Shown here one piece after another: positions 1-64,000 of a stretch of 64,000 bases of DNA. The translations under genes and the position numbers were made by a program. The first letter of the stretch is position 1. Every line of letters begins with the position of its first letter. Source of the stretch: Octopus vulgaris (Eukaryota); NCBI GenBank assembly GCA_951406725.2, contig OX597814.1, positions 67,828,001 through 67,892,000 on the forward strand. The letters run 5' to 3'. The notes under the pieces were generated by a model. That model was given only the letters and a program-made list of their open reading frames with translations, made no database searches and was not told the origin of the DNA.

Positions 1-343
1 ATTGGGACAGTCATATCAATGAGGAGGCATGTTCTTTGTCTGAAGTCTTTCAATATGATGTCTGGCCTATTTGCATCTATCTTTCTGACAGTTTGAATGG
101 TGAAGTTCCAGAGGAGTGAGATGTGGTCATTTTCAAGTACTGGAGGTGGATTGTGTTCCCACCAGTTTTTTTCATGGGGAAAATCCAGGTTTTTGCAAAT
201 TACCCAGTGAATATATTGTGCAGCTCTATCATGCCTGTTGAGGTACTCTGTAGGCGCAAGAAGACTGCATTTGAAGACAACATGATCAATGGTTTCATTT
301 TGTTGTCGGCATACACGACATGTTGGGCTACTGCCGTTCTTTA
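1..343 (-). mobile_element. R4/Dong-type RLE non-LTR retrotransposon, family B, 5'-truncated fragment running off the window edge
   Basis: Close DNA match to about 32253-32600 (CCHC finger, RHD and RPDII endonuclease region); abuts (TTA)n at 344. Confidence 0.85.
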
Positions 344-344
344 A

Positions 345-423
<79 letters not shown>
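344..423. repeat. (TTA)n microsatellite
   Basis: Direct reading. Confidence 0.98.
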
Positions 424-665
424 GCCTCTACGTACGTACGTACCTGTTAGTTGAAAGGAAGATGTAAAAAGAGAGAAATAAAACTTAAGCTGAAGAAGTA
501 TAGTTGACGTGAGAGGCAAAGCGATAAAGAGGAGTGAGTAAGAGGCAGTGAGAGAGACAGCGAGAGAGGGGGGAGACTGATAACGTTGAAAGGTTATTGA
601 TAACGAGTTAAACGCAGGAGGACGGTTAGGGGTAAAGAGACACAGAGGAGGGAGAGGAGAGAGAG

Positions 666-704
<39 letters not shown>

Positions 705-837
705 TGAAAGAAGGGAGTGGATAGAGAATAATAGTGAAAGAGAATGAAACCATTCTTATAGAGAAAATGCAGGAAAACTTTTCGTTTTGGACAATATATG
801 ATTAAGACACTGAAAACATGGAAATTGCAAAATGTTG

Positions 838-1115
<278 letters not shown>

Positions 1116-1142
1116 TTTATTTAAAGCAGCAGAAAATTCAAC

Positions 1143-1189
1143 AAAATCTGTTACTCTGAGTTTCTCGTTGCCGTTCATCAGACAGTTTT
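1143..1189 (-). ncRNA. Minimal type I hammerhead ribozyme
   Basis: Minus strand reads aaaactgt-CTGATGA-acggcaacga-GAAAC-tc-a-ga-GTA-acagatttt: full core, stem I ctgt/acag, tiny stem II, stem III actc/gagt, GUA cleavage triplet. Confidence 0.8.
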
Positions 1190-1321
1190 TGTTAGAATGG
1201 AACCGATATATCAATTCAATCCAGACTCTTACAAACGCCACACCTTTAAAAATGGACTTGTTTGATTGGCCCTTTAGAAATAACGGTCAATCTTCGAGTG
1301 ATAAACAAAAAATGAGCTCAA

Positions 1322-1353
<32 letters not shown>

Positions 1354-2336
1354 TATAAAAATTATAAAATTCGAGGAAAAACCTTACATTGAATAAAATA
1401 CATATTGACGTTAATGAAAGAAATATAATTAATACATGGAAATTAAAATGCATTATAAATATTACACTGCAATACATATTCATATTAAAGTGTACATATA
1501 TATATATATCAACATACACAGAAGGATGCGTGCAAACGCCATACATATACAGACGTATAAATATAAATATAAAATATACACACAAATGCATGCATACATA
1601 TGTATACGCAATCTATCTCGCACGCAAGTTAAAATCATGGATGCTAATGTAGTGTTCCTTATTTACGGAGCAAAGGTTAAGTGAGGGGGACGTAAAGTTG
1701 TATGCACCAGTATCATATAGTTAGAGAAAAATGTGAAAGAAAGGAAGAGAGAGAAAAAGGAACGAAGAAGGGGGAAGGAAAAAAGAAAAAGGGGTAGGGG
1801 TGGGTAAAAAACGAAATAAAAAAAATTATGTATACAAGCTGTGTAACCACGTTATTGACATATATATAGAGACAATTATACAAACACACACGTTCAAGTG
1901 GATACATACACATACAGCCGTGTATGTGTGTGCTTAAGCACAAACATACGCTCACTTACACATACACAGAGACGCATGCTTACAAATACATATCCATGGC
2001 TATACACATATTTACATCAAAATTCTAATTTTTGACAACGTTGCTTTTTTAAAAAATGGTGAGTGTAATAATGAAAAATATACGAAAGACATATAAAATA
2101 TAACACCCTATTTTGGATCATCTATAAATTAAAAATCAAAGTAAGCCTATACAATACAATAACATGAAATAAACAAAGCCGAAGGTTTTTCCTAAGGTAT
2201 ATGTAGAAATATAAACAAAATAAACAAAACATATGCATGAGACTTTGCTATACGGAATGAATCCATCGTCGCGTTTACATACTAGTCCAAGAGTCAAAAT
2301 CAAAATTTCAAAAATCAAAAATACAAAATATATACT

Positions 2337-3348
2337 CTATCCATATGGTATATTTATATTTGACATTTTAAATTTTGTTGCGTGTCTACATAAATTCATC
2401 AGCTCACTTCTTTGATTCAAAGAATTATTGTCCTTGAATAAAATATGCAGTTTCTCTAATAGGCAAAGATTGCATTTAAAATTATTCCTGTGTGCTCCAT
2501 GCCTGTATGGTGCCGCTCTGTCCAGAATGCTCCATGTCACGTTGAAAGGAAGGGTTTCCTTTTCTTTTAGTTCCCAGACATATTTTGCTAGGCTGGTCCT
2601 CTTCCTATTCTCTGGGTATCTAAATGAATTTTTATGCGAATAAAATCGTGTTTTAAACGAATTTTCTGAAGCCCCTGTATTCCGATGAGCCTTCTATTTG
2701 TACCTTGGCTCTATAAACTACTCCTTTTACGAGACATTTCCCTTCTAACAGACAGGAGGTTTCAATTTTGAAATTGCATTTCTTAATGGTCTCGGCACCA
2801 TGTTTAATCTCAATCAGATTCCTATTATGCTGGCTAATGTAAGAGGCGAAATTTCTGCAACAAGAATAGCTAACCTTCAGGGTTCTTCTATTAAATATCC
2901 TATAGAATTTATGGCCCTGCTTAAAATGCTTAGAGACTAATCTCAAAAATTCCTTACCTATATTAGTCTTTACGGCCAAATTGAAAGCCGGGTTGAACCA
3001 CAAAACTTTCCTGGTCCTAGTTTTTCGTGCAGCATTATTATCAGCATTAAGCTGGCTGTATTGGATCTTCTCAGAGAATCCACTATTCTTTAATGCGCTA
3101 TCGTAATAAGGTGCAGCATTATGGAATGCTGCCTCGTCCGAAGAAATTGAAGATATTCTTCTACCTACATTGCTCACTAAGTTCTTAAAAGGATAACTGG
3201 TAGATGGTTCGAATCTTTGCTAATATACGATTGCTTTTCATTGGGCTTACAGAAAGGTTCAAATCTATCCGACCTTACATTAAAATTTACGTCTAAAAAA
3301 TCTACACTATTCAGGTTAGCATCTATTGTAACTCGTAAGCCCATATAC
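2337..3348 (-). pseudogene. Penelope RT/GIY-YIG endonuclease ORF, frameshifted
   Basis: Three ORF-track segments align with the intact PLE protein at 57707-58900. Confidence 0.85.
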
Positions 3349-3869
3349 ACTTTATAATTAGGGTTCAGCAAAGATTTGCTTTACCACATACCGAAGCTTA
3401 GAAATAGCAACCAAAAAACCTTAGCTATTTCTTCTACTTTAAAAAGGGACTCTCAGAAAAACCAAAATACTTGAAAACAATTCACGCAGGCAGAGAGGAA
3501 AAATAACGAAAATCAATCTATATCAGGTCACACATGTACGCGTTTCGGAATTAGATCGGTATAAAGAATATAGAATTATACTTTACCCAACCATTTTCTT
3601 CATCAGCATGGGACTCCAACAATATTAAATATTAAAAATATTAAATTCGAAGGCACTTGGTTTTTCTGAGAGTCCCTTTTTAAAGTAGAAGAAATAGCTA
3701 AGGTTTTTTGGCTGCTATTTCTAAGCTTCGGTATGTGGTAAACCAAATCTTTGCTGAACCCTAATTATAAAGTATTACTATTAGTTTACCGTGAAATGGT
3801 CCTTTTCATGCCGAATTCTACTTGGTGAAATTATTGATTACTCTTAATTAATTAATTTTACCCTTTGTT

Positions 3870-3872
<3 letters not shown>
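3349..3872. mobile_element. Miniature inverted (foldback) PLE pseudo-LTR unit
   Basis: 3349-3464 is the reverse complement of about 3657-3773; hammerhead in the loop; right arm extends about 100 nt to (TA)n; same family at 59584-60000. Confidence 0.7.
3527..3614 (-). ncRNA. Type I hammerhead ribozyme with long stem II
   Basis: Minus strand: gtcccatg-CTGATGA-(about 53-nt imperfect hairpin agaaaatggttgggtaaag...ctttataccgatctaattcc)-GAAAC-GC-GTA-catgtgtgac; palindromic ACGCGT stem III. Confidence 0.75.
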
Positions 3873-3924
<52 letters not shown>

Positions 3925-4320
3925 GGTGTCCCCAAAAAATGTATGCACACTTCAAGCAATTGTAAAGTAGTTGTTTATTAAAAGACACTTCATTTTCAAA
4001 ATTAAATAGAATCTACAGACATTATTTTATTGTTTTGTCAATGCCTGTTTTCAAACTGATGTCCGGTCTGGTCCAGGCACTGCTGACAACGCAAAGGAAT
4101 GGAATCACAAATATCACAAAAGAATTTGTTTGGTATTTGTGTGCACTCTCGTCCAATGGCTGCTCTCAAATCAGCGACTTGTTTGTTTCATAGCGTAGAA
4201 TTTGTCTTTAAGGTATCCCCATAAAAAAGTTTAGTGGTGTGAGGTCTGGTGAATTCAACCATACCTCTTCATCCAATCCACCTGTTTAGCAAGATCTCAT
4301 CAAGGAAGGATCTAACATAG

Positions 4321-4912
4321 TGAAACGAGCTTGGTGAGTGAATATCTACTCTTGTACTTTCGGGGTACAAGAAAACAATCACTCACTAGCCGTTGCTTTA
4401 ATAATCTAGAATTCTACTAGTCAGAAACAACAAGACGCAGACGTAAAATATATATATACTACTTTATTCTCTTTCTTGGTAACAATAACAATAAGTGTGT
4501 TATCTGATGTCCTTGGTTCGGGGCGCGCAAGGCCGAAAGTTAATCGATTGTAATATTTACGATATTCAGCGGCTAAAACCAGAACGGATTCAAGATGGCG
4601 TCGAACAATGGAGACGATGTTGGTCTGCAACAATTTGGTTAAAGCCCTTTTGGTAAGGACTGCTAGAAGCTAGTTCGAACGGAGAGAAAATATATCGCGA
4701 CCGTTGCCTTCGATAGCCATGTCTCAAAGTCCCCGCTGACTGCTGCTAGTGGTCAAACGTTCTACGATCCCCCTGCCTTGGCCAGGGTCGTGCTTCCGGT
4801 GGTTCGCGCATGCGCGAGAGGGCCCTTCCTTTCTGTGCCTTGGTAAAGGCACCAACACGCGCGAAATACAAATGGACGGTGCGCGAGCGCGCACCGCTAT
4901 AGGATCACTACA
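4321..4912 (-). repeat. 3' LTR
   Basis: Near-identical to 6456-7047; preceded on the minus strand by the PPT GGAGGGGAGCC (4913-4923). Confidence 0.93.
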
Positions 4913-6435
4913 GGCTCCCCTCCAGTGCGTACGCACGAAAGGAAACTTATTGTAGTGACTGCAAAACTCAAGGTGGACACCAGATAACCAAACAGCACAC
5001 AATAATATAATGGCAAAATTTATAACATACACAAGAAATTTACTAAAGGAAAAAGAGAAAAAATACTCAATGAGCAAAAATCAAGAGTGCATGCATGAAA
5101 GTGTATACGTCACAAAGTATAGAGCCTTCCGCTGTAGGAAACGGAGGGAAAGCAAAACTCACAGTCAATGAACCTAGGCGAAATTAAATCCAACTTCTCT
5201 AAAGGTGGTTAATCCTGCAAAATAGCAGTTAAATCAATTGCTGCAGGAGAGGAAATGGAATTGGCAGAATAGATCGCTAGCAACACAAAAGGCAAAAGTG
5301 CAAACATGCGGGTGTGATGCGCGACACAGATAATTTTCTGTTATTTACGTGACCAACAGTGGTCTAACAGGGAAAAATAATTACGCCTAACCATGGCGCA
5401 GCGCATGTGAACATCCGACGTCCTATGAGTCGGGAAAAACTAAGCCACTGCAAACGTGTTGCAAAAAACAAGGCAAACACACGTGCGAAGCAAAAGGCGC
5501 ATGAAATGCAATAGAGCTTACCAGACCGAAAAACAGCAATGAATATGCCGGTGGTTGAGCGATTATATGCCTCGTTCGCACAGGAACAAAAGTATGACAT
5601 GCTGGCGCGTTATAATGGACAAACAACCCTCTCTATGTATACGTGACCGCTAAGGTCTATAGAAATGAGGGGTGTCCACAAAAGGCAAATTTAGCATGGA
5701 ACAAAACAAGCGAGAAAAGCATGTGTGACGTATGTATGTGAGAGAGTGCATTTATGTGTGTGTACGTGTGTGCGACAAAAATACATACAAGGTGAATGCG
5801 AGCAAAAAAAATAAATACAGCGCATAGAAAAAATGTCTCTCAAGTGCTATTTCAAACAAGAATTAATTTACCAGTCTGTAATAGCCTGATGTACAATAGC
5901 AGTTCGTTCTGTAACAGAAATGTTGAAATCACAATTGCAGATGCCGGTTGAACACATATCGTGTAGCGGTTGTGGCTTCAATGCTGTGACAGGTTAACTG
6001 GAACAGAAGAAATCTCGTAGATAGTGCTGGGCTGTGAATTCTTGGTGTGCTAATGCACAAACGGCAAGTGGACCAAACTTCCGCGAGTTGCTATGTACAT
6101 CTTGTGGAGGTCGACGGTGTTGAAAGGCGACGGTGGTGGTGGCGACTGTAGTGGACTTGAGACAACATCGTTCTTAGTGATGATGGCGACGAAGATAGCG
6201 ACAACGTGAAGTAGAAAGACGACGATGATGATGACGAAGGTGGAGAAAAGGCATCGAATATATGATGGCGTCCGTCATCATGGCTGTAGAATAAGAAAGA
6301 GGCTCCTTCTACAACTGTTTGTGGTGGCCGGAAACAAATCGTCGAAAGTTGAATGCGTAGAGTTAAATCGTGTTCCGACTTCGCAGAAAAACTGGATTTT
6401 TTTTTGTTGATAAGTGATCTCTGGTTTTAGACCAG

Positions 6436-6454
6436 AATCACGTCGGGGTCACCA
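6436..6454 (-). promoter_or_regulatory. Primer-binding site complementary to the tRNA-Trp 3' end
   Basis: Minus strand TGGTGACCCCGACGTGATT, 1 nt after the 5' LTR; complements the animal tRNA-Trp end AATCACGTCGGGGTCACCA. Confidence 0.88.
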
Positions 6455-6455
6455 G

Positions 6456-7047
6456 TGAAACGAGCTTGGTGAGTGAATATCTACTCTTGTACTTTCGGGG
6501 TACAAGAAAACAATCACTCACTAGCCGTTGCTTTAATAATCCAGAATTCTACTAGTCAGAAACAACAAGACGCAGACGTAAAATATATATATACTACTTT
6601 ATTCTCTTTCTTGGTAACAATAACAATAAGTGTGTTATCTGATGTCCTTGGTTCGGGGCGCGCAAGGCCGAAAGTTAATCGATTGTAATATTTACGATAT
6701 TCAGCGGCTAAAACCAGAACGGATTCAAGATGGCGTCGAACAATGGAGACGATGTTGGTCTGCAACAATTTGGTTAAAGCCCTTTTGGTAAGGACTGCTA
6801 GAAGCTAGTTCGAACGGAGAGAAAATATATCGCGACCGTTGCCTTCGATAGCCATGTCTCAAAGTCCCCGCTGACTGCTGCTAGTGGTCAAACGTTCTAC
6901 GATCCCCCTGCCTTGGCCAGGGTCGTGCTTCCGGTGGTTCGCGCATGCGCGAGAGGGCCCTTCCTTTCTGTGCCTTGGTAAAGGCACCAACACGCGCGAA
7001 ATACAAATGGACGGTGCGCGAGCGCGCACCGCTATAGGATCACTACA
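6456..7047 (-). repeat. 5' LTR
   Basis: Direct repeat of 4321-4912, followed by the PBS. Confidence 0.93.
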
Positions 7048-7810
7048 ATAGCAATGGTAGTGTGGGGGTGCCCCATCTTGCTGAAAATAAAACTCCTCAT
7101 CTTCAAAGTCTACTCTAATGCTTGGCATAACAGACTGTTGCAATAAGTTCAAGTAAACGGGACCAGTCACAGTAGCATAACAAAAGAATGGTCCAATTAA
7201 TCCTCTTGATGATAAACAACACCACACAAATATCAAATTAACCTGGTGTTTCACCATAACATGCAGATTCTCAGGACCCCAGTAGGTACAATTGTGGCAG
7301 TTAATTGAACCATTTAATTTGAATGTGGCTTCATCACTCCACACAATCTTTGTTGGAAAGTGTGCAGCTTCTACACATCGTTCCAAGTACCGCTCGCAAT
7401 GCTGCACTCTTTCGTCTGGATCATCATCATTAATAGCATGGACTAATCTTGGAATGTAACTTTTCCATTCACAATGCTTCAAAATGCATTGGACAGATGA
7501 TTTTGGAATACCTACCTCATGACTCGCTTTGCTGCACAGATTTTCTTGGACTTTGGTGATTCATTTCCAGTACTCCTTGCTTTGTTGGGGTTGTTGATGT
7601 TCGGGGTCTTCTGGAATGCTTATCGTGGACATTCTGAACAGTTCCATCAGCTTCAAACTTATCTCTAATTCAAGTGATAGGGAGTTGCATTGGAGGATCT
7701 GTTTGAAACTCCCTCCCCAACTGTTTTTGCACTTCAACTGCATTTTCACACCTCCTGTATCATTTTAGAATGAATTTTCTTTGTTCAAAGCTTAATCTGA
7801 CTGCCATCAT
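7048..7810 (-). pseudogene. Tc1/mariner transposase, N-terminal part (C-terminal part at about 4060-4320)
   Basis: Start MMAVRLSFEQRKFILK near 7810; WSDEA and QDGA catalytic motifs; stops and frameshifts; ORF 6859-7482 is a chimera running into the LTR. Confidence 0.85.
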
Positions 7811-7898
7811 TAAATCCTATAGGTTTCATCTGGAAAGAAAAAATATCAATTGAGTTATCAGCTGCTAAAGTGTGTATACATTATTTTGGGACACCCTG

Positions 7899-7910
7899 TA
7901 TATATATATA

Positions 7911-7997
<87 letters not shown>

Positions 7998-8103
7998 GTC
8001 TGTCTATTTGTCTGTCTGTCTGACAGCTATTCTGTTCTGTCTATCTGTCTGTCTCTAACACATTCTCTTTCTCCCTCTGTTTGTCTTTCTCTCTCTCTCT
8101 CTC
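7899..8103. repeat. (TA)n/(TCTG)n/(TCTA)n/(TC)n compound microsatellite
   Basis: Direct reading. Confidence 0.95.
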
Positions 8104-8455
8104 AACAAATATTCTGTAGAATATTTAAAGGGAGACGTAGAAAGAAAAAGAGAAATAAATATGGTGTTCGTTTTGTGTTTTTAAGTGTTAATCAGTATTT
8201 TCAGAGTAGACACATACATAACCACAGCAAACATTAGATGTTACTTTTACTTTCTTACAATTACCGTATTCTATATACTAGGTCCTCAACCAATATTGGC
8301 TATTACTTTTACTTTTCTAAACTGTAATTGGATATTACTTTTAAAGATGCTTACAATTTTTTGTATTTCGTAGAATTTCCCAGGGTTCTTATACATAATT
8401 ATTCGATAGTTATTAAATGAAGTCATTATTTACTGATGCATATATTTTTTGTTTC

Positions 8456-8482
8456 CCGTAAAGTTTTCACGGATCCAGCTAG
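8456..8482 (+). mobile_element. Helitron-like 3' terminus (hairpin then CTAG)
   Basis: ccgtaaagttttcacgg-atccag-CTAG; near-identical motif at 35611-35637. Confidence 0.55.
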
Positions 8483-8856
8483 CTCTGTGTGCCTTGGGTA
8501 TGTGCTGTGATTTGTTGTGATGCTCTGATGGTTATTGTATGGAAAGTGTTCTGCGTAGGATGTGTGCAGTGCCTAGTAGTGCAATTTTCTGTATGTTATA
8601 TGTGTTTGTAAGTCCTGGTGTTTTTGTTATGTATTTGTCTGAATATTTTTTTATCATGCCTAATGCACCTACTATGATAGGAATTGTTTCTGTTTTCATG
8701 TTCCACATTCTAGTTACCTCTATTTCCAGGTCTTTGTATTTTGAGAGTTTCTCCATTTCTTTTAGAGACACGTTATCATCTGCCGGTATTGATACATCAA
8801 TTAGAAAGCATTTTTTTTCTTCATGATCTCTAACAACTATATCTGGTCTGTTGGCC
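8481..8856 (-). mobile_element. R4/Dong family A, short 3' fragment (RLE C-terminus)
   Basis: ORF 8532-8771 KEMEKLSKYKDL..IIVGALG; followed by (TTA)n. Confidence 0.9.
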
Positions 8857-8923
<67 letters not shown>

Positions 8924-8926
<3 letters not shown>

Positions 8927-9040
8927 TAGTTTTATTTTTATTTTTATAGCGTGCTTTCACTTCACTACCGAGCGCAGCTCTGTGTGCCTTGGGTATGTGC
9001 TGTGATTTGTTGTGATGCTCTGATGGTTATTGTATTGTAT
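8924..9040 (-). mobile_element. R4/Dong family A, 3' UTR-only insertion (about 110 bp)
   Basis: cagtagttttatttt...gctctgatggttattg matches the 3' ends of other copies; (TTA)n on both sides. Confidence 0.85.
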
Positions 9041-9041
9041 G

Positions 9042-9124
<83 letters not shown>

Positions 9125-9129
9125 TATTA

Positions 9130-11957
<2,828 letters not shown>

Positions 11958-11974
11958 GGCGGTGAGCTTCTCAG

Positions 11975-14095
11975 CCGTTGTTAGGATTTTGCTTTGCTAA
12001 TTTCTTTTCTGTTTAGCTTACCCTAATTTGCCATGAAGGGGCTTTTGCCATCGTTTTATCATGATCCGTTGCAGTTCCAGTTTTAGTCTGGATTTCAGTT
12101 GTTTTACAGCCTTTGTTGTTTCTTCTTTATCTTCATAGTTGTTAGGTACTATGACTTCTTTTTGTATTTGTCAGCTTCCTTAAAGGCTGAAAATGTTTTT
12201 TTGTTTTGTTCGTGTGTTGCAGCTATTTCTATTAGTTTTCTTTGCTTCTGAAGTAGGTATTTCTGTAGTCCTATGGTGATTATTTTGTAATAGTTTTCTA
12301 GCTGTATAAGGCCTCTACCACCTTCGATACGTTGCATTTAGAGCCTTTCTGTCAGATTTTGGTGGTGCATCCAAAATCTTGTCATTCTTTTTCTTGTTTT
12401 CCTGTCTATTTTGATTAGCTCATTTAGAGTCCAGTTAAAAACAATGTAGCTGTAATTTATAACTGGGACGGCTAGAATGTTATTACCTATTATCTCGTTG
12501 CGCTCTATTTTCAGTATTAATCTGACTCGTCTATAGTATTCCTTTTTTATTTTCTCTTTCATTTGTGTGTGTTGCATCGAATCTAGTTCATTAATTCTTA
12601 AGTATTTGTGTCTGTCTTTGGTCTAATTCTCTTACTTCATTTGCTTTATCTAGTGTGATATTGTTACGATTAACTAGCCTTCCTCTTTTCAAGGTAGCTT
12701 TGGCACATTTTTCTAAGCCAAATTTCATGTTTATTTCATTGGTAAATCCATGTACTGTCTGTAGTAACGTTTCCAGCTGTTTATCATTTGTAGCATACAG
12801 ATTTAGATCATCCATATAAAAGAGGTCCCTGGAGTATTCCTCTTCTAATGGGGATAGCTTTGGCTTTTATGAGTCCTTTTGTCTGGAGCTGTAGCACTCT
12901 GCTATTTATTCATGGAATGTTTTATATATTTTATGATTATTGGTGCTACCTAGTTCATGGCTAGTGTTTTTGGATCCATGTGTGGGGAAAGCTATCAAAA
13001 GTGTTTCGGTAATCGATCCAGACTATACTCATACCCTTCTTCTTTCTGCGGTTGTCTTAAGTTATAGCATTATTGATCAGTAGTTGATCTTTACAGAGGT
13101 ACGAGCCTTTGCATCATCCCTTCTGCTCTTCTGGAAACAGGTTGTTTCCTTCCAGATGTTTGCCCATTCTCTGCAATATGATTGCAGTAAGGGCTTTGTA
13201 AATTGTAGGGAGACCAAGTTATCGGTCTGTAATTTTGTGGGTTTGCCGTTTCAGTGGATTTTGGAATTAGGATAGTTTTCCCTTCAGTAAGCCATTCAAG
13301 CATCATCTCTGGCTCTGCTAGTATTTCTCAGCAAGCTTTTTATGTATTTCTTTTAGATATTTTAGCCAGAAGTTGGGGATCTTGTCGTGCCCCGGTGCCT
13401 TCCAGTTGCTTAGTTTTTGCAGTGCTTGGCTGACCGCTTCAGCTGTTATAGGGGTCCAGAGTTATTCAGGTGCTGTGTTCGTTGTTTTGACAGATCTTTT
13501 CTGAGGTTGTTCCTTCGCCGACCATATTTCTTTAAAAAATTCTTCAACTTCTGTTGGTGCTGCATTGATCTCTTTTTATTTTTGCCAAGTTCTTGGTAGA
13601 ATCTTTTGGGGTTGGAGTTGAACTATTTGTTTTGTTCAAAGAAGTGTTGGCGCTTCTCATACTGGCAGAGTCTTTGTGCTTTGGTGAGGATATCTTGCTT
13701 TAGCTCTTCTTTTACCTCATTTAGCCTGGTCATATTCACATTTGTCTGTGGCTATTAGTTCTGTGATGGCCAGGTTCATGCTATTTATTATTGATGTTTT
13801 ATTATCAATTTTAATCTTTGGGAGGCAAATCGGTGATCCATGCTGAGATCTGTGGCTTTCAATTCTTTGATTATGCTCATTTTTAGAGTATCGTAATCAT
13901 TAGTTTCACCTCCACTGTTTCTATGTTTTAGATTTATTTCCTATTCCGTCCCGTTCATATTTTTGTCTATGTCGTTCTGGTTTGGTGCATTTTGTTTATC
14001 ATGATATATTCCTAAGGTCTGGGTTTGTTGTCTTTCGTTGTTTACTTCGTTTTTGTTGGACATGTTCCGTCTGTCTTCGTATTTTACAGTCCCAT
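11975..14095 (-). mobile_element. R4/Dong family A, older internally deleted copy
   Basis: Degenerate RT pieces 13091-13306 (YRPIT), 12591-12815 (YMDD) and 12149-12577; 3' end lost next to a SINE head stub aaggcggtgagct at 11956. Confidence 0.85.
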
Positions 14096-14103
14096 TATTA
14101 TTG

Positions 14104-14198
<95 letters not shown>

Positions 14199-14201
<3 letters not shown>

Positions 14202-17200
14202 TAGTTTTATTTTTATAGCGTGCTTTCACTTCACTACCGAGCGCAGCTCTGTGTGCCTTGGGTATGTGCTATGATTTGTTGTGATGCTCTGATGGTTACT
14301 GTATGGAAAGTGTTCTGCGTAGGATGTGTGCAGTGCCTAGTAGTGCAATTTTCTGTATGTTATATGTGTTTGTAAGTCCTGGTGTTTTTGTTATGTATTT
14401 GTCTGAATATTTGTTATCATGCGTAACGCACCTACTATGATAGGAATTGTTTCTGTTTTTAGATTCCACATTCTGGTTACCTCCATTTCCAGGTCTTTGT
14501 ATTTTGAAAGTTTCTCCATTTCTTTTAGAGAAACGTTGTCATCTGCTGGTATTGATACATCAATTAGAAAGCATTTTTGTTTCTTCATGATCCCTGACAA
14601 CTATATCTGGTCTCTTGGCCTTAATTTCTCTATCTGTGTGTATTGGCATATCCCAGAATATGGTTGCTTTCTCGTTTTCTGTGACTTTTTCTGGTGTGAG
14701 CCTATACCATCTGTTATTCCATAATGTTGGCGTAGCTTCCAGTGTTTGTAGGTCCCAACTCTGTCGTGTCTGCGATTATATTCCTTGTTAGCCAGGACTG
14801 GGCAGCCAGAGATAATATGATTTATTGTTTCTTGTTCATCTCCACATATTCTGCAGTTACTTGTTATATTTCTTTTCATTGCGTGTTTTTGGTAATTTCT
14901 GGTGGGGAGGCTTTGGTCTTGTGCTGCAATTAAAAATCCCTCTGTCTCTGCTTTGAGTCCTGAGCTTCTCAACCATTGCTGGGATCTTTCTTTGTCTATT
15001 TCTTTTGCATTTATTTTGGTCCAGTATTTACCATGAAGGGGCTTTTCTTGCCATCGTTTTAATCATGGTTCGTTGCTGTTCTAGTTTTAGTTTGGATTTA
15101 ATTTGTTTTATAGCTTTTGTTGTTGTTTCTTCTTCTTCTTCTTCTTCTTCTTCTTCTTCTTCTTCTTCTTCTTCTTCTTCTTCTTCTTCTTCTTCTTCTT
15201 CTTCTTCTTCTTCTTCTTCTTCTTCTTCTTCTTCTTCTTCTTCTTCTTCTTCTTCTTCTTCTTCTTCTTCTTCTTCTTCTTCTTCTTCTTCTTCTTCATA
15301 TTTGTTAGGTGGTATGCTTTCTTGCTTGTATTTGTCAGCTTCCTTAAATACTGAGAACAGTTTTTTTGTTTTGCTCGTGTTTTGCTGCTATTTGTATCAG
15401 TTTTTCTTCCTTCTGAAGTAGATATTTTTGCAGTCCTATGTAGTTATTTTATAGTAGTTTTCCAGCTGTATAAGACCTCTGTCACCTTCTATACGTTGTA
15501 TATATAGCCTTTCTATTTCAGATTTTGGGTGATGCATTCTAGACCCTGTCATTATTTTTCTTGTTTTCCTATCTATTTTGGTCAGTTCATTTAGTGTCCA
15601 GTTAAGGATATTGTAGCTGTAACTTATAACTGGGACGGCTAAAGTGTTAATACCTATTATCTTGATTTTAGCATTGAGCCCTGTTTTTAGTATTGATCTA
15701 ACTCGTCTATGATATTCTGTTTTTATTTTCTCTTTCATTTGTGTGTGTTGTGCCTTATCTAGTTCATGGATTCCTAAACATTTGTTAGTTTGGCTTTGGT
15801 CTAATTCTTTTATTTCGTTGGTTTTATCTAGTGTGATGTTGCTACTCTTAACTAGTTTTCCTCTTTTCAGGGTTACTTTGGCGCATTTTTCTAATCCAAA
15901 TTTCATATCTATTTCTTTGGTAAATCCATGAACTGTCTTTAGTAGTGTTTCCAGTTGTTTGTCATTTGTAGCGTATAGTTTTAGGTCATCCATATATAAA
16001 AGGTGGCTGATCGTTTTGCCGTAACATTTATATCCGCATCCAGTTCTATTTAGCATATCAGATAGCGGTGACGGTGCCAAGCAGAAAAGGAGTGGAGAGA
16101 GCGTGTCTCCCTGGAATATTCCTCTTCTAATGGGGATGTCTTTGGTTTTCACGAGTCCCTCTTTTGTTAGGAGCTGTAGCACTGTCTGCCATTTATTCAT
16201 AGAGTGTCCTATGTATTTTATAATTGCTGGTGCTACTTTGTTAATGGCTAGTGTTTCGAAGATCCATGTGTGTGTGTGTGGGGGTGTGTGTGCTATCAAA
16301 CGCCTTTCTGTAGTCGATCCAGGCCATACTGAGGCCTTTCTTTTTTCTGTGGCTGTCTTCAGTTATGGCTTTATTGATCATTAGTTGATCTTTACAGCCA
16401 TATGAGCCTTTGTGGCATCCTTTCTGCTCTTCTGGAAACAGGTTGTTTTCGTCCAGATGCTTGTACAATCTTTGTGATATTACTGCAGTAAATGCTTTGT
16501 ACATTGTAGGGAGACAGGTTATAGGTCTGTAGTTTTCTGGTTTTGCTGTCTCCTTGGATTTGGGAATTAAGATGGTTTTCCCCTTCGTGAGCCATTCAGG
16601 CATTGTCTCTGGCTCTGCCAGTATGTTGTTAAAGTTTTCAGCCAGCTTTTTGTGCATTCCTGTCAGATATTTCAACCAGAAGTTGGGGATCTTGTCATGC
16701 CCAGGTGCCTTCCAGTTGCTTAGTCTTTGCAGTGCCTGGGTGACTTCTTCAGTTGTTATGGGGGTCCAAAGTTGCTCAAATGCTAAGTTTGTTGTTTTAA
16801 TACCCCTCTCTTTTTGGTTCTTCGTTCGCCGACCATATTTCTTCCCAGAATTCTTCCACTTCTTCTGCCGTTGGTTCTGCAGTGATGTCTATTTTTTTTT
16901 TGCCAAGTTCTTGGTAGAACTTTTTGGGGTTGGAGTTGAATTGATTTTTTTGTTCAAAGAAACGTTGGCGTTTCTCATACCGGCGAATCCTTTGTGCTTT
17001 GGCAAGGATATCTTGCTTTAGCTTTTCTTTTTATCTCAGGTAAATCTTTTTCTGTGATGTTGTATTTGCACAGTATTTTTGTTTTCTTTTTGTTGCTTAG
17101 TAGCGTTGATTGTCTACTGATTTCGTTAAGAATCAACAGATCTTTTCTCATTTTTTGTATTTCTTTTGATGTTATTTAGCCACAGGGTTTGTTTGGATGA

Positions 17201-18471
17201 TGGTACTCCTGTTTGGATGGGTTTGAGGGAGTATCCAGCTTTTTTTTGTGGCTGCAGTGGCTGCTGCATATACTAAGTCATTTAGCTCAGTGATATTGCT
17301 ATTTGTTTCAGTGGTTATTAGTTCCGTGACGGCTAGGTTTATGTCATTTATAATTGATGTTGTTTTTTTGTCTATTTTGATTTTTGGGAGGTATGGTCGA
17401 TGGTCCATTTTGAGATTTGTGGTTTTCAGTTCTTTGATTATTCTACTTTTTATAGTATCATAGTCATTAGGTTTCCCATCGTTGTTTCCAGGTTTTAGAT
17501 TTGTGTCGCTTTCTTTCTCATGCGTATGTCTGTCTGTCTTGTTTTGGCTGGCTGCTTGTAGTGCATTATTATGCGTCCTTACGGTCTGGTTCTGTTGTTT
17601 TTTGTTTACATCGTTTTTGTTGGGAATGTTACGTTTGTCTTCATGTTTTACCATCTCAGTGTTTATATTATTTGGCCTTGTTGTGTGATTCTATCTACAT
17701 TTTCCTGATGTATTTTTTCTTTTAAATCCTTAAAAATGTTTTAGCCCGAAGGCCGCTGTTCTATTTCTATTTCTGATATTTTTTGCGTTGAGAATATATC
17801 TTCGTACGTTAGCTAGATTATTAGGGTTCATTGCTGTATCCAAGTCTTTATTTATGTTATTTTTGTTCTATATTTTATATGTATATGTTGTGTTTTCGTT
17901 CTTTGGGTAGAGCACTGCTGTAAAGTAAGCGTGTAGGATAGAAATGTATTCCTCACGTGTCCATTTATGTCTTTTGGGTTTTATTTGCGAGACATGAGGA
18001 ACAACGTCCGGCCCATCATTTTGACGGTCGTCATTTTCGAAGGATACCGGTCCGTTCATTTCTGTTGTCACATTGTTTTCGTACTTTTTGTGTAAGAAAT
18101 TTGAAGTACGCACTTCCCGATTGTTATTCTTGGGTTGAATAATATCGGTATTATTTAATTTGTTCGTAGTTTTTTTGTACATGGTGTTTGGGGCCGGAGA
18201 TGATCTGATGTTGATGGATCGTTGTGTATCAAGCATGTTTACATGGTTGGAGATGATATCGAGTTAAAATACATCATTTCGTTTGGAAAATAGTAATAAA
18301 TTTCAATGAGTATTACTTACTCGGATATAGTCCAATCCTTTGCCAGTTATTTTTGGGCTCCATCCGATGTCTTTGTTTCCGATGTTTGTGGATAGATTTC
18401 GGAGCACTGTTTTATCGCTCTCACATGTTAAACGTCCCCGGTGTTCTCCTGTTAAACGTCCCCAGTGTTCC

Positions 18472-18472
<1 letters not shown>
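14199..18472 (-). mobile_element. R4/Dong family A, apparently full-length copy (about 4.3 kb), disrupted single ORF
   Basis: N-terminal RHKWTREEY helix motif (17868-18236), RT (16241-16675 YRPITCL; 15436-16299 GIFQGDTLSP, YMDD), CCHC and RLE (14391-14972); 5' end has a tandem about 24-bp repeat; (TTA)n on both sides. Confidence 0.93.
15128..15298. repeat. (TTC)n expansion inside the Dong ORF
   Basis: More than 50 units, where other copies have a short EEEDEE-coding run. Confidence 0.97.
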
Positions 18473-18539
<67 letters not shown>

Positions 18540-18959
18540 AATAATTTTGATAATAAATTTGATCCATCAATAATAAATTTGATCCATCAATAATAATAAT
18601 AATAAAATGAAATAAAGCACACTTTACTCTCCATATTGATTTTACATTATGGAAATTTTACATACAAACTGTCCGTCTGTCTATCTGTTTATCTGTCTGT
18701 CTGGTTGGCTGACTGGCTGGCTGGCTCTCTTTCTGTATATATTTGCATACCACTTCTGCCCCTCCTCCTCTTTCTCCTCTGTTTCTATGACATATACATA
18801 TACACTGTGTGTGTATATGTAGAACGTTCATTCACTGATTGCCTGCCGCCAAGTCTTGTACGTGCATTCATCACACATCTCGACAGTGTAAAGTCTGACT
18901 GAACTAGTATTTATATCGGCTATTATTAAATAGAGGTTATTATCATTATTATCATCACA

Positions 18960-20278
18960 CTGACTATTGAGCCACTACTACATAAGCTGGAGACGTCGAG
19001 CGGCATCCCGCGGGACCTAAAGTGTGGGAGATCCGTGTCGGGAGATGCCAACGATGTCACCGTTGTGTTGTCGAAAAATAAACACGTTGAAATAATCAGC
19101 AACGCTCCCAGAGACTACAAAGTGGTATCAGGAGCGAAAATTAACTATAAAAAGTCAGTGGGCTTGCGGTTCGCCACCTGGAGTCTATGCCGTCCAAAAG
19201 CGTTGTTTGACGCTGGCGGACCGTTTAAACTGTTTGGGGTCTGGTTCGGTCCGGACTTCCACATGGACAAAAACTGGAACGAGGTAACGAGCAGGTCGAT
19301 TGCTCTCACCCCAAAATTGGCAGAGCGGAAGCTATCCCTGAAACGTAAGGAAGGGGTGGCTCACGCATACATCGCGTCCGTCATGTACTACCTTGTCCCG
19401 GTTCCCTTTGATTGTACTAGAGCGCATACTCTTTCGCTTCTTGTGGAAGGCACGCCTTCTAATGGCCTGGCAGTCGAAGAGAATCATCTAGCTGCTTTCT
19501 TCGGGAAAACTTTCGGCTCGAGACCGATGGGTAACTTCCAGAAATCCTTGGCCTGGCTGTGTCACCGGGGAGATTTTCCGGCTCAAGATAAACTCTACAG
19601 ATACGGAAGTGCCGTTAGCCGAGGGTGTCCGAGATGCGCGCAGAGAGACGAAACCGTCCTGCATACTCTCATCCAGTACCCGATCATTGCTGACCTATGG
19701 GTTAATGTCGAACACCTACTGTCGCGTGTGGGACGAATCCGATCTCCCCGCCGCTTTCTTTTAATTGAGAAGGGGAGGCAGTTTTTATATGCCTGGTAGC
19801 TATGGGGAAAGTGGTTGTATGGTGGACTCGATTGAAGACACTGAAGACAATCACTTTCTTCTTTGGCCAATCTCTCATCAACTTCTTCATGAAGAGGAAA
19901 TTAAGGTTGGAGAGGGAAGTGTTGCCTTCTGGCCATGTTGAAATGTGGATGAAAATGGCGAGTGTGGTAAGAGCGAACAGGCCTGCCTTGAGCATACGCC
20001 TGTAAATCGGAGATAAGGAACTGAGAAAAGGTACCCGCCCCAAAAGTCAGGGCATCTGTGGTTTTCTATGATTAGCCCTCGAACATCTTCTCCCTATTGA
20101 GGGTTACACATTGTTAAAATGTTTTATTTTTTTACGTTAAAGCTGTTTACATGCAAAACCCTCACCACAACAACAGCAACAACAACAACAATAGCAACAC
20201 ACACGCACACACACACATACATTCAATTTTTTGTCTTGTGCCATTCATGTTTTTCTTGGTGTAAACCCTTTGTGGTTA
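18960..20278 (+). mobile_element. Degenerate 5'-truncated Tx1-like non-LTR element
   Basis: ORFs 19035-19799 and 19802-20005 match ORF2 of the 35960-41210 copy (GVWFGPD, CPRC..DETVLH); ends in (TTA)n. Confidence 0.85.
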
Positions 20279-20292
20279 TTATTATTATTATT

Positions 20293-20680
20293 TAAGGCGG
20301 CGAACTAGCAGAATCGTTAGCACGCTGGACGAAATGCTTAGCGGTATTTCGCTCGTCGCTACGTTCTGAGTTCAAATTCCATCGAGGTCGACTACCTCAC
20401 CCCACAAATTTGAGGCCTTGTGCCTCCAGTAGAAAGGATTATTATTGTTGTGGTTGTTGTCTTTATTAAGGTGGTGAAATGACAAAATGTTTAGTGCGTC
20501 AGACAAAATCCTTAGCGGCATTTCTTCTGGCTCTTTAGTTCCGTGTTCAAATGACGGTGAGGTCAAATTAGCCTTTCATCCTTTCGGTTTTCGATAAAGT
20601 GTTGGTTAATACGGGATCGATGTAATCTTCTTTACCCCTCTCCTCAAAATTGCTGGCCTGTACTATAATTAGAAAGAATT
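20293..20680 (+). mobile_element. Two tandem tRNA-derived SINE copies (aaggcgg-headed family)
   Basis: A-box/B-box-like head (ctagcagaatcg..gagttcaaattcc); the second copy has the gcctttcatcctttcgg core; the first has the tail ccttgtgcc..tagaaagg then TTA. Confidence 0.8.
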
Positions 20681-21689
20681 CGTACATAAGCGTTCGTACA
20701 GTATATTATCTGTTATAGTATAATATATTATTTTACTCGGAGGGGAACTTTCTAGGTGCAGTTCTATGATCATTGACCGATGGGGGTTTTTATCCATCGT
20801 TAGCACCAATAATAAAACAAACAAAAAAGAATAAGTACCTTTAACATGTTTACAGAAGCAAGTAAATTTAATGTCCTAATTTTGTACTATGGCTCTAATA
20901 GTTCCAAGTATATATTTTCCGTTTCATCTGCTTATATATTGTTGAGCAGCACTATAATATTACTCAATAATTGTTACTTATAGCTTGATTAACAGTTGGT
21001 GGTGATTTTCTTAACTGTTATAAGTGAATAATGGCTCGGAATATTGCACTTGATAATGACCTGAGGTTGAAACAATCGTCGTACCAGTTTTTAGATAAAA
21101 ACATGCATGCACGCACATACGCACACATTCATTTTTACATGTAGATATACGCGTGTTTCATATGAGTGGGTAATGCCAACAACCTCGAGAGTAATGGCAT
21201 TTAAACGCATGCATACGCACGTGCACAAGCTGTTGGATAATTGGAAAATTCGCCCTAATTTTAATGAAATATGAGAATTTCATAAATGTTTATATATTTA
21301 TTTAGTGCAAATCTTAACACAGTAGTTTTGATATCCGGTTTTACATATCATGCCTCCACGTCATATTTTTCTAAAGTTCGACATGCATTTTCAAAAGGAA
21401 ATCTGAACTGCCAAAGTCAAAATTCTTTAGTTCTATATAAACATACACAAACAGAAATCAATAAAAGAAAGATATGGGGCGAGATAAAACACGTATACCC
21501 ATATCTGCTAAGTGACTACAATATTTGTCTTCACGAAATATTTTGATATCAATCAAACTATAGGCGTCCAAAGCGAGCAGTGGATAAATAAAAAACATTC
21601 CCTTAAAATCATTGAAAATTGTGTGCGTGAGTGCATACACGTGAATGCGTAGATTCATGTATGTGTGTATTATTGTTGTTGATGTTGTT

Positions 21690-24600
21690 GTTATTCGTGT
21701 TTGGAAGGGACGGACGCATGCTTGTTCGTGGCTCGTAAGTTTTCTTTAAAATTTTATTGTTTCATTTGTTGGTATTGCAAACCTAATATCTTAAAACAAA
21801 AACATCAAAATAATTTCCCAGACCGAGGGAAGCGATGGCTGTTTCAATGGCCGCTATGACATTGTTTCCTACCACTGATTGATGCTGGGCGAAAAAGGAT
21901 GCAAAGCAGCAGCAGCAGCAGCAACAGCAATACAACAACAGCAGCAACAACAAGAATAACAGTAGAAGCAGCAGCAACGACATGCAAGATATATTTAAAA
22001 ATGACGCAAGCACGACCTCCATCACCGTCTCCAACCCCAGCGCCACCATCACCATCACCACAAACATTAAGCTGCACTCAACAAAGAATGACAGAACAGT
22101 CTTCCTTAACACACCGGAAGATGTGCAAGAGAGCATTAAGAGATAAACCATATACAAATGTATATCATTAAAAGCGAGGAGACTGGAGTGAGAGAAGTAG
22201 GCTCCAATTAAAATATGCTTGAGACTGGCCTGGGGTTTAGAAACTTACGTCACTCGCGGGAGACGCTTTGGCACAGCTGAAGTAAGATTCTCAACTGAAG
22301 AATTAGTCATAGAAAATTCCACAACAACCCTCAAAAGTGAGGAATTATGGCCAATTTCAACATACCTCGGATGGAAGATAGTCAAAATAAAGGTAGCAGA
22401 GGTGCCACCAGAAGGGGTCACCACTTTTCTAGTAGCAGCCGTATTATACGGCATAGATGAGAAAATAAAAATTCTGTAAGTTCACAAAATGGGAAAGGAG
22501 AATTGGTCAAGCACGGCGTAGAATTGTAGTTATATCCTGATCCAGTAAGTATCGAAGCCATTCCTAACCTGATCAACCTACTCAATGGAACACAGTTATT
22601 TGTAGCAGTACAGGGCAGAAAGTCGAGATGTCGCAGTAATGGCGAAACAAATAATTTAATAGCTTTCTGCCCCCCCCCCCAAGAAAAGAAAAAGTCCCTC
22701 TGCAGCAGACATCTCTAACACGAACAAAGGCAACAAAACAACAGCGCCAACAACATCAGTGCCAAGAGTATCAGCTTCCAAAACCCAAAGAACCACAGCA
22801 TCGACAGAACCAGGCAGCAGGAGTAATCCATTCAACAACATCACCAGCAAGCACCGGTACAACACCCAAGAAAAACTAAAACGGAACTTACACCATCGCA
22901 ACCGAGAGAAGCCTCACCCAGACCAGACCAGACCAGACCAGACCAGATCACCAGCCTAGAAATGTGCGACTGTGCAAACATACCTCTGTCCCCTGGCACA
23001 AAATTTTCCGACTGAGAACATTCTTGGAAACCCAGCCGAATGGATCCTGGTGAAAGAAAAAAAAAGAAAAAACTACAAAATGAAAAGCACAGTACAGGAC
23101 TAATAACAAAGAGTTTAGAGGAGGAGGCACAGAAACCAACAAATTATCACACACTCACACATCCTACACTAACACATTAACAAACGTCTCCAACACTAAA
23201 AGCACCTCAACAGACCAACAACATGAATCACACTCCTAAGGCATCATCAGTTACACCACTATGGACACAAACAACAAGAACCTAATAAAACATAATAAAA
23301 AATACACAAACACAACTCTAAATGAATACATTGCAACCCCGCGCAACACCCTTGTTCACATAAAAATTATAAAAACAACGAAACAAACTTACAACAAACT
23401 GAAAGCAAAATATCCCAAAGAAATGGGAGATTTCCGTGGGAGCATAAATAAAAGGCTCAACAAAGAAATACTTGTGGAGACACCCACAAATAACCAAAAA
23501 GTCAAAACAGCTGTTTCTCCACAGAAATAGGGTAAGTGATTCTCTTCATTCTCTCTGACAAACATGGTCTTGCTCAAAATAGGCAGTATAAATGTACGTA
23601 GCCTGGGGTCCCCTTGGAAACAGGGCTGCCGACTCAATGATTTCAGTTTGCTAAGTTTAGATGTAATGGCTATTAATGAAATCAAACCTATATAGACTTC
23701 GTGGGCAGGGACACAGTTATGGGAACTGAATGCATCACTCCTCTCATGCAAAGCTTACAGAGATCGGATTAACGAATTAGTTGAGTGGGTGTTGATGGAG
23801 TCAGTCGTCAACAACAAATGGTAACTTGCTCTGAAAAAGGCAAGTAGAGTAGAATCAATTAGGTTTAGTAAAGCATTAGTGATTGAAAGGAATAAAATAG
23901 AGGGTAACTTAGAACAGGCGCTTAGGAAAGGCATCGCAACCGACATGCTGGCAGCGAGATTGGTCTTGTCCCAATTCTTCAATGATAAGCACGAAGGATG
24001 CTTATCATCTTAGAAACGAGGGGATAAAAGCCACTCGATGGGCCCGGTACTTGAACCCGAGCAGGTGTGCGCGGCATTTCAACAGCGCTTTACCCAGCTA
24101 TTTGATGCGATACATCATAGACAGGGAGGGTAAAGAAGCTGCCATGAGTGGGGCCCCGATTAATTTGGATCAATCTAAAGTCTTTGGTAGGGTAGACCAT
24201 GAATACATAGCGACTGTTCTCACGGCAGCTGGTTTTGGTTCCGTTTTTCCGTGGCAGGATCACCACAATGTACAGCGACATCTGTTCGGTAGATCAGGAG
24301 AATGGTTACTTATCGAAACCATTCATCCTCATGCGCTCAGTCCATGAAGTTGTTCACTCTCATCTCTTCTGTATGAACTGGCTCTAGAGCCACGACTGTG
24401 GATAAACTTTACAAGCATGGAAGTGCCAGCAGCCGGGCTTACCCGAGATGCACGCAGAGTGATGGAGCTGTTCTCCGCGCACTCGTTCAGTGCTCGAACA
24501 TTGCTAACTCGGGAGCTTATCTTGAACACCTGTTGTCCCACTGCCTTTCTTTGGTCAGGAAGGGCAGGCAGTGTTTCTTTGCTTGATAGCCTTAGCGAAA

Positions 24601-25015
24601 GAGGCTGTGTGGTGGACCAGTTTGAAAGGGCTAAAGACAGATACTTTCCTCTTTGGCCAAGTCCTCATCAACTTTTTTTCACTTGAAAAGGAAAGTGAGT
24701 GTAGAGAGAGAAATGCTGCCTCCCAACTATTTTGTGAAAGGTGGGTGAATGTTGCAAGACTGGTCCGAGTGACTCTAAGTATACACCTGTAGGCTGAAAG
24801 AGAACAATGTGGGTACAGTGGTCAGGGCGACGTGGTTTTGTCGGGCCTCCACGAGCATCCCTGGGAACTCTCCCTCTTTTGAGGAATTATTCATTGTTAT
24901 AAATTTATATTGTTACTGTTTTATAATTTTTACACGCCTTCTATGTAACCTCACATTTTATTGTCCTGTACGGTCGCCAATGTTTTCGCGAACACTTTGT
25001 GGTTAATAAAGAAAA

Positions 25016-25017
<2 letters not shown>
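21690..25017 (+). mobile_element. Degenerate, internally deleted Tx1-like element
   Basis: ORF1 remnants (22219-22479 YVTRGRRFGTAEVRF; 23261-23530), APE start near 23564, NLDQSKVFGRVDH at 23982-24347, C-terminus 24571-24792; AATAAA then (TTA)n. Confidence 0.85.
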
Positions 25018-25085
<68 letters not shown>

Positions 25086-25349
25086 GTTATTATTATTATT
25101 ATCATCATCATTATTATTATTATTATTGTTATTATTATTATTATTATTATTAATATTATGTGCCTTGTGTACCCTTATCAAACGGGTAGTCATGATGGGT
25201 ATGCTGGGCTTCGTATATTTTACCCCAGTGTCACTTTGATGGCATGCACTGCTCTCTTATTATTAATATTATTATTATTATTATTATTATTATTATCATC
25301 ATCATTATCATCATCATTATTATTATTATTGTTATTATTATTATCATCA

Positions 25350-25434
<85 letters not shown>

Positions 25435-25435
25435 A
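25018..25435. repeat. (TTA)n/(TCA)n/(TAG)n arrays with a 100-bp unique insert at 25158-25257
   Basis: Direct reading. Confidence 0.95.
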
Positions 25436-25454
25436 CCTTAATATTATTAATATT

Positions 25455-25662
25455 AAGGAGGCGTGCTGGCAGAATCGTTAGCACGCTGGGCGAAATGCTT
25501 AGTGGAATTTCACCTGTCTTCGTGTTCTGAGTTCAAATGCCACCGGGGTCTACTTTGCCTTTCATTCTTTCGGGGTCGATAAAATAAGCACCAGTTGAGT
25601 ACTGGGATCAATGTAATCGACTATCTCCTAAATTTCAGGCCTTGTGCCTATTGTAGAAAGGG
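25455..25662 (+). mobile_element. tRNA-derived SINE (aaggcgg-headed family)
   Basis: Homologous to 20293 and 47095; TTA-rich flanks. Confidence 0.85.
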
Positions 25663-25672
25663 TTATTATTAT

Positions 25673-25870
25673 TATTATTTCCACTTTAGTGAAGGCGAAT
25701 GTATTGTTTTCAGTCGTATTTGCTTGTTTGTTTGTCCATGGATAAGAGATCTCAATAACTGCAGGATGGATTCGGATGAAACTTTCAGGGATGTTTGACC
25801 TTGTGACGAACTGGTTAGATTTTGGTGGGAACTATCCGGTACCGGACAATAATTCTAGATTATTTGTTAT
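25673..25870 (+). mobile_element. Helentron-associated (HINE/DINE-1-like) element, 5' part
   Basis: Degenerate subterminal repeat, gtttgtttgtc microrepeat and ggattcggatgaaacttt block; 3' part at 30171-30385. Confidence 0.5.
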
Positions 25871-25883
25871 ATTCACTTTACAT

Positions 25884-26435
25884 CAAAGGTTCTCAACGGA
25901 GACCATATGGACCCGGGGGGGGGGGGGGCATTTGCAACACGAGAGGGGTGTTTTGGAGCAAAGTGACACTAGGGTCGCGTTAAGAGACTTTGAAGGTGCT
26001 ACGAGGGTGCTAGAAGACCCTCAACTTTGGTAAGTTTAATTTAAAATTAGTGAGTGACAGTCAGTTAAAAAAAAACATACCTTTTTGTTTCAAATTTTCA
26101 AAAACACTTTTTCCACTTTGACGTACCACGTGTAACTGGTGTCGCTAAAGTGAAGCCTCAAAAACAAAAACAAAAACTAGAAACAGATGAATAGTGACAG
26201 ACGACTAAAAAAAATGTAATGAATAAAGGCGGAAAGCTGAATGTGTGTATGTTTGTGTGCAAATATATAAAGAATGGTGGTCAGAATTTTGGATCAAAGT
26301 GGCTTTTGGGAGTTACTGATAGGTGTGTATATGTATGGATATGCTTGTATGTATATTTGCATGTATATGTGTTGCCATTTTGAATTCCTTTCTGCCATTG
26401 AACTTAAATTTACCCCTGGCTATTAAAGACCCAAC

Positions 26436-26493
<58 letters not shown>

Positions 26494-27389
26494 TTCTCTC
26501 TCTCACACACAACACATACATTTGTTTTAGATTTTGTACCTATTTGAACTACGGCTATATACCAGATAACGTTGTAAGTCTTGTTCTGAAATTTAAATTT
26601 AAGTTTTGCTTTAATTGTAAAATTACACCACAGCTAAAGACATCTTTTGGCTTTGGAAAACAGAACCTTTTCTTTCTCTTTCTATGTTTTTTGTTTTGGT
26701 CAGGATTTTCCAGTTTTCTGTATCAAGCAATGGACGAAAACATTTGATAAAAATTAAATTCAGAGAGCCGAACAAAGTCAAAAATATTAACTTTAATCGT
26801 AATGATGGAGAGGAGTAAACATTTTCCCTTTCTTTGATACTTAGAAGAGCATAGTATGACAGAGATCTGGCTGTTATTTCTAGCAAATTGAACAACGACA
26901 CGGAGAGTCATCATTGGCTCATTTGTTGATGTATATAAGTAAACAAAAACTGAAAGTAAAACAGATACCTGCAAACACACATACACACATATGAATGGGT
27001 GGAATTATGATGTAAGCACTTGCTATAACCCCTCATAACTTTTATTATTACGAATTTTCAAAACAGTTTTTTCGATTCTGTCTTTGATTATGAACCCCGT
27101 CCATTTTATTTTTAATTTGTGGTTTTAAAATACAGACAGTCCAAGTCTACCATTAGTTTCTCATTATAATTTCCAAATTTTTAAAAATAATTTTATGGAA
27201 GTCAATTGACGGTCTTCACACTTTGAAATGATTTTATTGGCATTTACTTGTACTGAACTTTCAATTTATAATAATAAATTTTCTTTGCATTTCAACTTGT
27301 ATATCTGTCCTCCCCTTCTAGGGGAGGGGGCATTTGTGACTCCAAGGGTTAAAAGGGGGCGTTTGGCCAAAATGGGTTGAGAACCTTTG
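25884..27389. mobile_element. Non-autonomous hAT-like DNA transposon
   Basis: 14-bp TIR caaaggttctcaac / gttgagaacctttg; 8-bp TSD ctttacat / ttttacat (7 of 8 match); no transposase seen. Confidence 0.75.
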
Positions 27390-27555
27390 TTTTACATGAA
27401 GTATTACGATTTTACGTTGACTTTCAAACCTTTGTCTGATTATTTCCCTTGAAAGCACGTTCATGGTTTCCACGTAAGTTATGGCGGAGTTGCTGTTTAC
27501 GAAGTTTTATTTTCGTTTCTCTACTACTAATTTTACTCGCGTTTCTATCTTAGTA

Positions 27556-29779
27556 GGGACTGGGAAATAAAGAAATCAAACTACATAAACAAACGACAGC
27601 AAAACCGTTCAGAAATTAAGTAACATAGACTGAGCTGCGACGCCCAAACTGGCTGAGATGTGAACACTATACTTCAGAACATTCTGAATTCAAAATGGGC
27701 GGCATGTGCAGCATCGGTACCACGCAAGCACAAAAAAACACCCAATAGTGCAATTTGGGAGACTGCAGCAGTCCGACTTGCCAGGAAAGAACGCCGTAAT
27801 GCTGAACAGGATTACAAATTGCGCAAATCAGAGATCAACAGGAAAAGCGCAATAGATCAGCCAACCATCTCAAGCAGGTGACAAAAAAGGCAGTGCTTGA
27901 ATTCGAACAGCGCATAGCAACCAACCCTGACAGCAAAGTGTTCTGGAAGTATGTACACTCAAAGCAGAGACCTCACTCTCCAGTTAGTCCCCTTCGCAAT
28001 CCCCACACAGGGCAGATTACTGGCAATCCCAAAGAATGTGCAGAAATCATTGCTGGATGCTATGCAGGCATCTTTACTATCGAAGATCAAAATGTTCCAT
28101 CTCCATGACCTCTGACACCGGACTCTGTAACTACTATGAAATTTACACCAGCAATGCTACAACGCCACCTTAAGAATAAACGTAACTATGCCTCTCCTGG
28201 TCTTGATGGTGCTACATACCTACTTCTCAAACGCGGTGGGTACTTTCTTCTAAACCAACTTTCATCATTCTTTCAATTCTGTTTTGACAATGGTGTTACT
28301 CCAAAGCAGTGGAAAACTGCCAGTGTTATCCCTCTGTTCAAAAAAGGTGACCGCACATCGACTGTCAACTATCGCCCTATTTGTCTTACTAGCTGCATCC
28401 CCAAACTGATGGAATCCTGTGTCAGAGAAACCCTCTGGAACTTCTGGAAGTCTCACAGCCTCATCCAGCCGTCACAATTTGGTTTTATTCCTAATTCCAG
28501 CTGCTGTAATCAACTTATCGAGTTTCTTGAGGACATTACCCGAATCACTGATCGCGGATCCTGGGTGGATGTTGTTTACCTGGACTTTGCTTAGGCTTTT
28601 AATTCTGTGCCACACAAAAGACTTATGGTGAAACTCTCTGCGTTGGGTGTAAGAGACGATCTCTATAACTGGTTGAAGTCCTTTATTATCGGCCGTAAAG
28701 AGGTTGTCACAGTTCTAGGACAGCACTCTTCACCCTATGAGATGACATCTGGTGTACCACAGGGATCTGTTCTTGGTCCCCTTTCATTTGTTGCATATGT
28801 TAATGACATAGATGCCAACTTAAAGAATGCCACAGTGCTGAAATATGCAGATGACATCAAGCTGTACCTCGAAATAAAGAGGTCAGATCCTGTACACTAT
28901 AGATCTCTATTGCAATCAGACCTGGACACAATGCAGCAGTGGATCATGGACTGGCAACTCAAGCTGGCTGTGGAGAAATATACCACCATGCATTTTAGGA
29001 GGAAAAGCCCAGCGTCTACTTACTCCCTCCACAACACTATTCTCAAAAAGTCTTCTTGTGAACGTGACCTGGGCGTTATTGTCGACAGCGATTTGCGTTG
29101 GACAAAATACATCGCTAAAATTGTCAAGTCCTTTGTGAGCCGCTCTCCGGCTATCTATCCGCAGCTTTTTATAGCTATGGCACGACCTCACCTGGAATTT
29201 GCATCACCGGTCTGGAACCCCTATCTTGCACAGGATATTAATCGTCTGGAAGCCGTTCAGCGACGTGCAGCCAAGAGAATACCCTCCATCAAGCATTTGC
29301 CATATTCTGAACGCCTTACTTCCCTGGGCATGGATACATTGAAACTCCGACGTCTGGCAGCTGACTTGGCAGACACCCATAAAATTATTAACCATCTTAC
29401 AAACAATAGCTCTGAGCACCTTTTCAAACTCCATCTGTCTAACACCTGTGGACATGTTTACACAGTCAGAAAACAGCACAGCTCCCATGACTTTCGGAAA
29501 CATTTTTTCACGCTAAGAGTTGCTGAAGCATGGAACAAACTGCCGGCATCAGTTGTTAGTTGTGGAGCACTGCATCCTTCAAAACTTCCATGCTTCCTGA
29601 GATTCGCTAACACTACACCTGATTTTCTCCCCTCCATACACACGCAAGCATGTATCTGACTCATACACTGTTCGCTTTCCAGACATTTGTACATTACTGC
29701 ATATACTTTATACACTCTTTTGACAAGTTGTGGTGCACCTGAGCACTGTATACAATAATTTCATTATTATTATTATTAT
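27556..29779 (+). mobile_element. CR1-clade LINE, 5'-truncated, with (ATT)n tail
   Basis: ORF pieces 27878-29659: YRPICLTS, VVYLDFA*AFNSVPH, SGVPQGSVLGP, YADD, LEFASPVWNPY, FFTLRVAEAWNKLP. Confidence 0.9.
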
Positions 29780-29920
29780 AATCAGTAACAATGATAAATT
29801 TAATTTATCCTCGACAATTTTTAGTTTTACCAATTTTGAAGATACCACTCTTGTTTAAAACTCTTACCTACTTGATAATTGCATTTCTAGTCCTGCCTTG
29901 AAGGAAGCTTTACTTCTTGG

Positions 29921-30079
29921 ACTCGCGTCATCGTGCGCAACGATGTTGTTAAACATCCGTTAACAGCACCGTATGAAGTTCCTTTCCGTTTTCTTTCACG
30001 CTCTGATAATTTTTTCACTATAGACCTTTATGGTCGTAAAGGCACTATATTAGTGGATAGACTAAAAAGGCCTTCATAG
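29921..30079 (+). pseudogene. Ty3/Gypsy integrase C-terminal (GPY/F module) remnant
   Basis: Manual translation TRVIVRNDVVKHPLTAPYEVPFRFLSRSDNFFTIDLYGRKGTILVDRLK. Confidence 0.75.
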
Positions 30080-30170
30080 AGAAAACTATCCCTATTCCCA
30101 CTGCAGACGACACGAACACAGCATGACGAACACGGCCCGCACACCCACCTTTACATTCCATGACTACTAT

Positions 30171-30385
30171 TGGGATCGATCAGATACTAGACAAGGATTC
30201 TAGATTATTTTCACGTTTATTTTACTTAATTTTTGAAAGCGGTTGCGTTCATTTTTAGTATTCTCGTTTGTGAGCACAGTCGAGGTTATTTCAGATATTC
30301 TAATTTTTAAAATCATCTCTGGCTAGTCGTTAAGAGGACGTTAGTGTTGCCTTGGCGGAGGTTTGCGCTCTCTCAGTGATCTCAT
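30171..30385 (+). mobile_element. Helentron-associated (HINE-like) element, 3' part
   Basis: ccttggcggaggtttgcgctctctcagtg terminal motif; shares the attctagattattt block with 25850. Confidence 0.55.
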
Positions 30386-30389
30386 TATT

Positions 30390-30478
<89 letters not shown>

Positions 30479-30488
30479 TATTATTATT

Positions 30489-31722
30489 CAGTAGTTTTAT
30501 TTTTATTTTTATAGCGTGCTTTCACTTCACTACCGAGCGCAGCTCTGTGTGCCTTGGGTATGTGCTGTGATTTGTTGTGATGCTCTGATGGTTATTGTAT
30601 GGAAAGTGTTCTGCGTAGGATGTGTGCAGTGCCTAGTAGTGCAATTTTCTGTATGTTATATGTGTTTGTAAGTCCTGGTGTTTTTGTTATGTATTTGTCT
30701 GAATATTTTTTTATCATGCCTAATGCACCTACTATGATAGGAATTGTTTCTGTTTTCAGATTCCACATTCTAGTTACCTCTATTTCCAGGTCTTTGTATT
30801 TTGAGAGTTTCTCCATTTCTTTTAGAGACACGTTGTCATCTGCCGGTACTGATACATCAATTAGAAAGCATTCTTTTTCTTCATGGTCTCTGACGACTAT
30901 ATCTGGTCTGTTGGCCTTAATTTCTCTATCTGTGTGTATCGGCATATCCCAGAGTATGGTTGCTTTCTCGTTTTCTGTGACCTTTTCTGGTGTGTGCCTA
31001 TACCATCTTTTTTCTGTTGTTATTCCATAATGTTGGCATAGCTTCCAATGTATGTAAGTTCCAACTCTGTCATGTCTGTGAATATATTCCTTGTTAGCCA
31101 GGACTGGGCAGCTAGAGATAATATGATTTATTGTTTCTTGTCCATCTCCACATATTCTGCAGTTACTTGTAATATTTCTTTTCATTACATGTTTTTGGTA
31201 ATTTCTGGTGGGGAGGCTTTGGTCTTGTGCTGCAATTAAAAATCCCTCTGTTTCTGCTTTGAGTCCTGAGCTTCTCAACCATTGCTGGGATCTTTCTTTG
31301 TCTATTTCTTTTGCGTTTAGTTTAGTCCAGTATTTACCATGAAGGGGCTTTTCTTGCCATCGTTTTATCATGGTTCGTTGCTGTTCTATTTTTAGTTTGG
31401 ATTTCATTTTTTTTATAGCTTTTGTTGTTTCTTCATCTTCTTCTTCATGTTTATTAGGTGGTATGATTTCTTGTTTGTATTTGTCAGCTTCCTTAAATAC
31501 TGAGAACAGTTTTTTGTTTTGCTCGTGTTTTGCCGCTATCTGGATCAGTTTTCCTTCCTTCTGAAGTAGATATTTTTGCAGTCCTATGGTGGTTATTTTA
31601 TAGTAGTTTTCCAGCTGTATAAGGCCTCTACCACCTTCTATACGTTGTATATATAGTCTTTCTATGTCAGATTTTGGGTGATGCATCCTAGATCCTGTCA
31701 TTATTTTTCTTGTTTTCCTGTC

Positions 31723-31724
<2 letters not shown>
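30489..31724 (-). mobile_element. R4/Dong family A, young 5'-truncated copy with an uninterrupted RT-thumb/CCHC/RLE frame
   Basis: Element-derived part of ORF 30592-31833: GGRGL, CRICGDGQETINHIISSC, RHD, RPDIV..IDV..EKLSKY; (TTA)n on both sides. Confidence 0.95.
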
Positions 31725-31785
<61 letters not shown>

Positions 31786-31786
<1 letters not shown>

Positions 31787-33830
31787 TGTTTGACTTTTGC
31801 TTTATATTTGTACAAGTTGGCTCCAAGTCTCACCCAGAGACCTCAAGAGACAACAGGTTGGAAGTTCATGTTGTTGTTATGCCTAGTGTGCCATATATTT
31901 TGTTTTTGGGGGGTGTGTGTTGTACTAATGAATGTCTAAAAAAATAAATAAATAATTTTTTTTTTTTCTTTTAAACCGGAAATTATGTTTGTTTTAAACC
32001 TTGAGATTACATAGAAAGTATTTTGCGCAGGATATGAGCAGTTTCCATGAGCACTATCTTTTGAATTTCTGCCATTTTTGGGTTTCCTGGTATCTGAGTT
32101 AGGTAGCTATCAGCCCCTTTTGCTATCATTCCCAGGTCACCTATGACAACAGGTATTGTTTTAGTCTTCAGGTTCCACATTTTGCTGATTTCTATTTCAA
32201 GATCTTTATATTTGCTCAGTTTTTGGTAGGTCTTGACAGATACGTTTATATCGATTGGGACAGTCATATCAATGAGGAGGCATGTTCTTTGTTTGAAGTC
32301 TTTCAATATGATGTCTGGCCTATTTGCATCTATCTTTCTGTCAGTTTGAATGGTGAAGTTCCAGAGGAGTAAGATGAGGTCATTTTCAAGCACTGGGGGT
32401 GGTTTGTGTTCCCACCAGTTGTTTTCATGAGACAAATCCAGGTTTTTGCAGATTACCCAGTGAATATATTGTGCAGCTCTATCGTGTCTGTTGAGATACT
32501 CTGTAGGCGCTAGAAGACTGCACTTGGAGACCACATGGTCAATGGTTTCATTTTGTTGCTGGCATACACGACACGTTGGACTGCTTCTGATCTTTAATAT
32601 GTTGGCCTGGTAGTTTCTTGTTGGTAGGCATTGATCTTGAGCTGCTATGATAAACCCCTCTGTTTCAGATTTTAAGCCAGAGGCCATTAGCCATTGATGG
32701 GTCAGGACTTTGTCAACATCTGCATTATTTGCTCTCTTTGGGTATTTGCCATAGAGAGGTTTTTCTTGCCACTTATCATTCAGAATATCTAAGGCCGCAG
32801 ATTTAGCACGGGTTTTCATGCGCTTAGATTTTTCTGTGCCTGTTTCTTGTATGTCTATCTCTAATTCCGAAATTTGTTGTATTCGGAATTCACTTAGATA
32901 TTCCTTTGCCTGGTTTGTTACTGAGTATGATGCTTTCTTGTTTTCATGTTTTGAGACAAGTTTTAACATCCAGTCCTCAGACTTTTTCAGGTAGGTGTCT
33001 AGGCCAATTGTAGCAATCTTCATTGTTATTGCCAGTTGTAAAAGTCCACGGCCTCCCTCTTTTCTTGGCAGATAAAGTCGTTCTGTATCTGCCTTAGGGT
33101 GGTGCATTCTATGCATTGTCAACAGTTTTCGTATTTTTCTGTCAAGATTACATATTTCAGTAATTGACCAGTTAACGATATTGAAACTGTAAGTCACAAC
33201 TGGTACGGCTAATGCATTGATCGCTTCGATCCTGTTTCTCGCATTCAGCTCTGTCTTGAGTATTGCTCTTACTCTGCGATAACATTCTCTCCCGATCATT
33301 TCCTTCATCTCTGAATGCCTTATTCCTTCTCCTTCAATTACCCCTAGGTACTTGTAGTTCTCTGCTGGGTCTAATTCTTTTATGACATTCTGCTGGTCAA
33401 GGTTAACGTTAGATGTTTCTGTCATTTTTCCTTTGATAAAGGTAGCTTTTGCACACTTATCGAGGCCAAATTGCATTCTGATGTCATCACTGAATTGTTT
33501 GACAATCGCTAGTAAGCCCTTGAGTTGTTGGTCATTTTTTGCAAAGAGCTTTAAATCATCCATGTAAATGAGATGATTTATATTTTTATCAAACATTTTA
33601 TACCCGTACTGCGTGTCATTGAGCAGTTTTGAGAGAGGTATTAAGGCTAAACAGAAGAGGAGTGGTGATAGTGTGTCACCCTGGAAAATGCCACATGAAA
33701 TTTTTACATCACCAGCATTTAGAGATTCATTGTCACTGTTCAAAGTTAGTGTGGTTCTCCATGATCTCATACTTACAGACAAAAAGTTTCGCAGAGCAGG
33801 TGCTATCTTATACATTTCTAGGTATTTCTT
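31786..33830 (-). mobile_element. R4/Dong family B, 5'-truncated copy
   Basis: 3' UTR distinct from family A; (TTA)n on both sides. Confidence 0.93.
32007..33830 (-). CDS. RT plus CCHC zinc finger plus restriction-like endonuclease (partial, open frame)
   Basis: GIFQGDTLSPLLF, YMDD, CRVCQQQNETIDHVVSKC, RHD, RPDII..IDM..KLSKY; the ORF track's poly-M/I N-terminus is microsatellite. Confidence 0.85.
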   Translation of the reverse strand, partial: KKYLEMYKIAPALRNFLSVSMRSWRTTLTLNSDNESLNAGDVKISCGIFQGDTLSPLLFCLALIPLSKLLNDTQYGYKMFDKNINHLIYMDDLKLFAKNDQQLKGLLAIVKQFSDDIRMQFGLDKCAKATFIKGKMTETSNVNLDQQNVIKELDPAENYKYLGVIEGEGIRHSEMKEMIGRECYRRVRAILKTELNARNRIEAINALAVPVVTYSFNIVNWSITEICNLDRKIRKLLTMHRMHHPKADTERLYLPRKEGGRGLLQLAITMKIATIGLDTYLKKSEDWMLKLVSKHENKKASYSVTNQAKEYLSEFRIQQISELEIDIQETGTEKSKRMKTRAKSAALDILNDKWQEKPLYGKYPKRANNADVDKVLTHQWLMASGLKSETEGFIIAAQDQCLPTRNYQANILKIRSSPTCRVCQQQNETIDHVVSKCSLLAPTEYLNRHDRAAQYIHWVICKNLDLSHENNWWEHKPPPVLENDLILLLWNFTIQTDRKIDANRPDIILKDFKQRTCLLIDMTVPIDINVSVKTYQKLSKYKDLEIEISKMWNLKTKTIPVVIGDLGMIAKGADSYLTQIPGNPKMAEIQKIVLMETAHILRKILSM

Positions 33831-34082
<252 letters not shown>

Positions 34083-34418
34083 GTGTGGAGGCGCATGGCT
34101 CAGTGGTTAGAGCGTCGAGCTTACGATCGTGAGGTTGTGAGCTCGAATCCCGGACCGGGCTGCGTGTTGTGTTCTTGAGCAAGGCACTTTATTTCACGTT
34201 GCTCCAGTTCACTCAGCTGTAGAAATGAGTTGCGACGTCACTGGTGCCAAGCTGTATCGACCTTTGTCTTTCCCTTGGATAACACTGGTAGCGTGGAGAG
34301 GGGAGGCTGGTATGCATGGGCGACTGCTGGTCTTCCATAAACAACCGTGCCCGGACTTGTGTCTAGGAGGGTAACCTTCTAGGTGCAATCCCATGGTCAT
34401 TCATGACCGAAGGGGGTC

Positions 34419-34420
<2 letters not shown>
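34083..34420 (+). mobile_element. tRNA-headed SINE with CORE-like middle and RTE-like tail
   Basis: A box tggctcagtggt, B box gctcgaatcc, core gttcttgagcaaggcactt, tail ccatggtcattcatgaccgaaggggg; a tail fragment also lies at about 20740-20790. Confidence 0.8.
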
Positions 34421-34484
<64 letters not shown>

Positions 34485-34730
34485 CATAATTATTATTATT
34501 ATTGTTGTTGTTGTTATTATTATTATTATCAATAATATTAATACGCTAACTTTTTGTTTTTGTACGTACCTGTTGTGTGCCTCACACTTACTTCAAAGAA
34601 GTGGCAAAGCGAGAGAGGGGAAGACAGAGAAGAATAAGAGAGATAGAGAGAGTGAGAGAGAGAAAGAAAGAGATAGAGTGAGTGGTGACAGCGTTCGTCT
34701 TGTGTTTTTAAATGCTTCAGAGAGGAAGTA

Positions 34731-34780
<50 letters not shown>

Positions 34781-35414
34781 TGAGTGGTGACGGCGTTCGT
34801 CTTGTGTTTTTAAATGTTTATCACATCGCAAGAGAGGTAGATACATAGATACATATACACATTGTTAAATCAAAAGCGGGAGAGAAGAGGGACACAAAGG
34901 AAGTGAAAGAGAAAGAGAGATAGTGAGAGAGACAGCAAATACATAAATCCAAAGAAAAGTTTAGACATAGATACATACACACAGCAAATATTGGGTAACA
35001 ATTTCACTTTTCATTAACACACGAGGATAAAATTAACTCACAAATGGCTGAGTATTCCACAGACATGCATAACATCAACGTAGATCTTAGGGAGATCCAG
35101 CCTCACACAGAATATGACAAGGCTGGCACCTTTGAATTACATCTACAACTCGAGACATATATATGAAAGTATTTGTGTGTGTCGCATTGTGGAAACAAAC
35201 GCAAGTACCAAACTTTCAGTCATAAATCCATTTATTATTTCATTCTTTTGCATTTCAGTTTGTACATTAAGGTTCTTTGAATATGTACGATGTATTTTAA
35301 GGTTTAATAGTAATTCCGTCTACGTTTGTGTAACAGAGATATTTTGGTTGGATTATATATAGCCACTGGTGTTACATTACTTTCTATATTCTGTAACTGT
35401 CACAACATACTTTT

Positions 35415-35548
35415 CTAGGCTTGAAGTTTTTGTGGGGAGGGGCCAGTTGATTAGATCAACCCCAGTTCACAACTGATACTTAATTTATCGACCCCGAAAG
35501 GAAAAGTCGATCTCGGCAGAATTTGAACTCAGAACGTAAAGGCAGACG
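35415..35548 (-). mobile_element. SINE fragment (aaggcgg-headed family), minus strand
   Basis: Reverse complement of the 47095 SINE middle. Confidence 0.75.
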
Positions 35549-35610
35549 TTCATAATATACAAACATGGCACCTGTACACTGTTTATAGATGTTTACATTT
35601 TTTATGTTTT

Positions 35611-35637
35611 CCGTGAATTTTTCACGGGTCCAGCTAG
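35611..35637 (+). mobile_element. Helitron-like 3' terminus
   Basis: Hairpin ccgtgaa-ttt-ttcacgg, then gtccag-CTAG followed by T. Confidence 0.6.
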
Positions 35638-35960
<323 letters not shown>

Positions 35961-35968
35961 TAGAAGAT

Positions 35969-37453
35969 GTGAAAAGAGCGAAGGAATTGTTAAGGAAGGA
36001 TGGCAATGGTATCTTCCTCAATACTCCACAAGAGGTGATTGAAAGCACCAAAAAGCAAACAATAATTTACAAAGTTTTCGACAGAAAACTAAAAAGAATA
36101 ACAAATGCCACACCCCAACAGTTGGAGATAGCTCTAAAGCCCATTTGGGCCCAAAAGAGCTACGTAACCAAGGGGAAGCGTTTTGGAACCGTGGAGGTTC
36201 GCTTCCCAACAGAGGAGCTTGCAAGGGCGAACGCCATTTCGCCCTTGCAAACTGAGAATTTGTTACTAGTTCCGACCCACCTCGGGCGAAGAGTAACAAA
36301 AATAAAAATCGACCTCGCACCCCCTGAGCTAGATATGTCATGGCTGGTGGCAGCTGTCCTCTATGATATAGAGGACACTACCACCATTCTATATGTCAGG
36401 AGAGTGAGGGCGAAAAACTGGTTGGGGATGGGAGTGCTGCTTCTTGCGCAAATTCAGCAAGAGAATATAAGTAAAGTCCCTGATTTCGTAAGTTTGCCGG
36501 ACGGCACCAGGCTAAACGTTGCTGTGGAGGGGCGAAAGCCAAAATGTTTCCTCTGCAGCAGCGAAAGCCACTTAAAGAGGGAATGTCCCATTCACAAAAA
36601 GAGGATGGAGGCTTTCAGCAAGAGGCAGCAGCAGCAACAACAACAACAACAACACAAGCAACAACAACAGAAACAACAAAAACAACAAGAAACACCAAAG
36701 GCTGCCACACCACCAACACCATCACCAACACCAGCACCAAGACGAACAACACCACCTCCAACAACAACAACCACCACCAAACCAACACCGACACCAGTAC
36801 CTCGAAGGTCGACAGCAGCGACATCAACAGTAACAGGAGCAGCGGCACCACCGATACCGGCGGAACCAAAAACTTTTCGTCCTGCTACTGAAGCAGACCC
36901 CTCAACCATTCCTTTGCCGGATGAAGAGATCTCGGATTGTGCGAGCTCTGATTCCAACAAAGGAGAATGGAACATAGTGCCTCCAAAAAAGAAAAGGAGG
37001 AAAAAACAAAAAGATTTACAGGGGAAGCACGAACAAATAGTACTTCCCAACATCAACAACATCAACAACAACACACACTCACAACAACAAACAACAACAA
37101 CAACAACACTTTCGACACCACTACTGCCACTACCACAGACACAAACAAACACAGACACAATTACAGACACGATTACAGCAGTGAATACAAGAAACCAGGA
37201 ACTGGTTGAGTATTTGAAAAACAAAACAAGCACAAACATTACAGATTTCATAATACCTACACACAACACACCACCAGCACACATTCTCACAATAAAAATA
37301 AACAAAACAGTTTACAACGAAATAAAACAAATATTCCCTAACGATGTGGGATCGTTAGGGAAAAGTTTCTCGCAGAAACTTTACAAAAATATTATTGAAG
37401 CACCCGTGCAAAAGCACAAGGGAGCCACCCCCACCACCAACAACAGTAAGTAG
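35969..37453 (+). CDS. ORF1 gag-like protein (CX2CX4HX4C knuckle, Q/T/P-rich linker), N-truncated
   Basis: CFLCSSESHLKREC; basic KKKRRKK motif. Confidence 0.88.
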   Translation: MKRAKELLRKDGNGIFLNTPQEVIESTKKQTIIYKVFDRKLKRITNATPQQLEIALKPIWAQKSYVTKGKRFGTVEVRFPTEELARANAISPLQTENLLLVPTHLGRRVTKIKIDLAPPELDMSWLVAAVLYDIEDTTTILYVRRVRAKNWLGMGVLLLAQIQQENISKVPDFVSLPDGTRLNVAVEGRKPKCFLCSSESHLKRECPIHKKRMEAFSKRQQQQQQQQQHKQQQQKQQKQQETPKAATPPTPSPTPAPRRTTPPPTTTTTTKPTPTPVPRRSTAATSTVTGAAAPPIPAEPKTFRPATEADPSTIPLPDEEISDCASSDSNKGEWNIVPPKKKRRKKQKDLQGKHEQIVLPNINNINNNTHSQQQTTTTTTLSTPLLPLPQTQTNTDTITDTITAVNTRNQELVEYLKNKTSTNITDFIIPTHNTPPAHILTIKINKTVYNEIKQIFPNDVGSLGKSFSQKLYKNIIEAPVQKHKGATPTTNNSK

Positions 37454-37493
37454 AGCCTTTTTTCTCCTTTTTTTTCCCCCTAACTTTTGAAAC

Positions 37494-40400
37494 ATGGCAA
37501 ATCTTAGAATCGGTTGCTTGAATGTGAGAGGCCTCGGGTCACCTTGGAAACAGGGTCACCTGTTAAACGACCTGAGGTTTCATGATGTGGATGTAGCAGC
37601 CATCAGTGAAACCAGGCTCTCCGACCCGCAGGAACTCGCAGCCCTTTTCGGCGGATACGAGATATTTCTATCTCCGTGTCGGCCGGGAGCGGGCGGTGGT
37701 GGTACTGCGGTGTTGTTTCGGAAGGGCCTGGACCTGAAAATAAGGACAGTCTTCTTGGATCCGGAAGGTAAGTTGGTGGTCCTCGACGTGGACGGTAGTG
37801 ACGGCGGTGCTTTCAGACTGCTGGCTGCCTACGCTCCGACAGGAGCAGGGCAGTCGGATTATTTCAAACGTCTGGAAGTTTTCCTGGGAACGTCACGCAC
37901 TCTAGTACTAGTTGGGGATTGGAACGCTGTCTTAGACGAACGTTTCGATCGGGTGGGCAGGGGAGCGTCTGATAGGAGAGGGGAGGGTGCAAGAGCCTCG
38001 CCAACCTACTCGGCCGCTTTCAGCTGTCCGACAGGTTTCGACTAGACAACCCGAATGTGCCAATGTGGACTTGGACAAACCGCATCGGGTCGTCTAGATC
38101 GTACTTAGATAGAGTGTTTTGTAGGCCAGCGGATAAGGACAGCGTAGGGTGTCCACAATTCCACCTAGTCGAATATACGGACCACAAATTAGTGATCTGT
38201 ACGGTCGACTTAGATAGGCTACATAGACAGGGACCCGGCTACTGGAAGCTGAACGCGTCGTTAACGGCGTGCAAAGCTTACAGAGACCGGATTAGTTTAC
38301 TAGTTAAGCGGGCGCTCACGGGGGCAATCATCAACAACAACTGGTGGTTTGCCCTCAAGAGAGCAATTAGAGTAGAGTCGATTAGGTATAGTAAGACTCT
38401 AGCTATTGAACGTAGGAAGAGAGAGCGGGATTTAGTTAAGAAACTAGACGAGGCTCTTGACACTGGCATCGCGACCGACGTGTTGGCGACAAGGTTGGCC
38501 CTCGACCAACACTTCGACGCCAAACACGAAGGCTGCGTTGTCAGAGCTAAGGCACGTTCGCTAAGCGGGGAGGGGACTAGAGCCGCTCGATGGGCCCGCG
38601 TGGCGGAGGCGAAGCGAGGCAACAGAGCAACCATTCGGTCTTTGGTGGACCAGAACGGGCGCGAGGTTACCCAACCGAAGCAGATGTGTACGGTGCTTCA
38701 GCGGCACTTTGCTCAACTGTTTGGGACGAGCGGTGGAACGGACACCAACGGTACAGACTTCGGTGTGTACCTGGACGGCCTACCGCAACTCTCGGACAGC
38801 GAGGCAGAGTGCTGCGAAGGACCGATATCTGCCTGGGAAGTACAGGAAGCGATGAAGAGTTGCACGAGAGGTAGATCACCGGGTTTGGATGGTCTGCCCT
38901 ACGAGCTTTACTTTTCAATGCCAGACTTGTTTGCGGACCTGTTGGCAAACGTCTACTGCAACTGGCAGCAAAACGGGAGAATTCCTGCTTTTGTCTGTCG
39001 AGGGGTGGTGGCTTTGCTAAAGAAGGACCCAAACAAGGGGGACGTTATAGGGAATTTCCGGCCCATCACTCTGCTCAATGCAGAGTTGAAGAATTTGGCC
39101 AAGGTGCTAGCCAAGAGATTGGCGCTTGTCGTGGACAAGCTGGTCGGCGAGACGCAGACATGCGCCGTGCCGACCAGGTCGATACACGACAACCTCCATC
39201 TCATGCGCTACATCATAGAGAGGGTGGGTAACGACGCTGGCGCGGGTGGGGCTTTGATCAACTTGGATCAGAGTAAAGCCTTCGATAGGGTTGACCATCG
39301 GTACCTGGCAGCTGCCCTCAGGGCAGCCGGCTTCGGTCCAGTCTTCCGCGGGTGGATCGCTGCTTTATACAGCAACATCTGCTCAGTGATACGGGTGAAC
39401 GGTCACCTTTCGGAACCGTTCGACATCTCGCGTTCGGTCCGCCAAGGATGCCCTCTCTCCTCCCTCTTGTACATTTTGACTCTCGAGCCATTACTGCGCA
39501 AGTTGGAGGCTTTGAGGGGTATCCCGCGCGATCTAGGAGGCGGAAACAGCGTGTCTGCTTATGCCGACGACGTCACCGTGGTGGTGTCGAGCCACAGGCA
39601 CATTGGCCTGATTGGCGAGACGCTAAACCAGTACGAAGCGGTGACAGGGGCAAAGATTAACGCGGAAAAGTCTGTGGGCTTGCAACTGGGCACCTGGAGA
39701 GGCAAGCCCATGCCGTCCAACAGCGTCGTAGGGCGCTGGACAGACGGACCCGTTAAACTGCTCGGGGTCTGGTTCGGTCCGGACCTCCAGGTGGATAAGA
39801 ACTGGGAAGAGGTGACGAGCAGGGTGGCACGTCTCACCCAGAAATGGGCCGAGAGGAAGCTGTCCCTGAAAGGTCGAGCGGAGGTGGCGAATGCGTACAT
39901 CGCATCCGTTATCTATTACCGCTTGACCGTCGTCCCTTGTCCCGACCGCTGGTTGGCCAAGCTGGTACGTCTGCTCTTCGACTTTTTGTGGAAGGGTCAG
40001 GTGCCACTGGTCAGGCGATCCATCTGCTGTCAACGACCGCTGAACGGAGGCCTTGGAATGCCGTGGTTGCTGTTGCGCAGACATGCGCTCAGGCTGCGGC
40101 ATCTCAAGCGCTTCCTAGACGGTGAACAGGTGTGGTCGTCTTTCGTCAGACGCGATTTTCCGCAGCTCGTCTCTTTGACGGAACTGCAGACCTGGATCAA
40201 ACGTAGACCGAGAAAGGGCGCTTGGCACCTCGAGTGCCGTCAGGCCCTCTCCGCCCTCCGCCAGGCGGGCAATGCGGTCGGTTACAGCTCCACTCTAGCG
40301 TTCTATAGAGGGTTAGTGGAGGAAAAATGCGACGACGTTCTCGGGGAAACTCTAGGCGTTGAAGATGACGAACTGTGCGGTCTGTTCGGGAGGACTTTCG

Positions 40401-40927
40401 GGCCGGGGCCGATGGATAATTTCCAGAGGTCTCTCGCTTGGCAGTGCTACCGAGGGGCTCTGCCTGTTCGAGATAAACTCTACCGGCACGGAAGTGCCGT
40501 CAGCCGGGCCTGCCCGAGGTGTTGCCAGGACGACGAAACCGTCCTGCACGCACTCGTCCAGTGCCCGAGTATTGCTGAAATATGGGTTTATGTCGAACAG
40601 CTACTGTCACGTATAGGACGGATCCGACTATCGGCCGAATCCATAGTGAAGATTGCCCCGCCGACCTCCTTTAACAAGGAGGGCGAGGCCGTTTTCTTGT
40701 GCCTAGTGGCTGTGGCGAAAGAGGTCGTGTGGTGGACTCGTTTGAAAGGGCTAAAGACAGACACTTTCCTCTTTGGTCAAGGCCTCATCAACTTTTTCAA
40801 GTTTCACTTGAAAAGGAAGATGAGGTTAGAGAGGAAAGTGCTGTCCGATAGCAAGTTTTATGAAAGGTGGGTGAATTGTGCGAGACTGGCCAGTATAAAT
40901 GGACCAGTTCTCAGGTTTCGCCTGTGA
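37494..40927 (+). pseudogene. ORF2: APE endonuclease, RT and C-terminal Cys motif; one frameshift near 37980
   Basis: CLNVRG, ISET, GDWN, YLDR, TDH; FRPITLLN, LDQSKAFDRVDH, QGCPLS, YADD; CPRC..ETVLHAL..C. Confidence 0.93.
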
Positions 40928-41449
40928 TTTCAAAGAAAAAGGTAATGTAAAAGGAGAAGAAAGGGGACTCTCTACACCCCCTTTTTTTTTGACCAGGCTC
41001 CCGTTGGCTTTTGTAGGGTTTTTTCCACCAGGAACCTTTCGAGACGTCTCCCCCTTTTGGGAGTTTTTCATTGTTGAATTTTATAAGTTGTTATAAAGAT
41101 TTTTACTCGATGTTTTTAAAAAACGGCAAAACCCTTTGTAACCTTTCGTCCTGTCTTGTCCCTTTATGTAATCATGCGTGTCAGCCCTTGTGGCCAATAA
41201 AAAAGAATTGATTATTATTATTATTATTTCTTCCAACGCGGATGGACGTGTCTCCGGAAGCTCCGTGAGTTTTGTGCCAATTTCATTTGAAATTTGTTTG
41301 TGAGTTACAATATTTTTATATATTTGTGTGGCCAAGCCGACTAACTTTTTGCAGAGCTGGTTGGCTAGGCAAAATTTTACCCCATTGGGGGTAAAATTAC
41401 TGTTTATATTATTGACATTCACATTATTTTGCACACACACATTTCCAAA

Positions 41450-43318
41450 ATGGCGTTAAAAAGAGCTGCTGGCTCTTCCCTCCTTGCAACACCACCCCCT
41501 CCACAAGAAGAAAAAATTTCGTCAGCGGTTCCGAACCGCCCATTTCAAGCCGTAAAAGGCAAAGAAAACATTACAATGGAACGTGCTGAAAAGCAAAGCG
41601 TTCCAAATAAGAACAAAAAAGACGTCATTTTAGATTTCCCCCCTCTACCTTCAACTAATGTTATAGTACCGAAGGGGGAGGAAGGGAATGATATGAATAA
41701 GAGAGAAATAAACAAAGAAACAAAAATTGAAGAAAATTCCAAAGGTTTTGCTTCAGCTACGAAGCAAATTTCGGAAGAGATACAAGTTTCGATGGAGGAT
41801 ATTAAAATGGCAAAAGAATTGTTGAGAAAAGAGGGAAACAGTGTTTTCCTCAACACACCTCAACAACTCATACATGAGACCAACAAAAAAACAATTTTCT
41901 ATAAAGTTTTCGAAAAGAAAACTAAAAGACTGGTTAACGCCACACCCCAACAGTTAGAAATGGCTCTGAAGCCCATTTGGGGCCAAAAGAGCTATGTGAC
42001 AAGAGGGAAGCGATTTGGAACCGTGGAGGTTCGGTTCCCAACAGAGGAGCAAGCAAGGGCGCATGCCATTTCGCCCTTGCAAAATGAACATTTGTTCCTC
42101 GTTCCGATGTACCTCGGGCGTAAGGTCCAAAAAATAACAATAAATACAATACACCCCGAACTGAATATCTGATGGCTAGTGGCGGCTATCCTCTATGGCA
42201 TAGAGGACACTGCCACTATTCTAAATGTTCGGAGGGTAAGAGAAAAGAACTGGTCAGGTATGGGTATTGAACTGCTGGTACAGATCCAGCAGGAAAACAT
42301 CAATGCCATACCTGACTTTGTCATCTTACTAGATGGGACCAGGCTAAACGTTACTGTAGAGGGGCGAAAGCCAAAATGTTTCCTCTGCAGTAGCGAAAGC
42401 CACCTGAAGAGGGACTGCCCGATTCAAAAAAAGAGAATGGAGAAATACAGCAAGAGGCAGCAACAACAACAACAACAACAACAGAAACAACAGAAACAGC
42501 ACGAAACACCAAAGGCTGCCACACCACCAACACCATCACCAGCACCAAGACGAACAACACCACCTCCAACAACAACAACCACCAAACCAACACCAACAAC
42601 AGTACCTAGAAGGTCGACAGCAGCAAGAAGAGAAGGTGAGAGCTCACCAACGCGGGCACCATCAACAGCAACAGGAGCAGCGGCACCACCGATACCGGCG
42701 GAACCAACAACTTTTCGTCCTGCTGCTGAAGCAGACCCCTCATCTATTCCTTTGCCGGATGAAGAGTACTCGGATTGTGCGAGCTCTGATTCCAACAAAG
42801 GAGAATGGAGCACAGTGCCTCCAAAAAAGAAAAGGAGGAGAAAACAAAAAGACACACAGGGGGAGCACGAACAAATAGTGCTTCCCAACATCAACAACAG
42901 CAACAACAACAACACACACTCACAACAACAAACAACAACAACACTTTCGACACCACTACTGCCATTGCCACAGGCACAGGCACAAACCCACACAGACACA
43001 ATTACATCAATAAATACAAGAAACCAGGAACTGGTTGAGTATTTGAAAGAAAAAACAAGTACAAATATAACGGATTTCGTTATACCAACACAAAACACAC
43101 CACCAGCACACATTCTCACAATAAAAATAAACAAAACAACATACAACGAAATTAAACAAATATTCCCTAACGATGTGGGATCGTTAGGGAAAAGTTTCTC
43201 TAAGAAACTGTACAAAAATATTTTGGAAGCACCCGTGCAAAAGCACAAGGGAGCCACCCCACCACCAACAACAGTAGGTAGAGCCTTTTTCTTCTCCTTT
43301 TTTTCCCCCTACTTTTGA
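41450..43318 (+). pseudogene. ORF1 of copy 2, one in-frame TGA at 42170
   Basis: ORFs 41429-42172 and 42179-43318 share a frame; CFLCSSESHLKRDC. Confidence 0.88.
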
Positions 43319-43321
43319 AGC

Positions 43322-46300
43322 ATGGCAAATCTTAGAATCGGTTGCTTGAATGTGAGAGGCGTCGGGTCACCTTGGAAACAGGGTCACCTGTTAAACGACC
43401 TGAGGTTTCATGATGTGGATGTAGCAGCCATCAGTGAAACCAGGCTCTCCGACCCGCAAGAACTCGCAGCCCTTTTCGGCGGATACGAGATATTTCTATC
43501 TCCGTGTCGGCCGGGAGCGGGCGGTGGTGGTACTGCGGTGTTGTTTCGGAAGGGCCTGGACTTGAAAATAAGGACAGTCTTCTTGGATCCGGAAGGTAAG
43601 TTGGTGGTCCTCGACGTGGACGGTAGTGACGGCGGTGCTTTCAGACTGGTGGCTGCCTACGCTCCGACAGGAGCAGGGCAGTCGGATTATTTCAAACGTC
43701 TGGAAATTTTCCTGGGAACGTCACGCACTCTAGTACTAGTTGGGGATTGGAACGCTGTCTTAGACGAACGTTTCGATCGGGTGGGCAGGGGAGCGTCTGA
43801 AAGGAAAGGGGGAGGGTGCAAGAGCCTCGCCAACCTACTCGGCCGCTTTCAGCTGTCCGACAGGTTTCGACTAGACAACCCGAATGTGCCAATGTGGACT
43901 TGGACCAATCGCATCGGGTCGTCTAGATCGTACTTAGATAGAGTGTTTTGTAGGCCAGCGGATAAGGACAGCGTAGGGTGTCCACAATTCCACCTAGTCG
44001 AATATACGGACCACAAATTAGTGATCTGTACGGTCGACTTAGATAGGCTACATAGACAGGGACCCGGTTACTGGAAGCTGAACGCGTCGTTAACGACGTG
44101 CAAAGCTTACAGAGACCGGATTAGTTTACTAGTTAAGCGGGCGCTCACGGGGGCAATCATCAACAACAACTGGTGGTTTGCCCTCAAGAGAGCAATTAGA
44201 GTAGAGTCAATTAGGTATAGTAAGACTCTAGCTATTGAACGTAGGAAGAGAGAGCGGGATTTAGTTAAGAAACTAGACGAGGCTCTTGAGACTGGCATCG
44301 CGACCGACGTGTTGGCGGCAAGGTTGGCCCTCGACCAACACTTCGACGCCAAACACGTTGGATACTTTGTCAGAGCTAAGGCACGTTCGCTAAGCGGGGA
44401 GGGGACTAGAGCCGCTCGGTGGGCCCGCGTGGCGGAGGCGAAACGAGGCAACAAAGCAACCATTCGGTCTTTGGTGGACCAGAACGGGCGCGAGGTTACC
44501 AAACCGAAGCAGATGTGTACGGTGCTTCAGCGGCACTTTGCTCAACTGTTTGGGACGAACGATGGAACGGACAACGGTGCAGACTTCGGTGTGTACCTGG
44601 ACGGCCTACTGCAACTCTCGGACAGCGAGGCAGAGTGCTGCGAAGGACCGACATCTGCCTGGGAAGTGGGAGAAGCGATGAAGAGTTGCACGAGAGGTAG
44701 ATCACCGGGTTTGGATGGTCTGCCCTACGAGCTTTACTTTTCAATGCCAGACTTGTTTGCGGGCCTGTTGGCAAACGTCTACTGCAACTGGCAGCAAAAC
44801 GGGAGAATTCCTGCTTTTGTCTGTCGAGGGGTGGTGGCTTTGCTGAAGAAGGACCCAAACAAGGGGGACGTTATAGGGAATTTCCGGCCCATCACTCTGC
44901 TCAATGCAGAGTTGAAGATTTTGGCCAAGGTGCTAGCCAAGAGATTGGCGCTTGTCGTGGACAAGCTGGTCGGCGAGACGCAGACATGCGCCGTGCCGAC
45001 CAGGTCGATACACGACAACCTCCATCTCATGCGCTACATCATAGAGAGGGTGGGTAACGACGCTGGCGCGTGTGGGGCTTTGATCAACTTGGATCAGAGT
45101 AAAGCCTTCGATAGGGTCGACCATCGGTACCTGACAGCTGTCCTCAAGGCAGCCGGCTTCGGTCCATTTTCCGCGGGTGGATAGCTGCTTTATACAGCAA
45201 CATCTGCTCGGTGATACGGGTGAACGGTCACCTTTAGGAACCGTTCGGCATCTCACGTTCGGTCCGCCAAGGATGCCCTCTCTACTCCCTCTTGTACATT
45301 TTGACTCTCGAGCCTTTACTGCGCAAGTTGGAGGCTTTGAGGGGTATCCCGCGCGATCTAGGAGGCGGAAACAGCGTGTCTGCCTATGCCGACGACGTCA
45401 CCGTGGTGGTGTCGAGCCACAGGCACATTGGCCTGATTTGCGAGACACTAAACGAGTACGAAGCGGTGACAGGGGCAAAGATTAATGCGGAAAAGTCTGT
45501 GGGCTTGCAACTGGGCACCTGGAGAGGCAAGCCCATGCCGTCCAACAGCGTCGTAGGGCGCTGGACAGACGGACCCATTAAACTGCTCGGGGTCTGGTTC
45601 GGTCCGGACCTCCAGGTGAATAAGAAATGGGAAGAGGTGACGAGCAGGGTGGCACGTCTCACCCAGAAATGGGCCGAGAGGAAGCTGTCCCTGAAAGGTC
45701 GAGCGGAGGTGGCGAATGCGTACATCGCATCCGTCATCTATTACCGCTTGACCGTCGTCTCTTGTCCCGACCGCTGGTTGGCCAAGCTGGTACGTCTGCT
45801 CTTCGACTTTTTGTGGAAGGGTCAGGTGCCACTGGTCAGGCGATCCATCTGCTGTCAACGACCGCTGAACGGAGGCCTTGGAATGCCGTGGTTGCTGTTG
45901 CGCAGACATGCGCTCAGGCTGCGGCATCTCAAGCGCTTCCTAGACGGTGAACAGGTGTGGTCGTCTTTTGTCAGACGCGATTTTCCGCAGCTCGTCTCTT
46001 TGACGGAGCTGCAGACCTGGATCAAACGTAGACCGAGAAAGGGCGCTTGGCACCTCGAGTGCCGTCAAGCTCTCTCCGCACTCCGCCAGGCGGGCAATGC
46101 GATCGGTTACAGCTCCACTCTAGCGTTCTATAGAGGGTTAGTGGAGGAAAAATGCGACGACGTTCTCGGGGAAACTCTAGGCGTTGAAGATGACGAACTG
46201 AGCGGTCTGTTCGGAAGGACTTTTCGCCGGGGCCGATGTATAATTTCCAGAGGCCGCTCGCCTGGCAGTGCTACCGAGGGGCTCTGCCTGTTCGAGATAA

Positions 46301-46751
46301 ACTTTACCGGCACGGAATTGCCGTCAGCCGGGCCTGCCCGAGGTGTTGCCAGGACGACGAAACCGTTCTGCACGCACTCGTCCAGTGCCCGACTATTGCT
46401 GAAATATGGGTTTATGTCGAACAGCTACTGTCACGTGTAGGACGGATCCGACTATCAGCCGAATCCATAGTGAAGATTACCCCGCCGACCTCCTTTAACA
46501 AAGAGGGCGAGGCCGTTTTCTTGTGCCTAGTGGCTGTGGCGAAAGAAGTTCTGTGGTGCACTCGTTTGAAAGGGCTAAAGTCAGACACTTTCCTCTTTGG
46601 TCAAGGCCTCATCAACTTTTTCAAGTTTCACTTGAAAAGGAAGATGAGGTTAGAGAGGAAAGTGCTGTCCGATAGCAAGTTTTATGAAAGGTGGGTGAAT
46701 TGTGCGAGACTGGCCAGTATAAATGGACCAGTTCTCAGGTTTCGCCTGTGA
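43322..46751 (+). pseudogene. ORF2 of copy 2 (APE+RT), frameshifts near 45170 and 46225
   Basis: ORFs 43322-45184, 45292-46440 and 46236-46751 are near-identical to copy 1 ORF2. Confidence 0.92.
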
Positions 46752-47024
46752 TTTGAAAAAGGTAATGTAAAAGGAGAAAAAAGGGACTCTCTACACCCCT
46801 TTTTTGACCAGGCTCCCGTTGGCTTTTGTAGGGTTTTTTCCACCAGGAACCTTTCGAAACGTCTCCCCCTTTTAGGAGTTTTTCATTGTTTTATAATTAT
46901 TGTTATACAGTTTTTTTACTCGATGTTTTTCAAAAACGGACAAAACCCTTTGTAACCTTTCGTCCTGTCTTGTCCCTTCATGTTTCAAATCATGCGTGTT
47001 AGCCCTTGTGGCCAATAAAAAAGA

Positions 47025-47094
<70 letters not shown>

Positions 47095-47096
<2 letters not shown>

Positions 47097-47308
47097 GGTG
47101 GCGAGCTGGCAGATTCGTTAGCACTCCTGGCAAAATGCTTAGCGGCATTTCGTCTGCCGCTACGTTCTGAATTCGAATTCTGCCGAGATCGACTTTGCCT
47201 TTTGTCCTTTCGGGGTCGATAAATTAAGTACCAGTTGGTGCACTGGGGTCGATGTAATCGACAAGCGCTCCCCCCCAATAATCTCACTCCTTGTGCCTGA
47301 AGTAGAAA
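47095..47308 (+). mobile_element. tRNA-derived SINE (aaggcgg-headed family)
   Basis: Follows (TTA)n directly; ends ccttgtgcctgaagtagaa then (TTG/TTA)n. Confidence 0.88.
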
Positions 47309-47319
47309 TTGTTGTTATT

Positions 47320-47352
<33 letters not shown>

Positions 47353-47574
47353 ATTATTATTAGAGTCTTATAGCAAAAACTTTCGTGCCAAAACACTTGC
47401 CAAACAAGTTTGGTAAGTACTGTGTGATGAAACTGTAATGTTTGTAATAATCTCAGCAAATAAAGGCATTATCGAAATTATGCTTTGCTTATTGATTTTA
47501 TCTTCCGTTCGTCAATGAAACATACCCCTCCTCACATTTATGCGTGCATAAGTGTGTTTTTGTGTGTTTGTGTG

Positions 47575-47725
47575 TGTATGTATGTATGTATGTATGTATG
47601 TATGTATGTATGTATGTATGTATGTATGTATGTATGCATGCATGTATGTATGTATGTATGTATGTATGTATGTATGTATGTATGTATGTATGTATGTATG
47701 TATGTGTGTGTGTGTGTATGTATGT
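47575..47725. repeat. (TATG)n microsatellite
   Basis: Direct reading. Confidence 0.97.
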
Positions 47726-48719
47726 ACTTGTCTTTGTGTTTATGTTTATATGTACAAGGTATTCAGCAGTTTACGCCAAGGAACGTTATAATGATTGTTT
47801 AGTTTTCATCTAGACTGCTTCCGTCGACACCAGTCGTTGCGTTTTAGAGAATAAAACTAACAGAAAGAAGAAAGTAACCATTTTGATCCAACTAAACTTA
47901 TAAATACGCAGACGCTTTCGTTATCGGATTAGAATTATCTCTTTGCTTTCATTCCTCTTGTTGATCTGTATGTGACCCTCACACACAAAACATCCTTTTC
48001 AAGATAGTAGTCATTCAACCTCATCGATATTTCTTTTAAATACTTATCATTTATGTTGTTTTCAGAACTTTTTCCTGTTTGCCATGTGTTTGGGATAACA
48101 CTGCCTACTTCACCACCTTCCGAGAAAATGGCTGTCATGACAGCTAGCACTTTTCCTGCATATCAAGTTGAATATCGATAACGTGTCAGAACAGCAGTGT
48201 CTCTTCATATCAAATACAACAGCTCACAAAAAGATTCATCGAAGAATAGCTAGCCTGGTATTACCAGAACCTCATATTGAAGACATTTTAATTGATATTC
48301 AGTTTGCATTTGTTCTAGCTTCAAACATTTCAAACATCTATTTCACTCTGGCATCGTTAGACATTTCATTGTTTTACTGTTAATTTAATTTGTTCCATCT
48401 TATAAGTTTTGCGGCGCTCAAAGATGTCCCCACTTTTATAAATTTTTAATATGTTAAGCGGTGTACAAGCTTATCGGCGACTTTATACACACTCATACGC
48501 ATTTTAAGATATAGCATCTTCTTAACATTATTTAAAATATTATCTACTGAAGTCTGTTGAGACGCGTAAGACTAACTTAATGAAGTTTCTCTTCTATTCA
48601 GATACAATTATTGGCATGAATTGTATTATATTTCAACTTTGCTTATGTTTTAGAGTTAATATTTGCGCATTTTAATAGAGTTAATATTTTTGCATAAAAG
48701 TTTTGCATATTTCACAGTC

Positions 48720-49148
48720 GTAGGCGTAGTTGTGTGGTAAGAAGTTTGCTTCCTGACCACATGGTTTCATGTTCAGTTCCACTGCGTGGCACCTTGGGCA
48801 AGTATCTTCTACTATGGTCTCGAGCCGGCCAAAGCCTTGTGAGTGGATTTGGTAGACAGAAACTGGAAAAAAGCTTGTTATATATATCTTTGTGTGTATG
48901 TGTGTGTAATATGTATATATAGATATATGTATATGTGTGTGTGTATTTTTTGTCCCCCACCACCATTTGACAACCGGTGCTGGCGTGTTTACGTCCCCGT
49001 AATTTAGCGGTTCGGCCTAAGAGAGAATTAAAATAAGTACTAAGCTTTAAAATAATAAGTCCTGAGGTCGACTTGTTCAGCTAAAACTCTTCAAGACGAT
49101 GCCCCAGTATGGCCGCAGTCGAATGACTGAAACAAGCAAAAGATAAAC
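48720..49148 (+). mobile_element. tRNA-derived CORE-like SINE with internal (TA)/(TG) repeats
   Basis: tgtgtggtaag..gttcagttccactgcgtggcaccttgggcaagt; homologues at 56413, 63410 and an inverted fragment at about 54677. Confidence 0.8.
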
Positions 49149-49869
49149 GATATCTACAATGGTACCAATAGTACTTCACTAAGCAGACTTCCTTTATTGT
49201 CCGTCATTATTACTTGGTAACTATTAAAAATTCTAAACAGACACATACACACATATTTGCATATATGTGTATGTATGCACCTAAGTGTTTATGTATGTGT
49301 GTATGTGTGTGTGAGAGTATTCTTATATGTTGAAGATTAAGTTGACTCAGACTTCAGGTTTTATATAACGGCTTTTTTTAACCGTTAAAGGAAACTTTGC
49401 CTATTCGAGGTTTTATATAAAGTGGAAAGTTTCGCCAGAAAAAAATCTGATGTGCAGAACGATTTGTTCAGGGTTCCAATGAAAACAGTTTTTATTTTGT
49501 TTACTAAAAAAAAAAAACGTTTGAAGATTTGTAAAGAGTTTAAATGAATGCAGATTAAAAAGATTTGTCAGTAGAAGGGTTAATTGAAAAGAAGCTAAGG
49601 ACTGTAGCGAGTGAAACACAAAAAAGGTGTAAAATTTTACTGGATACATGGTCAGAATAGAAAATAATAGCAGAGCAAGTTCAGGGTAAATGGATTGGCT
49701 TCTTCAATGTTTTTATTTAAAAAAAATATAGCCTTTATTAGAAGTTTAAATGAAGAAAAATATTTAACTTCTTTAAATATGTGTGTGCTTGTGTTGTGTG
49801 TGTGGATGCCAAGTTTCTCGTATAGTTGAGTCTTTAGAAGTAAAAAAAAAACTGCCGTAAGAATATACA

Positions 49870-50870
49870 TATATATACCGGAGTAAGCATATTAATATGA
49901 AACAAGGTGGAAAAAAAGAGCACTCAAATACCAGAGGTAGAATAATATGCTTTATTTAAAAGCAGCAGAAATATAACAAAAGCTGTTACTCAGAGTTTCA
50001 CGTTCCTGTTCGTCAGACAGGTTTTGTTAAAATAGAACAGAACGATATAATCAAAACTAGTTAAAGAATTTGTTTCATTGGTCCTTTCAATTAACGGTCT
50101 TAAGTATGCAATGAAAAAAATAAATGAATTCAATATAAATTCATCCTATTATAAAATCGAAGAAAACCTTAAATCAAAGAGTGGATTCAAAATACATATT
50201 GTTAATAATTATATGCGAAATATAATTCAAAATTTTCACGCTGCATTACATAAATATTTGACAACAGTATATACACATACTAGACCATCTATAATATACA
50301 TATATACATCAAAATACACAGATGCATGCACATAGTTACATACATATACAGGCATATATATGTAAGATATAAATATACGCATAAATACATATATATACAT
50401 GTAGATATATGCACGCAACCATGCCGACATACGAAAATCTCTTGGTGTATACATAGAGGAGTTAGTTACATCAGACAAGATACATGGGAAGTATATCTAA
50501 AACGTAGGGAGGGGGAAAGAATAAGGAAAAGAAGGATCGTAAACGTAACAGATAGCGAAAGAAAGAGGTAAGTAAGGGGGGAGAAGAGTAGCGTATTGTT
50601 TAAGGACGCTATCAAAGTAACGAATAGGAAGAGAAAGGATACTTCGCGTAAGGAAAGAAAAAAGAAAGAAAGAAAGATTCCTGACGGAATATGCGAAACA
50701 AACGTACACAAAATAAAATTTCATATGTATGTATATACAAAAGCGTATATAAAAACATATCTAAATCCTGACGTATATATACAAACAACTTTTTAAAAAA
50801 ATTGTTCGGATAAAAGACATGCAAAATAGAACACCCTATATCGAATTATCTATAAATATAACGATTAAAT
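49870..50870 (-). mobile_element. Penelope 3'/pseudo-LTR remnant (same family as 1114-2135)
   Basis: Shared blocks ctttatttaaa(a)gcagcagaa, hammerhead and aacacccta..tctataaat. Confidence 0.7.
49983..50020 (-). ncRNA. Minimal type I hammerhead ribozyme (CUGACGA core)
   Basis: Minus strand ctgt-CTGACGA-ac-aggaac-gt-GAAAC-tc-t-ga-GTA-acag. Confidence 0.78.
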
Positions 50871-50899
50871 GGGTTTGTAAAAAAAATTTAATCAATATA

Positions 50900-52966
50900 T
50901 GGGCAGGATTAGGTCAACTGTTCGACGTGTAATTGCCCGACGGACAAATGACCGTTGGGCAACTGCTCGGCGGACAACTGCCCGACGGACAGCTGCTTGA
51001 TAGATAACTGCCCAATAGATATCTGCCCGACAGATACTTTCACTTTATGTCATTCATTTCACTTTATCATTTGGGCGAATCTTCCTGTACTCAAAAATTG
51101 TATTTTTCTTCAGTTTGCTGAAGTAAAGGACTACTAGATGGCAAAAGGCCAAGCAACTCTGTTAGCAGTGAAGCTCGTGAAACTTTTTCATCTTAATTTG
51201 CATACAATTGTTAGTAACCATGCATTTCATTAAAACTCAACGTGGAGGTTTGAAGCTCTGCTATAATGGTTACGTCTACGTTAAGAACAAGGACTTGTCA
51301 TCAGGAAATATGTTCTACGTGAACGTCACCGACATGACAACTGCAAGGTCAATATTATAATGTGTGGAGAAGAAATAATTAGCCAGACACACGTGCACAC
51401 TCACACTGCAGATATTCTTCGTCAAGATCTCCTATCTGTACCCGAGGAACTGGAGAAAGCTATTGTAATAGCTTTCTCCAGCAAACTTTACAACAAATTA
51501 TAACACAAACTTTACAGAATGTTTCGAAAAAAGTTTCTACTCAGCTACCGGCCATGAGCACTATTAGGTGTTCAATCAGAAGATATAAACAAGTTATATA
51601 TGCTCCACATTCCATACCGAGAAAATTGCACGGCATGATCATTCCAGGTGAATACAAAAAATATGCAATGAGGAACATTTCTTACTTTACGATAGTGAAT
51701 CCAGTGAGAACCGTGTACTTTTGTTTTCTACTGAGAAAAATATGCGACTCTTGAAATTTTCAAGTGATTGATTTTGCGATGGTACATTCAAAGTAGTGCC
51801 AGAACCGTTTTACCATCTCTGCTCTATTCACTGTTTAATCTCTAATACAACGATTCCTTGGGTCTTTACATTATTGCCAAATAAACGTCAAACCACCCAC
51901 GAAGAACTTTTCAGCCAACTTTAGGCTATAAAATCCAGGATCAATCCAGCTAGTAGTCTGATCGATTATGAACAAGCTGCCAAGAATGCAATTGCCGAAA
52001 TTTTTCCAAATGCAATTATCAAAAGGTGTTTTTTCACCTCTCTCAAACAGTTTATCAGAAGGTACAATCAGAGGAATTGCAATCGAGACATCAGAGCGAT
52101 GCTGATCTTGCTCTAAGCATTCACATGATACCAGCTTTGGCTTTTGTTCCAGCAGACAATGTTGAAACAACATTTGAGCAATTACAAGAAAATTTGTGTC
52201 ATGAAGCAGATCCAATCATTGATTACTTTGAAGATGCTTGTATCGGTAGAATACGACGGCATAACAGACTTTCTTATTTGTATGTGGAACATGTATGACC
52301 GCGTATGGGATGGCATAACCATTTACAGGCGAATATAACGCCAAGTCATCCAAATAGCTGGCATTTTCTTCAGTTATTGAAGACGGAACACGCACTTAAC
52401 GACACGGTCATCAACCAAATGCTAACAGGACATCAGTTTTCACTCCAAAAGAAAAAAATATCAAGATTTAAGGAAAAGAATTTCATATATTGTGGAGGAT
52501 TATGAAAATCGAGAAGTGATTGGATTTTTTGAGAGGTATAGCTTTTAGTTATAGTTTTTTTTTTTACTATTTTCCAAATTACATTATTGTTCGTGATACT
52601 GATAAATTATCTGTAAATAATATTGCTTTTATAAAATTTAATGTCTTTTTTTTTTTTGTTAAAATTTTACCTCTGCTTCCACAAATAAAACATAAATTCT
52701 ATTTTTCGTACTTTTATTTTACCTTTGAAAGAAATAATTTTTTTAATGTTACTCTATGACAACTAAAAGGGTTTAATATAATTTTAGTTTAGTTAATTTT
52801 AGTATTTTTATTTTTTAGTTTCAATTTACTTTAAAATTAACGGGCAGTTGTATTTGTCGGGCATTTGTCCATCTAGCAGTTGACTGTTGAGCAATTGCCG
52901 TCGGGCACTTGGCTGTCGGGCACTTGTCCGTCGGTCTTCTGTCAGTCGGGCACTTGTCTGGATACC
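50900..52966 (+). mobile_element. Mutator-like (MULE/FLYWCH, Phantom-type) DNA transposon, degenerate
   Basis: Terminal arrays of about 15-bp ggacaactgcccgac repeats in inverted orientation; CDGTFKVVPEPFY at about 51775; FFHLSQ..MIPALAFVP (52026-52298); GWHN..HPNSW (52305-52505). Confidence 0.82.
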
Positions 52967-52987
52967 ATTTATATATATATATATACA

Positions 52988-54665
52988 CGTGCGCGGACGA
53001 TTGCCACTGAGAAAATTTCCACAGGGATTATTGCCACTCGGAACATTGACCATGTGAGAGAATTACCACTGGGAAAATTTCCCATATGTGAACATTGTCA
53101 CTGGGAACATTACTCAGATGTGAGCATGGAATAAACATTTATTATATGTAGATCCCTACATCATATGTGCGTATATACGCAAAAATACACCCAACAACCC
53201 AGCCAATAGCAATTTACTAGTAAACTTAAGCTATGACATGCTTGCTAATTCGAAATAGTTTTGTTTTGCTTTAAAACTGTTCAAGTTAAGATCCATAATG
53301 GCACATGGGATAAAAAGTGAACGTGGAAGTGATATGCTTGTTGTTGAATTGCAATACATGTATCATGGCAAAAATATGAGCGGCACAATTATTTACTGGG
53401 AATGTTCTCAAAGAAAGCAAAAGAAATGCAAAGCAAGATTACACACGAAGGCATTAATAGAGAAAATTGAAATTTTAAAGTTTGTTAATGATTATTGTTA
53501 CTCTGCGACTAAGGATGATGTTGGTTATAAACAACAATACCAGACCGATAATGCATTCTCTCGAAGTAATTTTCCGCACTTGCGTTGTGCTAGCCGAATA
53601 TGTTATTGAAGTTTTTGAAGAGCTATCAGAGGATGAAGGTATATCATCGGAATTTATCCTTTACTTCGAAATGACTTACATAAGGATATTAAGAGGAAGA
53701 AGAAACAACCGATGCTGAGATCAACCTATGTTCTCACTTGTTCTTTGGAATGTTTACAATCGAACTGAACTAGCTTCACCTCGTCCAAATAACAGTGTTG
53801 AAGCATTTCAGAATGTGTTAAATAAATCTGTGAGTAATTCCCACCCTAACCTTTGGAAACTAATCCTAGCATTGAAACAGGAGGAAAACTTGGCTAAAAC
53901 TAAGCGTGTTCAATTTAAACGAGGAGACCCTTACCCGAAAAATAAAAAAAATATAACGACGTTAATATACGAATGAAGCGTAATGTTGGCATTTATGGGA
54001 ACACCAATCATAAATTTTTGTATTTTAAGTCTATCGCATATAATATGCACATATTATAATTAAACATTTAAATATCTACTGCTTTTTAAATAATCATTAA
54101 TTGTATTTGTAATGAAAAAAATTCTAAATAATTTTAAATAATGCTTTACTTGCCTTTTTAAATAAGTTAAATTTTCCAAAACACTTCTCAAATTCAGTTT
54201 CAGTCATAAGATTATAAGGTGTTTTGAAAAGAAAACCTGGAACTTATATTTAAATTTTAAAACCATGTCGATGAATACCATATAATGTGTACACTGTTCT
54301 TTTGTATAAAATAGTTTGGAATTATTTTACTTTCACACCCTTCTAAAGTTCTAAATAGAATAAATGTTTATTGTATGTATTTTAGTGTTATGAACGAATC
54401 CAACCTTCAAACCCCTCACAAATATACTATACATATAATAAAATTTAATAAAATTTATAATTGTAGTCGAGTGTGAAAGTAAAATTTTACTGAATATTTC
54501 CCAGTGGCAATGCTCCCATCTGGGCAGTGTTCTCAGTGAGAATATTCACACATGGGCAATGTTCCGAGTGGCAGTGTTCCCAGTGGCAATTCTCCTATAT
54601 GGGCTAATGTTTCGAGCGGCAATTATCCCAGTGGAAATTTTTCCAATGAAAATTATCTTAGAGCC
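52988..54665 (+). mobile_element. Second MULE/FLYWCH element, internally deleted
   Basis: Inverted terminal arrays of attgccactgggaa-type repeats; FLYWCH-like IYWECSQRKQKKCKARLHT; LWNVYNRT..PRPNNSVEAF..HPNLWKLI. Confidence 0.82.
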
Positions 54666-55415
54666 ATATTTATACGACAGGCTTCTTTCAGTTTCCGCCT
54701 ACCAAATCCACTTACAAGGCTTTGGTAGAACCAGGAACCATGTAGTTGGGAAGCAAATTTCTTACTACACAGAAATCCCTGGCCTACAAGTCAGTTTTCA
54801 TATCTTCTTGTTATTGTGCAGTGTGCTTACAAAAGCACCTTCTCGTTTCCTCTCCATCTGGATGTAAAATAAATTGCAGAGTTAATCGATGTAAGAAATG
54901 AGATCATCGAGGGATTGGTAAATGTTTCGCTAACTTTGTCTGTTGGTCTGATATCAATTCAGGTGCTTTATTGTAATCTGTGAAGGACTGTTTTTTTTTT
55001 ATGTGGTTCGACTTAGCTATAAATGAAAGATTTCAGATATTTCCTGTATTTCATGTTGCGATATACAAAATACCCCAGCTTAAAGCTATAGAAGTTGGAT
55101 CCTTGAATTAACATCTTGATTTTAACATTTCACATGACTTGTATATCAAAAGCAGCATGCTATTAGAAATGACAGCTGGTTAATTCCAGTACAACAGGCA
55201 CACGTCTAAGTAAATCAATAGCTTAGAATAATTTCAATATGCTCACATAGACTTTTTTCATGGCTAGTTAGAAGACAGGACGTCGATGAGTGCTGAGAGG
55301 TGAAACGAAGAAGTTATCGCCAGACAGGATACCCGTATCGAATACTTGCAGGGAAACGAACATCTCTGCTATTGATACACGAAAATAAAATGTTATACGA
55401 AATATAACGTGTTGG

Positions 55416-55488
<73 letters not shown>

Positions 55489-55690
55489 GTTGTTAAAATA
55501 ATTTATGTCATTATTTGTATATTGCAATATGATTCAATATTTAGACTACAAACTGACTTCGAAAAACTTACAATTATTCAGAATAATGATTCATCAATTT
55601 AGAAACGAAGTTTTCTTGAAGGATCTGCTAACCTATAATATTTGATTCTTAATTACAAAAATATAAGAATATACATACATACATACATAC

Positions 55691-56363
55691 ATGATGATGG
55701 CTGCCCCCTCGTTATCGAGTATGGCCATTGCACGAAGCTCAACTGTTATTGGTGCTGTGATCGAATGTGACTTTTATTTGCTTTTTAAGGCTACAGCCAG
55801 CCATTCAGTTGAGACTCACAGCACTATCAACAATCATGAACAATGCTATCGTGCAATGCCTGTGCAAGAAGATTTTTTTTAAAGTGAGGAAAGGCTGTGC
55901 ACTGAGTCAATCCCACTCACTAAGCAACAGCAGCCATAATCCGAAAAGAAGAACAAGTCAACCTCATCGGTAACCACTGAGCCGCAGGTTTTATGTCGGA
56001 GTTATCCCAGTTACCTGAGTTACCTTCTCCTAGAAAGATGCCCTAACAAAAGCTAGGAGTTCTTCACTCCCAATGGTTTAACCGCGCGATCGAGTATTAA
56101 ATCCGATTATTTTTATGTCCACGCGCATGATACAGCCTTAAGCCATAAGAAAAAAAAAATCACACTTTTATTGGATGGCCGTTGACTCTCAAGAGTTCTT
56201 CCTCCCTTTGATGGGTTTTGTTTTTCATCCCGCAGTGTGTCCAATAAATACTCTCCTCACCAAGTAAGCTTGATGGTGTTGCCGGTTTAGTCGCCGACGG
56301 CCCGACCATGCAACAGGTTGTACTGGGTTACATGTTACCAGTAGCACTGGAAAGTGACCTGAC
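55691..56363 (-). mobile_element. Short non-coding RTE-like non-autonomous retroposon
   Basis: Flanked by (CATA)n on both sides; 5' HDV-like fold; 3' stem-loop ctcg-ataa-cgag, ggggcagcc, then (CAT)3 tail. Confidence 0.55.
56282..56359 (-). ncRNA. Candidate HDV-like ribozyme (degenerate copy)
   Basis: P1 GGTCAC/ATGGTC, J1/2 hairpin ccagt-gct-actgg, P2 CCAGT/ACCGG, P3 (a)CA-ACCTGT-TG(c), GG, P4 GCC-GTC-GGC, J4/2 GACTAA; several mismatches. Confidence 0.5.
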
Positions 56364-56412
56364 ATACATACATACATACATACATACATACATACATACA
56401 TACATACATACG

Positions 56413-56555
56413 AGGTAAATAGCTTGCTTACCAACCACATGGTTCTGGGTTGAGTCCCACTGCGTGGCACCTTGGGTAAGTGTCTTCTACTATAGCCTCG
56501 GGCCGACCAAAACCTTGAGTGGATTTGGTAGCCAGAAACTGAAAGAAGCCCGTCG
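56413..56555 (+). mobile_element. CORE-like SINE 5' part
   Basis: Homologous to 48730 and 63410. Confidence 0.8.
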
Positions 56556-56898
56556 TATATATATATATATAGTCAAAGAGAGTTAGCGGTTGTGAATCCA
56601 ACCAACTAAGGGACAGTATCTATCCAAATATACTGCTGGTAATATACCCAATTATTAATGCACAAGTGCTGGTTATTGCGTGGCAAATTACACTATTGAG
56701 CGTGATAAATGTGCGAGCCTTAATTTATACGGCAAGAAGAAAATGGAAGGGGATCCAGAGATAGTATGCTTCAACTTTTAGGCATAATATTATGTCTATT
56801 TATTTTAAGCAATTATGAGAATATATATACATATGCAAAGATTGTGATTTCCATACATAAATAAATATCAGTAATTTCTATAATAGAAAAAGAATAGT

Positions 56899-57024
56899 TT
56901 CTTTCAGCTGTTTCTGCCAAGAGGTCACAGTACCCCACATGGTATTTCCATCTTTTCAGTGTACTGTAGTGATCAGTAGATAAAATCAGAGTACTTAGGT
57001 GTGTCTCTAGGCTTCATCAGAGAG
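56899..57024 (-). ncRNA. Degenerate hammerhead with about 100-nt stem II
   Basis: Minus strand ctct-CTGATGA-agcctagag...ctcttggca-GAAAC-AGCT-GAA-aga; the expected GTA triplet reads GAA. Confidence 0.45.
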
Positions 57025-57277
57025 TTTAAAAGAGGGTCTAAAAAGTTCAGTGGGTTAATATATGTATATATAAATATACATATACACACTCACACACACA
57101 CACACACATGCATATACGCATGTACACACATCCAAAAGAATCAGTTATTAGTAGGTATAGTACAAAATTCCTATTAAAGAGTGTATAAGAAGAGAAATAA
57201 TAAGAGTAAACTCGAAGTAAGTAATAGAGTTTGAGGGGAGTACAGCTTTATAGAAATGAAAAGTTATATGAAAGGAG

Positions 57278-57340
<63 letters not shown>

Positions 57341-57352
57341 CACATATACATG

Positions 57353-57427
<75 letters not shown>

Positions 57428-57449
57428 ATGTTACATTACTCGGTAGTCA

Positions 57450-57512
57450 AGATAAAACTCTGAGTTTCAGATGCCGAAGTGGAAATCCACAACACCATCT
57501 CTTCGGTTATCT
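57450..57512 (-). ncRNA. Hammerhead-like motif with variant core (CCGAAGA)
   Basis: agataa-CCGAAGA-gatg...catc-t-GAAAC-tc-a-ga-GTT-ttatct; 6-bp stem I. Confidence 0.55.
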
Positions 57513-57706
57513 GGCTATTTGAAAACGTTATGAAAAAATACCGTTAAAAATGAAGGGAAATTACTCTGTTATAACTCTGCTTTGCCTGCGTACTTATACA
57601 TCGCTCGCATTTTTCGTCATAAAAATTATATAAAAATACATAAAAATATATAAAAATATATAAAAATATATAAAATCTTCTTGGGACATAACACCGAAAG
57701 CATATT

Positions 57707-58897
57707 CTATCCGTTTTCTTTAGGGGACCAAAAACGTAACAGAAATTTAGTCACATGTGGGCATGATCCGAAAAGCTCTGTCCTTGTATTTAGACATGTG
57801 GTAGGGTCTAAGCTGCTTTTCCAGATAAGCCATCTCTCCATGTCGCATAAACCGCACCTTCCGCTGCCGTTAGTATAGGGCTTACATCTGGCCAAAATCT
57901 TCCATTGTATGTTATAATCCAAACCTTTATCTCTTAAAGACCAAATATGATTGGATAATTGTGTCGCTTTTCTTTTGTTCCAGTGCCTAAAGCTCAAAGT
58001 GTGGTTATTGAACCTGGCCTTGAAATTACCCTCTGTCAGGCCCACGTATTTCTTCGTCGAAACGGTGTCTTTAGTGGTTATAGAGTTTACGGTAGCTTCA
58101 TATATGATGGTCTTGGACATGCAAGCTCCATTTAGCGGGCACAATTCTTTATTCCTGCATGAACAGCTGTTTTCTTCTTGTATTTTTTGTATGTTATGAT
58201 TGATTATGTTTTTAAAATTGGTAGTTGAACTAAAACTAATTTTTAAATTGTGTCTATTGAAGAGTTTCCTATAAGCATGGTTAACTGGAAAATGTCTATC
58301 TATCAGTGCTAGGAAATATTTACCTATATTGAAGGCCACCTCGGGTGAGTAAGGGGGCGTAAACCAGATGACCTTCCTATTTCTATTATTCCTTTTCCTT
58401 ATTGTTGGGCTGGTGATAGGTGTATATTTTATTTTTTCGCTAAAACCACTATCTTTTAAAGCTTTATTATAAACTGGGGCAACGCTATTGAAGATGTCCT
58501 CATTAAATGAGAGGCTAGAAATCCTCTTACTAATATTTTTAACTAAATTTTTGAATACTATAGGGGGATGGCATGAACCTACATTAATATAACTTAGTCT
58601 ATCATTGGGCTTCCTATAAGGCTTATAAATATTATTATTAAGATCTAAGGAAACGTCTAAGAAATTGACAACCGTCAGGTTAGTGTCTATAGTTATACTA
58701 AGTCCGAAGTGTTTCATTAACTGGATAATATCCTTCCTAAAACGATCTTGTGCTGGTCTATTTGTATTAGCTGTTAAGGCGAGGGCATCATCTTTGTAGA
58801 TGGCGAAATGTACGTTAGGGAATGTCTTACCGAAGGTATCTAGGAGAAAGAGTCCAATTAGATCACAGATGCCTGCCCCATCATATGAACCCATGCT
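57707..58897 (-). CDS. Penelope RT (C-terminal part) plus GIY-YIG endonuclease, 5'-truncated open frame
   Basis: MGSYDGA, YKDD, VNFLDV, YRKP, CPLNGAC..IIYEA..YVGLTEGNFKARFNNH..SF, CGLCDMER, CPH. Confidence 0.92.
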   Translation of the reverse strand, partial: SMGSYDGAGICDLIGLFLLDTFGKTFPNVHFAIYKDDALALTANTNRPAQDRFRKDIIQLMKHFGLSITIDTNLTVVNFLDVSLDLNNNIYKPYRKPNDRLSYINVGSCHPPIVFKNLVKNISKRISSLSFNEDIFNSVAPVYNKALKDSGFSEKIKYTPITSPTIRKRNNRNRKVIWFTPPYSPEVAFNIGKYFLALIDRHFPVNHAYRKLFNRHNLKISFSSTTNFKNIINHNIQKIQEENSCSCRNKELCPLNGACMSKTIIYEATVNSITTKDTVSTKKYVGLTEGNFKARFNNHTLSFRHWNKRKATQLSNHIWSLRDKGLDYNIQWKILARCKPYTNGSGRCGLCDMERWLIWKSSLDPTTCLNTRTELFGSCPHVTKFLLRFWSPKENG

Positions 58898-59338
58898 CAA
58901 TCATATTTGGTCTTTAAGAGATAAAGGTTTGGATTATAACATACAATGGAAGATTTTGGCCAGATGTAAGCCCTATACTAACGGCAGCGGAAGGTGCGGT
59001 TTATGCGACATGGAGAGATGGCTTATCTGGAAAAGCAGCTTAGACCCTACCACATGTCTAAATACAAGGACAGAGCTTTTCGGATCATGCCCACATGTGA
59101 CTAAATTTCTGTTACGTTTTTGGTCCCCTAAAGAAAACGGATAGAACATGCTTTCTGTGTTATGTCCCAAGAAGATTTTATATATTTTTATATATTTTTA
59201 TATATTTTTATGTATTTTTATATACTTTTTATGACGAAAAATGCGAGCGATGTATAAGTACGCAGGCAAAGCAGAGTTATAACAGAGTAATTTCCCTTCA
59301 TTTTTAACGGTATTTTTTCATAACGTTTTCAAATAGCC

Positions 59339-59401
59339 AGATAACCGAAGAGATGGTGTTGTGGATTTCCACTTCGGCATCTGAAACTCAGAGTTTTATC
59401 T
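59339..59401 (+). ncRNA. Inverted copy of the variant hammerhead-like motif
   Basis: Reverse complement of 57450-57512. Confidence 0.55.
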
Positions 59402-59497
59402 TGACTACCGAGTAATGTAACATATTGTATAGATAAATTTCCTCTATTTACATAATATTGAGGTCTCTTTCTTTCTTTTGTTATCTTACCGTTTTAT

Positions 59498-59536
<39 letters not shown>

Positions 59537-59583
59537 ATTGTATCGCATTTGACTTTGTTTATATATATATATATATATATATA

Positions 59584-60000
59584 TACTAATAAAAAGGGTT
59601 CAGCAAAGAATTGCTTCATCGAAGCTCAGAAATAGCAGCCAAAAATCTTAGCTATTTCTTCTACTTTAAAAAGGGTCTTCAGGAGAAACCAAAATACTTG
59701 AAGGTTATTCACACAGGCAGAGAGTAAAGCAACGAAAATCAATCAATATCTAGTCGTCCATGAACGCGCGTTTCTGAAGTATTTTGGTTTCTCTGGAAGA
59801 CTCTTTTTAAAGTAGAAGAAATAGCTAAGATTTTTGGCTGCTATTTTTGAGCTTCGGTGTGTGGTGAAGCAATTCTTTGCTGAACCCTTTTTATTAGTAT
59901 TACTTAAGTTTACCGTGAAACGGTCCTGTTTTCATACCGAATTCTACTTGGTGAAATTATTGATTACTTTTTAATTAATTAATTTTACCCTTTGTTATTA
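59584..60000. mobile_element. Miniature foldback PLE unit (family of 3349-3872)
   Basis: Arms about 59584-59699 and 59777-59900; the loop holds only the 3' half of a hammerhead (GAAACGCGCGTT on the minus strand); about 100-nt right-arm extension. Confidence 0.7.
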
Positions 60001-60097
60001 TACAGAAACGTACAAAAAGGAAAGGTCCATTGAAGGGAAGACAGAGAAAGAAAATCGCCAACGATACACACGCGGTCACATACTGAATGGGTTAGGG

Positions 60098-60170
<73 letters not shown>

Positions 60171-60503
60171 TACATACATATACATATATAGACACACACA
60201 TATTTCATGCGTTAGGAAGGGTCGATTCCTGCAGTGGCTCGTATTTTCCTTGCATATAAAACCATATACGTATAAACATACGATATGTTTACAGTTGAGG
60301 GCTTGAGAGTATAGTCTACATTACGGGGGTGAAAGTTTCTATTAATAGTTGTGATAGCAGTTGGTATTAAAGATAGTAAAGTTCCAGGTAGTAGCCAAGA
60401 TACGGCATTTGTTTCCGTTATTTTTCTGTCAACAAGTTGCTGAATCCCTATGTGTAGTGGGGAGGGGGTTATACATATGTGTGCACGCGCGCGCAAGCAC
60501 ACA

Positions 60504-60548
<45 letters not shown>

Positions 60549-60689
60549 TTAGTTTCAAGCAAGTTCAGGCAAGCTCACCGCTGTCATCCAGGCGAAGCGT
60601 GCTGCACTACTCGAACATCAGGAAACCGAACAAATATAAAGAGAAGCAAGAAGCAAAACCCACAAAACATCCAGATGCTGTGCAAATGA

Positions 60690-62430
60690 CTATTGATTAT
60701 AGTTTTGCAAGAGTGTTTGACACATCATTTGATACACGTGACATGCATGAATGGATTACGAATACCACCATACCAACTATGACCGAAACAACACCACTGA
60801 AAATCGTAAAAGGCGAAACCCTCTAAGATAGAAGTAAGCAGATGGAAAGATCGGTAGGGTATTGCTCCAAACTCTATTCCACAGAAAACAAAATCTCGTT
60901 TAATGTTCTGAACATCGTAGAATGTCTTCCAACGATGGGGGAACTAGATGTATGGTCATTTTCCCATTATCAAAGCATTGGAATTAGATAACACTTCATC
61001 AAAAGCCATCAAGTGTGCAAAGAGAATCCTGTTGCGCTACCTATACAAATTGCTGTGCTAATGCTGGAAAAGAACGTTGATACGGGGTATGGGAGACTAA
61101 AATATAGTTACTCTGCAAGAACAGTTTCAATGCGGCTTCAGATCAGAATGTACCATAACTGACATGATCTTTTCCCTTTGACTACAAATAAAATTCAGAA
61201 AGCAAAGACTACTAGCCTTGACCTCAGGAAGGCCTTTGAACTTGTAAACAGAAACGACATATTCAAAATCATTGTCAGTATTGGATGCTATCCGCGGTTA
61301 CTCATAATTTATCAGTCATTTTGTATAAACATGCAAGGTATTCCTTCTTCAGAATCATTCAGCATTCGCAGTGGGGTGAAACAAAGTGATATGCTTTCCC
61401 CTGCTTTGTTTGATGTCTTCTTTGCTGTCACGTACGCAATTGGATTATTAACGGAGGGTGTTTACATGCGCGTAAAAATCAAATAGGAAAGTGGTTAGAC
61501 TGAACTAACTGAAGGCAAAAACTAAAATACGTGAACTCATCAGAAACATAATTTTTGCAGACGATGCGGTACTAGCAACACATTCGGGGGCTCAACTGCA
61601 ACGCCGCGTAGTCTCACAACAGCCCGTCACGGCTTCGACTTGATCATGCCTGAAGAAGACATAAATGCTGGGTGAAGATGTTGAGCACTTGCCTATTATT
61701 ACCATCAACAACTTCGAGCTTAAGGTAGTTCACGTGCTTATATACCTCGGCTTCACCACCAAGAACAACCTTTCTGTACAGTCTGGGATCAACAGACTGG
61801 AAGAGTAACATCAACATTAGCTCGACTTACAACGATAGTCTGGGAAAGCAACAAACTACCAGCACACGTCAAGCTTGCAGTCTACAGGGCTCACGTCCGT
61901 AACACACTGCTTTATGGCAGTGGAACTTGGAGTTTCTATTTCAGACAAGCGCGACGTCTCAGTGCCAGCTATCTACGAAGCTTGAGACGGATTATAAATA
62001 TTAAGTGAACTAAGTCAACGAAAATGAGGTTAAGTATTTGTGCCCGAGCGCAGATTCGCAGTCTACTCATCCTACTGCAACAGCAACACCTCCGCTCACT
62101 GGAAAATGTACGCTGAATGTCAAATGGGAGCATCCTGAAACACTTGGTGTGTGGTGAACCGAGAAACATTAAGTCTCGTTACGACAACATCCAAAAATGA
62201 AAGAACATTGTTGATGATTGCTCCAGTTGGTTGCTAGAACTAGAAGAGGGTCTAAAAAGATGAGAGAGGTGGGTGCGGCTTGCCTATGAAGAAAAGCAAA
62301 CGCGTTGAAAAAACACCACCTTCGAATGCTGTCAGCACAGCCAGAGCTGTAACTCACATGTAAGCCTCTATAGTCACAACAAAAGTTTCTCTACCAACTA
62401 TTCCAGGGTAGATCCATAATCTTGCGAGAC
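60690..62430 (+). mobile_element. Highly degenerate RTE-clade LINE
   Basis: LDLRKAFELVNR, FSIRSGVKQSDMLSPALF (61178-61486), IIFADDA at about 61550, TLLYGSGTW at about 61905. Confidence 0.8.
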
Positions 62431-63409
62431 ATATACGTTTATGTGCGTGTGTGCATGTGTATGTGTGTGTTTGTATGTGTGAGTGTGTGTGTGCGTGCGC
62501 GTGCGCGCGTGCGTATGTGAAAAAGAAACGAAAATGAGCTAAGAAAGTGATCATGCTGGAAGTGCAGAAAGGTTTTTAAAATTTTATCCTGTATGGCATT
62601 TGATATAATCTTATTTTAGTGTTAATCATCATAAATGTCATCTATCATTTTTTTTTGTATGTCTAAGCATCTCATTCTGCTGGAGACAAGGTAGACCAAC
62701 TGTTTTTCTGATGACTCCCTTTTAAAGCAGAAAGTGTCCACATGTCTCCTGCAAATGTCTTTTCTTACTTGCAAATCCATTTTGGAGAATTTTTGAATTT
62801 TTTATCTTTTTTTTTTCATTATCCTCCTTTTTCATATATATATAAAAAGGACGAACAACGGTATATTAAACACATGATAGAATTCTTAACTTATTTGAAA
62901 TCATCTCTGCTGCGTGAGAGATTTGAACAATCGCTTGGTTGCAATTAGCTCCATCCCGATATGAGATGGTCCTAATTGCAACCAGGTTAGAAGGTTTCAA
63001 ACTATCAACACTTATACTGAGTTATAACAACACCATCAGTTGACTGCATATGAGTAAATACCACGCGCGAGCATTTAAGTAAGAAAGAAAAAAATGCATA
63101 AACACTAAAAACATCATAAAAGAAAAACATAGTTCTAAAATCTCTAATTTCTAACCTCAGTTGTGCAACACAACAGTGGAATAGGGATTCTAAGATTCCT
63201 TGGTTTCCGCGAGGGACGAGCATGAATCAGAGATTAGACTGAGTTGAGTGGAAGTGGGGGTAGCTGTATGTTCTGGGAATATTTCTGATAAGAATGCAGA
63301 ATGAGAACAAGGTTGAAAAAAGTTTCAGTTTGAAATGCGATAGGCAAGAAAAATAGATAGATAAATCGTTGACTATAACAAGCAGGCTTTGAATTCTGTA
63401 TTATATATA

Positions 63410-63716
63410 TGGTAAGTAGCTTGTTTACCAACCACATGGTTCCGGGTTCAGTCCCACTGCGTCGCACCTTGGGCAAGTGTCTTCTACTAAAGCCTCGGGC
63501 CGACCAAAGCTTTGTAAATGGATTTGGTAGACGGAAACTGAAAGAAGCCCGTCGTATATATGTATATATATGTATATGTGTGTGTGCGTGTATGTTTGTG
63601 TTTGTCCCCCTAGCATTGCTTGACAACCGATGCTGGTGTGTTTATGTCCCCGTCACTTAGCGGTTCGGCAAAAGTGACCGATAGAATAAGTACTGGGCTT
63701 ACAAAGAATAAGTCCT
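63410..63716 (+). mobile_element. CORE-like SINE
   Basis: Homologous to 48720-49148. Confidence 0.82.
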
Positions 63717-63863
63717 ATTGCTCCTATTTGTCGGTTTTCTTTCGATTTAATGGACTTTCAGCATTAACAGCGTTACAATCGAGTGAGTTGCCTCACGAGC
63801 GTGCATGTGTGTACACATGTATATATAAATTTATGCATCCATGTGTGTGTAGATATAGATAGA

Positions 63864-63943
<80 letters not shown>

Positions 63944-64000
63944 GATAGATAGCAATGTATAAAATTTTGCAGATGACATTTGGAAAATTCGTCCCAAATT

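Follow-up and report, generated by a model that had tools for sequence, protein, structure and literature searches.

A high-copy, non-coding RTE derivative in Octopus vulgaris with a probably degenerate HDV-like head

At the locus considered here lies a 673-bp element (55691-56363 of the window, i.e., the whole 64-kb stretch of Octopus vulgaris DNA analysed), which is located on the minus strand, reads from 56363 to 55691 and is flanked by CATA repeat tracts, much as the preliminary description had it for an element of roughly 670 bp. The 3' end likewise agrees with that description, being composed of a small stem-loop, the stability of which is unremarkable by itself (z -0.58), followed by a short (CAT)n tail. 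The four CATA units adjoining this tail likely constitute one half of a target-site duplication. The main features are as follows, those given without a strand being strandless:

55691..56363, minus strand: whole element, a single member of a non-coding retroposon family of high copy number, with 24 substitutions in the contig majority relative to this copy over 655 unmasked bases
55675..55690: 3' flank, four CATA-repeat units
56362..56411: 5' flank, 12.5 CATA-repeat units
55691..55699, minus strand: (CAT)3 tail
55697..55727, minus strand: 3'-terminal stem-loop, core CTCG-4 nt-CGAG at 55719-55708
55726..55858: 10-bp inverted repeat (55726-35 and 55849-58) enclosing a variable loop
55983..56064, minus strand: conserved domain of RTE 5'-UTRs, corresponding to the RTE-derived half of the Ceph domain and interrupted by a 17-nt insertion
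56212..56277, minus strand: run of 5'-UTR hairpins (56275-58, 56252-36 and 56232-12), the pairs of which are restored by the family majority
56290..56301, minus strand: 4-bp tetraloop hairpin competing with the proposed ribozyme fold, complete in the majority, where U 56300 pairs with A 56291, and taking in C 56290

Contigs from public sequencing runs were aligned to 55560-56385 at 80% likeness, and differences were listed from a 15% share upward; masking left out 55663-55698 and 56355-56385, the latter holding the 5' strand of P1 in the fold called register A below. In such data, subfamilies below a 15% share are invisible and rare variants are dropped by the contigs, and summed depth was not used as copy number. 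The element was matched by 9,419 contigs in run X3, 3,602 in X8 and 685 in X19, three runs carrying three different organism codes, and depth was zero over the left flank (55560-55671) and high from 55700 to about 56350. The data comprise four of 24 listed runs, the fourth being X21, a raw-read run from which 0 reads matched; X19 is possibly an RNA run of contigs. With depth so confined to the element, these counts indicate a high-copy family, with some relatives at 81-85% identity. Single-copy status, which the preliminary description had named as speaking against its proposal, holds for the window only, thousands of contigs being found in the public runs. In many family contigs, the loop of the 10-bp inverted repeat (55740-55846) is exchanged for about 13 other letters. 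Exact 20-22-nt probes taken from the element retrieved 0 loci in metagenome, viral and genome contigs. Neither the element nor a ribozyme on it was found described in the literature searched, to which Repbase and Dfam were external; their entries, or the list of RTE ribozymes of Ruminski (2011), may already include the family.

The element is very likely a non-autonomous RTE derivative, for which the RTE 5'-UTR domain, the RTE-like 3' stem-loop and the (CAT)3 tail together provide good support. The domain in question is located midway in RTE 5'-UTRs and also makes up half of the Ceph domain (Kojima, 2018, PMC5786205); here, it stands 305 nt from the head of the element. A 12-mer of this domain occurs 72 times in the supplement of the same paper (PMC5786205), and a gapped motif joining the 12-mer to an upstream block matches the window solely at 56023-56056, with 0 of 100 shuffles matching. 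A longer ungapped 19-mer gave no match because the element has its 17-nt insertion there, an insertion that looks like a local duplication. A profile built from metagenome motif matches (nhmmer) hits the window at 56064-55983 only (E=4.4e-6), a value that is partly circular because the motif was built partly from the element itself; the block downstream of the motif aligns independently of it and forms the non-circular part of this support. As for the 3' end, the core of the stem-loop looks, by eye, like the terminus of IdioSINE2, a squid element (PMC5786205), and the same core is present 200-233 nt downstream of the motif, just before a repeat tail, in 10 of the 121 motif matches listed, all short RTE-domain elements.

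The description of the element as non-coding, multi-copy, RTE-derived and devoid of a Pol III head is thus borne out: no coding remnant (best E 0.051; no ORF) and no tRNA was found in it, and none of the 23 B-box matches of the window falls inside 55691-56363. A tRNA-derived SINE, including a Ceph-SINE, was rejected as its identity, given the absence of both a tRNA-like head and a Pol III B-box. The further claim of a bipartite RTE derivative stands as regards the RTE domain and non-autonomy; the bipartite layout is likely, and neither the parent RTE nor the deletion junction was found. In this respect, no match between an autonomous RTE 3' end and that of the element was obtained, no close RTE-like match to the element exists within the window, and the motif of another RTE-type SINE had no exact match there. 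A link to the restriction-like-endonuclease LINEs in the (TTA)n tracts of the window was discarded, no sequence being shared.

With the gapped RTE motif, at least 120 metagenome loci (at least 121 motif matches) were fetched, and 0 matches in viral contigs. The head of the element resembles none of the 120 listed metagenome loci, blastn matching the RTE domain only, in three of the 120. Among the matches listed, 26 have more than 600 bases downstream, and five loci (L028, L029, L059, L062 and L063) lead into endonuclease-type ORFs, e.g., in L029 a 1,043-aa ORF with Exo_endo_phos and RVT_1 that ends in a (GAT)n tail, an arrangement which, judged from its sequence, would correspond to the RTE layout. 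L063 (fold at 2658-2810) and L007 carry HDV folds with a single deviation and a long J1/2, 212-213 nt upstream of the motif; these near-canonical folds are 5'-terminal in an RTE and directly follow a microsatellite. Overall, the 121 motif matches listed comprise 2 with a canonical HDV head, 22 with a different structured head, 47 with a short head lacking any such structure and 50 with other or truncated ends. A ribozyme can be present at RTE 5' ends that have the conserved domain, and is not needed for short derivatives to spread.

The different structured head is conserved some 130-270 nt upstream of the motif (L002, L011, L012, L019, L022, L028, L029, L035, L039, L040, L044, L052, L055, L059, L062, L077, L078, L081, L100, L115 and L120), and it contains several inner hairpins and a long-range helix, both sides of which have changed in L055 and L100 relative to the rest; no HDV fit was found in it, and no Rfam match in the five scanned. 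The 47 short elements (e.g., L004, L013, L082, L102 and L111) are about 280 bp long and start directly at the RTE domain, 30 of them adjoining a (GT)n tract, and no tRNA-like or ribozyme head was seen in them.

In the head of the element itself, an HDV-like fold can be drawn in two registers, namely (i) register A, as first proposed, and (ii) register B, all parts being on the minus strand:

56282..56359: head, register A, descriptor fit with five deviations, G1 at 56359
56359-54/56309-04: P1 of register A, 5 pairs (two G.U) plus a top mismatch
56350-38: hairpin in J1/2 of register A
56326-22/56286-82: P2 of register A, one mismatch
56321-19/56312-10: P3 of register A, one mismatch
56318-13: L3 of register A, 6 nt, with A first where a pyrimidine is usual
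56303-02: GG of register A, then P4 (56301-56293)
56290: putative catalytic C, common to registers A and B
56282..56347: head, register B, G1 at 56347, helices free of mismatches in this copy and in the majority; fits the topology with a long L3 allowed
56347-44/56311-08: P1 of register B, 4 bp, opening with G.U
56341-37/56286-82: P2 of register B, intact, as is P3 (56336-34/56314-12)
L3 of register B: 19 nt, holding a 4-bp hairpin (56332-29/56322-19), the usual conserved bases absent
56307-06: GG of register B, with the same C 56290 as in register A

Compared with known HDV-like ribozymes, the GG after P1 and the C of a C-N-R-A junction before P2 are present and unchanged in the family majority, although C 56290 is paired in the preferred hairpin of that majority. 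An L3 of about 7 nt with a pyrimidine first, a C for P1.1 and the conserved G is found in neither register. Where P1 usually has 6-7 bp and opens with G at the cut site, register A offers 5 pairs and the top mismatch (5' strand masked) and register B only 4 bp; as for P2 (usually 5 bp or more) and the 3-bp P3 on which it stacks, each of these helices has one mismatch in register A and both are intact in register B. The five deviations of register A are thus the P1 top mismatch together with two G.U pairs, the P2 mismatch, the P3 mismatch, the 6-nt L3 and the A at its first position.

The nested order of the preliminary description can therefore be drawn exactly as stated, with G1 at 56359, but with these five deviations, and the fit exceeds chance only modestly (about 2%) and solely through its position. 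With a descriptor ignoring the first L3 base, 5 of 2,000 dinucleotide shuffles match register A and 36 equally good fits occur on the two strands of the 64-kb window. Once that base is counted, a match turns up somewhere in 112 of 3,000 shuffles, and in 59 of 3,000 it has G1 within 8 nt of the start, the corresponding figures for real 99-nt windows with an equal fit being 60 and 22 of 2,558; as such, the descriptor search recovers the proposed fold but also matches shuffled sequence near the 5' end. When the descriptor is loosened, the minus strand of the element itself gives 13 fits that equal or surpass register A, four of them with fewer deviations. In short, the fit is suggestive by position, not by quality. 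An Rfam search of the element returned no ribozyme at E up to 10, a blank that carries no weight because Rfam also misses the near-canonical folds of L063 and L007. Plain folding of the head is no better than that of shuffles (z 0.06 to 0.48 and -0.34). Hammerhead, twister and pistol ribozymes were also considered and set aside, their core motifs being absent on both strands.

The departures had been ascribed to about four lesions of this copy, which a family consensus was expected to repair in P1, P2, P3 and L3. Over 56278-56354, where depth is among the highest, the only difference listed is at 56300 and there is no indel; P2, P3, L3 and the 3' strand of P1 show no difference or indel at a share of 15% or more in runs X3, X8 and X19. 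Since 56300 is the only core difference, these parts are not repaired in the dominant subfamily, and their deviations are probably family-wide and not lesions of one copy, the 5' strand of P1 being masked. Contrary to the expectation, the sole core change weakens P4, where a C-G pair becomes U.G, and completes the competing hairpin at 56290-56301, the pair probability of which rises from 0.05 to 0.54-0.63 with the majority letter while that of P4 falls from 0.23 to 0.00. Just downstream, the majority does restore the neighbouring hairpins, which serve as a positive control within the consensus test. With majority letters, 56190-56359 folds at -57.1 instead of -39.6 kcal/mol, a stability reached by 0 of 300 controls with random substitutions; of the other 9 differences in 56190-56299, 6 lie in pairs to which the majority fold gives a probability of 0.57-1.00. 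In a consensus drawn from the loose ends of 54 contigs (agreement 0.59), the first downstream hairpin has changed on both sides of its base, as judged by eye. No such gain from the majority letters is seen in 55975-56190, where 119 of 300 controls do equally well, or in 55691-55975. Pseudoknots do not enter these energies, and for L063 and L007, the positive controls, the minimum-energy fold likewise departs from the HDV fold.

Concerning the 5' ends of other copies, 12 of the 24 listed pieces (out of 13,806) run on for at least 7 letters past the 5' end of their alignment, which falls at 56348 (6 pieces), 56344 (3), 56341 (1) or the mask (2). The last depth bin is at 10-11% of the preceding one, where 39% would be expected if all 11 unmasked bases were covered. 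Taken together, the listed ends and the drop in depth indicate that many long relatives lose similarity before the proposed 5' strand of P1 in register A. A subfamily difference at 56349-50 would give the same pattern of ends. With the deviations kept, the competing hairpin favoured and ten of the 12 long pieces losing similarity at 56341-56348, a 5' end made by self-cleavage at 56359, as initially envisaged, finds no support so far.

Cleavage in register A, modelled as an atypical but active HDV-like ribozyme that would cut 5' of 56359 and free the element from read-through transcripts, is judged unlikely. The order of parts, the GG after P1 and the J4/2 motif do fit, G1 lies only 2-4 nt inside the element boundary, the C.A mismatch at the top of P1 occurs in L063 as well, a structured J1/2 speeds such ribozymes (PMC4908430), and two of the listed contigs extend as far as the mask (56354) and continue for exactly 7 letters. 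Against this stand not only the five deviations, 0 of the four testable ones being restored by the majority, and the ends of the ten long pieces, but also a P2 duplex of only -0.7 kcal/mol, a majority change that favours burying C 56290 and the 2-4 bases separating the flank repeat from G1. Precedents from R2, where one exists for each deviation, soften this picture in part: roughly one R2 element in four is reported to have a P1-top mismatch and one in three a P2 mismatch, and the Nasonia R2 ribozyme is functional although its P1 has 4 nt, its P3 a mismatch and its L3 a different spacing; cleavage can nevertheless be abolished by a P1 mismatch or when the L3 G is lost (PMC3774820). By analogy, each deviation alone would be survivable; the same does not follow for all five together. 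R2 tolerance of mismatches, the U.G that still pairs in P4 and the masking of 56355-56363 nonetheless leave room for activity.

In its boldest form, the case for a working enzyme shifts to register B, where a variant of the HDV-like fold, its P1 limited to 4 bp and its L3 holding a hairpin, would cut at 56348/56347, this copy and some others keeping an uncut leader of about 16 nt. It is the only mismatch-free nested double-pseudoknot topology in the head, in the copy as in the majority, and it has a G.U at the cut site; half of the 12 long pieces end at 56348 and a further three at 56344, and depth falls in the last bin far below that expected at full coverage. Mismatch-free topologies also arise in 36 of 400 shuffles, though, L3 is without C at positions 2-3 and without the penultimate G, the 2-nt J1/2 is near the lower limit (PMC4908430), the pieces stop at 56348, one base beyond the predicted start, and their ends come from only 24 of 13,806 pieces, with masking depressing depth at the edge; furthermore, among the matches listed, 112 regions upstream of RTE-domain loci hold no convincing long-L3 fold and one chance-like match. 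It is improbable that a non-canonical HDV-like ribozyme, most boldly in register B, works at the head of the family, fixing where thousands of copies begin and escaping both Rfam and standard descriptors. A stronger contender, if still a minority view, holds that the head was never a ribozyme but an ordinary string of hairpins in an RTE 5'-UTR (a promoter or protein-binding leader) with the HDV order arising by chance. In the majority, the four-hairpin fold reaches -31.8 kcal/mol and the HDV fold, in its nested part, -11.7 kcal/mol, both energies omitting pseudoknot terms; the HDV fit at the 2% chance level and the 13 looser fits on the same strand are reasons why the head may lack ribozyme ancestry, and different structured heads or short heads are commoner than canonical HDV heads among the 121 motif matches listed, which derive from few host genomes and are in many cases 5'-truncated. 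Conversely, the position of the fit is the only one at which such ribozymes would be expected, and HDV ancestry is made plausible by the folds of L063 and L007 upstream of the same RTE domain. On balance, descent of the head from an HDV-like fold is somewhat favoured.

The reading retained, held with moderate confidence, is that of a high-copy non-coding RTE retroposon, likely an internal deletion copied in trans by RTE protein, with a head that is probably a degenerate HDV-like fold cutting poorly or not at all. It builds on the multi-copy family, the sharp 3' boundary, the lack of an ORF and of a B-box, and the RTE domain at its distance from the head. Transcription would be by RNA polymerase II, either from the RTE 5'-UTR or by read-through; the RTE protein would recognise the 3' stem-loop and prime reverse transcription at the CATA microsatellite, duplicating about four units; and the head would descend from the ribozyme of a parent RTE, the expanded family keeping a structured leader rather than an efficient enzyme. 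In a study of R2 templates, the fold itself, apart from cutting, aids insertion (PMC11331408), which by analogy might explain why a head that does not cut would be kept.

Ribozyme-headed, internally deleted LINE derivatives are already known, namely R2 SIDEs, NARTc and SIDERs. With bipartite non-autonomous RTEs (RTE-N2_Lch, RTESINE1/2, WALLSI3 and Bov-A) and the RTE half of Ceph-SINEs (Kojima, 2018, PMC5786205), the element shares an RTE domain midway in the 5' part, a short, putatively RTE-type 3' end, a microsatellite tail and the lack of an ORF and of a small-RNA head, but it is longer (673 bp), has the inverted repeat with a variable loop near its 3' end, has no identified parent and, unlike complete Ceph-SINEs, bears no tRNA head (PMC5786205). 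R2 SIDEs (Eickbush and Eickbush, 2012, PMC3414825; PMC3774820) are comparable as internally deleted LINE derivatives with a 5' ribozyme module and a 3' end read by the parent protein, whereas their ribozymes are well formed and rDNA-specific, in contrast to a fold with five deviations and a microsatellite target. NARTc, RIME and SIDER, with their Pr77 head, are also non-autonomous with a short conserved head, some Pr77-headed elements carrying active HDV-like ribozymes and others structurally disrupted, inactive ones; these belong to the Ingi/L1Tc clade of trypanosomatids, in which promoter activity of the head was demonstrated (PMC4035085). HDV-like ribozymes of RTEs, e.g., drz-Agam-2-1 (PMC4908430; Ruminski, 2011, via PMC5786205 and PMC6765202), are similarly 5'-terminal in the RTE 5'-UTR with a structured J1/2 and a C-U-A-A junction, the latter as in L063 and L007; their 6-7-bp P1, long P2, intact P3 and 7-nt L3 differ from the element head (PMC4908430). 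Kojima ties HDV-like ribozymes to bipartite RTE, Ingi and R2 elements (PMC5786205), mollusc SINEs with LINE heads are described (PMC4758252), and RTE-BovB is expanded in octopuses (PMC8967140; further background in PMC10879173 and PMC6765202). As described here, the element adds one more non-autonomous RTE derivative to those known and is unremarkable in that respect. Were the head to cleave, the HDV descriptor would be widened by a family-wide fold that departs from it in five places or that carries a hairpin in L3, and the family would provide a high-copy test of Kojima's suggestion that ribozyme-bearing LINE clades spawn bipartite elements.

The window holds several other repeats. Back to back with the element, across the CATA tract, is a 5'-truncated SINE (56412-56571; related sequences at 48735-49063, 54666-54726 and 63410-63716), which we take to be an octopus tRNA-type SINE. 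Nested LINEs with a reverse transcriptase and a C-terminal restriction-like endonuclease, presumably of the R4/Dong-type clade, pile up at 8481-18470 and 30380-34106, each in a (TTA)n, (TTC)n or (TCA)n tract, a placement that suggests R4/Dong-type microsatellite targeting. Two tandem two-ORF LINEs (35963-41228 and 41795-47046), 92% alike over 5.3 kb, have long open endonuclease-RT frames. A pair of 594-bp repeats (4319-4912 and 6454-7047) is 99.8% alike, the second overlapping a transposase-like frame at 6859-7560. Penelope-like RT/GIY-YIG fragments were recognised by eye at 2653-3219 and 57707-58900, with duplicated flanks, 57309-57953 being inverted relative to 58898-59585. Finally, arrays of diverged 15-bp units are located at 50915-51036, 52855-53127 and 54498-54641, the last two in inverted orientation.
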